Made by a program: the position numbers and the translations under genes
In this document: piece after piece, positions 1-46,282 of the stretch
Layout of the letters: each line of letters starts with the position of its first letter
How positions within the stretch are numbered: position 1 is the stretch's first letter
Notes under the pieces: generated by a model
Databases searched by the model: none
The model's input: only the letters and a program-made list of their open reading frames with translations
What the model was told of the DNA's origin: nothing
NCBI GenBank assembly: GCA_041480755.1
Contig: JBGPAO010000002.1
Location: 1-46,282, forward strand
Source: Bacteroidia bacterium
Lineage (GTDB): Bacteria; Bacteroidota; Bacteroidia; Bacteroidales; SM23-62
Direction of reading: 5' to 3'
Length of the DNA stretch: 46,282 bases

Positions 1-584
1 AAGATGTCCTGCTTGTCAGCGCTCATTATGGCAATTGGGAGTGGCTTTCCCTGATTCCATTATTCACTGATTATAAAATATTTGCAGTGTATAAAACACT
101 TCACAACAAGTATTTTGACAGGATGTTCATTACGCTGAGGACCAGGTATGGGGTAATGCCTGTTACCAAAGAAAAAACTTTCAGGACACTTATTGAGAGC
201 CAGAAAAGCGGGACCAGGGTGATTGCATGTATACTTGCTGACCAGAGGCCAAGGTGGACAGAGATACAACACTGGATCCGCTTCATGAACCAGGATACTT
301 CTGTTATTCTTGGACCGGAAAAAATTGCCAGGAAACTGAATATGGCGGTTGTATTTATCAAACATCTTAAGGTACGCAGGGGGTATTATGAATCTGTCTT
401 TGTTACGCTTGCTTCAGATCCTGCAAATACAAAACCATATGAGATTACAGAAAAATACTATCAGAATCTTGAAAACATTATAAGGGACAGTCCTGCTGAA
501 TATCTATGGACCCATAACCGATGGAAACACACATGGAAAAAGGACCAGTTTATAAAGCATCATGACTCCAAGTCTATTTCCTGA
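1..584 (+). CDS. Lipid A late acyltransferase, LpxL/HtrB family (5'-truncated by window edge)
   Basis: The frame of ORF 87..584 stays open back to nt 3 (DVLLVSAHYGNWEW...). HYGNWE is the H-x4-E acyltransferase motif of this family. The C-terminal EYLWTHNRWK tail is also typical. Confidence 0.8.
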   Translation, partial: DVLLVSAHYGNWEWLSLIPLFTDYKIFAVYKTLHNKYFDRMFITLRTRYGVMPVTKEKTFRTLIESQKSGTRVIACILADQRPRWTEIQHWIRFMNQDTSVILGPEKIARKLNMAVVFIKHLKVRRGYYESVFVTLASDPANTKPYEITEKYYQNLENIIRDSPAEYLWTHNRWKHTWKKDQFIKHHDSKSIS

Positions 585-1266
585 AACAGCCGAATAAAAT
601 TCTTCCCGTGAGATAATTATACCTGTTATGGATTGTATAATCGATTTTCTTTAATCTGCAGTAAACCCATAAAAAAGGTATCAGGAATATATAAAGCCGC
701 GATGTTGCCTGCCGTTTGTCAATGGAAAAATCATACTGCTTAAATCCTTTATTAAGACCCAGATTTATGTACTGGTCAACTGTCAGTGAAGAAAGATGCT
801 GAAGACCGTCATTATTCTCGTGATTCAGAGGTTTAAATCCATAGAAAAATCCTGAAAACAGGAAACGGATCCTTGACTTAAGCGATAAAATATTTGGCGT
901 GGAGAAAAGAAAGATGCCCTTATTCTTCAGAATGCGACTGGATTCAAGGAAAATCATCTGATGGTCATGCACATGTTCCATAACTTCAACAGCCACAATG
1001 ATATCAAATGACTCTGAAGTGTACGGCAATTTTTCAGTCAAATCGGCTTTCCTGCACTCAACTTCCTTAAAGTAAAATAATTCAGGGAACAAATCGCAGG
1101 CTGAAACATCATAACCCTCCCTGTATAATAGTTCTGTAAATGCGCCATGTCCGGCTCCTATTTCAAGTATCTTTGGCTGCGTGAACTCAGAAGCATATTT
1201 CCTGAAAAATGCATGAAATCTCTCATGTATGCCAGGCATGGTAATTGGCCTGATCTCTTTATCCAT
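574..1266 (-). CDS. Class I SAM-dependent methyltransferase
   Basis: Motif I is ILEIGAGHGAFTELL, followed by an acidic residue (DVSACD) and the VAVEVMEHV motif. It is the last gene of a tightly spaced minus-strand glycosyltransferase operon. It overlaps the convergent lpxL-like 3' end by 11 nt. Confidence 0.8.
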   Translation of the reverse strand: MDKEIRPITMPGIHERFHAFFRKYASEFTQPKILEIGAGHGAFTELLYREGYDVSACDLFPELFYFKEVECRKADLTEKLPYTSESFDIIVAVEVMEHVHDHQMIFLESSRILKNKGIFLFSTPNILSLKSRIRFLFSGFFYGFKPLNHENNDGLQHLSSLTVDQYINLGLNKGFKQYDFSIDKRQATSRLYIFLIPFLWVYCRLKKIDYTIHNRYNYLTGRILFGCFRK

Positions 1267-1280
1267 TTTACTATGATTTA

Positions 1281-3140
1281 TCAGTGCGCCACTTCTTCCA
1301 GAAGCTCTTCAACCTGTTTTATTGATTTGTTGAGTGTGAACACTTTTTCGACTTTCTGACGCCCGTTTTTACCAAATGTTTTTCTTAATTTCTCATCTTT
1401 AGCAAGCACATTGACTTTTTCTGCCAGCACTTCGACATTCCCTTTTTCCACCAGGTAGCCGGTCAGCCCTTCATCAATAATCTCTGCGGAACTGCTTATA
1501 TCAAAAGCTATCACAGGTTTTTCTTCTGCCATAGCTTCAACTATGACATATCCGAAACCTTCCCAAAGCGAGGTAAGCAGAAAAATATCTATTGTCCTGT
1601 TAAAGCTTTTGATATTCTTTACAAAACCCAGGAACCTGACCTCTTTATCAATTTTATACGATCTTGCAGTCTTTTGCAGCCTGTTATAAAGTTTTCCGTT
1701 GCCTGCAATAAGCATTTTAAACCTGATATTTCTTTTCTTCAGAAGGCGTGCCAGTTCGAGAAGGTAAATATGACCCTTTTCTTCCGTGAGCCTTGCGGCA
1801 TTACCAAGAATTATTTCCCCGTCTTCTTTCTGATACAATATTTTTGCCTTTGTTTTCTGTTGTTCTTCAAGATCTATTCCATTATAAATGATCCTGATCT
1901 TATTGACATCAAAAAGACGAGGATTATTTAAAAGGATTGTACGTTTTGTTTCCTCTGAATTAGCTATTATATCTGTAACCAGGTACCTGAATATAAACCT
2001 GTTAAGAATTGTATTACGGATCGGTATCGCACTGCCGCGTCGATATATCACATTTTCTACGCCTGCCAGTTTAGCCGCCAGTCCTGCCACTTTAAGGTCC
2101 GAGGAGAGATTGACAATCAGCGTCTTAACTTTTTCCCTTTTAAGGATCTTCTTTAATTCAAGGATCTTAACCGGATTTAAAAAACTCAGATTTGAAATAC
2201 TTATCTGCCGGGTCGGTATGGGGGTCTGCTTTAGCCGGTTATACAACTCGCTGTTTTTTCCTGAAATGACAAAAACCTTATATCCTGATGCACCAAGCCG
2301 GGTTGAGATATCATAATGCCATTTCTCACCGCCTCCCCATGTCTCAAGGCTGTTGAAAAAACAGATCCTGTTCTTCTGTGATCTTATCTCTTCTTTCCAG
2401 ATCCTTCTTAATTTTGTATATTTCAGGAATGTTTCATGTGCTGAATTTACGCTGATTATCAGGCCATAAAATCCATCAAGAAATCCCAGTTTAATGACAT
2501 AATCCCGGAAAAGTCTCCATATTGGATTGAAGATTATATTAAACATGGGAGCGCGTCTTCCTTCTTTATGATAGGATATGGCAACAATATCAGAAAACTT
2601 ATTAATCTGCCTGATGTGCTCCTGTATTGAGTAATATGAAAAATGGAGAAGATCCCCCTTCAGGAATTTCTTTGTTGACTTTCTGTCAAGAATGAATCTG
2701 TCATGTGGATTTGTTCCGCCCCACTTTCCTTTACGGCTGTCCCACAGCCTCAGTTTTCTCGATGGATACCAGCTTGAATGACGTATCCATTTTCCGCAGT
2801 AATTGGTCAGCCGGTTAAAGTAATAACCATCGTATTTCCAGTTTGCCTTAACCTCAAAGACAGATCTCCTTAATTCCTCCGACAGAACTTCATCGGCATC
2901 AAGTGAAAGAATGTGGGGGTATTTTGCATGCGGAATTGCCCAGTTTTTCTGTTCAATATGTCCCTCGAAGGCATGCTGTATAAACCTTGTACCGTACTTC
3001 CTGCATATTTCGGCGGTATTATCCGTGGAAAAAGAATCCACGACCACAATATCATCAGCGATATCTTTGACCGATTCAAGGCATTTTCCGATATTCCTCT
3101 CTTCGTTATAGGTTATTATTACTAATGAGATATTTGGCAT
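1281..3140 (-). CDS. Bifunctional glycosyltransferase: N-terminal GT2 (LPS-core WaaE/KdtX-like) fused to a C-terminal GT4/GT1-type domain
   Basis: The N-terminus has ISLVIITYNEERNI, VVDSFSTDNT and the LSLDADE DxD motif. The C-terminus has the retaining-GT signature EGFGYVIVEAMAEEKPVIAFD. Confidence 0.8.
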   Translation of the reverse strand: MPNISLVIITYNEERNIGKCLESVKDIADDIVVVDSFSTDNTAEICRKYGTRFIQHAFEGHIEQKNWAIPHAKYPHILSLDADEVLSEELRRSVFEVKANWKYDGYYFNRLTNYCGKWIRHSSWYPSRKLRLWDSRKGKWGGTNPHDRFILDRKSTKKFLKGDLLHFSYYSIQEHIRQINKFSDIVAISYHKEGRRAPMFNIIFNPIWRLFRDYVIKLGFLDGFYGLIISVNSAHETFLKYTKLRRIWKEEIRSQKNRICFFNSLETWGGGEKWHYDISTRLGASGYKVFVISGKNSELYNRLKQTPIPTRQISISNLSFLNPVKILELKKILKREKVKTLIVNLSSDLKVAGLAAKLAGVENVIYRRGSAIPIRNTILNRFIFRYLVTDIIANSEETKRTILLNNPRLFDVNKIRIIYNGIDLEEQQKTKAKILYQKEDGEIILGNAARLTEEKGHIYLLELARLLKKRNIRFKMLIAGNGKLYNRLQKTARSYKIDKEVRFLGFVKNIKSFNRTIDIFLLTSLWEGFGYVIVEAMAEEKPVIAFDISSSAEIIDEGLTGYLVEKGNVEVLAEKVNVLAKDEKLRKTFGKNGRQKVEKVFTLNKSIKQVEELLEEVAH

Positions 3141-3151
3141 CTTAATCCTGC

Positions 3152-3913
3152 TTAAATTCCTTTCATTCTCCTTAGATACTTCAGTTTGACCTGTGCAAGA
3201 AAATGAGAATAGGCTGATATTACTGCATTAGTCAGACCATAAAAGCCATCTAAAAATCCTAATTTAACAAAAAACAGTTTCATGAACTGAGACAGCGGTT
3301 TGAACATTATTTTCAGAGTGCCGGTACTGCTCCCCAAAACTAATAATAATTCTGCTTCAGACTCTGTTGCTTTATTTACCTGATCTATATGGTTATAAAT
3401 GCTGCTGTAAACCATACTGTAAATCTCCCCGATGAATGTATCATATTCCACATTAATTTTAGGCCTGGATTTCACCTTAATGGTATTGGCTGTCCAGGTC
3501 ACTTTTTTCTTCCTGAAAAGTCTGGATTCCCAGTAAGGATATAACCCGGAATGTTTCATCCATCTGCCGTAATAGTTTTTTCTTACAATAAATCTGTATA
3601 CGTCAGATTTAAGTTTGTCCTTAAGTTTTAACAGATTGGCTCTCAGGTTTCCTGAAATATATTCATTGCTTCCGATCAGAAAAATAAACTCATCCTTCAT
3701 GATATCATTTTGTTCAGCAATGCTTGAATTAATGAGTGATGCTTCGTTTTTCAGGTATTTGATCTCATTGGAACGGCAAAATTCCTGGGCTGTCTTTGAA
3801 TTGATATAATCGATAAGAATGAAAGTATCGCCTGTTTCCTTAACGGATTTAAAGCATTTTCCCAGATTATGGCTTTCATCTTTATGGGTTATTATTACCT
3901 TAATGCTGTTCAT
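3152..3913 (-). CDS. GT2-like protein, paralog of the N-terminal domain of the downstream 619-aa enzyme; catalytic motifs degenerate
   Basis: It aligns by eye along its whole length to residues 1-250 of ORF 1281..3140 (for example VKLGFLDGFYGL in both). DSFSTD is replaced by DYINSK and LDADE by IGSNE. Confidence 0.7.
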   Translation of the reverse strand: MNSIKVIITHKDESHNLGKCFKSVKETGDTFILIDYINSKTAQEFCRSNEIKYLKNEASLINSSIAEQNDIMKDEFIFLIGSNEYISGNLRANLLKLKDKLKSDVYRFIVRKNYYGRWMKHSGLYPYWESRLFRKKKVTWTANTIKVKSRPKINVEYDTFIGEIYSMVYSSIYNHIDQVNKATESEAELLLVLGSSTGTLKIMFKPLSQFMKLFFVKLGFLDGFYGLTNAVISAYSHFLAQVKLKYLRRMKGI

Positions 3914-3919
3914 TTTCGA

Positions 3920-6376
3920 TTATTCCTGATAATAAACCCGTTTAACCCTGCTGGAAATACCTGTCAGTATCTCATAAGTTATTGTGCCGGCCGTCTTTGC
4001 CATCTTCCATACAGGGAATGATTCTCCGAAAATGATCACTTCATCTCCTTCCTCTGCCTGCATCCCTGTCAGATCAATAAAACACATATCCATGCAAATA
4101 TTGCCTATTACAGGAACAGGTGTATTGTTAATGTAAAACTTTCCATTCCCGTTGCCTATTCTTCTGTCAATACCGTCTGCATATCCAATAGGAACGATCC
4201 CGATCTTCCGGTCATATTTTTCGATGCTTCCCCTGTTATAACCCACCGATTCACCTTTTTTTACAAATTTTATCTGGGAAATGACGCTTTTCAGCGTGCT
4301 TACATTCTGAAGATCTTTTCTTTCTGAAACACTTATACCGTACATTCCGATACCCAGCCTTACCATGTCTAACTGAGCTTCCGGAAACCTTTCAATTCCT
4401 GCGGAATTAAGCAGATGCCTGTAAATTTTATAAGGAAACGGTTTAACCAGCTTTGCACTCATCTTCTCAAAGAGACTGATTTGCTGGCGTGTAAAACTGT
4501 CATGTTCCGGATCTTCAGCAGCCGCCAGATGCGAAAATACTGATTTGATTTCAAGATTATCATGTGACATCAGAAAATCGGCCAGGGAATCAAGATCCTG
4601 TTCACAAAAACCTAACCTGTGCATTCCCGTATCCAGTTTTATGTGGACCGGATACCTTACCAGATTTTGTTTCCGGATTTGCTCTTCACATTTCTTAAGG
4701 CTCCTGAAATTATACAGTTCAGGTTCCAGATTATGATCAATCATCTGTCCGAAACTGGAAATATCAGGATTCATAACAAGAATCGGGAGGGAAATACCGG
4801 TATTCCTGAGTGCAATACCTTCATCGGCAAATGCAACTGAAAGATAATCAACCTTCTGGTATTGAAGCGCACCTGCGATTTCCCAGGAGCCGCTTCCATA
4901 AGAAAAGGCTTTAACCATTACCATTATTCTTGTGCCCGGATTAAGTCCTGAACGGAACACATTCAGGTTATGAATCAATGCATTAAGATTGATTTCAAGG
5001 ACTGTACTGTGAATTTTTTGCTGCAATGCCAGGCTGATCCTTTCAAAGCTAAAGGATCTTGATCCTTTTATCAGGATAGCTTCATCTGAAAAATCTCCGG
5101 GCTTCAGGTTGTTAAGGAAATCGTCCGTTGACAGGTAGAAAGCACCTCTGCCAAAATGTTCTTTTTGCCTGTACAATGCCCCGCCAATGCCTATGAACCT
5201 GTTTATGCCTTTCTTTCTGATGACTGAGGATATCTCACGGTATAATTCTTCCTCCTCTTTTCCTGATTGAAGTATATCAGACAGGATCAGAGTTTTCAAC
5301 CGGTACTGATTTTGCTGATTCAGGAAATCCAGTGCAATTGTCAGCGATGCAATGTCGGAGTTATATGAATCATTAATAAGCGTGCACCGGTTAATGCCCT
5401 TTAATAGTTCAAGGCGCATGGCAACCGGCGCGAGGGCTTTCAGATTCTGACGGATAAGTGAAACATCTGTCTTCATCCATAACAGGCATGAAATAACATG
5501 CATGATATTCTCAAGCGAGGCGTCATCTGAGAAAGGAATCTCAAATTTGCTGACTATTTCGTTATATGTAAATTCAAGTTCGACACATCCCTTTGAACTT
5601 GTCAGAGTTTTAATAAATATATCTGCAGGTTCTTTCACTGACCATGTAATACATCTTTCCTTTTCAAAACTTTCAGCTGCAATCCGGTGAATAAGTTCAT
5701 GATCACGGCAATAGATAATAGTCTTGCATTCCCTGAAGAGGATCAGTTTTTCATGCGTCTTCTCCTCATAGTCCCTGAAATTTTCCTGGTGTGCTTCCTT
5801 GACATTTGTAATAATTCCTATGTCAGGGCGAATAATTGACTGAAGGTTTTGCATTTCTCCCTTCCGCGAAATTCCTGCTTCAAAAATCGCAAGGTCATAA
5901 GTTGAATCAAGCAGCCATACGGAAAGGGGGACTCCGACCTGGGAATTATAGCTTTTTGGACTTCGGATAACTTTTTTGCTGTTCTGGAGCATCTGGTATA
6001 ACCACTCCTTGACAATGGTCTTGCCGTTACTTCCTGTTATACCAATGACCGGGATGGAGAATTGTGACCTGTGGTATTCAATGAATTTATGGAAAGCAGC
6101 CAGGGTATCGCCAGTTTTAATATAATTCACTTTCTCCTGAAATTCCTGATCAAAGGGTATTTCTTCAACCATGAAGCTCCTGACTCCTTTCCTTGCCAGC
6201 TCCAATATATACTTATGTCCGTCATGCCGTTCGCCTCTTAATGCAATGAACAGGGTTTCCTCCGGAGAATACAGTGTCCTGCTGTCGACAGATATCTGGC
6301 TGAAAGATGATACGGGATCACCATAAAGAGTTCCATCTACTGTTCTGCAGAGAATATCCAGAGTATATTGCTTCAT
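3920..6376 (-). CDS. murF/alr: Bifunctional UDP-MurNAc-pentapeptide synthetase (MurF) / alanine racemase (Alr)
   Basis: The N-terminal Mur ligase has the P-loop GITGSNGKT. The C-terminal half has the alanine racemase PLP-lysine motif VMVKAFSYGSG and the terminal VPVIGNICMDM motif. This fusion is common in Bacteroidota. Confidence 0.9.
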   Translation of the reverse strand: MKQYTLDILCRTVDGTLYGDPVSSFSQISVDSRTLYSPEETLFIALRGERHDGHKYILELARKGVRSFMVEEIPFDQEFQEKVNYIKTGDTLAAFHKFIEYHRSQFSIPVIGITGSNGKTIVKEWLYQMLQNSKKVIRSPKSYNSQVGVPLSVWLLDSTYDLAIFEAGISRKGEMQNLQSIIRPDIGIITNVKEAHQENFRDYEEKTHEKLILFRECKTIIYCRDHELIHRIAAESFEKERCITWSVKEPADIFIKTLTSSKGCVELEFTYNEIVSKFEIPFSDDASLENIMHVISCLLWMKTDVSLIRQNLKALAPVAMRLELLKGINRCTLINDSYNSDIASLTIALDFLNQQNQYRLKTLILSDILQSGKEEEELYREISSVIRKKGINRFIGIGGALYRQKEHFGRGAFYLSTDDFLNNLKPGDFSDEAILIKGSRSFSFERISLALQQKIHSTVLEINLNALIHNLNVFRSGLNPGTRIMVMVKAFSYGSGSWEIAGALQYQKVDYLSVAFADEGIALRNTGISLPILVMNPDISSFGQMIDHNLEPELYNFRSLKKCEEQIRKQNLVRYPVHIKLDTGMHRLGFCEQDLDSLADFLMSHDNLEIKSVFSHLAAAEDPEHDSFTRQQISLFEKMSAKLVKPFPYKIYRHLLNSAGIERFPEAQLDMVRLGIGMYGISVSERKDLQNVSTLKSVISQIKFVKKGESVGYNRGSIEKYDRKIGIVPIGYADGIDRRIGNGNGKFYINNTPVPVIGNICMDMCFIDLTGMQAEEGDEVIIFGESFPVWKMAKTAGTITYEILTGISSRVKRVYYQE

Positions 6377-6393
6377 ATATTACGCGGCATTAA

Positions 6394-6981
6394 TTAAGGC
6401 TGCCTTTGTCTGATTGCTTTGAGGTAACATTTCCTGCATAATGGTTCATATTCATCCAGTTCACCCAGCAATACAAGCTCTTCATCCTGTGATTTCCTGA
6501 ATGAATATTGCGCCAGGTCGCCGCATCTCTGGCAGATTGCATGAACCTTTGTTATATATTCCGCTATTGCCATAAGCCCCGGAATTGGCCCGAATGGCCT
6601 GCCCTTATAATCCATATCCAGTCCGGCAACAATAACCCTTATCCCTCTGTCAGCTAATGTATTACATACTTCCACAAGACCATCGTCAAAAAACTGTGCT
6701 TCATCAATGCCTACTACCTTCACATCGGAAGCCAGCTCCAGTATTTTTGAAGAATCACTCACAGGAGTTGATTGTATGGCATTCTCATCATGGGAAACAA
6801 CTTCGGTCTCTGAATAGCGATTATCAACAATTGGTTTAAAGATTTCAACCCTTTGTCTGGCGATTTTTGCCCTTTTAAGTCTCCTTATAAGTTCTTCTGT
6901 TTTACCTGAAAACATAGAGCCTGTGATAACCTCAATCAGGCCCATTCTTTGTTCACCGTTAACACTATTTTCAAAAGACAT
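6394..6981 (-). CDS. tdk: Thymidine kinase
   Basis: It has the [12 protein letters not shown]-loop, [10 protein letters not shown], and a C-terminal zinc ribbon (CxxC...CxxC). The true start may be the internal MGLIEV methionine. Confidence 0.9.
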
Positions 6982-7006
6982 TGGAAAGATATCCTATTTT
7001 TATCCT

Positions 7007-7014
7007 TATTTTTG
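7007..7014 (+). promoter_or_regulatory. Putative Bacteroidota sigma-A -7 box (TATTTTTG) for ORF 7060..7755
   Basis: It is a perfect match to TAnnTTTG, 45 nt upstream of the ATG. Only a weak -33 element (TTGG) is present. Confidence 0.4.
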
Positions 7015-7022
7015 CAAAATTA
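7015..7022 (-). promoter_or_regulatory. Putative -7 box (TAATTTTG on the minus strand) for the tdk operon
   Basis: It is a perfect TAnnTTTG on the minus strand, 34 nt upstream of the tdk ATG. It abuts the plus-strand box. Confidence 0.4.
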
Positions 7023-7059
7023 AAGAAATATACACTGTAAGTTGATTTATTAAACTTTT

Positions 7060-7755
7060 ATGAATAATAAAATTGAAAATATACTATCAGCACTTGAAAA
7101 GATAAAACAAATTATCTCACAGTACGAAAATATTTCGCAGATCCCGGAAATCGAACGGGATATATTGTTATCGGCTATCCGTGATATGTATTCAGGGCTC
7201 CTGCTGATACCGTCCGTTAAACAAACCAGGCCAATCCAGACAGATGTACCATCATCTCAGCCAGCAGAACCACCTGAAGTTAAACCGACACGGACTGCCC
7301 CCAGATCAGGCGGTGACGAAAGGGTTGAATTCTTTGATGAGGATCAGCCTCCCAAACCAAAAAAAGAGGCTGTTCAGCCCAGGAAGTCTGCAGAGAAGAA
7401 AAAGGCCAAACCTGAAATCCTCGTTGATAAACTGCAGGGCGAAAAGCAATTTGTCTATGAGACCCTTGCAGAAAAAGCCGGTCAGCAGAACATATCATCC
7501 AAACTGCAGTCAAAACCTATCTCCAGTATCATTTCAGCAATAGGTATCAATGATAAATTCAAATTGATAAGGAATCTTTTTAATGAAGATTCTGAGTCTT
7601 ATGCGAAGGCTATCAATAAGCTTGATTCCTGCGGCAATTTCAATGAAGCTTTCAATTATATAAGCACAAGTTTTAACTGGGATATGGAGGATGAGTCCGT
7701 ACAATTTATACTTGACCTGGTCAGGCGTAAATTCATTGTAGATAAAGATGAGTAA
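7060..7755 (+). CDS. Hypothetical protein with a Pro/Lys-rich disordered linker and a conserved-looking C-terminal domain
   Basis: This is a clean 231-aa ORF. The central PSSQPAEPPEVKPTRTAP...KPKKEAVQPRKSAEKKKAKPE segment is low complexity. I recognise no family. Confidence 0.55.
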   Translation: MNNKIENILSALEKIKQIISQYENISQIPEIERDILLSAIRDMYSGLLLIPSVKQTRPIQTDVPSSQPAEPPEVKPTRTAPRSGGDERVEFFDEDQPPKPKKEAVQPRKSAEKKKAKPEILVDKLQGEKQFVYETLAEKAGQQNISSKLQSKPISSIISAIGINDKFKLIRNLFNEDSESYAKAINKLDSCGNFNEAFNYISTSFNWDMEDESVQFILDLVRRKFIVDKDE

Positions 7756-8428
7756 ATTATACCTCATCGCCACACCTATCGGAAATCTGGAAGACATCAC
7801 ATACAGGGCGGTCAGGATATTAAGCGAAGCTGATCTTATTCTGACTGAAGATACCCGCAAAACTTCAATCCTTCTTAATAAATACGCAATAAAGCAGAAG
7901 CTTTCCTCCTTTCACAAATTTAACGAGCACCAGGCCCTCCATAAGATTATTTCTACCCTGAAGGAAGGTATGTCGGTAGCGCTGGTTTCTGACGCCGGCA
8001 CGCCAGGAATTTCTGATCCCGGATTCTTACTGGTCAGGGAATGTATCCGTGAGAATATCGACATTGAATGCCTCCCGGGGCCAACAGCTCTGATCCCGGC
8101 TCTCGTACTATCTGGTATTCCGTGCGACAGGTTTACATTTGAAGGATTTCCGCCTGTAAAAAAGGGCAGGAACAAGCGGCTGCAGGAATTGAATGATGAA
8201 TCAAGGACTATGATTTTTTATGAATCGCCCCACAGACTGAAAAAAACACTAACTGATCTGGCGGCAGTATTGGGGACTGACAGAAATGCAGTCATTGCCA
8301 GGGAGCTCACAAAAATTCATGAAGAGATTATCAGGGGAACACTCGGCAGCCTTGTTGAAGAAACCGATAAAAGAATATTTAAAGGAGAAATTGTTATTGT
8401 TGTACAGGGCAGGCCCGGTAAAAAGTGA
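7748..8428 (+). CDS. rsmI: 16S rRNA (cytidine1402-2'-O)-methyltransferase
   Basis: The tetrapyrrole-methylase fold begins LYLIATPIGNLEDIT. It also has VSDAGTPGISDPG and FYESPHRL. Confidence 0.9.
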   Translation: MSKLYLIATPIGNLEDITYRAVRILSEADLILTEDTRKTSILLNKYAIKQKLSSFHKFNEHQALHKIISTLKEGMSVALVSDAGTPGISDPGFLLVRECIRENIDIECLPGPTALIPALVLSGIPCDRFTFEGFPPVKKGRNKRLQELNDESRTMIFYESPHRLKKTLTDLAAVLGTDRNAVIARELTKIHEEIIRGTLGSLVEETDKRIFKGEIVIVVQGRPGKK

Positions 8429-8446
8429 AGCTGTAATAACTGGGAT

Positions 8447-9739
8447 TTATTCTTCTGCTGAATCAGATGAGAAACTTTTTGGCAGTTTCTTTTTAGACTT
8501 TACTCCCAATTCTTTAATTTTCTCAACCCTTCTTATAAGATTTCCTTTACCTTCCGAAAGTTTGTTTTTTGCATCATCATAATGTTTCCTGGCGGATCTT
8601 AGATCACTGTCAAGATGATCAAGATCTTCAAGGAGTGAATGAAATTTATCAATAAGATCTCCGGTCTGACGGGCAATCTCCATAACATTCTTATTCTGAT
8701 ACTCCTGCTGCCACAGAGCGACGATCATTTTTAACGCTGCGAGGAGGTTTGTCGGACTTATCAATAATACTCTTCTTTCGTAAGCATAATTCCATAATTC
8801 CGGTTCTTTCTGAACAGCAATAAGATAAGCAGGTTCAATAGGCATGAACATCATAACGAAATCAAGGCTCTGCAGTTTATAAAGATCCTGGTAATTTGCA
8901 CTTCTTAATTCGTTAATATGTTTGCGGACTGAAGCCAGGTGATCTTTGAGAAGTTTTTCTTTTGTATCAGGATCATCACATGAGACGTATTGTTCATATG
9001 CTGTCAGCGACACCTTGGAATCAATGATCACATTTCTGTTCTCAGGATAATGGACGACCACATCAGGATACAACAGTTTTCCGCTTTCATCTCTGAATGA
9101 AGGTTGAACCGAATATTCCCTGTCTTTTACGAGGCCTGATTTTTCAAGTATGCTTTCAAGGATCATTTCACCCCAGTTGCCCTGGGTCTTTGACTCTCCT
9201 TTCAGGGCTTTTGTCAGATTCTGCGCCTCCAGGCTCACCTGCTGGTTCAATTCAGCAAGTTTTTTGACTTCCTCTTTGAGAGAGAATCTCTGCTGGGCCT
9301 CTTTGTCATATGTTTCCTCAACTTTTTTCTCAAAATCCTTGATCCTGTCCCTGAGGGGATTAAGAATTTCTTCAAGCCTGACCCTGTTTACTTCAGTGAA
9401 TTTTTTTGTCTTATCTTCCAGGATGCTGTTAGCAAGATTTTCAAATTTCTCTTTGAAGATTTCCTGCATCTGCTCAATATCCTTTTTCTGGTTTTCAAGT
9501 TTTTCCCCGGCATTCTTTACATCTGCCAGCGCTGTTACATACCGGGTATTAAGTTCAAGAAATTCTTTGTCCTTATCGGCAATATCTTTCTGGAGATTAT
9601 CCCTGTCACGCTGCAATCCTGATATTCTTTCCTCAAGAACTGCATGTTTACTGCCCTTTTGCATTCTCATCAGGAGGTACATGATCCCTCCTCCTGCCAG
9701 GAGTCCTGCAATAATAAATATAAGTTCCGGCACCGACAT
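8447..9739 (-). CDS. rmuC: DNA recombination protein RmuC
   Basis: It has an N-terminal TM helix, a long coiled coil, and then the RmuC nuclease-like core (YPDVVVHYPENRNVIIDSKVSL, FVMMFMPIEPAY). Confidence 0.85.
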   Translation of the reverse strand: MSVPELIFIIAGLLAGGGIMYLLMRMQKGSKHAVLEERISGLQRDRDNLQKDIADKDKEFLELNTRYVTALADVKNAGEKLENQKKDIEQMQEIFKEKFENLANSILEDKTKKFTEVNRVRLEEILNPLRDRIKDFEKKVEETYDKEAQQRFSLKEEVKKLAELNQQVSLEAQNLTKALKGESKTQGNWGEMILESILEKSGLVKDREYSVQPSFRDESGKLLYPDVVVHYPENRNVIIDSKVSLTAYEQYVSCDDPDTKEKLLKDHLASVRKHINELRSANYQDLYKLQSLDFVMMFMPIEPAYLIAVQKEPELWNYAYERRVLLISPTNLLAALKMIVALWQQEYQNKNVMEIARQTGDLIDKFHSLLEDLDHLDSDLRSARKHYDDAKNKLSEGKGNLIRRVEKIKELGVKSKKKLPKSFSSDSAEE

Positions 9740-9745
9740 ACCTTA

Positions 9746-11242
9746 TCAAAATGGTTGTTCAGAATCAGAAGGTCCGGGAAAGTCATCCTCATTCATCTTT
9801 GACTTTATTGTCACAGAAGCACCGGCTTGTTGTCCTGGAAGCATAGGTTGCAACGCATCAAGCTCAACAAATTTCACAAATTCATCCTTGAATCTGAGGG
9901 TTACATCCCCTACGGGGCCATTTCTGTGTTTTGCCAGAATTACTTCTGCAAGTCCGAGCAGTGAATTTCCCTTTTCATCCTCAAAAATATCATACTTTTC
10001 CGGCCGGTGAATGAACAGTACAAGGTCAGCGTCCTGTTCAAGAGCTCCTGATTCACGCAAATCGGAAAGCTGAGGTCTCTTATTCCCGGACCTCAGTTCA
10101 ATCGACCTGTTAAGCTGGGACAGGGCAATAACCGGTACCTCCAGTTCCTTGGCGATCGATTTCAGCGCTCTGGAGATTGTGCTGACTTCCTGTTCGCGGC
10201 TGCCTCTAACGTCATTGCTGCTGGTCATCAACTGCAGGTAATCAATAATGATTAACTGTATATCATACTGCACCTTCAATCTTCTGCATTTTGCCCTTAA
10301 CTCGAATACTGAGATGGCAGGTGTGTCATCAATATAAATAGGAGCATTGATAAGGCTTTTGATCTTATATTCCAGCTGTTTCCATTCATAATCTTCCAGC
10401 CGTCCGTTACGGATCCTGTTGGAAGGCAGTTCGGTTTCACTGACGATAAGACGGGTGACCAGCTGTGTGGATTCCATTTCAAGGGAAAAAAATGCAACCG
10501 GACGTTTATGATCGACTGCAATATTCCTGGCCATGGTCAGGACAAATGCTGTTTTCCCCATTGAAGGTCTTCCGGCAATTATGATCAGATCTGAATTCTG
10601 CCATCCTGAAGTAAGCCTGTCGAGCCTGGTAAATCCTGAAGGGACTCCGCTCAGGTGGTCTTCCCTCTTGGCTGCTTTCTGAATCTGGTCAAGGGCATCC
10701 TTGATCAATACATTTATCTTTGATGTTTCCTGCTTAATATTGCCTTCGGCGATCTCGAAAAGTTCGCTTTCAGCATGGTCAAGCAGATCGTTAACATCCA
10801 TTGTTTCATCATATGCCATTTTCTGGATTGCTGATGAAACGCGTATAAGTTCCCTCTGTATGTATTTCTGCTGAATGATCCTGGCATGAAATTCCAGGTG
10901 TGCTGCAGATGCAACTTTGCCTGTAAGCTGGGTTATATATAATGGACCTCCAATATCTTCAAGTTCCTTTTTCCTTTTTAATTCCTCAGTAACTGTAAGA
11001 ATGTCAATTGCCTTCTCATTGCTTGAAAGATCAATAATAGCCTGGTAAATCTTCTGATGTGCTTCCTTGTAGAAACTTTCCCTCTTAAGAATGCTGAGCA
11101 CTGAAAGAACTGCATCTTTCTCCAGCATAATTGCCCCAAGTACCGCTTCTTCAAGTTCCACAGCCTGTGGTGGTATCCTGCCATAATCAATACTTGAATC
11201 ACTGATTTTTGGTAAAGGCTGAATATTGGTCTTTAATGCCAT
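9746..11242 (-). CDS. dnaB: Replicative DNA helicase
   Basis: It has PPQAVELEEAVLGAIMLE at the N-terminus, Walker A GRPSMGKTAF, IIDYLQLM and LSQLNR motifs. Confidence 0.95.
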   Translation of the reverse strand: MALKTNIQPLPKISDSSIDYGRIPPQAVELEEAVLGAIMLEKDAVLSVLSILKRESFYKEAHQKIYQAIIDLSSNEKAIDILTVTEELKRKKELEDIGGPLYITQLTGKVASAAHLEFHARIIQQKYIQRELIRVSSAIQKMAYDETMDVNDLLDHAESELFEIAEGNIKQETSKINVLIKDALDQIQKAAKREDHLSGVPSGFTRLDRLTSGWQNSDLIIIAGRPSMGKTAFVLTMARNIAVDHKRPVAFFSLEMESTQLVTRLIVSETELPSNRIRNGRLEDYEWKQLEYKIKSLINAPIYIDDTPAISVFELRAKCRRLKVQYDIQLIIIDYLQLMTSSNDVRGSREQEVSTISRALKSIAKELEVPVIALSQLNRSIELRSGNKRPQLSDLRESGALEQDADLVLFIHRPEKYDIFEDEKGNSLLGLAEVILAKHRNGPVGDVTLRFKDEFVKFVELDALQPMLPGQQAGASVTIKSKMNEDDFPGPSDSEQPF

Positions 11243-11492
11243 ATTATAGTTTTTATATTATTAACCCTCGCATTACATAATGGATTTCCTTGACTACAAA
11301 TATCTGAATATCTGATAATTGCTGTCAATTTTACGACCCCTGCCAGAAGGGAGAACAAAGTTATGAAATGAGTCTCCATATAGTCAACTACCCGGCTTAA
11401 CTTTTTAAACAACGGATTAGAATTTTATTAACCAGCTTTGTTTAAAAATAAAGTTGCAAGTTGTATATTGCATCCTGTTTCATCCAGGTTAA

Positions 11493-12314
11493 ATGGTTAT
11501 ATTCCCAAATGCCAAGATCAACGCCGGACTTTCGGTAATCCGCAAAAGGGATGATGGTTTTCATGATATCGAAAGTGTTTTTTATCCCGTTGGATTATGC
11601 GATGCACTTGAATATTTACCGGCCGGAGATGAGCTGCCGGAAAATCCTGCACTTATAACCTATTCCGGTCCCTTCCCTGTTACCGGCAAAGATATCTGTA
11701 ATAAATTAATTGAGGTACTCAGGGAGTCATTTTCTTTCCCGGTTCTCAGGGTGCATCTGCATAAAAACATACCTGCAGGAGCAGGACTCGGAGGAGGAAG
11801 TTCAGATGCAGCTTTTCTCTTGAAATCATTGAACAACAACTATGCGTTCGGATTAAACCATGGACAGCTTGAGGAACTGGCTGGCCGGATCGGAAGCGAT
11901 TGCCCGTTCTTTATAAATAATAGGCCATGTCTGGTCACCGGAAGAGGCGAGATCCTTGAGAACATTGATTTAAATCTTAAAGGATACTATCTGGTCATAG
12001 TCTGTCCGGATATTCAGGTTAGCACAGCTGAAGCCTACAGGGAAGTTATTCCATTACTCAAATCCCCCGGTTTGCGGGAACTGGTCCGGGAAAAGGTTGA
12101 CAACTGGAAACATTTGATTATTAATCAGTTTGAAAATCCTGTTTTCAAAAAACACCCTGTGCTTAAGAAGATAAAGGAAGAATTGTATGGTATCGGGGCT
12201 GACTATGCTTCCATGACAGGAAGCGGATCTGCGGTGTACGGATTGTTCAGTTCAGAACCTGATATAAAGGGTGAATTCAACGGCTGTTTTATTCACAGGG
12301 AGCAGCTTCAATAA
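11493..12314 (+). CDS. ispE: 4-(cytidine 5'-diphospho)-2-C-methyl-D-erythritol kinase
   Basis: It has the AKINAGLSV start and the GHMP kinase motif IPAGAGLGGGSSDAA. Confidence 0.9.
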   Translation: MVIFPNAKINAGLSVIRKRDDGFHDIESVFYPVGLCDALEYLPAGDELPENPALITYSGPFPVTGKDICNKLIEVLRESFSFPVLRVHLHKNIPAGAGLGGGSSDAAFLLKSLNNNYAFGLNHGQLEELAGRIGSDCPFFINNRPCLVTGRGEILENIDLNLKGYYLVIVCPDIQVSTAEAYREVIPLLKSPGLRELVREKVDNWKHLIINQFENPVFKKHPVLKKIKEELYGIGADYASMTGSGSAVYGLFSSEPDIKGEFNGCFIHREQLQ

Positions 12315-12316
12315 TA

Positions 12317-12682
12317 CTATCCAATAGCCTGCTCCAGTTCAATCATTAAATAATCCTTGGGGACTTTTTCTCCTTCTGAAACATGGATTGCCTTAACAAT
12401 CCCTCCCTTTTCGAATAAAAGCCGGTTTTTCATTTTCATGGCGTCCAGGATAAGGATAATGTCGCCCTTATTAACCACCTGCCCCTCTTTTACAAATAAT
12501 TTCAGTACGGTTCCCGGAATATAGGATACTATCCTGTTTGGATCAGGCAATTCATACTTTTTCCGGGTTTCGAATTTATGGTTATAAAAAGTCCGGTATT
12601 TTGTTCCATCAATTATTAGCGATTTGCATCTTTGCTTTTTGTCACTGCAGATGGACTGTTTTTTTACTTTTTTTTCTGCCAT
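12317..12682 (-). CDS. Biotin carboxyl carrier protein subunit (biotinyl domain)
   Basis: The C-terminal biotinyl domain carries the biotin attachment motif (LDAMKMKN). It lies directly downstream of the carboxyltransferase gene. Confidence 0.8.
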   Translation of the reverse strand: MAEKKVKKQSICSDKKQRCKSLIIDGTKYRTFYNHKFETRKKYELPDPNRIVSYIPGTVLKLFVKEGQVVNKGDIILILDAMKMKNRLLFEKGGIVKAIHVSEGEKVPKDYLMIELEQAIG

Positions 12683-12747
12683 TGATTTGATTCCTGAATT
12701 TATTTCAATTTTTAGCCATTATCCTGATAAAATCCAATTATTTAATT

Positions 12748-14292
12748 CTAGAAAGGCGGAATACCATGTTTCTTATGCGGAAGATAAACTGACTTATTAA
12801 CTGAAACTTCAATACCATGAAGAAGCAGTTTGCGTGTTTCAGCAGGTTCAATAACTGAATCAATATAACCACGTGCTGCAGCTACATACGGATTAGCAAA
12901 TTTCTGCTTATATTCCTTGACTTTCTGGCGTCTCATTTTTTCAGGATCATCGGCAGTTGCAATTTCCTTCCTGAAAATGATATTTGCAGCACCTTCAGGT
13001 CCCATAACAGCAATTTCAGCTCCGGGCCATGCAAAAACGAAGTCAGCCCTCAGATGCCTGGATGCCATCGCTATATAACCTCCGCCATAAGCTTTACGAA
13101 GTATTACTGTAAGTTTTGGTACTGTTGCTTCACTGTATGCATAAAGCACTTTTGCACCATGCCTTATAACACCGGCGTGTTCCTGGTCTGCTCCCGGCAA
13201 ATATCCGGGAAGGTCCACAAAGGTTATAATAGGAATGTTAAATGCATCGCAATATCTGACAAAGCGTGCGGCTTTATCTGAAGAATCCACATCAAGAACG
13301 CCTGCAAGTACCAATGGCTGGTTGCCAACAAAACCAACCGTTTCTCCGCCCATGCGGCCAAATCCCACAACAATATTCTCAGCCCATTTTTTCTGCACTT
13401 CAAAAAAGTCAGAATCATCAGCCACCCCCCTGATTACATCCCTGACATCATAAGGTTGCTTTGGGTCGTTCGGGACAATATTTTCAATATCATATTCGGG
13501 TTTTGGTTCCCTTGGAGGAAATTTCTTGGCCTTCTGAAGGTTATTCAATGGTATGAAAGTAATCAGTTTTTTTATCTGCTCAAAACAATCTGCTTCAGAC
13601 TCAGAATAAAAATGCGCATTTCCTGATATTTCACTGTGAACCCTTGCACCTCCAAGATCCTCCATTGATATCTCCTCGCCAAGGACTGTTTTGATGACTT
13701 CAGGACCTGTGATAAACATCTTTGAGATGTTTTCGACAACAAAAACAAAATCGGTCAGTGCAGGTGAATAAACGGCTCCTCCGGCACATGGACCAAGAAT
13801 GACAGAGATCTGGGGTATAACTCCTGAATTAAGTGTATTCCTGAAAAATATTTCACCATAACCGGCGAGGGAATTAACTCCCTCCTGGATCCTTGCACCC
13901 CCTGAATCATTGATCCCTATAAGGGGCATTTTCATCTTCAGGGAATGGTCCATAATCTTTGTGATCTTCCTTGCGTGCATGAGCCCAAGGGATCCCCCTG
14001 CAACGGTGAAATCCTGTGCAAAAATGCATATTGGAGCACCGAATATTGTTCCTGTTCCAATAATCACACCATCACCATGAAGCGTTTTCTTATCCATGTC
14101 GAAATCACGGGCATCATGTTCGACAAATAAATCGTACTCAGTAAAGGAATTTTTGTCCACCAGCGCAATAATCCTTTCCCTGGCAGTCATTTTACCCATC
14201 GCTGTCTGCTTCTCAATGGCTTCTTCACCGCCGCCCTGAAGGATAATTTCACGCTTTTTCTTGAGTTCTTCAACTTTTTTGTCAAGTCCCAT
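12748..14292 (-). CDS. Acyl-CoA carboxylase carboxyltransferase subunit (methylmalonyl-CoA decarboxylase alpha / propionyl-CoA carboxylase beta family)
   Basis: The full length resembles PccB/MmdA (INDSGGARIQEG, GPCAGGAVYSPALTDF, AYGGGYIAM). Confidence 0.9.
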   Translation of the reverse strand: MGLDKKVEELKKKREIILQGGGEEAIEKQTAMGKMTARERIIALVDKNSFTEYDLFVEHDARDFDMDKKTLHGDGVIIGTGTIFGAPICIFAQDFTVAGGSLGLMHARKITKIMDHSLKMKMPLIGINDSGGARIQEGVNSLAGYGEIFFRNTLNSGVIPQISVILGPCAGGAVYSPALTDFVFVVENISKMFITGPEVIKTVLGEEISMEDLGGARVHSEISGNAHFYSESEADCFEQIKKLITFIPLNNLQKAKKFPPREPKPEYDIENIVPNDPKQPYDVRDVIRGVADDSDFFEVQKKWAENIVVGFGRMGGETVGFVGNQPLVLAGVLDVDSSDKAARFVRYCDAFNIPIITFVDLPGYLPGADQEHAGVIRHGAKVLYAYSEATVPKLTVILRKAYGGGYIAMASRHLRADFVFAWPGAEIAVMGPEGAANIIFRKEIATADDPEKMRRQKVKEYKQKFANPYVAAARGYIDSVIEPAETRKLLLHGIEVSVNKSVYLPHKKHGIPPF

Positions 14293-14469
14293 ATTTTTAT
14301 AATTTAATTTTCCTGTATACAGTCCAAAAATCGGAATACAACGTTACGAAATCATAAATACTTAAAAAAATATTTGTGCTTAAATTTCAATGTTTACCCA
14401 AACAAATGGCTCATAATCAATATAATACTAAAACCTGATTCTCCCGGGCAGTGGCTACAGTACAGGTAC

Positions 14470-15564
14470 CTATTTCGGGGCCATTCTGTACAATAAAAGG
14501 CTGATTACCGCATACCCCAGGTTGGGGATCCAGACTGCGAGAACCGGATTAAGACTACCGCTGATGGCGAATTGTGAAGAGAATTGCATAAAAAGGATAT
14601 ATGAAAAGGCTACAAGGAGCCCGATCCCGATTTGCATACCGATTCCTCCTTTAACCTTCCTGGATGATACAGATACCCCGATCAGCGTAAGAATAAATGT
14701 TGAGAAAGGAAAAGCATACCTCTTCTGTCTTTCAATCTGATATGACACGACATTTGATTCTCCCTGCATCTCGAGGGTTTTTATATATGCATTTAGTTCG
14801 CGGAGATTCATTGTTTCGACAAAGTTCAGCCTTCGTTTGAAATCAGCAGGCTGGATGGCTAAAGTAGTATCTATACTCTTACCTGTAGTTATCACTTCAT
14901 TCATCCCATTAATATCCCTTATGTAATAATTCCGGATCACCCACTTATTTATCGTTGAATCCCATTTGATATAGTCAGAAATAAGCTTCGAAACCAGCTC
15001 TCCGTTTACATATTTTTCCATTGAAAATTTATGTCCGATATCAGACATCGTGCTGTAGCTTTCCATATAAATATATACTCCTGGCTGTATCTGCCGGTGA
15101 ATATCCCTTTCAGTAACACTGCGCGGGGCATTATGTATATATTGTTCCTCGAAATCCAGTCTTACTATATTTGCATGAGGTATGACGAAATCGCTGAGGA
15201 TAAAGGAGAATAAAGCAATGACCAGAGCAGAAAAGAAATATGGGACCAGAAGTCTGTGAAAACTCATTCCGCTGCTGATAATTGCAATAATTTCCGAGCG
15301 GTATGCCATACGGGATGTAAAAAAAATTACCGTGATGAACGTAAACAATGAACTGAACAGGACAGCAAAGTATGGGATGAAATTGAAATAATAGTTAAAT
15401 ACTACCAGTTTCCAGGTAGCATTGTTCTCCATGAAATTGTCGATTTTCTCGGAAAGATCAAAAATGACTGAAATAGATAGTATCAATACAAGGGAAAAGA
15501 AAAAGGTGCTCAGGAATGTCCTGATAATATAAAGATCTATTATTTTAAATCTGAACTTTTTCAT
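14470..15564 (-). CDS. LptF/LptG family LPS export permease
   Basis: The YjgP/YjgQ architecture is present: three N-terminal TM helices, a periplasmic beta-jellyroll segment and three C-terminal TM helices. I prefer the MKKFRFKIIDLYIIRTF start at 15564, whose ATG overlaps the tgt TGA as ATGA. Confidence 0.8.
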   Translation of the reverse strand: MKKFRFKIIDLYIIRTFLSTFFFSLVLILSISVIFDLSEKIDNFMENNATWKLVVFNYYFNFIPYFAVLFSSLFTFITVIFFTSRMAYRSEIIAIISSGMSFHRLLVPYFFSALVIALFSFILSDFVIPHANIVRLDFEEQYIHNAPRSVTERDIHRQIQPGVYIYMESYSTMSDIGHKFSMEKYVNGELVSKLISDYIKWDSTINKWVIRNYYIRDINGMNEVITTGKSIDTTLAIQPADFKRRLNFVETMNLRELNAYIKTLEMQGESNVVSYQIERQKRYAFPFSTFILTLIGVSVSSRKVKGGIGMQIGIGLLVAFSYILFMQFSSQFAISGSLNPVLAVWIPNLGYAVISLLLYRMAPK

Positions 15565-16691
15565 AATCTTTTCGACAGCTTCTTTTTCATTTGCTCTTTC
15601 CATAATCTGAATCCTCCGTTACTGATCTGCTCCCTTATCTCACTCATCAGCCAAAAATAGAATCCAAGATTATGAATAGTAGCTATCTGAGCTCCGAGAA
15701 TCTCTTTTGATATGATCAGATGACGTAAATATGCTCTTGAATATTGCGTATCAGCAAAAGAATTTCCTGCAGGATCTACCGGTGTAAAATCATCTTTCCA
15801 TTTTTCATTTTTAATATTGATAATGCCTTCAGATGTAAAAAGCATGCCGTTCCTGCCATTTCTCGTCGGTATAACACAATCAAACAAATCTATTCCCAAT
15901 GCAACAGATTCAAGGATATTCACAGGTGTACCAACACCCATCAGGTATCTTGGTTTGGTTTCAGGCAGGATTGAAGTGGACAGTTCTACCATTGTATACA
16001 TATCTTCTTCAGGTTCACCCACTGACAATCCCCCTATTGCATTTCCGCCCATTCCTGCTGAGGCAATTTTTTCCGCTGACATTTTTCTGAGATCAGGATA
16101 GATACTGCCCTGGACTATAGGAAAGAGCATCTGCTGAAAACCATAAACAGGGTCTGTTTCATTGAAATGCTTTACCCCTCTGTCAAGCCATCTGTGCGTA
16201 AGTTCCATCGACTTCTTTGCATAGTCAGGTTCACAGGGATAAGGAGCGCATTCATCAAATGCCATAATTATGTCAGCCCCGATTGCCCGCTGATAATCGA
16301 TTATATTTTCCGGTGTAAAAAAGTGTCTGGAACCATCTATATGGGATTGGAATGTTGCTCCATCCTCAGTAAGTTTTCTCTGTGCAGCCAGTGAGAAGAC
16401 CTGGTACCCTCCGCTGTCAGTCAGGATAGACCTTTCCCAATTCATAAACCGATGCAAACCTCCTGCCATTCTGATAGTATCAATTCCCGGCCGCAGATAA
16501 AGATGGTATGTGTTTCCAAGGATTAAGCTTACATTCAGGTCGCCGGCCAGTTCGCGCTGATGTACACCCTTAACAGTAGCAGCTGTACCCACAGGTATAA
16601 AAACCGGCGTTTCTACCTTACCATGCGCCAATTCCAGCAATCCTGTCCGTGCCTTTGTCTCCGGATCCTTGCTGAGAATCCTGAAATCCAT
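15561..16691 (-). CDS. tgt: tRNA-guanine transglycosylase (queuine tRNA-ribosyltransferase)
   Basis: It has TPVFIPVGT, LTDSGGYQVFSL and GLSVGE motifs and a C-terminal zinc site region. Confidence 0.95.
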   Translation of the reverse strand: MDFRILSKDPETKARTGLLELAHGKVETPVFIPVGTAATVKGVHQRELAGDLNVSLILGNTYHLYLRPGIDTIRMAGGLHRFMNWERSILTDSGGYQVFSLAAQRKLTEDGATFQSHIDGSRHFFTPENIIDYQRAIGADIIMAFDECAPYPCEPDYAKKSMELTHRWLDRGVKHFNETDPVYGFQQMLFPIVQGSIYPDLRKMSAEKIASAGMGGNAIGGLSVGEPEEDMYTMVELSTSILPETKPRYLMGVGTPVNILESVALGIDLFDCVIPTRNGRNGMLFTSEGIINIKNEKWKDDFTPVDPAGNSFADTQYSRAYLRHLIISKEILGAQIATIHNLGFYFWLMSEIREQISNGGFRLWKEQMKKKLSKRL

Positions 16692-16708
16692 GATAAATTT
16701 TTAGGAAG

Positions 16709-16716
16709 CAAAGATA
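16709..16716 (-). promoter_or_regulatory. Putative -7 box (TATCTTTG on the minus strand) upstream of tgt
   Basis: It is a perfect TAnnTTTG, 17 nt upstream of the tgt ATG. I see no clear -33 TTTG. Confidence 0.35.
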
Positions 16717-16835
16717 CTTAATATGTGGATAATTTCTGAAGACTTATTGTATCATCCTGTTGCCGGTAAAGGAAAACTTTATAAAATTGCCTTTCTATAC
16801 ATACAGGAAATATATTGATCGCCTTCTTAAACGAT

Positions 16836-17954
16836 ATGGAGTTATCCACACAAATAGTCATTATGGCTTATTGTGCGGCATTTTTGATACAGATCCTGTT
16901 CTGGCTTGTCATCTTTTCCAGGTTAATTTTCTATAAACCTGTTAATTCTACAACAGCTAAAGAACCTGTCTCGGTCATAATCTGCGCGAGAAATGAGGAA
17001 GAGAATCTCAGGAAGAATCTGCCTGTTATACTGGAACAGGAATACCCGGATTTCGAAGTGGTGGTAATTAATGACTGCTCTGCAGATGGTACGGAAAAGT
17101 ACCTGGATAAACTCATCGAGGACTATCCTTTTCTGAAATCAACTACGATAAAGGAAGACAGGAAATTCAGGCATGGCAAAAAACTGGCGTTGACTATAGG
17201 CATCAAAGCAGCAAAGAATGATCTGTTATTATTGACCGACGCCGATTGCCGTCCGGAAAGCAGTCATTGGATTGATACGATTCAGCGGAATTTCGCTGAG
17301 GGAACATCCATCGTCCTGGGCTATGGCGGATATTCAGAAGAAAAAGGTCTTTTAAATACTATTATCCGTTTCGAGACACTTTATATCGCCTTACAATATT
17401 TAAATTATGCGCTCGCCCGATTGCCCTATATGGGAGTGGGCAGGAACCTGGCTTACAGAAAAAGCCTGTTTCTAAGTAATAAGGGATTTGCAACGCACAG
17501 TCACATCCTCTCAGGGGATGACGACCTGTTTGTAAATGAAGTGGCCAACCGCCGCAATACCAGTATCGAAATCAGTAAAGAAAGCCATACACGTTCAGAA
17601 GCAAAAAAAACCTGGAAGGAATGGTATTTTCAGAAGAAAAGGCATCTGACAACCGGGCCCGGTTATAAATTTTCGATAAAATTATTATTGTCCCTGGAAG
17701 TCCTGAGCAGGCTCATATTCTATGCCGGATTTGTTTTTCTGCTGGTTTCTGAAAGTTCAGCATATCTCGCCATAACTGTACCTTTCCTGATCCGCACCTG
17801 TATATTTCTGACAATTTTTAGAATCACAGGCTCCAGATTGAATGAAAAACATTTATTATTACCTTCGCTTTTGTTGGATTTGCTTTTACCTTTGTTTAAT
17901 ATATACATCCTTTTCTCCAACTTTGCAGAAGCCAGAAGAAACCGATGGAAATAA
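16836..17954 (+). CDS. Membrane-anchored family 2 glycosyltransferase
   Basis: It has VSVIICARNEEENL, INDCSADGT and TDADC (DxD), with an N-terminal TM helix and C-terminal TM helices. I prefer the ATG at 16836 to the TTG at 16815. Confidence 0.75.
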   Translation: MELSTQIVIMAYCAAFLIQILFWLVIFSRLIFYKPVNSTTAKEPVSVIICARNEEENLRKNLPVILEQEYPDFEVVVINDCSADGTEKYLDKLIEDYPFLKSTTIKEDRKFRHGKKLALTIGIKAAKNDLLLLTDADCRPESSHWIDTIQRNFAEGTSIVLGYGGYSEEKGLLNTIIRFETLYIALQYLNYALARLPYMGVGRNLAYRKSLFLSNKGFATHSHILSGDDDLFVNEVANRRNTSIEISKESHTRSEAKKTWKEWYFQKKRHLTTGPGYKFSIKLLLSLEVLSRLIFYAGFVFLLVSESSAYLAITVPFLIRTCIFLTIFRITGSRLNEKHLLLPSLLLDLLLPLFNIYILFSNFAEARRNRWK

Positions 17955-18544
17955 ATCCGAATCTCTCAGAAAAAGCTCTTCAGGATTATAAGCTTGTCCT
18001 AATTGCCAAACAGGGCGACCAGCAGGCTTATGCTGAACTGATGGGCAGGTACCGGGATTCAATTTATTATATGCTTCTTAAAATGGTTAACAATACCAGC
18101 GATGCCGAAGATCTGATGATCGAGGCATTTGGAAAGGCTTTTAAAAATATAGACCAGTATACACCGAGTTTTGCTTTCAGTACATGGTTGTTCAAGATTG
18201 CGACAAATAACTGTATTGATTTTATAAGGAAAAGGAGAACAAGCACAATTTCAATTGACCAGACCTCTGACGACCAGGAAACTCAGTCTATTACTATCCA
18301 GTCTGATACTCCCGATCCCGAGGAGCATATGATAATTGACCAGAAGGTCAGGATGCTGAGAGATGTGGTATCAAAACTTAAACCCCGGTATAAAACCCTT
18401 GTGGAATTAAGATATTTCAATGAATATTCATATGAAGAAATATCTGAAGAACTGGAATTGCCTATTGGAACCGTAAAAGCACAACTTTTCAGGGCAAGGG
18501 AACTGCTTTACAATATCCTGAAGTATACTGATTCCAAACATTAA
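17945..18544 (+). CDS. ECF-type sigma-70 family RNA polymerase sigma factor
   Basis: Region 2 (DAEDLMIEAFGKAF...FSTWLFKIATNNCIDFIRK) and the region 4 HTH (YSYEEISEELELPIGTVKAQLFRAR) are both present. Confidence 0.85.
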   Translation: MEINPNLSEKALQDYKLVLIAKQGDQQAYAELMGRYRDSIYYMLLKMVNNTSDAEDLMIEAFGKAFKNIDQYTPSFAFSTWLFKIATNNCIDFIRKRRTSTISIDQTSDDQETQSITIQSDTPDPEEHMIIDQKVRMLRDVVSKLKPRYKTLVELRYFNEYSYEEISEELELPIGTVKAQLFRARELLYNILKYTDSKH

Positions 18545-18566
18545 TTCTTATTGTTTCCCATAACTG

Positions 18567-19184
18567 ATGGACCTTATCAGGAAATATTTCCCTGAACTGA
18601 CCCCCGACCAGCTTTCAAAGTTTGAAAAGCTGGGGCAGATATACTACGAATGGAACAGGAAGATAAATGTCATCTCAAGACAGGACATCACTCATTTTTA
18701 TGAACGGCATTTGCTTCATTCACTGGCTGTTGCGAAAGTATTTCAATTCCCTGAACAATCACGAATCCTTGATGTTGGAACTGGCGGGGGATTACCGGGC
18801 ATTCCGCTGGCAATTTACTTTCCTGAATGTTCATTTATGCTGATAGATTCGATCGGGAAAAAAATCAATGTCGTCAGGGCTATTATCGGGGAACTGGGAC
18901 TGGATAATGTACAGTCAATGCAGATCCGGGCCGAAGACTATCGTGAAAAATTCCATTATGTTGTTGCCAGGGCAGTAACCGATCTTGATAAATTCATGAA
19001 ATGGGTCTCAAAGAACATTGATCAGGAAGATGTTAAAGATCCTGCAAATGGAGTGATCTATCTTAAAGGAGGGGATATTGAAAAAGAGATAAAACCTTTC
19101 AGAAATGTACGTGTAATTGATATTGGGGATTTCTTTAAAGAGGAATATTTTCTGACCAAGAAAATAATTTATATTCCGGTTTAA
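18567..19184 (+). CDS. rsmG: 16S rRNA (guanine527-N7)-methyltransferase
   Basis: It has the GidB family signature WNRKINVISR and the SAM motif ILDVGTGGGLPGIPLAI. Confidence 0.9.
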   Translation: MDLIRKYFPELTPDQLSKFEKLGQIYYEWNRKINVISRQDITHFYERHLLHSLAVAKVFQFPEQSRILDVGTGGGLPGIPLAIYFPECSFMLIDSIGKKINVVRAIIGELGLDNVQSMQIRAEDYREKFHYVVARAVTDLDKFMKWVSKNIDQEDVKDPANGVIYLKGGDIEKEIKPFRNVRVIDIGDFFKEEYFLTKKIIYIPV

Positions 19185-19191
19185 ATTAAAT

Positions 19192-19221
19192 TTTGCCGCT
19201 ACTAAAAAAACATTACTTTTG
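19192..19221 (+). promoter_or_regulatory. Bacteroidota-type promoter for rpmH (-33 TTTG, 18-nt spacer, -7 TACTTTTG)
   Basis: The sequence is TTTGccgctactaaaaaaacatTACTTTTG. Both consensus elements match perfectly. The -7 box ends 28 nt before the rpmH ATG. Confidence 0.6.
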
Positions 19222-19249
19222 CAGTCTGATTTAAAAGAAGCCTTTAAAA

Positions 19250-19408
19250 ATGAAAAGAACTTTTCAACCTTCAACCAGGAAAAGAAAAAACAAACATGGT
19301 TTCAGGAAAAGGATGTCGACAGTCGACGGACAGCAAGTACTGGCCAGAAGAAGGGCAAAGGGCAGGAAGAAACTCTCCGTCTCGGATGAGTCAAAACACA
19401 AAGCCTGA
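19250..19408 (+). CDS. rpmH: 50S ribosomal protein L34
   Basis: My hand translation gives [52 protein letters not shown] (52 aa), which carries the canonical L34 signature. It is absent from the ORF track because it is shorter than 60 aa. Confidence 0.9.
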
Positions 19409-19427
19409 CAAGATATTCAATAAAAAA

Positions 19428-19466
19428 GGGGCTGTATCCCACAAGTTGTGATACAGCCCCTTTTTT
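19428..19466 (+). terminator. Rho-independent terminator after rpmH
   Basis: An 11-bp perfect stem (GGGGCTGTATC / GATACAGCCCC) has an 11-nt loop and is followed by TTTTTT. An A-run precedes it, so it may work in both directions. Confidence 0.8.
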
Positions 19467-19513
19467 ATTCTCTCTAATATTATAGTATTTTTATAAGGCC
19501 ATTTATGTAAATC

Positions 19514-22354
19514 ATGTCTAAGAACAAAAAGGAACTGTTTAGAGACAAAAAGACTGCTGAAACAACACTGAGGCTTTCTGTAATTGTTCCTGTCATAAAT
19601 AATGCCGGCAAACTTGATCTGTTGCTTGATTCCCTTGGAAAGATCAGAAAACCCTACGATAAGGACTGGCAGGTGATTTTTGCCGCACATGATCCCGGAA
19701 AAGTAATGGAAATCATTAATAAATATCCGGGATTTGAAGACCTGTCCAGAAAAAAAATCTTCACTGTATTGCCTGTTCAACCTGAAATGACTGACATCGA
19801 AGTCCTCAATCTTGCTTTGCAGTCGGCAGGTAAAAACAATATTCTGATATTTGATATAAGTACTCTTGAGCGTTCATTCAATTTTGAGGAAATTTTTTCT
19901 ATAAGCGAGGAAACTATTGCCGGACCGAAAGTAATTTATCCGGTTTTCAGGGATCAGGCAACCAAAGATCCTTCCAACAGACCAATGATCCTTGCAGAAA
20001 AAGAATTCCTTCAATATTTCCTTTCGCTTAAATTCAGCAGGAAGTGCGATTTCATGACCTGCTTTCATTATACAATTGAAAAACTTGGTATAGAACCTTT
20101 GGAAGTTGAGATCTCGCAGATCTCTCCGCTGGCTGCAGATCATCCGTACCCCAAAGGATTTTTCAGAAAAATAACTGACAGATTTCTTCTGTTTCTAAAC
20201 TGGTTCATCACTATTCCAGTACAGGAAATCCGGACCCGTCCTGAAAAACATTTCAGTTTCATAACCATTCCTTCCTGGTTCAGGCTCCTGTTTGTTTCTG
20301 CCGCACTCGCAATGGCTGTTGCCTTACCCCTGCTGAGCCTGCAGGCTGGCATATCAGGGGATGAAGAAAAACACTATGTCCATGCTGGAAAAGTTTTTAA
20401 CTACTTCGCTACCCATGGCGAAGATAAATCTGCATTATCAGATCCTGAAAATAAGCTGAATTATTACGGTCAGTCATTTGATCTGATAACGTACATTGTA
20501 AACCGGGTTTTCTCTGTCGACAAAATTTATGAAACACGCCACGTACTCAATTCTCTCATAGGATTTCTTGTTGTCCTTTTTACAGGACTGCTGGCCAGTT
20601 CTCTCGCAGGATACCGGGCCGGCCTTATCACTATGATACTCATTTTCTTTGCCCCGCGTTTTCTTGGCCATTCATTTAATAATTCCCTGGATGTCCCTTT
20701 TGCACTCGGCTATATTTTCACTATTTACTATATCATAAAATTCCTTAAAAAATTACCCCGGTTCTCTTATTCTTCAGCTTTCTGGATATGCATTGGAATA
20801 GCATGGACCATCAGTATACGTATTGGCGGTCTTATTCTCATTCCATATGCTTTCTTTTTTGCCGGCCTTTATCTTCTTGTAAATAAATGGGACTTTAAGC
20901 TCTTCTCAAGAGATGGCTACCTGATTATACGTAACGGACTGATTTTATTGGCAATTATTTCAGTTGCGGCATTTTTCCTTGGACTGGTCGCCTGGCCTTA
21001 TGGCCTCCAGAAGCCATTTAAAAATACGCTGGAAGCATTTAAACTGATGTCAAATATAACTGTGGCGTTAAGGGTATTGTTTAACGGGGAAATATTCTGG
21101 TCCAATAAACTTCCATGGTATTACTATTCAATGTATATTTTTTACACTGTCCCTGTTTTAATATTGACAGGCTTTCTTACTAATTTCTTTGTGTACAGGA
21201 TATATCGCAGATATATCAAACCCATATTTGTTTTATTCCTGTTCTTCGCGGCAATTTTCCCCCTGGCCTATGTGATCTATAGGTCATCAAATGTTTACGG
21301 AGGCTGGCGCCATGTGATGTTTGTTTTCCCTCCAATGGTGGTCGTTGCCGGAATTACTATCGACAGTGTTGCAAGGGTTCTTAAATCAAAATACCTGAGG
21401 TATGCAATATTACTGATAGTACTTGCAGGAATAGCCCATCCTGTAAGGTATATAGTTGCGAATCACCCGTTTGAATATATCTATTTTAATGAAATTATGG
21501 GTAATACGAAGAAAGCTTACGGGCGGTTCGAAACCGATTACTATCTCAACAGCCTCCGACAGGGTTCTGAATGGCTTATTAAAAATGTTCTCCCTGATGT
21601 GCCATCAGGCGAAAAAATCAAAGTTGCTACAAATGCCTCCGTGAATTATTACTTCAGGCATTATACCAGCAAAGTAACAACCCAGTACACACGTTATTAT
21701 GACCGGGGATCATACGATTGGGATTATGCTGTCTTTTTTTGCAATTATATAGATCCTTACCAGCTGAAAAATAATATATGGCCGCCTTATAAAACCATTC
21801 ATACAATTGAGGTTGATCATGTGCCCATATGTGCTGTTGTAAAGCGCGAAAGCAAGCAGGATTACGACGGGATAAAGCTTCTTGATCAGAAAGATTTCGC
21901 AAACGGAATACCTCTGCTTGAAGAGGTTATCACCAGGGAGCCTTATAATGAAATAGTCATGCTCAGGCTAGGGGAGGCATATATTCAGATGGAGCAGTAT
22001 AATGACGCCCACAGGATTTTGGATAAATGCCTGAAAATCTATCCCGATTATGATAAAGCTCTGAATCTGAAAGGAATAGCCTATATGCAGAATGGAAAAT
22101 ATAATGAAGCGATCTCTGTTTTTATACATATTATCACTAAAGTGAATTATCGTTTTGTCACAGCATACCACAATCTTGCAGTCCTGTATTTAAGGCAGAA
22201 TGATCCTGAAACTGCTAAAAGCTACCTGCGCAAGGCAATTGATGTCAACAGTAATTACAAACCTGCATATCTGGCCATGGCAGAAATCCTGACCCGTCAG
22301 GGTTTGACTAACGAAGCTAATAAGTACATGCAGGTTGCAAATACACTCGAGTAA
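19514..22354 (+). CDS. Tripartite membrane protein: degenerate GT2-like N-domain, polytopic GT-C (PMT/ArnT-like) core, C-terminal TPR repeats
   Basis: The N-terminus has LSVIVPVINNAGKLDLLLDSL but no DxD (it reads IFDIST). It is followed by many hydrophobic helices, with an acidic first-loop motif (SGDEEKHY). The C-terminal ~150 aa are TPR-like (LGEAYIQMEQYNDAHRILDKCLKIYPDYDKALNLKGIAYMQNGKYNEA...). Confidence 0.55.
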   Translation: MSKNKKELFRDKKTAETTLRLSVIVPVINNAGKLDLLLDSLGKIRKPYDKDWQVIFAAHDPGKVMEIINKYPGFEDLSRKKIFTVLPVQPEMTDIEVLNLALQSAGKNNILIFDISTLERSFNFEEIFSISEETIAGPKVIYPVFRDQATKDPSNRPMILAEKEFLQYFLSLKFSRKCDFMTCFHYTIEKLGIEPLEVEISQISPLAADHPYPKGFFRKITDRFLLFLNWFITIPVQEIRTRPEKHFSFITIPSWFRLLFVSAALAMAVALPLLSLQAGISGDEEKHYVHAGKVFNYFATHGEDKSALSDPENKLNYYGQSFDLITYIVNRVFSVDKIYETRHVLNSLIGFLVVLFTGLLASSLAGYRAGLITMILIFFAPRFLGHSFNNSLDVPFALGYIFTIYYIIKFLKKLPRFSYSSAFWICIGIAWTISIRIGGLILIPYAFFFAGLYLLVNKWDFKLFSRDGYLIIRNGLILLAIISVAAFFLGLVAWPYGLQKPFKNTLEAFKLMSNITVALRVLFNGEIFWSNKLPWYYYSMYIFYTVPVLILTGFLTNFFVYRIYRRYIKPIFVLFLFFAAIFPLAYVIYRSSNVYGGWRHVMFVFPPMVVVAGITIDSVARVLKSKYLRYAILLIVLAGIAHPVRYIVANHPFEYIYFNEIMGNTKKAYGRFETDYYLNSLRQGSEWLIKNVLPDVPSGEKIKVATNASVNYYFRHYTSKVTTQYTRYYDRGSYDWDYAVFFCNYIDPYQLKNNIWPPYKTIHTIEVDHVPICAVVKRESKQDYDGIKLLDQKDFANGIPLLEEVITREPYNEIVMLRLGEAYIQMEQYNDAHRILDKCLKIYPDYDKALNLKGIAYMQNGKYNEAISVFIHIITKVNYRFVTAYHNLAVLYLRQNDPETAKSYLRKAIDVNSNYKPAYLAMAEILTRQGLTNEANKYMQVANTLE

Positions 22355-22367
22355 GAAAATCGCGAAA

Positions 22368-23810
22368 ATGAAAATTGCAGTTATAGGAGCAGGAGCGGCA
22401 GGACTGACTGCTGCATACCAGATTTCCAGGGAAATTTCTTCAGGTAAAGTCACGTCACTCGATGTATATGAGGCAGGATCCCAGGTTGGCGGTCTGGCCA
22501 GATCGATCAATATATGGAACCAGAAAACTGACATGGGGCCACATCGCTTTTTCAGTAACGATAAAAAGGTTAACGGTCTGTGGCTTGAGGTTGTCGGGAA
22601 AGACTATAAAATGGTTAACCGGAAAACCCGTATCTACTATAAAAAGAAGTTTTTTGATTATCCGTTGAAACCACTAAATGCGCTGAAGAATATGGGATTA
22701 TTTGAAGCTGCGTGGTGTATGCTCAGTTATATGAAAGAGAAAGTAATCCCGACAAAAGATACAGGGACCTTTGAATCATGGGTTACAAAACAGTTCGGAA
22801 AAAGGCTGTACCAGATCTTTTTCAAAACTTACAGCGAAAAACTATGGGGAATAAAATGCACTGAACTTGATTCGGATTTTGCTTCCCAGAGAATCAAACG
22901 GCTGTCCCTTTTCGAAGCGGTCAAAAACGCCATTCTGAGCGGCAAAGGCAACGTTCATAAAACACTTGTCGACCAGTTTGCCTATCCAACCGGAGGCACG
23001 GGCATGGTATATGAAAATATGGCGGCTTTTATCAGTAAAAATGGCGGTACAATTTATCTTAATGCAAGTGTCAACAAAGTTCTGACCAGTGAAGGTAAAG
23101 TGACAGGATTACAGCTCGATAACGGCGAATTAAAGTACTATGACCACATTATTTCCACAATGCCATTATCTCTGCTTGTAACCAGGCTGCCTGAAGTTCC
23201 TGAAAACATCAAACAGTTTGCTTTGTCACTTAAATTCAGGAATACGATCCTGGTCTATCTTAGAGTGAACCATTCCAGCCTTTTCCCGGACCAGTGGCTG
23301 TATATCCATTCCGGTGACATAATAATGGGCAGGATGACAAATTTCAGGAACTGGATACCTGAACTCTATGGAAATGAAAAGGATTCCATACTATGCATTG
23401 AATACTGGTGCAATTTTGACGATCCGTTCTGGCAAATTGAAGATAAAGAGCTGATAGATTTAGCCAGGAAAGAAGTTCTTTCGACAGGACTGATTAAAGA
23501 TGAAGCTATCCCGGAAGGACATATAATCAGGATACCCCGCTCCTATCCGGTCTATTTCCGGAATTACAGGAAAATCCTTGCGCCAATCCAGGATTATCTC
23601 GATACAATTGAGGACCTGCAGGTTATCGGAAGGTACGGGGCATACAAATATAATAATCAGGATCATAGTATATTCATGGGACTTCTTGCAGCTGAAAATG
23701 TTTTGTATAATGAGAATAATGATCTATGGGGAATTAATACCGACTACGACACTTACCAGGAATCCTCAGTTATCAGCGAAACCGGGCTCGTGGATATACA
23801 AACCAATTGA
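22368..23810 (+). CDS. FAD-dependent flavoenzyme, UDP-galactopyranose-mutase-like
   Basis: The start MKIAVIGAGAAGLTAAY is an N-terminal dinucleotide fold. GPHRFF, YSEKLWG and GRYGAYKYNNQDH correspond to the Glf motifs GAHIFH, YTEKQWG and GRLAEYKYYDMHQ. The ATG at 22368 avoids overlap with the upstream gene. Confidence 0.65.
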   Translation: MKIAVIGAGAAGLTAAYQISREISSGKVTSLDVYEAGSQVGGLARSINIWNQKTDMGPHRFFSNDKKVNGLWLEVVGKDYKMVNRKTRIYYKKKFFDYPLKPLNALKNMGLFEAAWCMLSYMKEKVIPTKDTGTFESWVTKQFGKRLYQIFFKTYSEKLWGIKCTELDSDFASQRIKRLSLFEAVKNAILSGKGNVHKTLVDQFAYPTGGTGMVYENMAAFISKNGGTIYLNASVNKVLTSEGKVTGLQLDNGELKYYDHIISTMPLSLLVTRLPEVPENIKQFALSLKFRNTILVYLRVNHSSLFPDQWLYIHSGDIIMGRMTNFRNWIPELYGNEKDSILCIEYWCNFDDPFWQIEDKELIDLARKEVLSTGLIKDEAIPEGHIIRIPRSYPVYFRNYRKILAPIQDYLDTIEDLQVIGRYGAYKYNNQDHSIFMGLLAAENVLYNENNDLWGINTDYDTYQESSVISETGLVDIQTN

Positions 23811-23818
23811 GGAATCAT

Positions 23819-23826
23819 TATATTTG
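23819..23826 (+). promoter_or_regulatory. Putative -7 box (TATATTTG) upstream of the PASTA-protein gene
   Basis: It is a perfect TAnnTTTG, 17 nt before the ATG at 23844. There is no convincing -33 element. Confidence 0.3.
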
Positions 23827-23843
23827 AATGCAAAAGCAAAATA

Positions 23844-24656
23844 ATGGATTTCTTAAAATTCCTTATAAGCAAATTATTCTGGAAGAATCTTGCCCTGGCA
23901 GTCCTGATAATATTCGTTGCATTTGTCTTCATGTTTATATTTCTCAGGATCTACACAAGACATGGCCAGGCCCTGAGCGTACCCGATCTCAGAGGCCTGT
24001 CAATCGAAGAAGCAAAAGAAGTTCTTACGCGCAAAAAGCTGACCTTACAGATTATTGATTCGGTATATAATAACATTGTGCCCCGCGGCTGTATTGTTGA
24101 ACAAAATCCCCCGCCGGATTTCAAGGTTAAGGAAACCCGTACAATTTTCCTTACCATAAACGCGTTTAATCCTGAAATGGTTCTGATGCCAAATGTTCTG
24201 GGCATCAGCCTGAGGCAGGCACAGGCTGTTATAGAAACTGCCGGGTTAATCGTTGGAAGGCTTACTTATGTACCTGATATAGCCGTCAATAACGTCCTTG
24301 AGCAGAAATATCAGAGCGAAATGATTGAGCCCGGAGATTCGGTTGCCAAAGGTTCAATAATCGATCTCGTCGTGGGAAGAGGGTTGAGTGATGAAAAGAC
24401 TGCTGCACCTAACCTTTTAGGGATGTACCTTGAAGATGCAATTAACAGAATAACATCAAGGTACCTGAATATCGGCGCAGTAATATATGATGGATCAATC
24501 GTCGATTTTGAAGATTCTTTGTTCGCATTCATCTGGAAACAGAATCCGGTTTATAATGACGAAACACTGATTAACCTGGGATCAACCGTAGATATATGGC
24601 TTACAGTAGACTCAACCAAACTGCCTGTTGCCGACACATTGAATATTAGACGTTGA
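23844..24656 (+). CDS. Membrane-anchored protein with three PASTA domains (no kinase or PBP domain)
   Basis: An N-terminal TM helix is followed by three ~65-aa repeats, each opening with VPDL/MPNV/APNL-xG-x-S/L and closing with a GxxV/IDLxxG-like strand. Confidence 0.75.
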   Translation: MDFLKFLISKLFWKNLALAVLIIFVAFVFMFIFLRIYTRHGQALSVPDLRGLSIEEAKEVLTRKKLTLQIIDSVYNNIVPRGCIVEQNPPPDFKVKETRTIFLTINAFNPEMVLMPNVLGISLRQAQAVIETAGLIVGRLTYVPDIAVNNVLEQKYQSEMIEPGDSVAKGSIIDLVVGRGLSDEKTAAPNLLGMYLEDAINRITSRYLNIGAVIYDGSIVDFEDSLFAFIWKQNPVYNDETLINLGSTVDIWLTVDSTKLPVADTLNIRR

Positions 24657-24663
24657 ATCGGTT

Positions 24664-26520
24664 ATGATCAGAAAATTCCTAATTTTTCTTGCTTTAAGCG
24701 GGTATTTATTATTTATTTATTTGCCCGCTGGTTCCCAGGAATTCCTTGTCCCTGCTCCGACAGTAGCATCCGGTAGTCAGCGCCACGTCTCTCATCTTAA
24801 AGCCGGCATTCTTGATACGCTGGACCTTCCTTTCTTCGACGACTTCTCACGAAGCGTCGGTTTTCCTGATCCCGGCCTCTGGTCAGATGTATACGTTTTT
24901 ATTAATAACAGTTATCCTGATGATCCTGTTTCTCTTGGTGTAGCCACATTTGACGCCATTAATAGCTCAGGTTACCTGAATGGCGATTCAGACATACCAT
25001 TTGAATCAGATTTCCTTACATCCATGCCGCTGAACCTGGATTACCCCGTACAAAATGATACATGGCTCAGTTTCTTTTACCAGCCACAGGGTTTTGGGGA
25101 TGAACCTGAACCAGGGGATTCGCTTACAGTTGAATTCTATTCTCCTCTCAGTAGCGAATGGAGATCAGTGTGGTCCGTGGAAGGCCGGCCGCTGGCTCCT
25201 TTTACCCGGGTATGGATCCAGGTCGATGACACATCATATTTTCATACCGGATTCAGGTTCAGGTTTAAAAATTATGCCAGCCTCCCAAAAAGCCAGAGCT
25301 TTCTGGGATATGATTCCAATGCCGACCACTGGAACATAGACTATGTTTATCTTGATAAAGGCAGATCAGAAACTGATACTTCAATAAAGGATGTTTCCAT
25401 GATCACCAATCTTACATCCATATTAAAATCTTATGAATCCGTCCCCTGGAGCCATTTCCCCAATGCATTCCTGACAGAGATCCAGCCATCACTGAAAATC
25501 ACTTACAGGAATAATGATATCATTACACGAAATGTTACAAGGTTTTTTCAAATCAGGGACCTGATGTCAGGTTCAGCTCCGTATACTCTCCCCGGCGGAG
25601 CAGTCAATGTTGAACCAGGTGAAAAACATGAATATGAATTTCCTTTTAATTATTCTTTCGATGAAACCAATTATGATTCAGCTATATTCAGCATAATATC
25701 ATTCCTGGTTACTGATGAGGATGACTATAAATGGAACGACACAATAACCCGTTACCAGGTATTCAATAATTATTATGCATATGATGACGGGACAGCCGAA
25801 GCCGGGTATGGACTAAGCGGTGAAGGAACGGCAGGTGCAGCGGTTGCTTACAGGTTTAAGACCTATAAGGAAGATACACTCAGGTCTGTCAGGATGTACT
25901 TCAACCGGACTGCGGATAATTCAAGCCAGGTGTATTTCCGTCTTGCAGTCTGGGATAATGACGAGAATAACGATCGTCCGGGGAACCTGATTTGCTCCAT
26001 GCCGGGTAACAAGCCGGAATATCTTGATGAACTGAATAAATTTTCTACCTACACTTTCGATACACTGCTGGTTGTTTCTGATTTTTTCTATGTCGGATGG
26101 ATCCAGACTTCAACTGCCCTGATGAATGTCGGATTTGACAAGAATAATAATAACCGGAATAATATCTTCTACAACCTTGGACAGGAATGGTTTAATTCTT
26201 CATTTAACGGATCTCTCATGATAAGGCCTGTCCTGGGTAAAAAGTCTGCAGGGACATCATCAGTAAACAACCTGACGTCGAATGAATTGCAGGTATTTCC
26301 AAATCCTGCTTCAGATTTTATCCGTTTTGAATTGCCTTCATATACAGGTGATTTTCCAGCAACAATTAGTATCTTTAATCTTCAGGGGAAACTTGTTTCC
26401 AGTATCATGGTGAAGGATGAGAACATATCGGTATATAATCTTTTACCCGGAATATATATACTCAGGGCTGAAATCCCCGGATTAGGCGCTTACAATACCA
26501 AACTGCTGATATCAAGATAA
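24664..26520 (+). CDS. Secreted protein of unknown function with a T9SS type-A C-terminal sorting domain
   Basis: It has a signal peptide (MIRKFLIFLALSGYLLFIYLPAGSQE). The C-terminal ~80 aa (LQVFPNPASDFIRFEL...GIYILRAEI...KLLISR) match the Por/T9SS CTD pattern. Confidence 0.8.
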   Translation: MIRKFLIFLALSGYLLFIYLPAGSQEFLVPAPTVASGSQRHVSHLKAGILDTLDLPFFDDFSRSVGFPDPGLWSDVYVFINNSYPDDPVSLGVATFDAINSSGYLNGDSDIPFESDFLTSMPLNLDYPVQNDTWLSFFYQPQGFGDEPEPGDSLTVEFYSPLSSEWRSVWSVEGRPLAPFTRVWIQVDDTSYFHTGFRFRFKNYASLPKSQSFLGYDSNADHWNIDYVYLDKGRSETDTSIKDVSMITNLTSILKSYESVPWSHFPNAFLTEIQPSLKITYRNNDIITRNVTRFFQIRDLMSGSAPYTLPGGAVNVEPGEKHEYEFPFNYSFDETNYDSAIFSIISFLVTDEDDYKWNDTITRYQVFNNYYAYDDGTAEAGYGLSGEGTAGAAVAYRFKTYKEDTLRSVRMYFNRTADNSSQVYFRLAVWDNDENNDRPGNLICSMPGNKPEYLDELNKFSTYTFDTLLVVSDFFYVGWIQTSTALMNVGFDKNNNNRNNIFYNLGQEWFNSSFNGSLMIRPVLGKKSAGTSSVNNLTSNELQVFPNPASDFIRFELPSYTGDFPATISIFNLQGKLVSSIMVKDENISVYNLLPGIYILRAEIPGLGAYNTKLLISR

Positions 26521-26588
26521 TTGCAGACCACAATATAATCACAGATCACAGGTAAGTTGCTGATCACCAAATAATTTCAAATCCTTAT

Positions 26589-27665
26589 ATGTTTGAAGAC
26601 GAACTGCCCGAACAACCTGGTGTCCATGAACCCAACCGGATCACAGAGGATGAATTGTCCGAACAATCTGAACTTTATGAACACTATCGGATCATAGTGG
26701 ACAAAGGCCAGCAGCCACTTCGCATCGATAAGTATCTGTTTAACCGTCTCCCGCAAACTTCGCGTACGCGAATCCAGAATGCCGCAATGGCAGGGAATAT
26801 TCTTGTTAATGAAAAATCTGTCAAATCAAATTTCAAAGTCAGGCCTGAAGACATAATCAGTATTGTCCTGCCGCATCCGCCAAGAAAAACAGAAATAATA
26901 CCGGAAAACTTACCTCTTAATATCATTTATGAAGATGATGATTTACTGATTATCAATAAGGAAGCCGGTATGGTAGTGCATCCGGGAATCAGCAATTTTA
27001 CAGGTACAATGGTGAATGCCCTGTATTATTATTTTAAAGACCTCCCCTTGTTCAAAAGCGGGGATATAAGGCCGGGACTGGTTCACCGCATCGACAAAAA
27101 TACTTCAGGCATCCTTGTTGTGGCAAAAACTGAGTTTGCTTTGAACCACCTTGCCAACCAGTTCTACTACCATAAAATAAATCGGATATATAATGCTTTG
27201 GTATGGGGTATACCTGCCAGCAGTGAGGGTACGATTGAAGGAAATATAGGGCGGAGCCAGAAAGACAGGAAAAAAATGAAGGTTTATCCGGGTGGCCTGC
27301 ATGGAAAACCCGCAATAACCCATTACAAAGTTATTGAAGAACTGGGCTATATAAGCCTTGTCGAATGCAAGCTTGAAACAGGCAGGACCCATCAGATCAG
27401 GACTCATTTCGAATACATTAAACATCCCGTGTTTAATGATGAAGTTTACGGCGGTGACAGGATCATTAAAGGAACCACCTTTACGAAGTACCGGCAATTT
27501 GTAAAAAATTGTTTTGAGATCATTCCCCGCCAGGCCCTCCATGCCAAATCACTTGGCTTCATCCATCCCCGCACCGGCAAGGAAATGTTCTTTGATTCAG
27601 ACCTGCCGGATGATATGAAAAGAGTGATTGAAAAGTGGAGGAAATACATCATTGGAAGAGCGTGA
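26589..27665 (+). CDS. rluD: 23S rRNA pseudouridine synthase, RluD family
   Basis: It has an S4 domain (RIDKYLFNRL...) and the RluA-family catalytic motif HRIDKNTSGILVVAKT, plus GRTHQIR. Confidence 0.9.
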   Translation: MFEDELPEQPGVHEPNRITEDELSEQSELYEHYRIIVDKGQQPLRIDKYLFNRLPQTSRTRIQNAAMAGNILVNEKSVKSNFKVRPEDIISIVLPHPPRKTEIIPENLPLNIIYEDDDLLIINKEAGMVVHPGISNFTGTMVNALYYYFKDLPLFKSGDIRPGLVHRIDKNTSGILVVAKTEFALNHLANQFYYHKINRIYNALVWGIPASSEGTIEGNIGRSQKDRKKMKVYPGGLHGKPAITHYKVIEELGYISLVECKLETGRTHQIRTHFEYIKHPVFNDEVYGGDRIIKGTTFTKYRQFVKNCFEIIPRQALHAKSLGFIHPRTGKEMFFDSDLPDDMKRVIEKWRKYIIGRA

Positions 27666-27701
27666 GGCGTGAAGCGTGAATCGTAAGTCGGGGGAGTCGG
27701 G
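27660..27701. repeat. Heptamer array I (GCGTGAG GCGTGAA GCGTGAA TCGTAAG TCGGGGG AGTCGGG)
   Basis: Six consecutive 7-nt units read directly from the sequence. The first unit contains the rluD TGA stop codon. Confidence 0.75.
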
Positions 27702-27744
27702 AGAAATGTTAAACTTGAAGCAGAGAGCGAAGGTCGGGAAACTT

Positions 27745-27835
27745 AATGATGATTTATGAGTGATGAATTATGAGTGATGAGAACAGGGGGCAAAGAGCGG
27801 AGAGCGGAGAGCGGAGAGCGGAGGGCGGAGGGCGA
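27745..27835. repeat. Heptamer array II: 13 in-phase 7-nt units (5x ANTNATG, 2 transition units, 6x AGRGCGR)
   Basis: The units are AATGATG ATTTATG AGTGATG AATTATG AGTGATG AGAACAG GGGGCAA AGAGCGG x4 AGGGCGG AGGGCGA. Phase is unbroken and the plus strand is purine-rich. Confidence 0.85.
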
Positions 27836-27998
27836 AGAAATGACTAAAATGACAAATGACTGAAATTCGGCGGAAGAGATGGCGAATAGAATAAAGACAG
27901 GAAAATTGAACCAAAAGAAAAGCAAACTGGAAGACATAAAACCTGTTATAAATACAGTAACAGCAAAAAAAACATAATTTTAAATTTAAATATTCGCT

Positions 27999-28047
27999 GC
28001 TCTATGCTCTTAGCCCTAAGCTCTCTGCCCCATGCCCCATGCTTCAG
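27999..28047. repeat. Heptamer array III (GCTCTAT GCTCTTA GCCCTAA GCTCTCT GCCCCAT GCCCCAT GCTTCAG), inverted relative to array II
   Basis: There are seven units with consensus GCYCYNN, the reverse complement of the AGRGC core of array II. It ends in the 14-mer GCCCCATGCTTCAG, which also occurs at 36943..36956. Confidence 0.85.
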
Positions 28048-28084
28048 AAAAAAGTTATAATTTTATGAGTTGAATTCAGATTCG

Positions 28085-29071
28085 ATGAAGAAGAACATCG
28101 CAATTATAACAGGAGGCGATTCCTCTGAGATCGTGATTTCCCTCAAAAGTGCTGAGCAGGTCCGTTCATGCCTGGATCCGGGGAGATATAATACATTCAT
28201 CGTTTTTATAAAAAACAACGACTGGCATGTAAATCTTGATGGCGGTGAACAAACCCCGATTGATCGTCATGATTTTTCTTTTAAAACCAGAGGGCATAAA
28301 ACAAAATTTGATTATGCGTTTTTTGCCATGCATGGTCCTCCCGGTGAAAATGGAATACTGCAGGCCTATTTTGATCTCCTGAATATTCCATATAGTACAT
28401 CAGGTGTGCTTCCTCTGGCGCTTACATTTAACAAATATGTGTGTAAGATATTAATTAGCAGTGCGGGGATAAATGTACCTGTGGCAGTTCTTATTAGAAA
28501 GAATGAACAGTTTAAAGCAGAGGAAATTCTTGCTAAAACAGGAGTGCCCTGTTTTGTAAAGCCAAACCGCGGTGGTTCCAGTTTCGGGATTTCCAGGGTA
28601 AATGACCCGGCTGATCTGGAAAGGGCGATTGTTATAGCATTAAAAGAAGATACAGAGGTCCTGGTTGAGGAATATATAAAAGGTTCAGAGCTGACATGCG
28701 GTCTGGTTAAACTTAAAGCTAAAGAACTAATTTTCCCGGTTACTGAAATTGTCAGCAAAAAGGAATTCTTTGATTATGAAGCCAAATATACCTCCGGAAT
28801 GGCCGATGAAATAACTCCCGCACGTGTATCCAAAAAAATATCCTCAAATTGCCAGGCCATCTCCTCCCGGATCTATTCCCTTCTAAACTGCTCAGGAATT
28901 GTCAGGATTGATTTCATCTGCAGTGATAATAAGCCATATTTCCTTGAGCTGAATGGAATACCAGGGATGACAAAAGAAAGTATCGTCCCCCGGCAGATCC
29001 GTGCCTCCGGTCTTACGGAATCTGCGGTGTATGAGATGATTATCAAAGATACTTCCGGCTGGACCGGGTAG
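28085..29071 (+). CDS. ddl: D-alanine--D-alanine ligase
   Basis: It has MKKNIAIITGGDSSE, the FAMHGPPGENG motif and an ATP-grasp domain (CFVKPNRGGSSFGISRV, LELNGIPGMT). I prefer the ATG at 28085 to the TTG at 28070. Confidence 0.9.
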   Translation: MKKNIAIITGGDSSEIVISLKSAEQVRSCLDPGRYNTFIVFIKNNDWHVNLDGGEQTPIDRHDFSFKTRGHKTKFDYAFFAMHGPPGENGILQAYFDLLNIPYSTSGVLPLALTFNKYVCKILISSAGINVPVAVLIRKNEQFKAEEILAKTGVPCFVKPNRGGSSFGISRVNDPADLERAIVIALKEDTEVLVEEYIKGSELTCGLVKLKAKELIFPVTEIVSKKEFFDYEAKYTSGMADEITPARVSKKISSNCQAISSRIYSLLNCSGIVRIDFICSDNKPYFLELNGIPGMTKESIVPRQIRASGLTESAVYEMIIKDTSGWTG

Positions 29072-29106
29072 TTCTCGGTTCAGTAGCCCCTGACTGGCAG
29101 GCAGGG

Positions 29107-29176
29107 GTTCCGTGTTCCGGGTTCCAGGTTCTAAGTTCCGGGGTCCGGGTTCCAGGTTTAGAGTTTAGAGTTTATT
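29107..29176. repeat. Heptamer array IV (GTTCCGT GTTCCGG GTTCCAG GTTCTAA GTTCCGG GGTCCGG GTTCCAG GTTTAGA GTTTAGA GTTTATT)
   Basis: Ten in-phase 7-nt units fill the spacer between the convergent ddl and M28 peptidase stop codons. They are preceded by two looser units (GTTCTCG GTTCAGT) and a small hairpin (CCCCTG-9 nt-CAGGGG, 29087..29107). Confidence 0.85.
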
Positions 29177-29179
29177 TCC

Positions 29180-30553
29180 CTAGAGATCGTATTTATCAAT
29201 GAGATAAACCAGCGATGCAATTCCTGCACTCCCTAACTGAAGTTCACGAATATTAACCTGTTCAAAGGTGTCGTTGGGCGAATGATGGTAGTCAAAGTAA
29301 CGTTGCATATCAGTTTTGGGACTGATCATAAGTGTTCCGAATTGCTGAAGGGGACCGATGTCCGCACCACCTCCGCCCCTGCCAAACTGGTTAATCCCGT
29401 ACGGTTCAAAATATTTTTGCAGTGCAACAAACCTTTCAAGTCTTTCGTCTTTTGCAGAAAAACTGAATCCATAAGGTGTCAGTCCTCCCTCATCTGATTC
29501 AACTGCAGCATAATAATGACTCTCTTTATTCAGGGCTGCCAGTTCGGCATATTTCAAGCCACCTCGCAAGTCTATTTCCTCATCCATAAACATGACAGCA
29601 CGTATGGTCTTTTTCGGTTGTATGCCCAGAAACTTAAATAATCTTAAAACTTCGATGGACTGGACACAACCGATACCATCATCATGAGCACCCTCACCCG
29701 TGTCCCAGGCATCAATATGGCCTCCAACAGTAATTATTTGCTCGGGATGGACAGATCCTCTAAGTTCGCCAACTACGTTTAATGATGGAACCTCCTCCAT
29801 GTTCCGGCAGTTGCTCACTAAATGGAGTTCCAGTGCGGGATCTTCTTTCAAAAGATTATTTAGCAGGTCGGCATCCATGGTTGAAACACAAACAGCAGGA
29901 ATTTCTGGTACTCCTTTCTCATAATAAAGGACACCTGTATGTGGAAAATCATCGATAGAAGTAGTTAATGATCTTATAATCACTCCTATAGCACCGTATT
30001 TTGCAGCTTCGGAAGCTCCGCCCGTTCTTTGATATACTGCCTGTCCGTAAGCTGCAAAAGTGTTATATAAGGTAGGATCCATAGGCCTGTTGAAAAAAAC
30101 AATCTTACCGCTGACATTTTCTTTGCCCAGCTTTTCGAGATCTCCAAAAGTTTTTACTTCTATAATCCTGGCGGTTATACCTTCATCACTTGTTCCTACC
30201 GATGTGCCAAGTCCTGAAATGGTGAGTTCATGATTTCCTGAGACATGTGAGCTAACTGCTGCAAATTCCCGGTCACCTCTTACCCATCTTTTTACCATAA
30301 GTTCCTGTAGAAATACTGTGTCTAATCCCATATCAAGCATAACCTGCCGGGTATATTCAATAGCGGCCTCAGCCTGAGGTGTACCAGAAATTCTTCCTTT
30401 TGTATTTTTACACAGGTACCTTAAATTCTCGTAAGCAATCCTGCTGGATAAAGCTTGATCAAATATTCTTTTAATCAGAAGCGAATCCTGGTCCTGGGAG
30501 GATAAAATTAACGATGCAGAAAGAAGCATTAAAAGAATTCCAGACTTTTTCAT
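29180..30553 (-). CDS. M28 family zinc aminopeptidase with a PA domain
   Basis: It has a signal peptide and the metal-ligand motifs GGHIDAWDTGEGAHDDGIGC, MDEE and YHHSPNDT. Confidence 0.85.
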   Translation of the reverse strand: MKKSGILLMLLSASLILSSQDQDSLLIKRIFDQALSSRIAYENLRYLCKNTKGRISGTPQAEAAIEYTRQVMLDMGLDTVFLQELMVKRWVRGDREFAAVSSHVSGNHELTISGLGTSVGTSDEGITARIIEVKTFGDLEKLGKENVSGKIVFFNRPMDPTLYNTFAAYGQAVYQRTGGASEAAKYGAIGVIIRSLTTSIDDFPHTGVLYYEKGVPEIPAVCVSTMDADLLNNLLKEDPALELHLVSNCRNMEEVPSLNVVGELRGSVHPEQIITVGGHIDAWDTGEGAHDDGIGCVQSIEVLRLFKFLGIQPKKTIRAVMFMDEEIDLRGGLKYAELAALNKESHYYAAVESDEGGLTPYGFSFSAKDERLERFVALQKYFEPYGINQFGRGGGGADIGPLQQFGTLMISPKTDMQRYFDYHHSPNDTFEQVNIRELQLGSAGIASLVYLIDKYDL

Positions 30554-30673
30554 TTAAACCTGTTTTCGATTATGGACCTAATATAGAAATAATCAATCTT
30601 CAAAAAAAGGGTAACTTTGTAATATTGAACAATTATTCTCTCCAGGATGGTTTATTTTTTTTGCAAATTTTTC

Positions 30674-31402
30674 ATGAAAATAACCTTAAGGAATATTTTC
30701 ATTTTTCTGGATTTGTTTATTCTTCAATATAATTATTCCCAGTCAACCGGTATAACTGATTCAAATGTCCTGAAATGGAAATCATATTTTAATCAATTCT
30801 ATGGAGCGGATTACAATCTGATAAATGGAATCAGATATGTTAATTTGTATCCCTCGGCAGAAGGTCATCCTTTTCTTGGCGAAAACAGCTTTTATAAGGG
30901 AAATTTGATCATAAATGACCTGATCTACAGGGATGTGGAAATAAAATATGATATATGTAACCAGGAGATTATTCTGCAATACCCCTATTTCACAGGAAAT
31001 CCGGATAAGATTATTCTTATCAAAGAGTTTATTGATGAATTTGAAATGGATGGCAGGTTATTCAGGAAATACACTTTTCCTGAAACTGAGCCGCGTTTTT
31101 ATCAGGTTGTTTCCCGTGGCAATATTTATTGCCTGTACTATTGGAAGAAGGATCTTCAAAAAGGTTCATCGGTTCAAAGCTTTTATAAGTATTCGCCCGA
31201 AAGGAAAGTATCATATCTTGTCATTGATAACAAACTCTGCTCTTTCAGTGGCAGAAAATCTTTTATAAAATTATTTCCTTCGCAATACCATAAGAAAATA
31301 ATACAATACCTGAAATCAAATAAAATGTGGATCAGAAATGACACTGAAATAAAAATCCGGCAGCTTATGGATTTTTGCAACGAAATAATTGCGGGGAATT
31401 GA
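30674..31402 (+). CDS. Hypothetical secreted protein
   Basis: The ORF has a plausible signal peptide from the internal start MKITLRNIFIFLDLFILQYNYSQS. I recognise no family. It sits at the head of the TonB-receptor block. Confidence 0.5.
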   Translation: MKITLRNIFIFLDLFILQYNYSQSTGITDSNVLKWKSYFNQFYGADYNLINGIRYVNLYPSAEGHPFLGENSFYKGNLIINDLIYRDVEIKYDICNQEIILQYPYFTGNPDKIILIKEFIDEFEMDGRLFRKYTFPETEPRFYQVVSRGNIYCLYYWKKDLQKGSSVQSFYKYSPERKVSYLVIDNKLCSFSGRKSFIKLFPSQYHKKIIQYLKSNKMWIRNDTEIKIRQLMDFCNEIIAGN

Positions 31403-34136
31403 TAAACAGTCATTTAATAGCAATGTTGTTCAGCTTGTCCTGCCTTTCGTGGAGCGCCGGTGATCCTGATATTTTTTTCTCCGGAGATTTTCAAAATACT
31501 ACGTTTGATCAGTTTGTCAGTGATATCGAAACGAAATCAGGTGGTCATTTTTATTATGTTGAGGAATGGATTTCCGGTATAACGATTACTGTATCAGGAG
31601 ATAACATTTCACTTGCCAATGTTCTGGTTAAATACCTTCCTGACAAAGGGCTGTACTTCTATATAGATGATCAAAAAAACGTTTTCATAACCCGGAATCT
31701 CGAACTCATTTCTGAACTTCCTTATTACCAATCCTTTAATCAACTTCTCGTACCTGATGGGGAATCAGACGAGAAAGAATTGACACAAATTGAAAAGAAA
31801 TATATTGAAGGCAGGGCTCCCAGGGCAGCTGAAACCATTGTAATTGGAAAAGAAGACGGGGATAATATTCATGGAAAGGCTGCCATTAGTGGTAAATTAT
31901 GGGATATAGAATCCGGTGAGCCTTTGATAAGAGCTAATATCTATGTTGAAGAATTAAAAACAGGTGCGGCTACAGATATTAACGGACAATTCAACCTGGT
32001 TCTGGTTCCCGGGCAATACAGTGTAATAATAAGCTGTCTGGGAATGAAAGAAATCAGGTATTTCTTGCAGGTTCATTCAAATGGACAACTGAACATCCCG
32101 ATGGAGAAAAAAATAATTCCGATCCATGAAGTTGTCGTTAAAGCTGACCTTTACCAGAATGTGCGTGGTATGCAAATGGGATATGAACGGCTGGATATAA
32201 AAACCATTAGAGAAATTCCAATGGTTATGGGTGAGAAAGATGTTCTGAAAGTCGTTCAATTACTCCCTGGCATCCAGAGTGTGGGAGAGGGATCATCTGG
32301 AATAAATGTACGGGGAAGTCCTGCAGACCAGAACATTTTTTATATAAACAAAATCCCGGTTTACAATCCGTCTCACCTTTTTGGATTTTTTTCTGCTTTT
32401 AGTCCTGATATTATTAAAGATTTCAGTTTCTACAAGAGTAATGTGCCGGCAAAATATGGCGGCAGGCTTGCATCATTTTTTGATATCTTAACTAAACAGG
32501 GAAATAATAAGAAGTTCTCAGCCAGGGGAGGCATTAGTCCTGTTACCGGTCATATTGCAATAGAGGGACCTTTGAAAAAAGAACACAGTTCGTTTATTAT
32601 TAGTGCCCGTTCCACTTATTCTGATTGGCTTTTGTCAAGACTGGAAGATCCGGATATCAGAACAGTGATGCATCATTTCATGACTTTACAGCTAAAATCA
32701 ACTCAGAGATTAATGACAAAAATCTTTTAAAAGGTTTTTTGTATTATTCCTATGATCGTTTTTCCCTCGCTGCCATAAATAAGTATCAATATTCAAATCT
32801 TGGCGGATCAATGGAATGGCGGCATCTTTTTTCCTCGTCCCTTTTAGCAGATCTAACCGCAGTTTATGGTAAATATTCTTTTAATGCAGTCGATAATGTT
32901 TTCCCTCCAACAGCTTACAGTCAGAAATACGCGATAAATCATTATGAATTCAAAACCGACTTTATATGGTACCCTGGAGAGAAACAAACTGTGACATTTG
33001 GAGGGAATTCAATCATATATGGCCTTATGAGAGGGAATATTCTGCCTTCAGGAGATGAATCTTTAAGAGTCCCGGTCGTACTGGGAAATGAAACAGGCGT
33101 TGAAAGTGCCATTTATTTCAGTGATGAGATCAAACTATTACCCAGACTTACCATTTATGGCGGATTACGTTACAGTTTCTATGCATTGCTGGGACCCCGA
33201 ACTGTTTATAAATATTATGCAGACGGTCCCAAAAATGAACTTAACATCAATGACAGTCTGATATTCAAGCAGGGAGAAATAATTAAGACATATTCCGGGC
33301 CGGAACTAAGAGGGGCAATCAATTACAGTACCGGAACAAATAGTTCTCTGAAAATATCTTATAACCGGATCCGGCAATATCTTTTTATGCTCAGCAATAC
33401 TATTGCAATATCACCGACTGATCAATGGAAACTGTGTGACTATTATATTAAGCCGCCCTTCTCTGACCAGGTGTCAGCCGGTTTCTATAAGGATTTTCCT
33501 CTTACTGATTTGAATACCTCTGTCGAATTATACTATAAAAAGATTCATAATGCTGTTGATTTCAAAGATGGGGCAGGTTTCCTTACCACACAAAATATTG
33601 AAACGGAATTATTACAGGGAAATCAGTCCGCATACGGTATTGAGATGATGGTAAAGAAAAATGCAGGGAAACTGAGTGGTTGGGTTTCTTATGCTTATTC
33701 GCATTCAGAAGTCCTGATAAATGGATACTACCCATGGGGAAAAATCAATTCCGGTTATCCATACCTTGCAAATTATGATAAACCTCACTCCTTTAACCTG
33801 ATTATGAATTATCACACAAATCGCCGTTTAAGTTTCTCATCCAATGTAGTTTATTCAACAGGCCGGCCTGTTACTTATCCCTTATCTATTTATTATATCA
33901 ATGATCAGCCTTTTATAAATTATTCTTTAAGAAATGAATACAGAATTCCCGATTACTTCCGTAAAGATTTTTCAATAAATTTTGAAGGTACTCTCAAAGC
34001 CAGAAAGATTGCTCATAGTTACTGGATGATTAATATTTACAATCTGACAGGCAGAAAGAATGCCTATTCGGTTTTCTTTAAATCGAGAATGGTAAAATTA
34101 ACGGTTATAAGATGTCAGTTTTCGGTACGCAGATAG
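31375..34136 (+). pseudogene. TonB-dependent receptor (STN-like N-extension, CarboxypepD_reg domain, plug, barrel) interrupted by a 1-nt frameshift
   Basis: ORFs 31375..32730 and 32625..34136 are consecutive parts of one receptor. The first carries ISGKLWDIESGEPLIRANIYV...TDINGQF and the plug EKDVLKVVQLLPGIQ...INVRGS. The second carries the barrel, starting at ASFHDFTAKIN...YYSYDRFSL. The reading frames switch near 32655-32665. Confidence 0.75.
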
Positions 34137-34169
34137 TCACCATCTCCTGGAATTTTAAGCTAGGCAACT

Positions 34170-34622
34170 ATGCAAGTGAATAAAACCATATTGCTTTTAT
34201 TATTAATAATCACTTTGACGCAAGGTTGTATTGATCCATACTATCCTGAGATCAATGATAAGCAGAATTCAATTATAATTGACGGGACTTTGACTGACAA
34301 GGAGGGCTATCATTATATACATGTCTCTCGATCAGTCTCATACGAATCTCCAGAGAACACCCCAATACAGAACTGCACTGTTGAGGTAATTGATGATTCA
34401 GGAAATACAATTCATTTTTATGAAAGCGAGCCCGGGCTTTATGAACAATGGATAGATCAGGATTTTTTAGAAACCGGCAGGAAATATAAATTAAGAGTGA
34501 TTTCCGCAGGCTCGGTATATGAATCACTATATGAAACAATGCTTCCCTGCCCTCCTGTTCATAATGTATATTATGAAATTGAAAAAAAGAAACCGCTGAT
34601 CCGGAAGTTTCAGAGGACTTAA
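34170..34622 (+). pseudogene. DUF4249-type lipoprotein, N-terminal half only
   Basis: It has a lipobox (LTQGC) and the pattern IIIDGTLTD...V.VIDDSGN...GLY...GRKYKLRV, typical of DUF4249 partners of TonB receptors. The ORF ends after about 150 aa, just past an A7 run, so the usual C-terminal half is missing. Confidence 0.55.
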
Positions 34623-34651
34623 AAAACCATCTAAATACATATGAAAAAAGT

Positions 34652-35884
34652 GTGATTAATGACGTGATAAAATGTTACACTTCACAGGAAACATATAAAA
34701 AAAGAAAAAAAGTTATCCTTAATATTGAAATGCCTGATGAAACATTGATATCTCCTGATGGATATTGTGTGTCTGTAATAAAACCCGGCGCGGCAAACTC
34801 AAATATCTATGGACTGGATTTAAGCAGTTATAAAGAACATGAGATTCCTGCAGAAATTAAATTTTATCCAGAGATTAAAGGTATCTCTCTTTCCGGCAGC
34901 ATAATTAAAAAGAATCTGAATATTCCCTCTGCATACTCTGAAGTCCATTTATCAGCGCTGGGAGAAAATCCATATTATATCGGATACCTGACCGAACAGC
35001 AGGGCAGGTTTCTTTTTTCATTACCCGACTGGCATGAGCCGAGAAATTTTTTTATCGGGACCAAAACGAAAGATGAAGATCCTGTTGAAATACTTATTGA
35101 TAATGATTTTTCAACCGATATTATTGATTTGCCACTGACACCATTTATTTTGTCTGCAGAAAAAATAAATATTGCAAGGGAAATCATGTTTAATATGCAA
35201 CTTGACAAAGCATACATGGAAGCCCGGGATCTTCCTGCTGACAGTACCATTGTCAGTCCAAAAAACAATTTTTTCTATGGAGATCCCATTTTTACTTATA
35301 ATCCGAATGATTATGTAAAATTACCGACACTCGAAGAATTCTTCCTTGAACTGATACCCTCTGTTTCAATAATTAAAAGAAGAGAACGCTCAAATTTTAT
35401 CATGAAAGGAGATCAACCTGACCTTGCATTTTATGAACCGCTTATTCTTCTGGATTTTGTTCCGGTTTTTAATGCAAATAATTTATTAAAGATCTCACCT
35501 GAATATATGCGCCAGATCGAAGTAATTAACGCTACCTATGTCAGGGCCAATATGTGCTTTGGAGGGATAATCAGTATTTTATCTAAAAAAGGTGATATGG
35601 CAGGAATAGACCTGCCAGAGAATTCATACTTCTTCGATTTTAGAACATATGAACCTCAGAAAGATATAACCTTTCCTGATTATTCCGGTTCAACAGCAAA
35701 TGAAAGAATTCCTGATTTCAGAAATACCATGTACTGGAATCCTGCTCTGAAGGGAAGTCCGGATAAAACTATTTCATGTGAGTTTTTCACTTCAGATAAT
35801 ACAGGAGAGTATATTATACTTATCAGGGGCATTTCTGAACAGGGATCTATCCTCGAAGGTCACTGTACATTTACTGTGGAATAA
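34652..35884 (+). CDS. C-terminal remnant of a large CarboxypepD_reg/plug-like surface protein (no signal peptide; probably 5'-truncated)
   Basis: The GGIISILSKKGD plug-like motif and the C-terminal IPDFRNTMYWNPALKGSPDKTISCEFFTSDNTGEYIILIRGISEQG tail recall large Bacteroidota Plug-domain proteins. The frame is open upstream to 34583. The only start codon is the GTG at 34652. Confidence 0.45.
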   Translation: MINDVIKCYTSQETYKKRKKVILNIEMPDETLISPDGYCVSVIKPGAANSNIYGLDLSSYKEHEIPAEIKFYPEIKGISLSGSIIKKNLNIPSAYSEVHLSALGENPYYIGYLTEQQGRFLFSLPDWHEPRNFFIGTKTKDEDPVEILIDNDFSTDIIDLPLTPFILSAEKINIAREIMFNMQLDKAYMEARDLPADSTIVSPKNNFFYGDPIFTYNPNDYVKLPTLEEFFLELIPSVSIIKRRERSNFIMKGDQPDLAFYEPLILLDFVPVFNANNLLKISPEYMRQIEVINATYVRANMCFGGIISILSKKGDMAGIDLPENSYFFDFRTYEPQKDITFPDYSGSTANERIPDFRNTMYWNPALKGSPDKTISCEFFTSDNTGEYIILIRGISEQGSILEGHCTFTVE

Positions 35885-35925
35885 AAACCATGATAATACC
35901 CTTCGCACGATAATCTCTGTCCCAA

Positions 35926-36282
35926 TCACTCCTCAGGTGTTTTCCTGTTTTTTGGTGAAAGAAACAGGAAATCATCGCACAGGATTTCGATTGATTTTCT
36001 TTTATTACCGTCTTTATCCTCCCAGTTTGAGGTCTGGATCTTGCCTTCAACATAGAGTGCATCGCCTTTTTTCACATAATCCTCTATAACTCCTGCCCTT
36101 TTATTCCAGGCAACCACTGTATGCCATTCTGTTTTCTGAACCTCAACTCCATTCTTGTCTACAAAGATCTCGTTAGTAGCAAGCGGAAACCTTACAACTT
36201 TTGTTGAGTCATTGATGTTATTGACTTTGGGTTCGTCACCCACATGACCGACAAGGGTCACTTTGTTAATGCCTTTTTTCAT
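35926..36282 (-). CDS. ssb: Single-stranded DNA-binding protein (short form)
   Basis: The OB fold is present: INKVTLVGHVGDEPKV...TEWHTVVAWNKRAGVIEDYVKKGDALYVEGKIQTSNWEDKDGNKR. It is 118 aa long and ends in KNRKTPEE. Confidence 0.85.
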   Translation of the reverse strand: MKKGINKVTLVGHVGDEPKVNNINDSTKVVRFPLATNEIFVDKNGVEVQKTEWHTVVAWNKRAGVIEDYVKKGDALYVEGKIQTSNWEDKDGNKRKSIEILCDDFLFLSPKNRKTPEE

Positions 36283-36381
36283 TTTTGTAGTTTTTTGGTT
36301 ATAGAAATAAACTATCGCTAAACATTAATGTCAGAAACATCGAATTATCGTAAGTCGAAGGGATTTTTTTTTTCATGGAGT

Positions 36382-36451
36382 TAAGAGCTGAGGGCGGAGA
36401 GCAGAGAGCTAAGAGCCAAAAGCAAAGAGCAGAGGGCTTAGTGCATAGAGC
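36382..36451. repeat. Heptamer array V (10 units, consensus NNAGAGC)
   Basis: The units are TAAGAGC TGAGGGC GGAGAGC AGAGAGC TAAGAGC CAAAAGC AAAGAGC AGAGGGC TTAGTGC ATAGAGC. They lie about 90 nt upstream of the four-helix-bundle gene. Confidence 0.85.
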
Positions 36452-36539
36452 CAATAATTGTAATATGTTTTATAACATGTGTAAAGAAAGCGATTTGAGT
36501 TAATACTCTGGATTAAAAGTCATATTAAATAATATAAAA

Positions 36540-36902
36540 ATGTCAACCTTTAGATTTGAAAATCTGGAAATCTGGAAATTCGCTATTGAAGTGACGATTA
36601 AACTTCTGGATATTGCTGATTTCATGGAACAGAAGAGACTGTTTGGATTTTCCAATCAGCTAAGAGACGCAGCTCTCAGCATTACTAACAATATAGCTGA
36701 AGGTTCAGGATCCTTTTCGGATAAAGAATTTGGAGTATTTCTAAACTATTCAAGAAGATCTGTCTTTGAATGTGCAAATATCATATTTGTACTATGGTTT
36801 AAACATTATATCAGCGAAGAAATAAAATCACAAAGGCTAAGGGAACTTGACCTTCTCAGCAAACGCATCACAGCCTTCCGTAAAAGTCTAAAGCTCCAAT
36901 AG
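36540..36902 (+). CDS. Four-helix-bundle protein (23S rRNA intervening-sequence protein / Avd-like family, TIGR02436/PF05635 type)
   Basis: It is 120 aa and has the family hallmarks FENLEIWKFAIEV, QLRDAALSITNNIAEGSG and RRSVFECANI. Confidence 0.8.
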   Translation: MSTFRFENLEIWKFAIEVTIKLLDIADFMEQKRLFGFSNQLRDAALSITNNIAEGSGSFSDKEFGVFLNYSRRSVFECANIIFVLWFKHYISEEIKSQRLRELDLLSKRITAFRKSLKLQ

Positions 36903-36907
36903 TCTTC

Positions 36908-36963
36908 GCTCTTAGCTCTTCGCTCTTCGCTCTTAGCTCTTCGCCCCATGCTTCAGGCTTCAA
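36908..36963. repeat. Heptamer array VI (8 units, GCTCTTN then GCCCCAT GCTTCAG GCTTCAA), inverted relative to array V
   Basis: The units are GCTCTTA GCTCTTC GCTCTTC GCTCTTA GCTCTTC GCCCCAT GCTTCAG GCTTCAA. The array starts 5 nt after the four-helix gene stop codon. Its last units overlap the gcvP stop codon and final codons on the opposite strand. Confidence 0.85.
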
Positions 36964-39814
36964 GGGCCGAACACGAGCATACCAGATTCCTGTCCCCATA
37001 AGCATCATCAATTCTCGCCACCGAAGGCCAGAATTTGTTGTCAGCGATCCAGGAGAGTGGATAGGCGGCTTTTTCCCTGCTGTAAGTATGGGTCCAGCTC
37101 CCGGAAGCTATCTCTTCAGCGGTATGCGGGGCATTCTTTAGTACATTGTCAGCAGGATCGGCCTTTCCATCTTTTATCTCCATGATTTCGCGATGGATTG
37201 ACATTAGTGCTTCGGCAAACTTGTCAAGCTCATAAAGTGATTCACTCTCGGTTGGTTCTACCATAAGTGTTCCATGAACCGGAAACGAGAGAGTTGGAGC
37301 ATGAAAACCATAGTCCATAAGACGCTTGGCTATGTCTGCTTCGGTGATATCTGCCAGCTGCTTGAAATTCCTGCATTCAAGTATCATTTCATGACCTACA
37401 AATCCATTCTTCCCTGTATAGAGTACGCTGTAATATTCTTTAAGCGAGGCTGCCAGATAATTAGCGTTAAGTATTGCAACGCGCGTAGCATCAGTCAGTC
37501 CACTGCCACCCATAAGCATGATATAGGCATGTGAGATTGTCAGGATCAAAGCGCTTCCCCATGGTGAACCTGATACTGCCGGGATTCCCCTTACGCCACC
37601 TGTCTCAGCCAGCGGGTGGGTCGGGAGAAATTCCACCAGGTGTTCAGCAACAACAACCGGCCCCATGCCCGGACCTCCCCCTCCATGAGGTATGGCAAAA
37701 GTCTTATGAAGATTCAAATGGCAGACATCCGCTCCAATCAGGGCAGGATTTGTCAGTCCCACCTGCGCATTCATATTCGCTCCATCCATATAGACCTGTC
37801 CGCCGCAATCGTGGATAATCTTTATCATATCCCTGATCTGCTCTTCAAAAACACCATGCGTTGAAGGATAAGTGATCATGAATGCCGCCAGGTCAGACTT
37901 ATGTTCCTCTGCCAGAGCCTTCAGGTTATCCAGGTCGACATTTCCTTTCTCATCACATTTAACAACAATAACCTGCATGCCGGCCATTACAGCACTTGCA
38001 GGATTTGTTCCGTGGGCTGAAGACGGGATGAGACAAATATTCCTGTGGTTTTCATTCCGGCTTTCATGATAGGCACGGATGACCAGAAGTCCCGTGTATT
38101 CACCTGCAGCACCCGAATTTGGCATAAACGATATCTCACTGAAACCTGTAATCGTTTTCAGGTCCTTTCCAAGATCATTAATCAGCTCCTGGTATCCTTC
38201 AGCCTGATCTATGGGCACAAATGGATGCAGGTTCCCGAATTCCGGCCAGCTTAATGCGAACATTTCCGCAGCAGCGTTCAGCTTCATTGTGCAAGAACCC
38301 AGTGAGATCATGGAATGAGTAAGAGAGAAATCTCTGCGCTCAAGCTTCTTAATATACCTCATCATTTCAGTCTCGGAATGATACCTGTTGAATACCTTTT
38401 GTTTCATGAATTCCGATGACCTGCGGTTGTCCTTGCTGACAGTGGTTTTGCCAGGATCAAATGAAAGCGGACTGTACTTCCTGCCGACAGGAACAGCAAA
38501 GATCTCAAGGATATCTTTTATATCATTGACTGTCGTTGTTTCATCCAGGCTTAACTGCACCCTGTTATCGTCAGGAAAATGGAAATTTATCTTTCTTTCC
38601 CTTGCAAGCTTTTTAATATACTCTGAATGAACCAGTTGAGGCATTTTAATATTGATGGTGTCAAAGAATTCCTGGTTATCCTGTGAATACCCAAGCTCCC
38701 TGAGTTTTTCAGAAAGCATTACCGTCAGCGAATGAATTCGTGTGGTAATTTTTTTCAATCCATCCGGTCCGTGCCAGGCACCATACATCCCCGACATTAT
38801 CGCCAGAAGCGCTTGTGAAGTGCAAATATTTGAAGTCGCTTTTTCCCGCTTTATATGTTGCTCCCTGGTTTGAAGCGCCATTCGCAGTGCAGGTTTCCCG
38901 TGCCGGTCAATTGAAACTCCAATAATCCTTCCCGGCATACTTCTTTTAAATGTTTCCCTTGTTGCAAAAAAACCTGCATGCGGACCACCGTATCCCATCG
39001 GAAGACCGAATCTTTGTGTTGAGCCGACAACAATATCCGCATTCCATTCCCCGGGAGGCTTAAGCAGTGCCAGACTCAACAAATCGGCAGCAATGCATGA
39101 AACAATATTAAGGGAATGTGCCGATCCCAGGAAGCTGCTGTAATCCATTACTTTCCCGTCAGCCGCCGGATATTGAAGAATTAAACCAAAAAATTTATCA
39201 GTCAGTTTCCATTTCCTCCAGTCATCTGTAACAAGCTCAATATTTAATGGTTTCGACCTTGTTTTAAGGAGATCCAGGGTCTGGGGAAAAATATTTTTGT
39301 CAGCAAAAAATTTATTGGCCCCCCTCTTAATCATTTCACGGGAACGGGCATTGAACATCATTATCATCGCCTCTGCCGCCGCTGTTGGTTCATCCAGCAA
39401 AGATGCATTAGCTATGTCCATCCCGGTCAGTTCCATGATCATCGTCTGGAAATTCAGCAGCGCTTCCAGGCGCCCCTGCGAAATCTCGGCCTGATAAGGC
39501 GTGTATGAAGTATACCATGACGGGTTTTCAAGAATATTTCTCTGGATTACCGGGGGCAGAAAAGTATTATAATAGCCCAAACCAATGTATGTTCTGAATA
39601 ATTTGTTTTTCGCACCAATTGCTCTCAGGTTGTCAAGGTATTCGTATTCGCTCATCCCATCAGGAAGTTTCAACGGCTGTTCATTAAGTATGAAAGCAGG
39701 TATAGTTTTCCTGATAAGTTCGTCCATTGATTGAACTCCGATCTTTTTGAGCATCCGCGGTATTTCTGATTCCCTCGGGCCAAGATGCCTGCTCGAAAAA
39801 TCTGTTGATGACAT
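36953..39814 (-). CDS. gcvP: Glycine dehydrogenase (aminomethyl-transferring), single-chain P protein
   Basis: The full length resembles GcvP (FSSRHLGP, SYTPYQAEISQGRLEALLNFQ, the PLP-lysine region CHLNLHKTFAIPHGGGGPG, and YGDRNLVCSC near the C-terminus). I prefer the start MSSTDFSSRHLG at 39814 to the upstream ATG at 39895. Confidence 0.92.
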   Translation of the reverse strand: MSSTDFSSRHLGPRESEIPRMLKKIGVQSMDELIRKTIPAFILNEQPLKLPDGMSEYEYLDNLRAIGAKNKLFRTYIGLGYYNTFLPPVIQRNILENPSWYTSYTPYQAEISQGRLEALLNFQTMIMELTGMDIANASLLDEPTAAAEAMIMMFNARSREMIKRGANKFFADKNIFPQTLDLLKTRSKPLNIELVTDDWRKWKLTDKFFGLILQYPAADGKVMDYSSFLGSAHSLNIVSCIAADLLSLALLKPPGEWNADIVVGSTQRFGLPMGYGGPHAGFFATRETFKRSMPGRIIGVSIDRHGKPALRMALQTREQHIKREKATSNICTSQALLAIMSGMYGAWHGPDGLKKITTRIHSLTVMLSEKLRELGYSQDNQEFFDTINIKMPQLVHSEYIKKLARERKINFHFPDDNRVQLSLDETTTVNDIKDILEIFAVPVGRKYSPLSFDPGKTTVSKDNRRSSEFMKQKVFNRYHSETEMMRYIKKLERRDFSLTHSMISLGSCTMKLNAAAEMFALSWPEFGNLHPFVPIDQAEGYQELINDLGKDLKTITGFSEISFMPNSGAAGEYTGLLVIRAYHESRNENHRNICLIPSSAHGTNPASAVMAGMQVIVVKCDEKGNVDLDNLKALAEEHKSDLAAFMITYPSTHGVFEEQIRDMIKIIHDCGGQVYMDGANMNAQVGLTNPALIGADVCHLNLHKTFAIPHGGGGPGMGPVVVAEHLVEFLPTHPLAETGGVRGIPAVSGSPWGSALILTISHAYIMLMGGSGLTDATRVAILNANYLAASLKEYYSVLYTGKNGFVGHEMILECRNFKQLADITEADIAKRLMDYGFHAPTLSFPVHGTLMVEPTESESLYELDKFAEALMSIHREIMEIKDGKADPADNVLKNAPHTAEEIASGSWTHTYSREKAAYPLSWIADNKFWPSVARIDDAYGDRNLVCSCSALEA

Positions 39815-39940
39815 TAGAATTGGTTTAATAGTTATAATAATTTTCAGGATTTTGTGGCTTATTTCGTAAAATACGAATGAGCCCAAATATAGCATTAAGT
39901 TTTATTCGGGCTGAGAATTTTGATATGTTGAAAAATACAT

Positions 39941-40579
39941 TCAAATAAGAAATGGATTGTTTCTGCTTTCTTCTGCAACTGTTGTCTCAGGCCCATGACC
40001 TGGATAAATGACAGTGGCCGGCTCAAGGGTAAGCAGCTTTTCCCTGATACTTTTAACCAGCAGGTTATGATTACCTCCCGGCAGATCAGATCTTCCGATG
40101 CTTCCCTGGAACAGCGTATCTCCAGTAAATGCAATTTTTTCCTGGCGGCAGAAAAGTGAAATGCCCCCGGGGGAATGTCCTGGTATATGAAGCACACTAA
40201 ACTCCGATTCACCAAACTTAACAGAGTCTCCTTCCTCAACAAAAGTATCAGGTTCAACAGGATCGCCTGATTCAAGGCCAAAAAACGCACTCTGCTGTGC
40301 AGCATTGGCCAGTAAAGGAAGTTCAAGTTTGTGCACCAGGAGAGGTATTGAATAAGTATTCTTTATAAATGCACAGCCCAGGATATGGTCGATATGACAA
40401 TGAGTGTTAATAATCTTCACTGGCGTAAGACCCCACTTTGTCAGCATAGATTTCAGCATATCCCGCTCCCTCGTATTTTCACAGCCCGGATCAATTATAA
40501 TGCATTCGCCTGTATCATCTGAGGCTACATAGGTATTTTCACGGAACGGATTAAAAACGAGAATCCTTACATTGATCAT
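39941..40579 (-). CDS. MBL-fold metallo-hydrolase (glyoxalase II-like)
   Basis: It has the HxHxDH motif (THCHIDHILG), later metal ligands (HIPGHSPG, GDTLF) and a terminal YPGHGP. Confidence 0.8.
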   Translation of the reverse strand: MINVRILVFNPFRENTYVASDDTGECIIIDPGCENTRERDMLKSMLTKWGLTPVKIINTHCHIDHILGCAFIKNTYSIPLLVHKLELPLLANAAQQSAFFGLESGDPVEPDTFVEEGDSVKFGESEFSVLHIPGHSPGGISLFCRQEKIAFTGDTLFQGSIGRSDLPGGNHNLLVKSIREKLLTLEPATVIYPGHGPETTVAEESRNNPFLI

Positions 40580-40597
40580 CAGCCTGAAATTATAGGT

Positions 40598-41242
40598 TCA
40601 ACCTTCAGTACCCTTTAGTAACGGGACAAAAACAAATGCACCATGGCTTGTTTTTTTATATTCTGTATCTGATTCTTTGACAATTTTTATCATTGATTGA
40701 GAAAACCGTCCGCCAACCGGAACAACGACTATCCCTCCGATCCTCAATTGCTGAAGCAGTTTTTCAGGGACCTTGTCTGCTGCCGCCGTAATCAGTATTT
40801 TATCATACGGACCATATGCAGGCTTCCCTTCCATCCCGTCGCCGAAAAAGAAATGTGGTTTATACCCGAGCTGCCCCAGAAGGTCCTGTGCCTTAAGAAA
40901 TAGTTCCCGCTGGCGTTCAATGGTGTAAACCCGTGCACCCAATTCAAGCAATATTGCTGTTTGATAACCCGAACCGGTACCGATCTCAAGGATCTTATCA
41001 TTAGACTTAATCTCAAGAAGCTCAGTCTGAAAAGCTACAGTATAAGGTTGGGAAATGGTCTGCCCGGCCCCGATCGGGAAGGCCTGGTCCTGGTATGAAA
41101 AATTAATAAAACTGCTGTCCATAAAAAGATGACGGGGCACCGTATTGATGGCATTGAGTACATTTTCATCTGTAATGCCTTTACTCCTAACTGTTTCGAC
41201 CAGCTTCCTGCGCAAACCTTTATGCCTGAATGTGTCTTCCAT
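40598..41242 (-). CDS. pcm: Protein-L-isoaspartate O-methyltransferase
   Basis: It has GQTISQPYTVA and the SAM motif ILEIGTGSGYQTAIL. The start at MEDTFRHKG is chosen by analogy; the ORF extends to 41281. Confidence 0.85.
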   Translation of the reverse strand: MEDTFRHKGLRRKLVETVRSKGITDENVLNAINTVPRHLFMDSSFINFSYQDQAFPIGAGQTISQPYTVAFQTELLEIKSNDKILEIGTGSGYQTAILLELGARVYTIERQRELFLKAQDLLGQLGYKPHFFFGDGMEGKPAYGPYDKILITAAADKVPEKLLQQLRIGGIVVVPVGGRFSQSMIKIVKESDTEYKKTSHGAFVFVPLLKGTEG

Positions 41243-41334
41243 ATTGATCATCATGACGCAGTACAAATTTAACTTTATCAACAGAATTTGTCCAGTAGTT
41301 GAAAAAAAAATAAAATTAAGGTCGCTAAATGGTA

Positions 41335-41342
41335 TAAGTTTG
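41335..41342 (+). promoter_or_regulatory. Putative -7 box (TAAGTTTG) upstream of ORF 41361..42275
   Basis: It is a perfect TAnnTTTG, 18 nt before the ATG. There is no -33 TTTG at the proper spacing. Confidence 0.3.
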
Positions 41343-41360
41343 CAAAAACTCTGATTATTA

Positions 41361-42275
41361 ATGATTAAAGTCGGATTAATTGATAATGCATCTGATTCAG
41401 ATATTTATGCAGATGCAATCAGCCGATCCCATGATTTTTCTTTGTCGGGACTTTATCATCTTCAGCCTGTGGAATCCTCAGGGGAGAGTATTCAGACAGA
41501 CATTTCCCGGCTGAAAGAATACAGAGAGTTTTTGAATAATTCCGAAGCCCTGATCTTCCCAAGAATAACCGCTGAGGTACATAATCTTATTATCCTCGCT
41601 TTAAAGCATTCCAGGCACATACTTGCAGGCAATCCTCTGAATCTTGATTACGAATCTGTCGATCATTTATTTAAACTTTCTGAGGAAGCCAATGTCATAT
41701 TCAAGGTAATACAGACAGTGCAGTACCATTCTGCCATGCAGGCTGCCCTTGAATATATAAGGAATCCTGTCCTGCTTGAAATCCGAAATGAATCCGCAGA
41801 TATCTCTGAGCCTTTAATTGATTCAATTCATAAGTGCGTACAACCTGCAGTTTGCATTAACCAGACAGGCATGAAGAAAGTGCAGGCAGTAAGTATTCCT
41901 ATGAATAACGGCCTTCCTGATGTAATAAATGCGAGGATCGAATTCGATAATGGCTGTGTGGCTAACGTAACGTCCAGCAGGTACGCAAAAGCAGACAGGT
42001 TTATCTGCAGGGTACACCAGGCAAACCAGCATATTGATATTGACTTTGCCGCCTGCCAGGTGAGCTTCGCCGGGTTCGAAGATTCAAAACGTAACCTGTC
42101 ATCCGGACTGATAAATGTTTCAGGGAACCATCCATTGGATGACGAATTATCCGGTTTCGCAGAAAATATACTTACAAATACTTTCCATCTGAGTCAATCT
42201 GAAAGCGGCTACCAGACTTATTTCATCTCCCGAAAGATCCTTGAGAAAATCTGTCATGATCTGTATCCAGCCTGA
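41361..42275 (+). CDS. Gfo/Idh/MocA-like oxidoreductase-fold protein lacking a canonical dinucleotide-binding glycine motif
   Basis: It starts MIKVGLIDNASDSD where this family has GxGxxG. The overall length and the beta-alpha pattern resemble Gfo/Idh/MocA proteins. The assignment is tentative. Confidence 0.4.
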   Translation: MIKVGLIDNASDSDIYADAISRSHDFSLSGLYHLQPVESSGESIQTDISRLKEYREFLNNSEALIFPRITAEVHNLIILALKHSRHILAGNPLNLDYESVDHLFKLSEEANVIFKVIQTVQYHSAMQAALEYIRNPVLLEIRNESADISEPLIDSIHKCVQPAVCINQTGMKKVQAVSIPMNNGLPDVINARIEFDNGCVANVTSSRYAKADRFICRVHQANQHIDIDFAACQVSFAGFEDSKRNLSSGLINVSGNHPLDDELSGFAENILTNTFHLSQSESGYQTYFISRKILEKICHDLYPA

Positions 42276-42353
42276 AATGGAATTCTCCTGATTTTTGTCT
42301 AACTTCATGGCATCATAAATTCATTCTGATTTATTTCACTTAATAATTAATAG

Positions 42354-43769
42354 GTGAATAAAAAACATTACGCGATTCGCTACCTCCTTTCTGATATTGG
42401 TGCCGCAGCTCTGAGTTGGTCATTATTTTATATTTACCGGAAAACCCTTTTAGAACCGCATATTTTTGGTTACAAAATACCCCTCGACCTTGGACTTAAT
42501 TTCTTCCTTGGAATTATGATAATACCACTATTCTGGGCCGCTTTGTATTATCTGTCAGGTTTTTATAGGGATCCTTTTCACAAATCGCGGTTAGATGAAT
42601 TCGGTCAGACCTTTATATTCAGCATTGTTGGAGTTACCATATTATTCTTTGCTCTCATTCTAGATGATGTCATTGTTTCTTATAAAAATTATTATTCATC
42701 TTTCCTGGTGCTTTTTTTATTGTATTTCATACTGACATATATACCAAGGTATATCATTACCGCCAGTACAGAAAAGAAAATCAGGAAGAAAATCATCACA
42801 TTCAATACTCTCCTGGTTGGAAGCAGTGATAAGGCGTTTGAAATATATTCAGAGCTTGAGCGTCCGGAATCAGCTGCCGGCAATAAGATTATCGGGTTTG
42901 TTCCGGTAGGAGACGGAAAGAAAAATCAGCTTGACCTTTATATACCTCAACTGGGAGCGTTTTCAGATCTGAAAAAGATAGTAAGAAAAAACAACGTTGA
43001 AGAAGTCATTATCGCTCTCGAATCATCAGAGCATCAGGAGATTAACAAGATAATAAATGTCCTTCACGAGTGCAGCGTAATAATTAAAGCTATACCTGAT
43101 CTTCATGATATACTGACCGGGAAAGTCAAGATAGAAACAATCTACGGGGCACCACTGATAACCATTTCCCGTGAACTGATGCCTCACTGGCAGTACAACC
43201 TTAAAAGAATTATAGACATTTTATTCTCAGTCCTTGTATTAATACTTTTAAGCCCTTTAATATTGTTCATAATCATTGGCATAAAAGCTACCTCGAAAGG
43301 CCCGGTATTTTTAAAGCAGGAAAGAATCGGCCGTTATGGGAAACCTTTTATACTTTATAAATTTCGTTCCATGTGTGAGAATGCTGAAACAAATGGACCT
43401 GAACTGACAAAAAAGAATGATCCCCGCCTGACATCATTTGGCCGTTTCCTGAGGAGAAGAAAACTAGACGAGATTCCTAACTTCCGGAATGTGATTAAGG
43501 GTGAAATGTCATTGGTCGGCCCGCGGCCTGAAAGGCAATTCTTTATCGATAAGATCGTCAAAAAGGCACCCCATTATGTACATCTTCATAAAGTCAAGCC
43601 CGGCATTACCTCATGGGGGCAGGTTAGGTTCGGTTATGCTGAGAACGTTGAACAGATGATCAAGCGACTGGAATTCGACCTGATTTACATAGAAAACATG
43701 TCGCTTTTTGTCGACTTCCAGATCATGATTTATACCATTGTAAAGATCTTCAGCGGAAAGCATGTTTAA
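42354..43769 (+). CDS. Polyprenyl-phosphate hexose-1-phosphate transferase (WbaP/EPS priming sugar transferase family)
   Basis: It has four or five N-terminal TM helices, a central Rossmann-like segment, and the C-terminal bacterial sugar transferase domain (KRIIDILFSVLVLILLSPL, YKFRSM, DEIPNF, MSLVGPRP). It has a GTG start. Confidence 0.85.
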   Translation: MNKKHYAIRYLLSDIGAAALSWSLFYIYRKTLLEPHIFGYKIPLDLGLNFFLGIMIIPLFWAALYYLSGFYRDPFHKSRLDEFGQTFIFSIVGVTILFFALILDDVIVSYKNYYSSFLVLFLLYFILTYIPRYIITASTEKKIRKKIITFNTLLVGSSDKAFEIYSELERPESAAGNKIIGFVPVGDGKKNQLDLYIPQLGAFSDLKKIVRKNNVEEVIIALESSEHQEINKIINVLHECSVIIKAIPDLHDILTGKVKIETIYGAPLITISRELMPHWQYNLKRIIDILFSVLVLILLSPLILFIIIGIKATSKGPVFLKQERIGRYGKPFILYKFRSMCENAETNGPELTKKNDPRLTSFGRFLRRRKLDEIPNFRNVIKGEMSLVGPRPERQFFIDKIVKKAPHYVHLHKVKPGITSWGQVRFGYAENVEQMIKRLEFDLIYIENMSLFVDFQIMIYTIVKIFSGKHV

Positions 43770-43801
43770 TAACGCATTGTGATGATTACCGTTATTTTTT
43801 T
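43768..43801 (+). terminator. Weak hairpin plus T-run after the sugar transferase gene
   Basis: The sequence is AATAACG-15 nt-CGTTATT followed by TTTTT. The stem is AT-rich, the loop is long, and it overlaps the thpR 3' end. Confidence 0.25.
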
Positions 43802-44355
43802 AAGAGCGGCAGGCTTATTATCGGCATATACAATGGTCCTTCGGGCTTAAGAATACTCTCATAATAGATCAGCTCATTGATGGATTCCTTTTGAACTTCC
43901 TGATCTTTATACAGGTTTATTGCTTCTTCCAGTGCAGAAATGTTTTTCATCCATTTAATCCGTCCAAGTGTCAGATGAGGCCTGAATTCCCTTGTCTCTT
44001 TTTCAAATCCGAATCGTGATAACTCATTATCCAGGTTTGCCTTGACACTTTGCATTACAGGATTTGTTTCAGTTCCTATCCAGATCACCCTCGGATCACG
44101 AAGATTCCTGAAAATGCCGGCACCCCTGAATATCAGCTCAAACGGAGGATGGTTGAGTGATATTTGTTTTATTGCATCAGAAACGGAGGGGATTATTTTC
44201 TCATCGGTATCTCCCAGAAATGCAATTGTTATATGCATAATTCCAGGATCAACCCATTTGATTTTTTCCTGCGACAGGCTTTGTTTGAAATAATCCAGGA
44301 TCTCCCGCATTTTCTCACCTGGATGGATCTTAATTGCAATAAAAGTCCTTTTCAT
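43792..44355 (-). CDS. thpR: RNA 2',3'-cyclic phosphodiesterase (2H family, ThpR/LigT)
   Basis: It has two H-x-T-x motifs (HITIAF and HLTLGR). I prefer the start MKRTFIAIKI at 44355, directly after the upstream gene's stop codon. Confidence 0.85.
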   Translation of the reverse strand: MKRTFIAIKIHPGEKMREILDYFKQSLSQEKIKWVDPGIMHITIAFLGDTDEKIIPSVSDAIKQISLNHPPFELIFRGAGIFRNLRDPRVIWIGTETNPVMQSVKANLDNELSRFGFEKETREFRPHLTLGRIKWMKNISALEEAINLYKDQEVQKESINELIYYESILKPEGPLYMPIISLPLLKK

Positions 44356-44356
44356 T

Positions 44357-44956
44357 TTATAGCTGTCCGTGTTCAATTTGCAGGACAATTTCCTCAATCA
44401 GCCTGTCTTCTCCAAAAGGATCATAATCCAGTTTAAGGTTAGATCCAAACAGCCTGGCAAGTGCCTGCCAGAAAAAAGCAGTGAATTTGCCCCTGTAGAG
44501 CTCGAGTATTTCATAAGAAGTATCCCCGGTTTCCCTGTAAACAAGTTTAACAAGAATTTTACCCTGGGTGACCGTTAATTTTTTTATTTCTTCTGTATAA
44601 TTATCGAGAAGATCTTTTTCTACCTGTTTTAAATATTCATTTTGTTCCTTTTCTGTTGTAAGGGTAAGCAAATGATCATTTACATCCTGCATCATCTGGC
44701 CTGCCAGTTTTGCCCATGGATAAGCTTTCTTAACATTCAGGATCAACCTGTTATACTTTCTTTTCTGGTGTAAGTTTTCAAAAGTCTTCTCCGGGAAAAT
44801 ATACACTTCGTCCAGATCAGCAACCCAGATGGTATCACCATTGATTATTTCAGCCCTGGCTACATAAATATCGTTGGATGTTTTCACCGAATCCTGGGCA
44901 TGACTTACCAGGCTGAAGAGCATTAACCAAACGGGTATAATCGCTTTTTTAAACAT
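44357..44956 (-). CDS. Secreted hypothetical protein (resembles the Bacteroidota DUF4294 family)
   Basis: It has a signal peptide (MFKKAIIPVWLMLFSLVSHAQ). The conserved-looking core is LTVTQGKILVKLVYRETGDTSYEILELYRG...FWQALARLFGSNLKLDYDP. The family name is from memory. Confidence 0.55.
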   Translation of the reverse strand: MFKKAIIPVWLMLFSLVSHAQDSVKTSNDIYVARAEIINGDTIWVADLDEVYIFPEKTFENLHQKRKYNRLILNVKKAYPWAKLAGQMMQDVNDHLLTLTTEKEQNEYLKQVEKDLLDNYTEEIKKLTVTQGKILVKLVYRETGDTSYEILELYRGKFTAFFWQALARLFGSNLKLDYDPFGEDRLIEEIVLQIEHGQL

Positions 44957-45073
44957 TCAAAATTATTTACACCTGATAAAACAACTTCTGTGCCATAATC
45001 TGAACGGAAATGTAAATGGGAATATTTTATGGTTCAGAGGTATTCAATAAAAGGATTCTGCGGCTGGGCGGAA

Positions 45074-46261
45074 TTAAAAAGAACTCTTTACAAGATCGGC
45101 AGCTTCCTGGAGTGAAACAGCAGTTAATACTTTCAGTCCCGATTCATCTAACAGTGATCTGCCTTCCTGTGCATTAGTTCCTTCAAGTCTTACTATAACC
45201 GGTACAGAGATATTGCCGACCGATTTATAGGCATCCACAACGCCCTGTGCAACTCTGTCGCATCTGACAATGCCGCCAAAAATATTAATTAATATTGCTT
45301 TTACATTCTGATCCCTGAGTATGATCCGGAATCCTGCTTCAACAGTGCTTGCATTTGCCGAACCGCCCACGTCCAGGAAATTGGCCGGTTCTCCGCCTGA
45401 TAATTTAATGATATCCATGGTAGCCATGGCAAGGCCGGCACCGTTAACCATGCAGCCGACATTTCCATTAAGTTTGATGAAATTCAGGTTATACTTTCCT
45501 GCTTCCACTTCCGATTCATCTTCTTCAGTTATATCACGCATTGCAGCATAATCAGGATGCCTGAACAGCGCATTGTCATCAAGTTTGATTTTCGCATCTG
45601 CCGCCAGGATCATGTTATCGGATGTTTTAACTACCGGATTTATCTCAATAAGTGATGCATCGGCTCCAATGTATGCATCATAAAGGGCATTCAGAAACTT
45701 TATCATTCTCTTAAACGGTTCCCCATCCAGGCCCAGGTTATAGGATATCCGGCGTGCCTGAAATGGCTGAAATCCAATTGACGGATCTATTTCTTCCCGG
45801 TAAATCAGTTGGGGTGTTTTTGCCGCAACACTCTCTATATCCATGCCTCCTTCAGTGGAATACATAAATGTATTCCTGCTGGTCGCTCTGTTCAGTAAAA
45901 GGCTGATATAGAATTCGCGGATATCGGTTTCTCCCTCATAATAAATCCCCTTTTCAATAAGAACTTTGGATACTTTTTTCCCTTCCGGGCCTGTCTGGTG
46001 AGTCACCAGGTTCATCCCAATAATCTCACCGGCGTAATCACTGACCTGCTGTATGGTTTTTGCAATCTTCACACCTCCTCCTTTGCCTCTCCCGCCTGCA
46101 TGTATCTGTGCCTTAACTGCCCAGGTCTGAGTACCGGTTGATTCCTGGATCTGCCTTGCAGCATTGACTGCTTCTTCTGGAGAAACAGCCACAATTCCTG
46201 GCGGAACAGGGACTCCAAATTGTTTAAGAATTAATTTTGCCTGGTATTCGTGAATGTTCAT
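45074..46261 (-). CDS. sucC: Succinate--CoA ligase (ADP-forming) beta subunit
   Basis: It has the MNIHEYQAKLILKQFGVPVP start, an ATP-grasp domain, and the C-terminal GGIVRCD and NIFGGI motifs. Confidence 0.95.
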   Translation of the reverse strand: MNIHEYQAKLILKQFGVPVPPGIVAVSPEEAVNAARQIQESTGTQTWAVKAQIHAGGRGKGGGVKIAKTIQQVSDYAGEIIGMNLVTHQTGPEGKKVSKVLIEKGIYYEGETDIREFYISLLLNRATSRNTFMYSTEGGMDIESVAAKTPQLIYREEIDPSIGFQPFQARRISYNLGLDGEPFKRMIKFLNALYDAYIGADASLIEINPVVKTSDNMILAADAKIKLDDNALFRHPDYAAMRDITEEDESEVEAGKYNLNFIKLNGNVGCMVNGAGLAMATMDIIKLSGGEPANFLDVGGSANASTVEAGFRIILRDQNVKAILINIFGGIVRCDRVAQGVVDAYKSVGNISVPVIVRLEGTNAQEGRSLLDESGLKVLTAVSLQEAADLVKSSF

Positions 46262-46282
46262 GAGTATGATATCCAGTTTAGG

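Follow-up and report, generated by a model that had tools for sequence, protein, structure and literature searches.

The closest described systems are the intervening sequences (IVSs) of 23S rRNA and the paired heptamer repeats found at gene ends. ORF-bearing 23S rRNA IVSs have been described in Coxiella burnetii (S23p IVS) and Leptospira (PMC4990558), and ORF-less IVSs in Salmonella and Yersinia. GGGAATC inverted heptamer repeat pairs were reported beside stop codons in Xanthomonas (Rehm et al., 2015, PMC4692102) and paired heptanucleotide arrays in Geobacter metallireducens (PMC2700814); heptamer LSSRs (Mrazek, 2007) are described in the summary given in PMC4679880. Both inverted heptamer pairs without a gene and rRNA IVSs without an ORF are already published. 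For the inverted heptamer arrays by stop codons that are known from several phyla, catalogues give neither an origin nor a function. The "intervening sequence" proteins of PF05635 are abundant, and no role is known for them.

Here, we analyzed the 420-nt spacer between rluD and ddl in a 46,282-nt stretch of DNA from a Bacteroidia bacterium (contig JBGPAO010000002.1, positions 1–46,282; the whole stretch is referred to as the window). The spacer is composed of a G-rich heptamer arm, an A-rich core and a C-rich inverted arm, and we favor, with moderate confidence, the reading that it is what is left, without the gene, of a hairpin cassette with heptamer arms, in which a PF05635 four-helix-bundle gene once lay at this junction. 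The features of the spacer and of a gene-bearing sibling locus in the same window are as follows.

26589–27665, + strand: rluD (23S rRNA pseudouridine synthase; Pfam PF00849 plus S4 domain)
27659–27703, + strand: array GCGTGAG GCGTGAA GCGTGAA TCGTAAG TCGGGGG AGTCGGG, holding the shared 11-mer ATCGTAAGTCG
27714–27733, + strand: CTTGAAGC AGAGAGC GAAGG, from an inverted-repeat search, paired in the predicted minimum-free-energy fold
27745–27781, + strand: ANTNATG units with a 14-nt super-period, degenerate outer part of the left arm
27783–27838, + strand: left (5′, G-rich) arm, ACAGGGGGC AAAGAGC (GGAGAGC)3 (GGAGGGC)2
27838–27866, + strand: short repeats AAATGACT(A/G)AAAT, common to the orthologous spacers of relatives L001 and L089
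27867–27996, + strand: A-rich non-repeat core (loop)
27997–28047, + strand: right (3′, C-rich) arm, GCTCTAT GCTCTTA GCCCTAA GCTCTCT GCCCCAT GCCCCAT GCTTCAG
28058–28065, + strand: TAATTTTA, putative Bacteroidota −7-type box, 20 nt upstream of the ddl ATG
28085–29071, + strand: ddl (D-Ala-D-Ala ligase; Pfam PF07478/PF01820)
36347–36963, + strand: gene-bearing sibling locus (left motif 36347–36357, left arm 36374–36451, right arm 36903–36963)
36540–36902, + strand: PF05635 gene of the sibling locus (Pfam E 1.6e-22)

Two inverted arrays of 7-nt units are present at the junction, the whole left arm including its degenerate outer part extending from 27745 to 27838 and the right arm from 27997 to 28047. 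The rluD TGA stop (27663–27665) falls within the first heptamer unit. When 27745–27842 was split into 7-mers, a single phase was kept throughout, and Tandem Repeats Finder placed arrays at 27659–27684 (AGCGTGA), 27747–27781 (period 7/14), 27794–27838 (AGAGCGG x6.4) and 27997–28030. The right arm contains seven units, the final two of which make up a 14-mer shared with the sibling locus (28034–28047). On the left side, 27745–27781 aligned with the reverse complement of GCCCCAT GCCCCAT GCTTCAG, and 27714–27733 is the outer left complement of the right-arm segment GCTCTCT ... GCTTCAG (28015–28047) without both GCCCCAT units. The core (27839–27996) is 51% A compared to 29% across the window. We take TAATTTTA to be a −7 box on the basis of the Bacteroidota promoter consensus TAnnTTTG, and a box of this type is conserved in all relatives. 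Besides, the window contains a partnerless, gene-less heptamer array at 29105–29174.

Aligned locally as an inverted repeat, the spacer arms scored 18.5 compared to a maximum of 16 in 2000 shuffles, and they were paired in the predicted RNA fold (z-score −2.3 to −3.35). The stem is imperfect (~71% complementarity) and weak beside those of intact cassettes (z −8.7 for L092). No Rfam family reached the gathering threshold anywhere in the window, the spacer giving one chance snoRNA match at E ≤ 1, and neither sigma-70 promoters nor intrinsic terminators were found in the spacer by a scan that does not cover Bacteroidota promoters.

The sibling locus has Tandem Repeats Finder arrays at 36384–36451 and 36903–36944, and its right arm overlaps the gcvP stop at 36953–36955; orthologues were found at ssb-gcvP in L163, L164, and L165. 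It has the arm unit type and the edge units in common with the spacer. Formal alignment of the two loci, as called for in a preliminary description of the locus, gave, for the left arms, a score of 25 over 55 nt (maximum 20 in 2000 mononucleotide shuffles) and, for the right arms, 28.5 over 58 columns (maximum 16 in 2000), both well beyond the shuffles. No alignable sequence was found between the arms of the two loci, which match in the arms only, and no high-identity second copy of the spacer was present in the window. The reported absence of a four-helix ORF from the spacer was also borne out: tblastn with the four-helix-bundle proteins of the window and L003 detected no PF05635 ORF or remnant in 27666–28084 (E ≥ 0.45), and its two small ORFs had no Pfam match. 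Local alignment of the A-rich core with cassette interiors and the PF05635 gene gave the common TGTTATAAA as best match, which was not significant (p 0.09), and a search of an index of other DNA stretches gave nothing that resembles the core. The lack of any remains of a cassette interior or of PF05635 coding sequence in the spacer counts against its being a remnant.

The same junction was found to be filled in relatives. Within a neighboring clade, L092, L003, and L091 showed the organization rluD-(CATGGRG)n-PF05635 gene-(CYCCATG)n-ddl, the gene being 59% identical to the cassette gene of the window at 36.5 kb. This junction gene carries independent in-frame stops (GLS*TNNIAEG in L092; KTEL*NDLEF in L003 and L091). 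The right arms of gene-bearing L092 and of gene-less L001, L087, and the window could be aligned from the inner to the outer edge, in heptamer phase, and end ...CCATGCTTC[A/C] just upstream of the ddl −7 box. The right arm of the window aligned with that of the neighboring-clade cassette down to ...CCATGCTTCA, and in phase with those of L003 and of the window's own cassette as well. Both arms have been kept around a gene-less loop in L001 and L087 (GAGCATGGGGCAYGGGGCATGGG ... CTCCATGCCCCATGC). A Ddl tree placed the gene-bearing clade and the gene-less clade of the window in one 100/100 group but did not order the four subclades; with one clade bearing the gene and one lacking it, a single loss is as parsimonious as a single gain at this junction. 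Elsewhere among the relatives, L084 had one single-sense array of ~22 units, and many had a 40–110 nt rluD-ddl spacer without arrays. Arrays without an inverted partner or a gene, as at 29105–29174 and in L084, show that arrays need no cassette. The loss/gain tie, these partnerless arrays and the weakness of the stem likewise count against the remnant reading. All comparison sequences were metagenome assemblies, which tend to break in heptamer arrays, so cassettes are under-counted. A second cassette nested inside the first was considered and dropped as unnecessary: in L088 and L089, units of the AGAGC and CCATG types intergrade by single substitutions.

Comparison with the sister strain (L166/L167) showed that the arrays differ only by indels of 7, 28, and 7 nt. 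Seven left-arm units are present in the window and three in the sister strain, in which the ANTNATG array is also one unit shorter. The core differed by 7 substitutions in 158 nt (~95% conserved), which is near the regional rate.

A second Bacteroidales clade, which is Rikenellaceae-like, showed filled, inverted, arms-only, and collapsed-scar states, all at the site 3′ of rluD. Twelve loci were filled, about 16 contained arms only, and about 15 a scar only, and the "empty" loci retain palindromic scars, e.g., GGATATTTGCGAATCC. The filled, arms and scar states were interleaved on the host tree, where at least seven changes of gene presence are needed. IVP protein identity tracked host identity (rho 0.42, p 5e-4). 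L023 and L024 contain the same segment in inverted orientation, with 82% identity compared to 85–87% for the flanks. Among adjacent array pairs, 13 of 27 were reverse complements compared to 5% of random pairs, and all 10 pairs separated by 400–570 nt enclosed a PF05635 gene. A decayed copy of the cassette is thus supported by the filled junctions of relatives, the loss series of this second clade and the 7-nt-step indels of the sister strain. This agrees with the part of the preliminary description that proposed an empty or decayed copy of the element family, since the orthologous junction is filled in the three neighboring-clade relatives and the right arms align. We infer that the lineage of the window once had the PF05635 gene at rluD-ddl.

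The alternative that survives best, although we consider it rather unlikely, is that the hairpin came first: the arrays would be ordinary slippage repeats at gene ends, the lineage would never have had the gene, and the spacer would be an unoccupied site, with four-helix-bundle genes settling secondarily in hairpin loops at loci of the L092 type. Gene-less inverted heptamer pairs beside stop codons are published for Xanthomonas (PMC4692102) and Geobacter (PMC2700814), rRNA IVSs replace pre-existing tetraloops (PMC4990558), and arrays begin inside the last rluD codons and look seeded from them. The partnerless arrays fit this alternative too; parsimony in the clade of the window does not separate gain from loss, and one 5-taxon subclade favors two gains over three losses on raw count. 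However, the gene segment of the Rikenellaceae-like clade diverges in step with its hosts, which fits inheritance and loss and not repeated arrival, inverted pairs 400–570 nt apart always contain the gene, and the nonsense mutations indicate that change at the rluD-ddl site runs toward decay.

Whatever its origin, the spacer might be a selected regulatory device between rluD and ddl, its arrays being kept as a G-quadruplex, as a stem for termination or processing, or as a multi-site platform to which a heptamer-binding protein attaches, which we regard as improbable. There is no canonical terminator between the two genes, and the array-less relative L004 has a plain hairpin there (z −5.6). The G-rich arm lies on the sense strand directly after the stop, as in Xanthomonas, and was located 5′ in 15 of 15 inverted array pairs; besides, most orthologous spacers fold better than shuffles. 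L089 and L088, however, had weak z-scores. Close relatives also differ freely in sequence, in the type and number of units and even in whether the layout is inverted, and many relatives have the short array-less spacers.

The motifs, arrays, phases, and spans of the preliminary description were all recovered, the motif-to-motif distance being 368 nt in the spacer and 610 nt at the sibling locus. ATCGTAAGTCG was found in the window only at 27680–27690 and 36347–36357 (both +; 0.00 expected from shuffles) and GCCCCATGCTTCAG only at 28034–28047 and 36943–36956 (both +; 0.02 expected even with one mismatch). Their interpretation as exact element ends did not hold, as both are in-phase heptamer units of the arrays. 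The left 11-mer belongs to a CGTGA array seeded at the rluD stop. The sister strain (93–97% nt identity) reads GTCGTGAGTCG instead, differing at 2 of 11 positions, and has AGCGTGA GCCGTGA GTCGTGA GTCGGGG at the position of 27659–27703. This strain specificity of the 11-mer is a further observation that counts against the remnant reading. The right 14-mer was inherited in place across species at 74–85% Ddl identity, and the position of the right-arm edge is conserved in L084, L001, L087, L167, and L092. Conservation of the 14-mer solely as a −33 promoter element of ddl was considered and dropped because these units are also present at the gcvP stop, where there is no promoter. No target-site duplication was visible at the rluD-stop and ddl-leader borders, which are themselves array units, the empty sites of relatives being too diverged for comparison. 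Metagenome contigs covering both loci gave no clean empty-site joint; the arrays recur in many unrelated contigs, and assemblies break there. A MITE-like, non-autonomous version had also been suggested. Such an element, whose termini (ATCGTAAGTCG ... GCCCCATGCTTCAG) would be fixed and which would be mobilized in trans by the mover of the gene-bearing cassette, would account for two loci 8.7 kb apart with both motifs in the same order and on the same strand, far above chance, and with a common arm unit type, but is very improbable given the right motif inherited in place, the strain-specific left motif that is part of a local array, the unrelated interiors, the lack of a visible target duplication and of a transposase, and sister-strain differences that are in situ slippage indels of 7-nt steps and not presence or absence of a whole element.

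If the spacer is a decayed cassette, what remains of it would be the 5′ G-rich arm (27745–27838), the 3′ C-rich arm (27997–28047), and a loop of unrelated A-rich DNA. The arms would keep altering by replication slippage in 7-nt steps, and the outermost units would be slowest to change, so that old edge units such as GCCCCAT GCTTCAG may persist. The arrays would spread until they meet selected sequence, which is the stop codon of rluD at the left edge and the region of the ddl promoter at the right. In a read-through transcript of rluD, the arms would be predicted to fold into a long imperfect stem, like the stems of rRNA IVSs. Such a stem may end the rluD message or be cut from it, and may equally be neutral; probably, the locus is a relic whose function is slight or absent.

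At one orthologous junction, the locus and its relatives line up as a dated series that runs from filled through inverted, nonsense-mutated, and arms-only states to a scar. The series links the puzzle of the arrays to that of the PF05635 proteins and shows arrays that evolve by slippage of whole units and retain their edges. It is possible, as a tentative generalization, that gene-less inverted heptamer hairpins at bacterial junctions are largely footprints of PF05635 cassettes, including the unexplained pairs in Xanthomonas and Geobacter. The life cycle of a cassette would then run from arrival at a junction through inversion by arm recombination, nonsense decay and interior deletion to collapse of the stem into a short palindrome, and in Bacteroidales the position 3′ of rluD would serve as a long-lasting or favored landing site.

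Compared to short non-coding mobile elements, the spacer resembles MITEs and REP/BIME elements in being short, intergenic, non-coding, and hairpin-forming, but it has no defined terminal inverted repeat and no near-identical copies were seen, and it evolves by slippage in place. The cassette family is closer to the 23S rRNA IVSs: a PF05635 gene of ~120 aa is flanked by complementary termini, which pair into a long stem, and the elements are 400–600 nt long, are sporadically distributed, and occur in gene-bearing and gene-less stem-loop versions. The spacer itself has complementary termini with a stable, if imperfect, stem, and its arms are homologous to gene-bearing copies (the right arm to L092, L003, and the cassette of the window; the halves to the 36.4-kb locus). 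The PF05635 ORF within the stem-loop is present at 36540–36902 and at the orthologous site of L092 and L003 and absent from the spacer, which is therefore filed as a derivative of the cassette and not as a member. Unlike 23S rRNA IVSs, which are located in helix 9, 25, or 45, it sits between the protein-coding genes rluD and ddl, and its stems, which are imperfect and nested, consist of 7-nt unit arrays; the ORF-bearing IVSs are excised from the transcript by RNase III, and the spacer copy has no ORF. No paper describing heptamer-armed four-helix-bundle cassettes outside rRNA was found. With the published heptamer pairs the spacer shares tandem 7-nt intergenic units, copy numbers that shift between strains in unit steps, and a sense-strand G-rich array located 0–50 nt from the stop or overlapping it, with a convergent partner on the other strand. 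Its units are of the AGRGC and CATGGRG types with mixed vocabularies, and not one G3 unit. While no associated gene family is named for those pairs, the same site in relatives of the window holds a PF05635 gene between the arms. The spacer, most likely the remains of a small gene cassette with hairpin arms, adds a case history of cassette decay and is not a new kind of element.

The gene-less rluD-ddl spacer most likely derives, through decay, from a heptamer-armed PF05635 hairpin cassette long present at this junction. The material compared comprised the window, 167 loci from metagenome assemblies (L001–L167) and public runs. A preliminary description had taken the spacer for a gene-less sibling of the cassette at the ssb-gcvP junction, and its motifs, arrays and coordinates were all recovered by motif matches against shuffles, Tandem Repeats Finder and 7-mer phase. 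The left motif ATCGTAAGTCG matched twice in 46,282 bases (starts 27680 and 36347; 0.00 expected from shuffles), as did the right motif GCCCCATGCTTCAG (starts 28034 and 36943; 0.02 expected), with all four occurrences on the + strand and in identical order at both loci.

Features of the rluD-ddl spacer and the gene-bearing locus (positions in the window)
27666-28084: rluD-ddl spacer, 420 nt
27659-27684, 27747-27781, 27794-27838, 27997-28030: heptamer arrays of the spacer (Tandem Repeats Finder)
Left arm of the spacer: ACAGGGGGC AAAGAGC (GGAGAGC)3 (GGAGGGC)2
27839-27996: core of the spacer, 51% A
28058-28065: TAATTTTA box, 20 nt upstream of the ddl ATG
36384-36451, 36903-36944: heptamer arrays of the gene-bearing locus (Tandem Repeats Finder)
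36540-36902: PF05635 ORF (E 1.6e-22)

When split into 7-mers, a single phase was unbroken across 27745–27842 and across 27999–28047. Formal alignment of the two loci, which are bordered by rluD, ddl, ssb and gcvP, bore out the proposed similarity but confined it to the arms (left, 55 nt; right, 58 columns), each of which beat all shuffles. Between the arms, no alignable sequence common to the two loci was found, and the rluD-ddl spacer contained no PF05635 ORF or remnant of one. Upstream of its left arm, degenerate ATGAGTG-type units could be aligned to the reverse complement of GCCCCAT GCCCCAT GCTTCAG, and 27714–27733 (CTTGAAGC AGAGAGC GAAGG) matches, in reverse complement, the end of the right arm less its two GCCCCAT units. 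In the predicted RNA fold of the spacer the left arm pairs with the right arm (-99.6 kcal/mol, z -2.3; z -3.35 for a slightly shorter stretch), giving a predicted stem weaker than that of the gene-bearing locus (z -3.7) and far weaker than the one predicted for a relative's intact cassette (z -8.7).

Ddl-based scans yielded 160 loci. The window comes from an uncultured member of the Bacteroidales found in metagenomes of freshwater and other sediments, and throughout its clade (Ddl identity 74–98%) the spacer was found to be a gene-less mosaic of heptamer arrays that differs per species: a lone single-sense array, about 22 units long, in L084, a left arm GAGCATGGGGCAYGGGGCATGGG and right arm CTCCATGCCCCATGCTTCCG kept with other heptamers between them in L001 and L087, and further heptamer mixtures in L089 and L088. 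In a neighbouring clade (L092, L003 and L091; Ddl 64–66%) the same junction was organized as rluD-(CATGGRG)n-PF05635 gene on the minus strand-(CYCCATG)n-ddl, the gene showing 59% identity to the window's own cassette gene. The right arms of gene-bearing and gene-less loci aligned in phase up to a shared end, ...CCATGCTTC, and the 14-mer right motif was exact in L084, with one mismatch in L001 and L087 and two in L089 and L092. The L092 gene contains an in-frame stop at 1622–1624 within the conserved GLSxTNNIAEG motif of the family (GLS*TNNIAEG); that of L003 contains a stop (KTEL*NDLEF) at 199–201, identical in L091, which comes from a separate data set. With two independent stops, the genes at this junction look like pseudogenes in the making.

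In a Ddl tree, both clades and two array-free lineages formed one 100/100 group, the inner branching order of which was not settled, so that parsimony alone does not separate one loss from one gain. The main rival for the window's clade, that hairpins came first and genes settled in them later, would correspond to such a gain; given the stop-bearing genes, it seems the less likely of the two. Under the preferred reading of a decayed cassette, an old cassette at the junction would later have been remodelled by slippage.

The site 3' of rluD was also occupied in a Rikenellaceae-like clade, where a convergent TPM gene follows rluD. The arrangement rluD-(GATTTGC)n-PF05635-(GCAAATC)n was found at 12 loci, arrays only at about 16 and nothing obvious at about 15. 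On the host tree the three states are intermixed, which requires at least seven changes of gene presence, and PF05635 identity correlates with host identity (rho 0.42, p 5e-4). Between L023 (1467–1960) and L024 (1487–1971), the 500-nt segment of arms plus gene is inverted at 82% identity within collinear flanks of 85–87%, and at such near-flank identity it was evidently inherited and then flipped via recombination between its arms; the gene is on the + strand in six related loci and on the - strand in five. Some 'empty' rluD/TPM junctions carried scars:

L030:2055-2075: palindromic scar, GGATATTTGCGAATCC
L042:1955-1975: palindromic scar, AGAATTTGCAGTTTC
L056:1930-1975: scar of three units plus TTTCGAATTC

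These look like stems collapsed to their outermost units, the stem-loop having been lost across its base. Together, the interleaving, the tracking of host identity, the inversion and the scars argue for inheritance plus loss. Separately, the host genes of L037 were nearest to those of L048 and L050 (Ddl 93–94%), whereas its cassette protein showed 80–86% identity to L026/L028/L046 versus 69–70% to L048/L050; a replacement or exchange in situ could account for this.

The 'terminal motifs' could not be upheld as separate termini, since both are in-phase heptamer units, the left within GCGTGAG GCGTGAA GCGTGAA TCGTAAG TCGGGGG and the right within ... GCCCCAT GCCCCAT GCTTCAG. The first left heptamer unit includes the rluD TGA stop, and at the gene-bearing locus the GCTTCAG unit includes the gcvP stop. 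In the sister strain (L166/L167; 93–97% nucleotide identity over 20 kb) the spacer layout was unchanged, length differed solely through array indels, of exactly 7, 28 and 7 nt, and the core differed by 7 substitutions in 158 nt, approximately the regional rate. Its left motif reads GTCGTGAGTCG, within AGCGTGA GCCGTGA GTCGTGA GTCGGGG, and the counterpart at its cassette locus TATCGTATGTCGGAGGG, so the exact 11-mer match between the window's two loci is specific to the strain; it would be either a short gene-conversion patch or a parallel change rather than an element terminus. On these grounds, from the window and the relatives compared, a mobile MITE-like copy is very unlikely; of the preliminary interpretation, the decayed copy is supported, through the gene-bearing relatives and aligned right arms, and the fixed termini and mobility are not. 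At the ssb-gcvP locus, TATCGTAAG was conserved in orthologues of 78–90% protein identity and GCCCCATGCTTC was retained in the window and L164, with only partial retention in L163 and L165. The lasting outermost units at both loci would fit edge units being the slowest to change.

The stem may still act in ending the rluD message or in its processing; free turnover of sequence and layout between close relatives points to little constraint on the spacer. The box upstream of ddl was kept as TAnnTTTA in all relatives compared. As TAATTTTA fits the Bacteroidota -7 element, ddl would have its own promoter directly beyond the arrays. L083 (1–90, against window 27990–28090) is 98% identical in Ddl, yet its right array end and ddl leader differ (GCTCTATGCTTAAGTAAAAGTTCTAATTTTAGG), which may reflect local recombination or very fast turnover; unlike L083, L167 (Ddl 97.6% identical) carries the form found in the window. 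A conserved near-palindrome, ATGTTTTATAACAT or ATGTTTAATAACAT, was observed about 60–75 nt upstream of window-type four-helix-bundle genes (window 36465–36478; L003:~565–580; L092:~1838–1853; also L164 and L165) and may serve these genes as promoter or operator. The resemblance to it of TGTTATAAATACA at 27944–27956 in the spacer core was not significant.

Among the 27 adjacent array pairs in the full set of loci, 13 were reverse complements, compared with 5% of random pairs. Every pair spaced 400–570 nt enclosed the PF05635 gene, and the three spaced 26–56 nt were gene-less hairpins. In all 15 inverted pairs examined (window 27783–28047 and 36374–36956; L003, L020, L024, L026, L037, L043, L046, L048, L050, L077, L092) G exceeded C in the 5' arm and C exceeded G in the 3' arm; because this polarity does not depend on which strand is read, it is a real hairpin property, at a p of just ~0.03 because only five independent unit types are represented. 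The approximately 1 Mb of loci held 22 PF05635 genes, all but the window's own directly 3' of rluD, a count biased by sampling centred on rluD-ddl. Those 3' of rluD belong to two subfamilies (the L092 group and the L020–L077 group) not alignable by blastp, and the site in the two Bacteroidales clades may reflect either a single insertion of great age or a preference for this position. Among solved structures, XCC0516 (2GSC; E 3.8e-10) came closest to the cassette protein of the window. In the convergent ddl/M28-peptidase spacer (29105–29174), stop-to-stop arrays of GGGTTCC and GTTTAGA lacked an inverted partner; the sister strain (L166:1330–1425) had a different mixture, of GTTTTTA and GTTTAGA units. 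Contigs ended within heptamer arrays at L002/L090, L082, L083, L085, L086 and L164, and public-run contigs placed on the locus showed depth spikes over the arrays. Since assemblies break there, MAGs probably under-represent both cassettes and arrays.

Gene-less convergent heptamer arrays adjoining or overlapping stop codons have been published for Xanthomonas (PMC4692102) and Geobacter (PMC2700814), heptamers are the commonest long simple-sequence repeats (PMC4679880), and PF05635 genes occur wedged within operons (PMC3936711). Our literature search found no paper tying the PF05635 family to heptamer arms outside rRNA. The spacer and its relatives form a clear decay series for this class of cassette. 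The nearest known system to the spacer is the 23S rRNA intervening sequence, which is present in ORF-less form in bacteria other than Coxiella. In Coxiella, it is 428 nt long, has a stem of 28 bp, carries a PF05635 ORF and is cut by RNase III (PMC4990558).

Follow-up and report, generated by a model that had tools for sequence, protein, structure and literature searches.

To our knowledge, two features of bacterial genomes, each known for decades, stand without explanation. The PF05635 'IVS protein' family comprises thousands of stand-alone copies, solved structures among them, with no known function outside retroelements, and bacterial intergenic DNA contains 7-nt tandem repeats in excess. 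Diversity-generating retroelements contain a reverse transcriptase, a TR/VR pair and Avd, a pentameric accessory protein that binds both the reverse transcriptase and nucleic acid. In REP/REPIN-RAYT systems, inverted copies of a short repeat lie on either side of a few-copy gene; the repeat is also dispersed in the genome as ORF-less, hairpin-forming copies, and its flavour tracks the gene lineage. RAYT is an HUH tyrosine transposase and REPs are single palindromes. Heptanucleotide repeat arrays are also found in heterocystous cyanobacteria, where they are called STRRs.

The PF05635 family was named after 23S rRNA intervening sequences (IVSs), whose insertion sites are helix 9, 25 or 45 of the 23S rRNA gene. 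In the ORF-containing IVSs of Coxiella and Leptospira, an ORF of this family lies in the loop of a long stem of terminal inverted repeats; in Coxiella this stem measures 28 bp, or 4 x 7. The Coxiella IVS is 428–444 nt long and sporadically distributed, suggesting horizontal spread; from the results of the same report, its ORF appears not to be expressed (PMC4990558).

Intergenic heptanucleotide arrays have been described with the sequences GGGAATC in Xanthomonas and GGGGA(T/C)T in Nostoc (Rehm et al., 2015, PMC4692102) and TAACTGA in Beggiatoaceae (PMC4679880). In many genomes, long simple repeats are most often heptanucleotides (Mrazek, 2007, as cited in PMC4679880). Xanthomonas campestris contains 186 arrays including 70 convergent pairs, and G-quadruplex formation was suggested as the function of GGGAATC (PMC4692102). 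Like the arrays reported below, those of Xanthomonas and Nostoc are tandem 7-nt repeats located between genes and just 3' of ORFs, and many form G-rich convergent inverted pairs; they also turn over rapidly in length and sequence between related species (PMC4692102). Text searches of PMC4692102 and PMC4679880 gave no mention of a four-helix-bundle, S23 or intervening-sequence gene between or beside arrays. Heptamer arrays have already been described without the gene in Xanthomonas and Nostoc (PMC4692102). No publication linking the PF05635/TIGR02436 family to heptamer arrays, or describing a layout of gene plus arrays, was found in the literature, which is not proof of absence.

The cassette between ssb and gcvP

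The window analysed here is a 46,282-nt stretch of a Bacteroidia bacterium contig (JBGPAO010000002.1). At 36374–36967 it contains a discrete unit of ~590 bp, a stand-alone PF05635 gene in the loop of a long hairpin. The features of this unit and the other heptamer arrays of the window are as follows.

36374..36967, + strand: whole cassette (left arm, spacer, four-helix-bundle ORF, right arm), ~594 nt, from comparison of filled and empty sites
36382..36451, + strand: left (5') arm, ten NNRGRGC heptamers, C-poor and G-rich; read directly, TRF, lag-7 matches
36463..36478, + strand: palindrome ATATGTTTTATAACAT in the interval between left arm and start codon, conserved in relatives
36540..36902, + strand: gene for a four-helix-bundle protein of 120 aa; PF05635/TIGR02436 matches, AlphaFold model
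36903..36967, + strand: right (3') arm of GCYCYNN heptamers, reverse-complementary to the left arm; read directly, TRF, lag-7 matches
27787..28047, + strand: second inverted pair in the spacer between rluD and ddl, without an ORF and of the same flavour; AGAGCGG units at 27787–27833, GCTCT-type units at 27999–28047
27659..27781, + strand: arrays of other flavours (GCGTGAR, GTCGGGG, TGATGAR), starting inside the last rluD codons
29104..29178, + strand: lone GGGTTCC/GTTTAGA array, with ddl and a peptidase gene converging on it; TRF, lag-7 matches

Six of the ten units in the left array are exact NNAGAGC and four deviate by a single base (TGAGGGC, CAAAAGC, AGAGGGC and TTAGTGC). The right array has eight heptamers at 36908–36963, namely five GCTCTTN followed by GCCCCAT, GCTTCAG and GCTTCAA, and it reaches ~36967, past the 36963 first noted. 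Only 5 nt (TCTTC) separate it from the TAG stop codon, and these are themselves the tail of a unit. The sequence-only reading had placed the ORF between a ten-unit and an eight-unit array, the latter 5 nt past the stop, and direct reading bore out both statements. At lag 7, 25 of 35 matches were reached in five regions of the window, against no region at lags 4–6 or 8–12 and none in 200 block-shuffled windows; TRF likewise detected the left and right arrays. The cassette is located exactly at the 3' end of gcvP, and the outer units of its right arm provide, on the minus strand, the last four codons and stop of that gene (36953–36967, ALEA*). The cassette of the window runs antisense to its neighbours ssb and gcvP, an arrangement seen in only 3 of 70 loci. 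The palindrome ATATGTTTTATAACAT, which may be a promoter or operator, recurs in relatives: the orthologues L002 and L003 retain it, as do the type-B cassette L247/L246 and L250, a derivative without the ORF, and L244 has it in a variant form.

The ORF product matches PF05635 (E 1.6e-22, 80.1 bits, cut-off 33.8), its sole Pfam match, and TIGR02436 (E 3.6e-21, 75.4 bits, cut-off 24). Its AlphaFold model is a bundle of four long helices (pLDDT 96.4), to which Foldseek aligned 2GSC (TM 0.87), 2RLD (TM 0.82) and Avd (4DWL, TM 0.75), each deposited with five chains. The protein and Avd therefore have the same fold, at a sequence identity of ~10%. The protein is mildly basic (pI 8.6–9.2). Because Avd is a homologue and a pentamer, and the closest structures contain five chains, the protein probably binds nucleic acid, and the heptamer arrays are most likely its partners. 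No match to phage or defence families (PADLOC, PHROGs) and no relative on viral contigs was found for it. Among orthologues at the gcvP-ssb site, dN/dS is 0.05–0.13 at dS 0.8–2.8, and the arrays are retained on both sides of the gene over the same range. The ORF is thus under strong purifying selection, whereas that of the Coxiella IVS is suggested to be unexpressed (PMC4990558).

The arms are complementary in many registers, as had been proposed from the letters alone; the eight best ungapped registers share one offset modulo 7, with identities of 59–80%. Pairing is imperfect, at 4–6 of 7 positions per unit, and each arm seems to expand its own unit variants. Folding of 36340–36975 as RNA gave −176.5 kcal/mol, compared with −149.1 ± 5.5 kcal/mol for shuffled sequences (z = −4.98), so that the arms passed the proposed comparison with shuffled controls. 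The ORF is enclosed by a stem of the two paired arrays in both the minimum-free-energy and the centroid folds.

The cassette and the ORF-containing 23S rRNA IVSs have in common the PF05635 family, the position of the ORF in the loop of a long terminal-inverted-repeat stem, a similar size (~590 nt for the cassette) and a sporadic distribution that suggests horizontal spread (PMC4990558). They differ in that the cassette lies outside rRNA and its arms are tandem heptamer arrays, whereas IVS arms are a unique inverted repeat. No Rfam match was found in 26500–37500, even at E up to 1, and two conserved 23S motifs are absent from loci L001–L163. The precomputed Pfam hits of the orthologous locus L002 (Plug, DUF4249, MG2, SSB, GDC-P, Lactamase_B, PCMT and Bac_transf) include no reverse transcriptase. 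No TR/VR pair is present in 26000–46282, ~10 kb on either side of the gene, where the only direct repeat of at least 40 nt consists of the right arms of the cassette and the rluD-ddl pair. The Rfam, Pfam and direct-repeat searches thereby upheld the statement that rRNA, reverse transcriptase, TR and VR are lacking here.

The ORF-less rluD-ddl pair folds with z = −2.79. Its right arm and that of the cassette are 73% identical over 59 nt, an identical GCCCCATGCTTCAG block included. The rluD-ddl spacer, also between the arms, contains no four-helix-bundle ORF of at least 50 aa. In other genomes, four-helix-bundle genes also have arrays of the flavours GTGAGAC and GTGATGA at their flanks. For the array at 29104..29178, no inverted partner was found. 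An exact look-up of the ddl protein returned a match from the same sample only.

Gain, loss and replacement at the gcvP-ssb site

Among close relatives, the gcvP-ssb site occurs in four states: filled, occupied by another family member, left with arrays but no ORF, and empty. Comparison of filled sites with the empty site L248, and also with L254, L244 and L250, bounds the unit at ~36374–36967. In L248, the gcvP stop runs directly into an A-run and 'ttacgataatt' upstream of ssb, the latter corresponding to the window from 36373 downwards. The sequence ATCGTAAGTCG, found to the left of both window elements, was considered as a cassette terminus and rejected, since the empty site shows it to be host sequence upstream of ssb. 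In L250, the ORF was lost in situ while the arrays and the inner palindrome were retained. The gene is kept with related heptamer flanks in the orthologous loci L002, L003, L244, L245, L249 and L251. The sequence-only reading had called the element a discrete cassette, a view that unrelated flanks at orthologous loci would have contradicted, and had pointed to the ssb-gcvP region of relatives. The flanks proved to be related, and presence, absence and replacement of the unit at one and the same site support its being discrete.

IS and MITE transposons are characterized by a transposase, target-site duplication and defined terminal inverted repeats. In contrast, comparison of filled and empty gcvP-ssb sites revealed neither target-site duplication nor a defined terminal sequence, and the unit contains no transposase. 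The site relatives came from an ssb search in metagenomes. A search for an empty site via gcvP in species-representative genomes gave a best gcvP match of 68% identity, with ssb beside gcvP in none of 80 loci; these 80 gcvP loci served as controls.

Heptamer-bracketed genes across phyla

Two sets of loci were compared. Set 1 consists of relatives of the window protein (82 genes from many phyla, 689 kb), and set 2 of relatives of XCC0516, a distant subfamily with proteins 42–82% identical to the query. Period-7 arrays number 192 in set 1, against at most 17 for any other period from 5 to 11, and 100 in set 2, against at most 14 for other periods. An in-register RGRGC run lies upstream of 56 of the 82 set 1 genes and a GCYCY run downstream of 49 of the 82, ~50-fold above background (0.014 runs per 300 nt). 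Neither run occurs in the 80 control loci (670 kb), where, in spite of the missing gene, period 7 is still the commonest (17 arrays, against at most 4 for other periods). The suggested co-occurrence of TIGR02436/PF05635 genes with lag-7 arrays is thus seen as a strong enrichment in two distant subfamilies and many phyla. Genes between complementary heptamer arrays were found in Bacteroidota, Verrucomicrobiota, Planctomycetota, Nitrospirota, Proteobacteria, Cyanobacteria and others; the window unit is a member of a large cross-phylum class.

The AGAGC core is not general. Set 1 keeps a 5-nt core, RGRGC, with a 2-nt variable spacer across phyla, a flavour that is not among the described heptanucleotide arrays, while set 2 has ~23 different heptamer flavours over 23 loci. 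In set 2, the upstream consensus unit matches the reverse complement of the downstream one, with at most one mismatch, in 73% of same-gene comparisons and 4% of comparisons between different genes. This consensus-unit test was substituted for one of duplex energy in set 1, in which the difference between same-gene and different-gene arms was significant but confounded by taxon composition. Since other family members use quite different heptamers, the conserved features are period 7 and arm-to-arm complementarity and no particular motif, the heptamer differing between lineages. Arm duplexes do not differ in stability between sense and antisense (52 loci, p = 0.16), so the complementarity could be kept at the DNA level.

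Inverted pairs 300–700 nt apart enclose a four-helix-bundle gene in 31 of 40 cases in set 1 and 27 of 35 in set 2; those without an enclosed gene are mostly arms of two adjacent elements. Convergent pairs with the G-rich arm first prevail (44 to 11, 32 to 8 and 39 to 1), and in 54 of 70 loci the gene runs in the same direction as both of its neighbours. These counts replaced a claim, since dropped, that the G-rich arm lies upstream of the gene, because an inverted pair reads G-rich first on both strands and this order is uninformative on gene orientation. The median distance from stop codon to downstream array is 20 nt, and that from upstream array to ATG 43 nt, with 0–20 nt in many loci. Phyla relying on Shine-Dalgarno sequences have their last GGAGC units 0–20 nt before the ATG. 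In Bacteroidales, ~90 nt and a conserved palindrome separate the left arm from the downstream ATG, so the arm may be outside the mRNA.

Arrays far outnumber genes, as only 2 of 80 GGGGAYT-array loci contain the gene. Where ORF-less arrays lie close to a four-helix-bundle gene, 44% have the same flavour as that gene, compared with the 9% expected. The arrays flanking L164, a Xanthomonas gene, have GGGAATC, the flavour of that genome, and those flanking L357, a cyanobacterial gene, have GGGGAYT, exactly the flavours of the described arrays. In array-rich genomes, those of cyanobacteria, ordinary genes are also bracketed by arrays.

Possible roles of gene and arrays

The best reading, and on balance a probable one, is that of an IVS-like, hairpin-bracketed gene cassette, which would work like the 23S rRNA intervening sequences. 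Because the gene is co-directional in most loci and the arrays abut start and stop codons, both arms are likely co-transcribed; on one transcript they would form an imperfect double-stranded stem of 40 bp or more, a potential substrate of RNase III. Cleavage would excise the cassette RNA from the host transcript, and the cassette would be tolerated between host genes with little harm. We infer that the stem is processed, by RNase III if the parallel with IVSs extends so far. Tandem heptamers would allow pairing to tolerate register slips, and an interrupted host ORF would end quickly because a unit with a stop triplet gives stops in every frame within three units. In the window, the left arm may fall outside the sense mRNA since the cassette is antisense to both neighbours; the stem would still arise in gcvP-ssb read-through RNA. 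The arrays also lead a life of their own, which the IVS-like model does not explain, because they greatly outnumber the genes.

That surplus of arrays (2 of 80 GGGGAYT loci with a gene; 186 arrays in Xanthomonas campestris, PMC4692102) would be expected of a REP/RAYT-like partnership on DNA, a possible though rather unlikely alternative. Here, the cassette would be the 'master' copy of a family of dispersed heptamer-array elements, its protein would spread, maintain or use same-flavour arrays in trans, and ORF-less pairs would be MITE-like derivatives. The cassette resembles REP/REPIN-RAYT systems in its few-copy gene flanked by inverted copies of a short repeat, in the dispersal of that repeat as ORF-less hairpin-forming copies, and in a repeat flavour that tracks the gene lineage. 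The same explanation would accommodate the flavours flanking L164 and L357, the flavour shared by ORF-less arrays and nearby genes, the in-situ derivative L250 with its arrays and inner palindrome, the 59-nt right end common to the cassette and the ORF-less pair of the window, the gain, loss and replacement at one site, and the strong purifying selection on the protein. It is weakened by the comparison of the products, RAYT being a transposase and the cassette protein a 120-aa helical bundle without a known catalytic site or a recognizable nuclease or recombinase fold; by that of the repeats, single palindromes in REPs and tandem heptamers here; and by the target-site duplication and defined terminal sequence not seen at the gcvP-ssb site. 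Polymerase slippage may expand heptamer repeats (Mrazek, 2007, as cited in PMC4679880 and PMC4692102). Common descent or local gene conversion would equally give a flavour shared within a genome, and arrays also surround ordinary genes in array-rich genomes.

An autoregulatory switch is unlikely. In this explanation, one arm of the gene's own mRNA would offer its repeated units as binding sites to the protein multimer, in competition with a stem that hides the ribosome-binding region, on the model of TRAP and HutP, which bind spaced triplets. The RGRGC core with its 2-nt spacer conserved across phyla in set 1, the GGAGC units 0–20 nt before the ATG in Shine-Dalgarno phyla, the five chains in all three closest structures and the pI of 8.6–9.2 would suit such a switch. 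However, flavour varies at almost every set 2 locus although the proteins are 42–82% identical to the query, gene-less arrays are the majority, and the Bacteroidales left arm, ~90 nt from the ATG, may not be in the mRNA.

It is highly improbable that the arrays are a functionless by-product, with heptamers as slippage-prone filler or terminator-like hairpins and a gene that merely tends to lie in such spacers. Heptanucleotides indeed outnumber other long simple repeats in many genomes (Mrazek, 2007, cited in PMC4679880), period 7 leads in the gene-less control loci too (17 arrays against at most 4), and cyanobacterial arrays bracket ordinary genes. Against this stand the ~50-fold enrichment at the gene, with no array of that flavour in the control loci, the arrays kept on both sides at dS above 1, the complementarity of same-gene arms across more than 20 flavours, the dominance of convergent G-rich-first pairs and the presence or absence of the whole unit as a block.

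A true 23S rRNA IVS, or the Avd gene of a diversity-generating retroelement, has the same protein family and fold but is refuted for this locus, with practically no probability left to it, by its neighbours, which are ssb and gcvP, and by the lack of any Rfam match in 26500–37500, of a reverse transcriptase in the L002 Pfam hits, of a TR/VR pair in 26000–46282, and of a phage or defence family match or viral-contig relative for the protein.

The evidence places the PF05635 family and the heptamer excess in one unit and so provides an experimental handle on both puzzles. Cultivable carriers with solved structures are available, Xanthomonas campestris (XCC0516) certainly and Bacteroides thetaiotaomicron (BT_0352) possibly. 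The arrays alter the 3' ends of host genes, as in the gcvP tail, and are hotspots of annotation and assembly error. The findings suggest a more general kind of stem-bracketed cassette, of which the rRNA intervening sequences would be a special case. Tentatively, and at well below even chances, stand-alone PF05635 proteins and heptamer arrays may form one bacteria-wide system comparable to RAYT/REP, in which the protein would specify, bind or propagate arrays of its own flavour and ORF-less inverted arrays would be non-autonomous derivatives or substrates. If true, this would explain why heptanucleotides are the most over-represented long simple repeats in bacterial genomes and what the widespread 'S23/IVS' four-helix-bundle proteins do.

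Anatomy of the cassette and its product

The four-helix-bundle gene between ssb and gcvP is enclosed by two inverted arrays of 7-nt units, which are given here with the other arrays of the window.

Heptamer arrays and the enclosed gene in the window
36382-36451: left arm of the cassette, ten NNRGRGC heptamers by direct reading of the sequence, six of them exact NNAGAGC
36540-36902: four-helix-bundle ORF, 120 aa, with a TAG stop codon
36908-36963: right arm of the cassette, eight GCYCYNN heptamers, the first one 5 bases past the TAG stop
27787-27833 and 27999-28047: inverted pair without an ORF in the rluD-ddl spacer, AGAGCGG units and GCTCT-type units
rluD-ddl spacer, starting within the last rluD codons: arrays of other flavours (heptamer sequence types), namely GCGTGAR, GTCGGGG and TGATGAR
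29104-29178: solitary GGGTTCC/GTTTAGA array that fills the gap between ddl and the peptidase gene, which are convergent

The layout of ORF and arms is that of the sequence-only reading; the periodicity of the right array reaches approximately 36967, beyond the eighth heptamer. In a lag-autocorrelation scan of the window, five regions reached 25 or more matches out of 35 at lag 7, and none did so at lags 4-6 and 8-12. No lag-7 region of this strength occurred when the window was block-shuffled 200 times, and Tandem Repeats Finder recovered the same arrays. The rluD-ddl spacer (27659-28047) combines five or more flavours, and the TGA stop of rluD belongs to a GCGTGAR unit. No inverted partner of the 29104-29178 array was found within the window. 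The cassette arms are reverse complements of each other in many registers, as had been claimed; the best eight ungapped registers show 59–80% identity and share one offset modulo 7. In the RNA fold of 36340-36975 the arrays pair into a long stem enclosing the ORF, with an energy of -176.5 kcal/mol vs -149.1 +/- 5.5 in shuffles (z = -4.98), and the proposed comparison with shuffled sequence thus favours the arms.

Family searches place the ORF in PF05635 (E 1.6e-22) and TIGR02436 (E 3.6e-21), and its product is confidently predicted to be a four-helix bundle (pLDDT 96.4). Among solved structures, XCC0516 (2GSC, TM 0.87) and BT_0352 (2RLD, TM 0.82) are nearest, and Avd, the accessory protein of diversity-generating retroelements, is a more distant match (4DWL, TM 0.75); each of the three depositions contains five chains. 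The protein is mildly basic (pI 9.2; family median approximately 8.7), has no matches among defence and phage families and has no relative in the viral contigs searched. Two known settings of such genes were ruled out for this locus, in accordance with the earlier statement that rRNA, reverse transcriptase, template and variable repeat are all lacking. Rfam has no matches in 26500-37500, which excludes an rRNA intervening sequence (IVS), and Avd is excluded since no neighbour encodes a reverse transcriptase and 26000-46282 contains no pair of template and variable repeats.

A candidate IVS-like mechanism

The Coxiella IVS, as described in PMC4990558, is 428 nt long and carries a PF05635 ORF inside a 28-bp terminal stem that is cut by RNase III in its middle. 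Whereas that stem has 28 bp, the cassette arms would form a longer, imperfect one. By analogy, the whole package probably behaves like the IVSs that named the family; the anatomical part of this likeness is nearly certain, and the RNase III step may perhaps apply, at somewhat less than an even chance. The arms would pair into a long imperfect stem in any transcript crossing the unit; in the window, this would be a read-through RNA of gcvP and ssb. If the stem were cut, the cassette RNA would be set free and the cistrons on either side of it would come apart. With heptamers in tandem, the pairing would tolerate register slips, and where the heptamers contain a stop triplet, a host ORF that is interrupted would reach a stop within three of them.

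Of 70 loci, 54 have the gene running in the same direction as both neighbours; in three it is antisense to both, as in the window. Many Verrucomicrobiota copies are placed between polysaccharide operon genes. The median distance is 20 nt from the stop codon to the downstream array and 43 nt from the end of the upstream array to the ATG. At many loci of Shine-Dalgarno-using phyla the latter is just 0–20 nt, and there the last GGAGC units lie at the position expected of a ribosome-binding site. These loci leave no room for a promoter between arm and ORF, and we infer that both arms must therefore be on the transcript. Sense and antisense duplex energies, compared as a test of RNA-level vs DNA-level pairing, were alike (p = 0.16).

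The gcvP-ssb site and pairs without an ORF

Close relatives (ssb 81–96% identical) were obtained by a metagenome search with the neighbouring ssb protein. The gcvP-ssb site is filled by the same cassette in four of these loci (L244, L245, L249 and L251) and empty in L248 (spacer of 91 nt, gcvP ending CSCT*) and L254 (114 nt). In L247 (1-775), another member of the family, with an identity of only 55%, lies upstream of ssb, flanked on one side by GCTCCAT units and on the other by approximately 13 consecutive AGACAAG units. The short contig L246 has the same sequence upstream of ssb, with the gene past the contig end. These two loci suggest replacement of the cassette at a fixed site. In L250 the arrays and the inner palindrome (ATATGTTTTATAACAT) are present and the ORF is absent. 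When filled sites are aligned with empty ones, the unit extends over approximately 36374-36967. The discrete cassette inferred in the sequence-only reading is substantiated by the ssb-gcvP comparison that it proposed, with filled, other-member, ORF-less and empty sites among relatives. Such comparisons show a hairpin-bracketed gene unit that apparently turns over as a block, by gain, loss and exchange, and whose class spans phyla.

The last four codons and stop of gcvP (ALEA*, 36953-36967, minus strand) are right-arm heptamer units; in L244 and L250, gcvP continues a few codons into the array and stops there. In a more distant relative (L253, 1985-2500), the gcvP-ssb spacer of 516 nt contains several short palindromes of the type CGACTAAAAGTCG / CCGACTTTCAGTCGG instead of heptamer arrays, and these resemble REP elements. 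Among the site orthologues dN/dS is 0.05–0.13 at dS 0.8–2.8. The sole exception is L002 (6001-6357), a 90%-identical orthologue with dN/dS raised to 0.45 because its C-terminus (…GTRPSQQTNIAFRKSLP) is divergent and looks like a double frameshift. Arrays flank the gene on both sides in all loci of this comparison despite saturated synonymous sites, and are therefore maintained or continually regenerated.

The rluD-ddl inverted pair is of the same flavour as the cassette, and the two right arms are 73% identical over 59 nt, an identical GCCCCATGCTTCAG block included. No four-helix-bundle ORF lies between the arms at 27787-27833 and 27999-28047, and the region folds with z = -2.79. This second, ORF-less pair and L250 both fit the main rival, a REP/RAYT-like system in which the protein would work on scattered arrays that match it in flavour, with ORF-less pairs as derivatives. 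Such a system is compatible with the IVS-like reading, but the protein is without any catalytic fold and no target-site duplication is visible between filled and empty sites; both points speak against this possible but unlikely account.

Gene-array association and arrays without the gene

The window stems from an uncultured Bacteroidales member. Set 1 comprised 80 loci with relatives 45–64% identical to the window protein and two site orthologues, giving 82 genes from Bacteroidota, Verrucomicrobiota, Planctomycetota, Nitrospirota, Desulfobacterota, Proteobacteria and other phyla. Its 689 kb contain 192 period-7 arrays vs 17, 4, 3 and 1 at periods 8, 6, 9 and 5. Runs of at least three in-register cores (RGRGC or GCYCY) were sought within 300 nt of each gene. 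An RGRGC run lies upstream of 56 of the 82 genes and a GCYCY run downstream of 49, with both present at 42, against a background of 0.014 per 300 nt; 133 of the 185 runs are within 400 nt of a four-helix-bundle ORF. The 80 control loci, picked via gcvP and without the gene (670 kb), have no RGRGC or GCYCY runs and only 17 period-7 arrays, all of other flavours. The co-occurrence for which a search had been proposed is thus present.

The test was repeated with XCC0516, the solved Xanthomonas protein, as query (set 2), which yielded 100 period-7 arrays vs at most 14 at any other period. The heptamers vary by locus (GGGAATC, GTGAGAC, GTGATGA, GGACAAG, GGTTAGT, CAGTTGT, GCGAATG and GCTGTTA, among others), with approximately 23 flavours in 23 loci. 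Upstream and downstream consensus units of the same gene are reverse-complementary, with at most one mismatch, in 73% vs 4% across different loci. Whole arrays covary, and it is period 7 and complementarity that are conserved rather than any one motif. An autoregulatory switch operated by binding of the protein to one arm would agree with the RGRGC core conserved in set 1 but not with the many flavours of set 2, and is improbable. A purely neutral slippage origin, which fits neither the gene-array enrichment, the same-gene arm complementarity nor the retention of arrays at saturated dS, is very improbable.

A G-rich composition was found for 86 of 94 upstream arms and a C-rich one for 78 of 86 downstream arms. 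Since an inverted pair reads alike on both strands, this excess reflects convergence on the centre and the arms are not oriented relative to the gene. In each of three data sets, G-rich pairs that converge are commoner than pairs arranged the other way (44 to 11, 32 to 8 and 39 to 1), the exceptions being mostly arms of two adjacent elements. Inverted pairs 300–700 nt apart almost always enclose a four-helix-bundle gene.

Arrays outnumber genes. Only two of 80 loci fetched solely for containing (GGGGAYT)3, mostly from Nostocales and Xanthomonadales, have the gene; in one, the cyanobacterial L357, a G-rich array lies upstream and its complement 284 nt downstream, matching prediction. Inverted pairs in these loci are mostly short hairpins without an ORF, and array-rich cyanobacteria also have ordinary genes bracketed by arrays. 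Close to a four-helix-bundle gene, 44% of the arrays without an ORF have the same flavour as that gene, vs 9% for arrays from other loci. In Calothrix (L388, 2341-3114), three nested inverted pairs (GGTAATT, CCCTGCT and CCCAATC with their complements) surround an ORF of 140 aa whose product is no four-helix bundle; thus, heptamer hairpin loops can hold other genes. In Flavobacterium (L139, 5940-6042; L142, 5900-5957), a GTTTCAG/CTGAAAC hairpin lies directly 3' of gcvP at loci without the gene, so heptamer hairpins in Bacteroidota also occur alone. A deltaproteobacterial contig (L072; 1640-1780, 2310-2530 and 4610-4850) has arrays of several flavours (GGCGAAT, GGAGCAG, GGAGGTC and TTCGGAT) at these three places, one of which is within an uninterrupted 610-aa ORF, where the array is hence translated.

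Heptamer arrays are already known: one Xanthomonas genome has 186 GGGAATC arrays, 70 convergent pairs among them, at a mean of 28 nt past the upstream ORF, and Nostoc has GGGGA(T/C)T arrays (PMC4692102). TAACTGA repeats were reported from Beggiatoaceae (PMC4679880). A text search of these two sources found no mention of a four-helix-bundle gene. In keeping with the sequence-only reading, which knew of no such description, a search of published papers found none linking a PF05635/TIGR02436 gene to heptamer arrays; prior notice elsewhere, for instance in curated family descriptions, is possible. The element is an IVS-like, stem-bracketed cassette built from such arrays, and there is a credible chance that a broader system, as yet undescribed, lies behind it.
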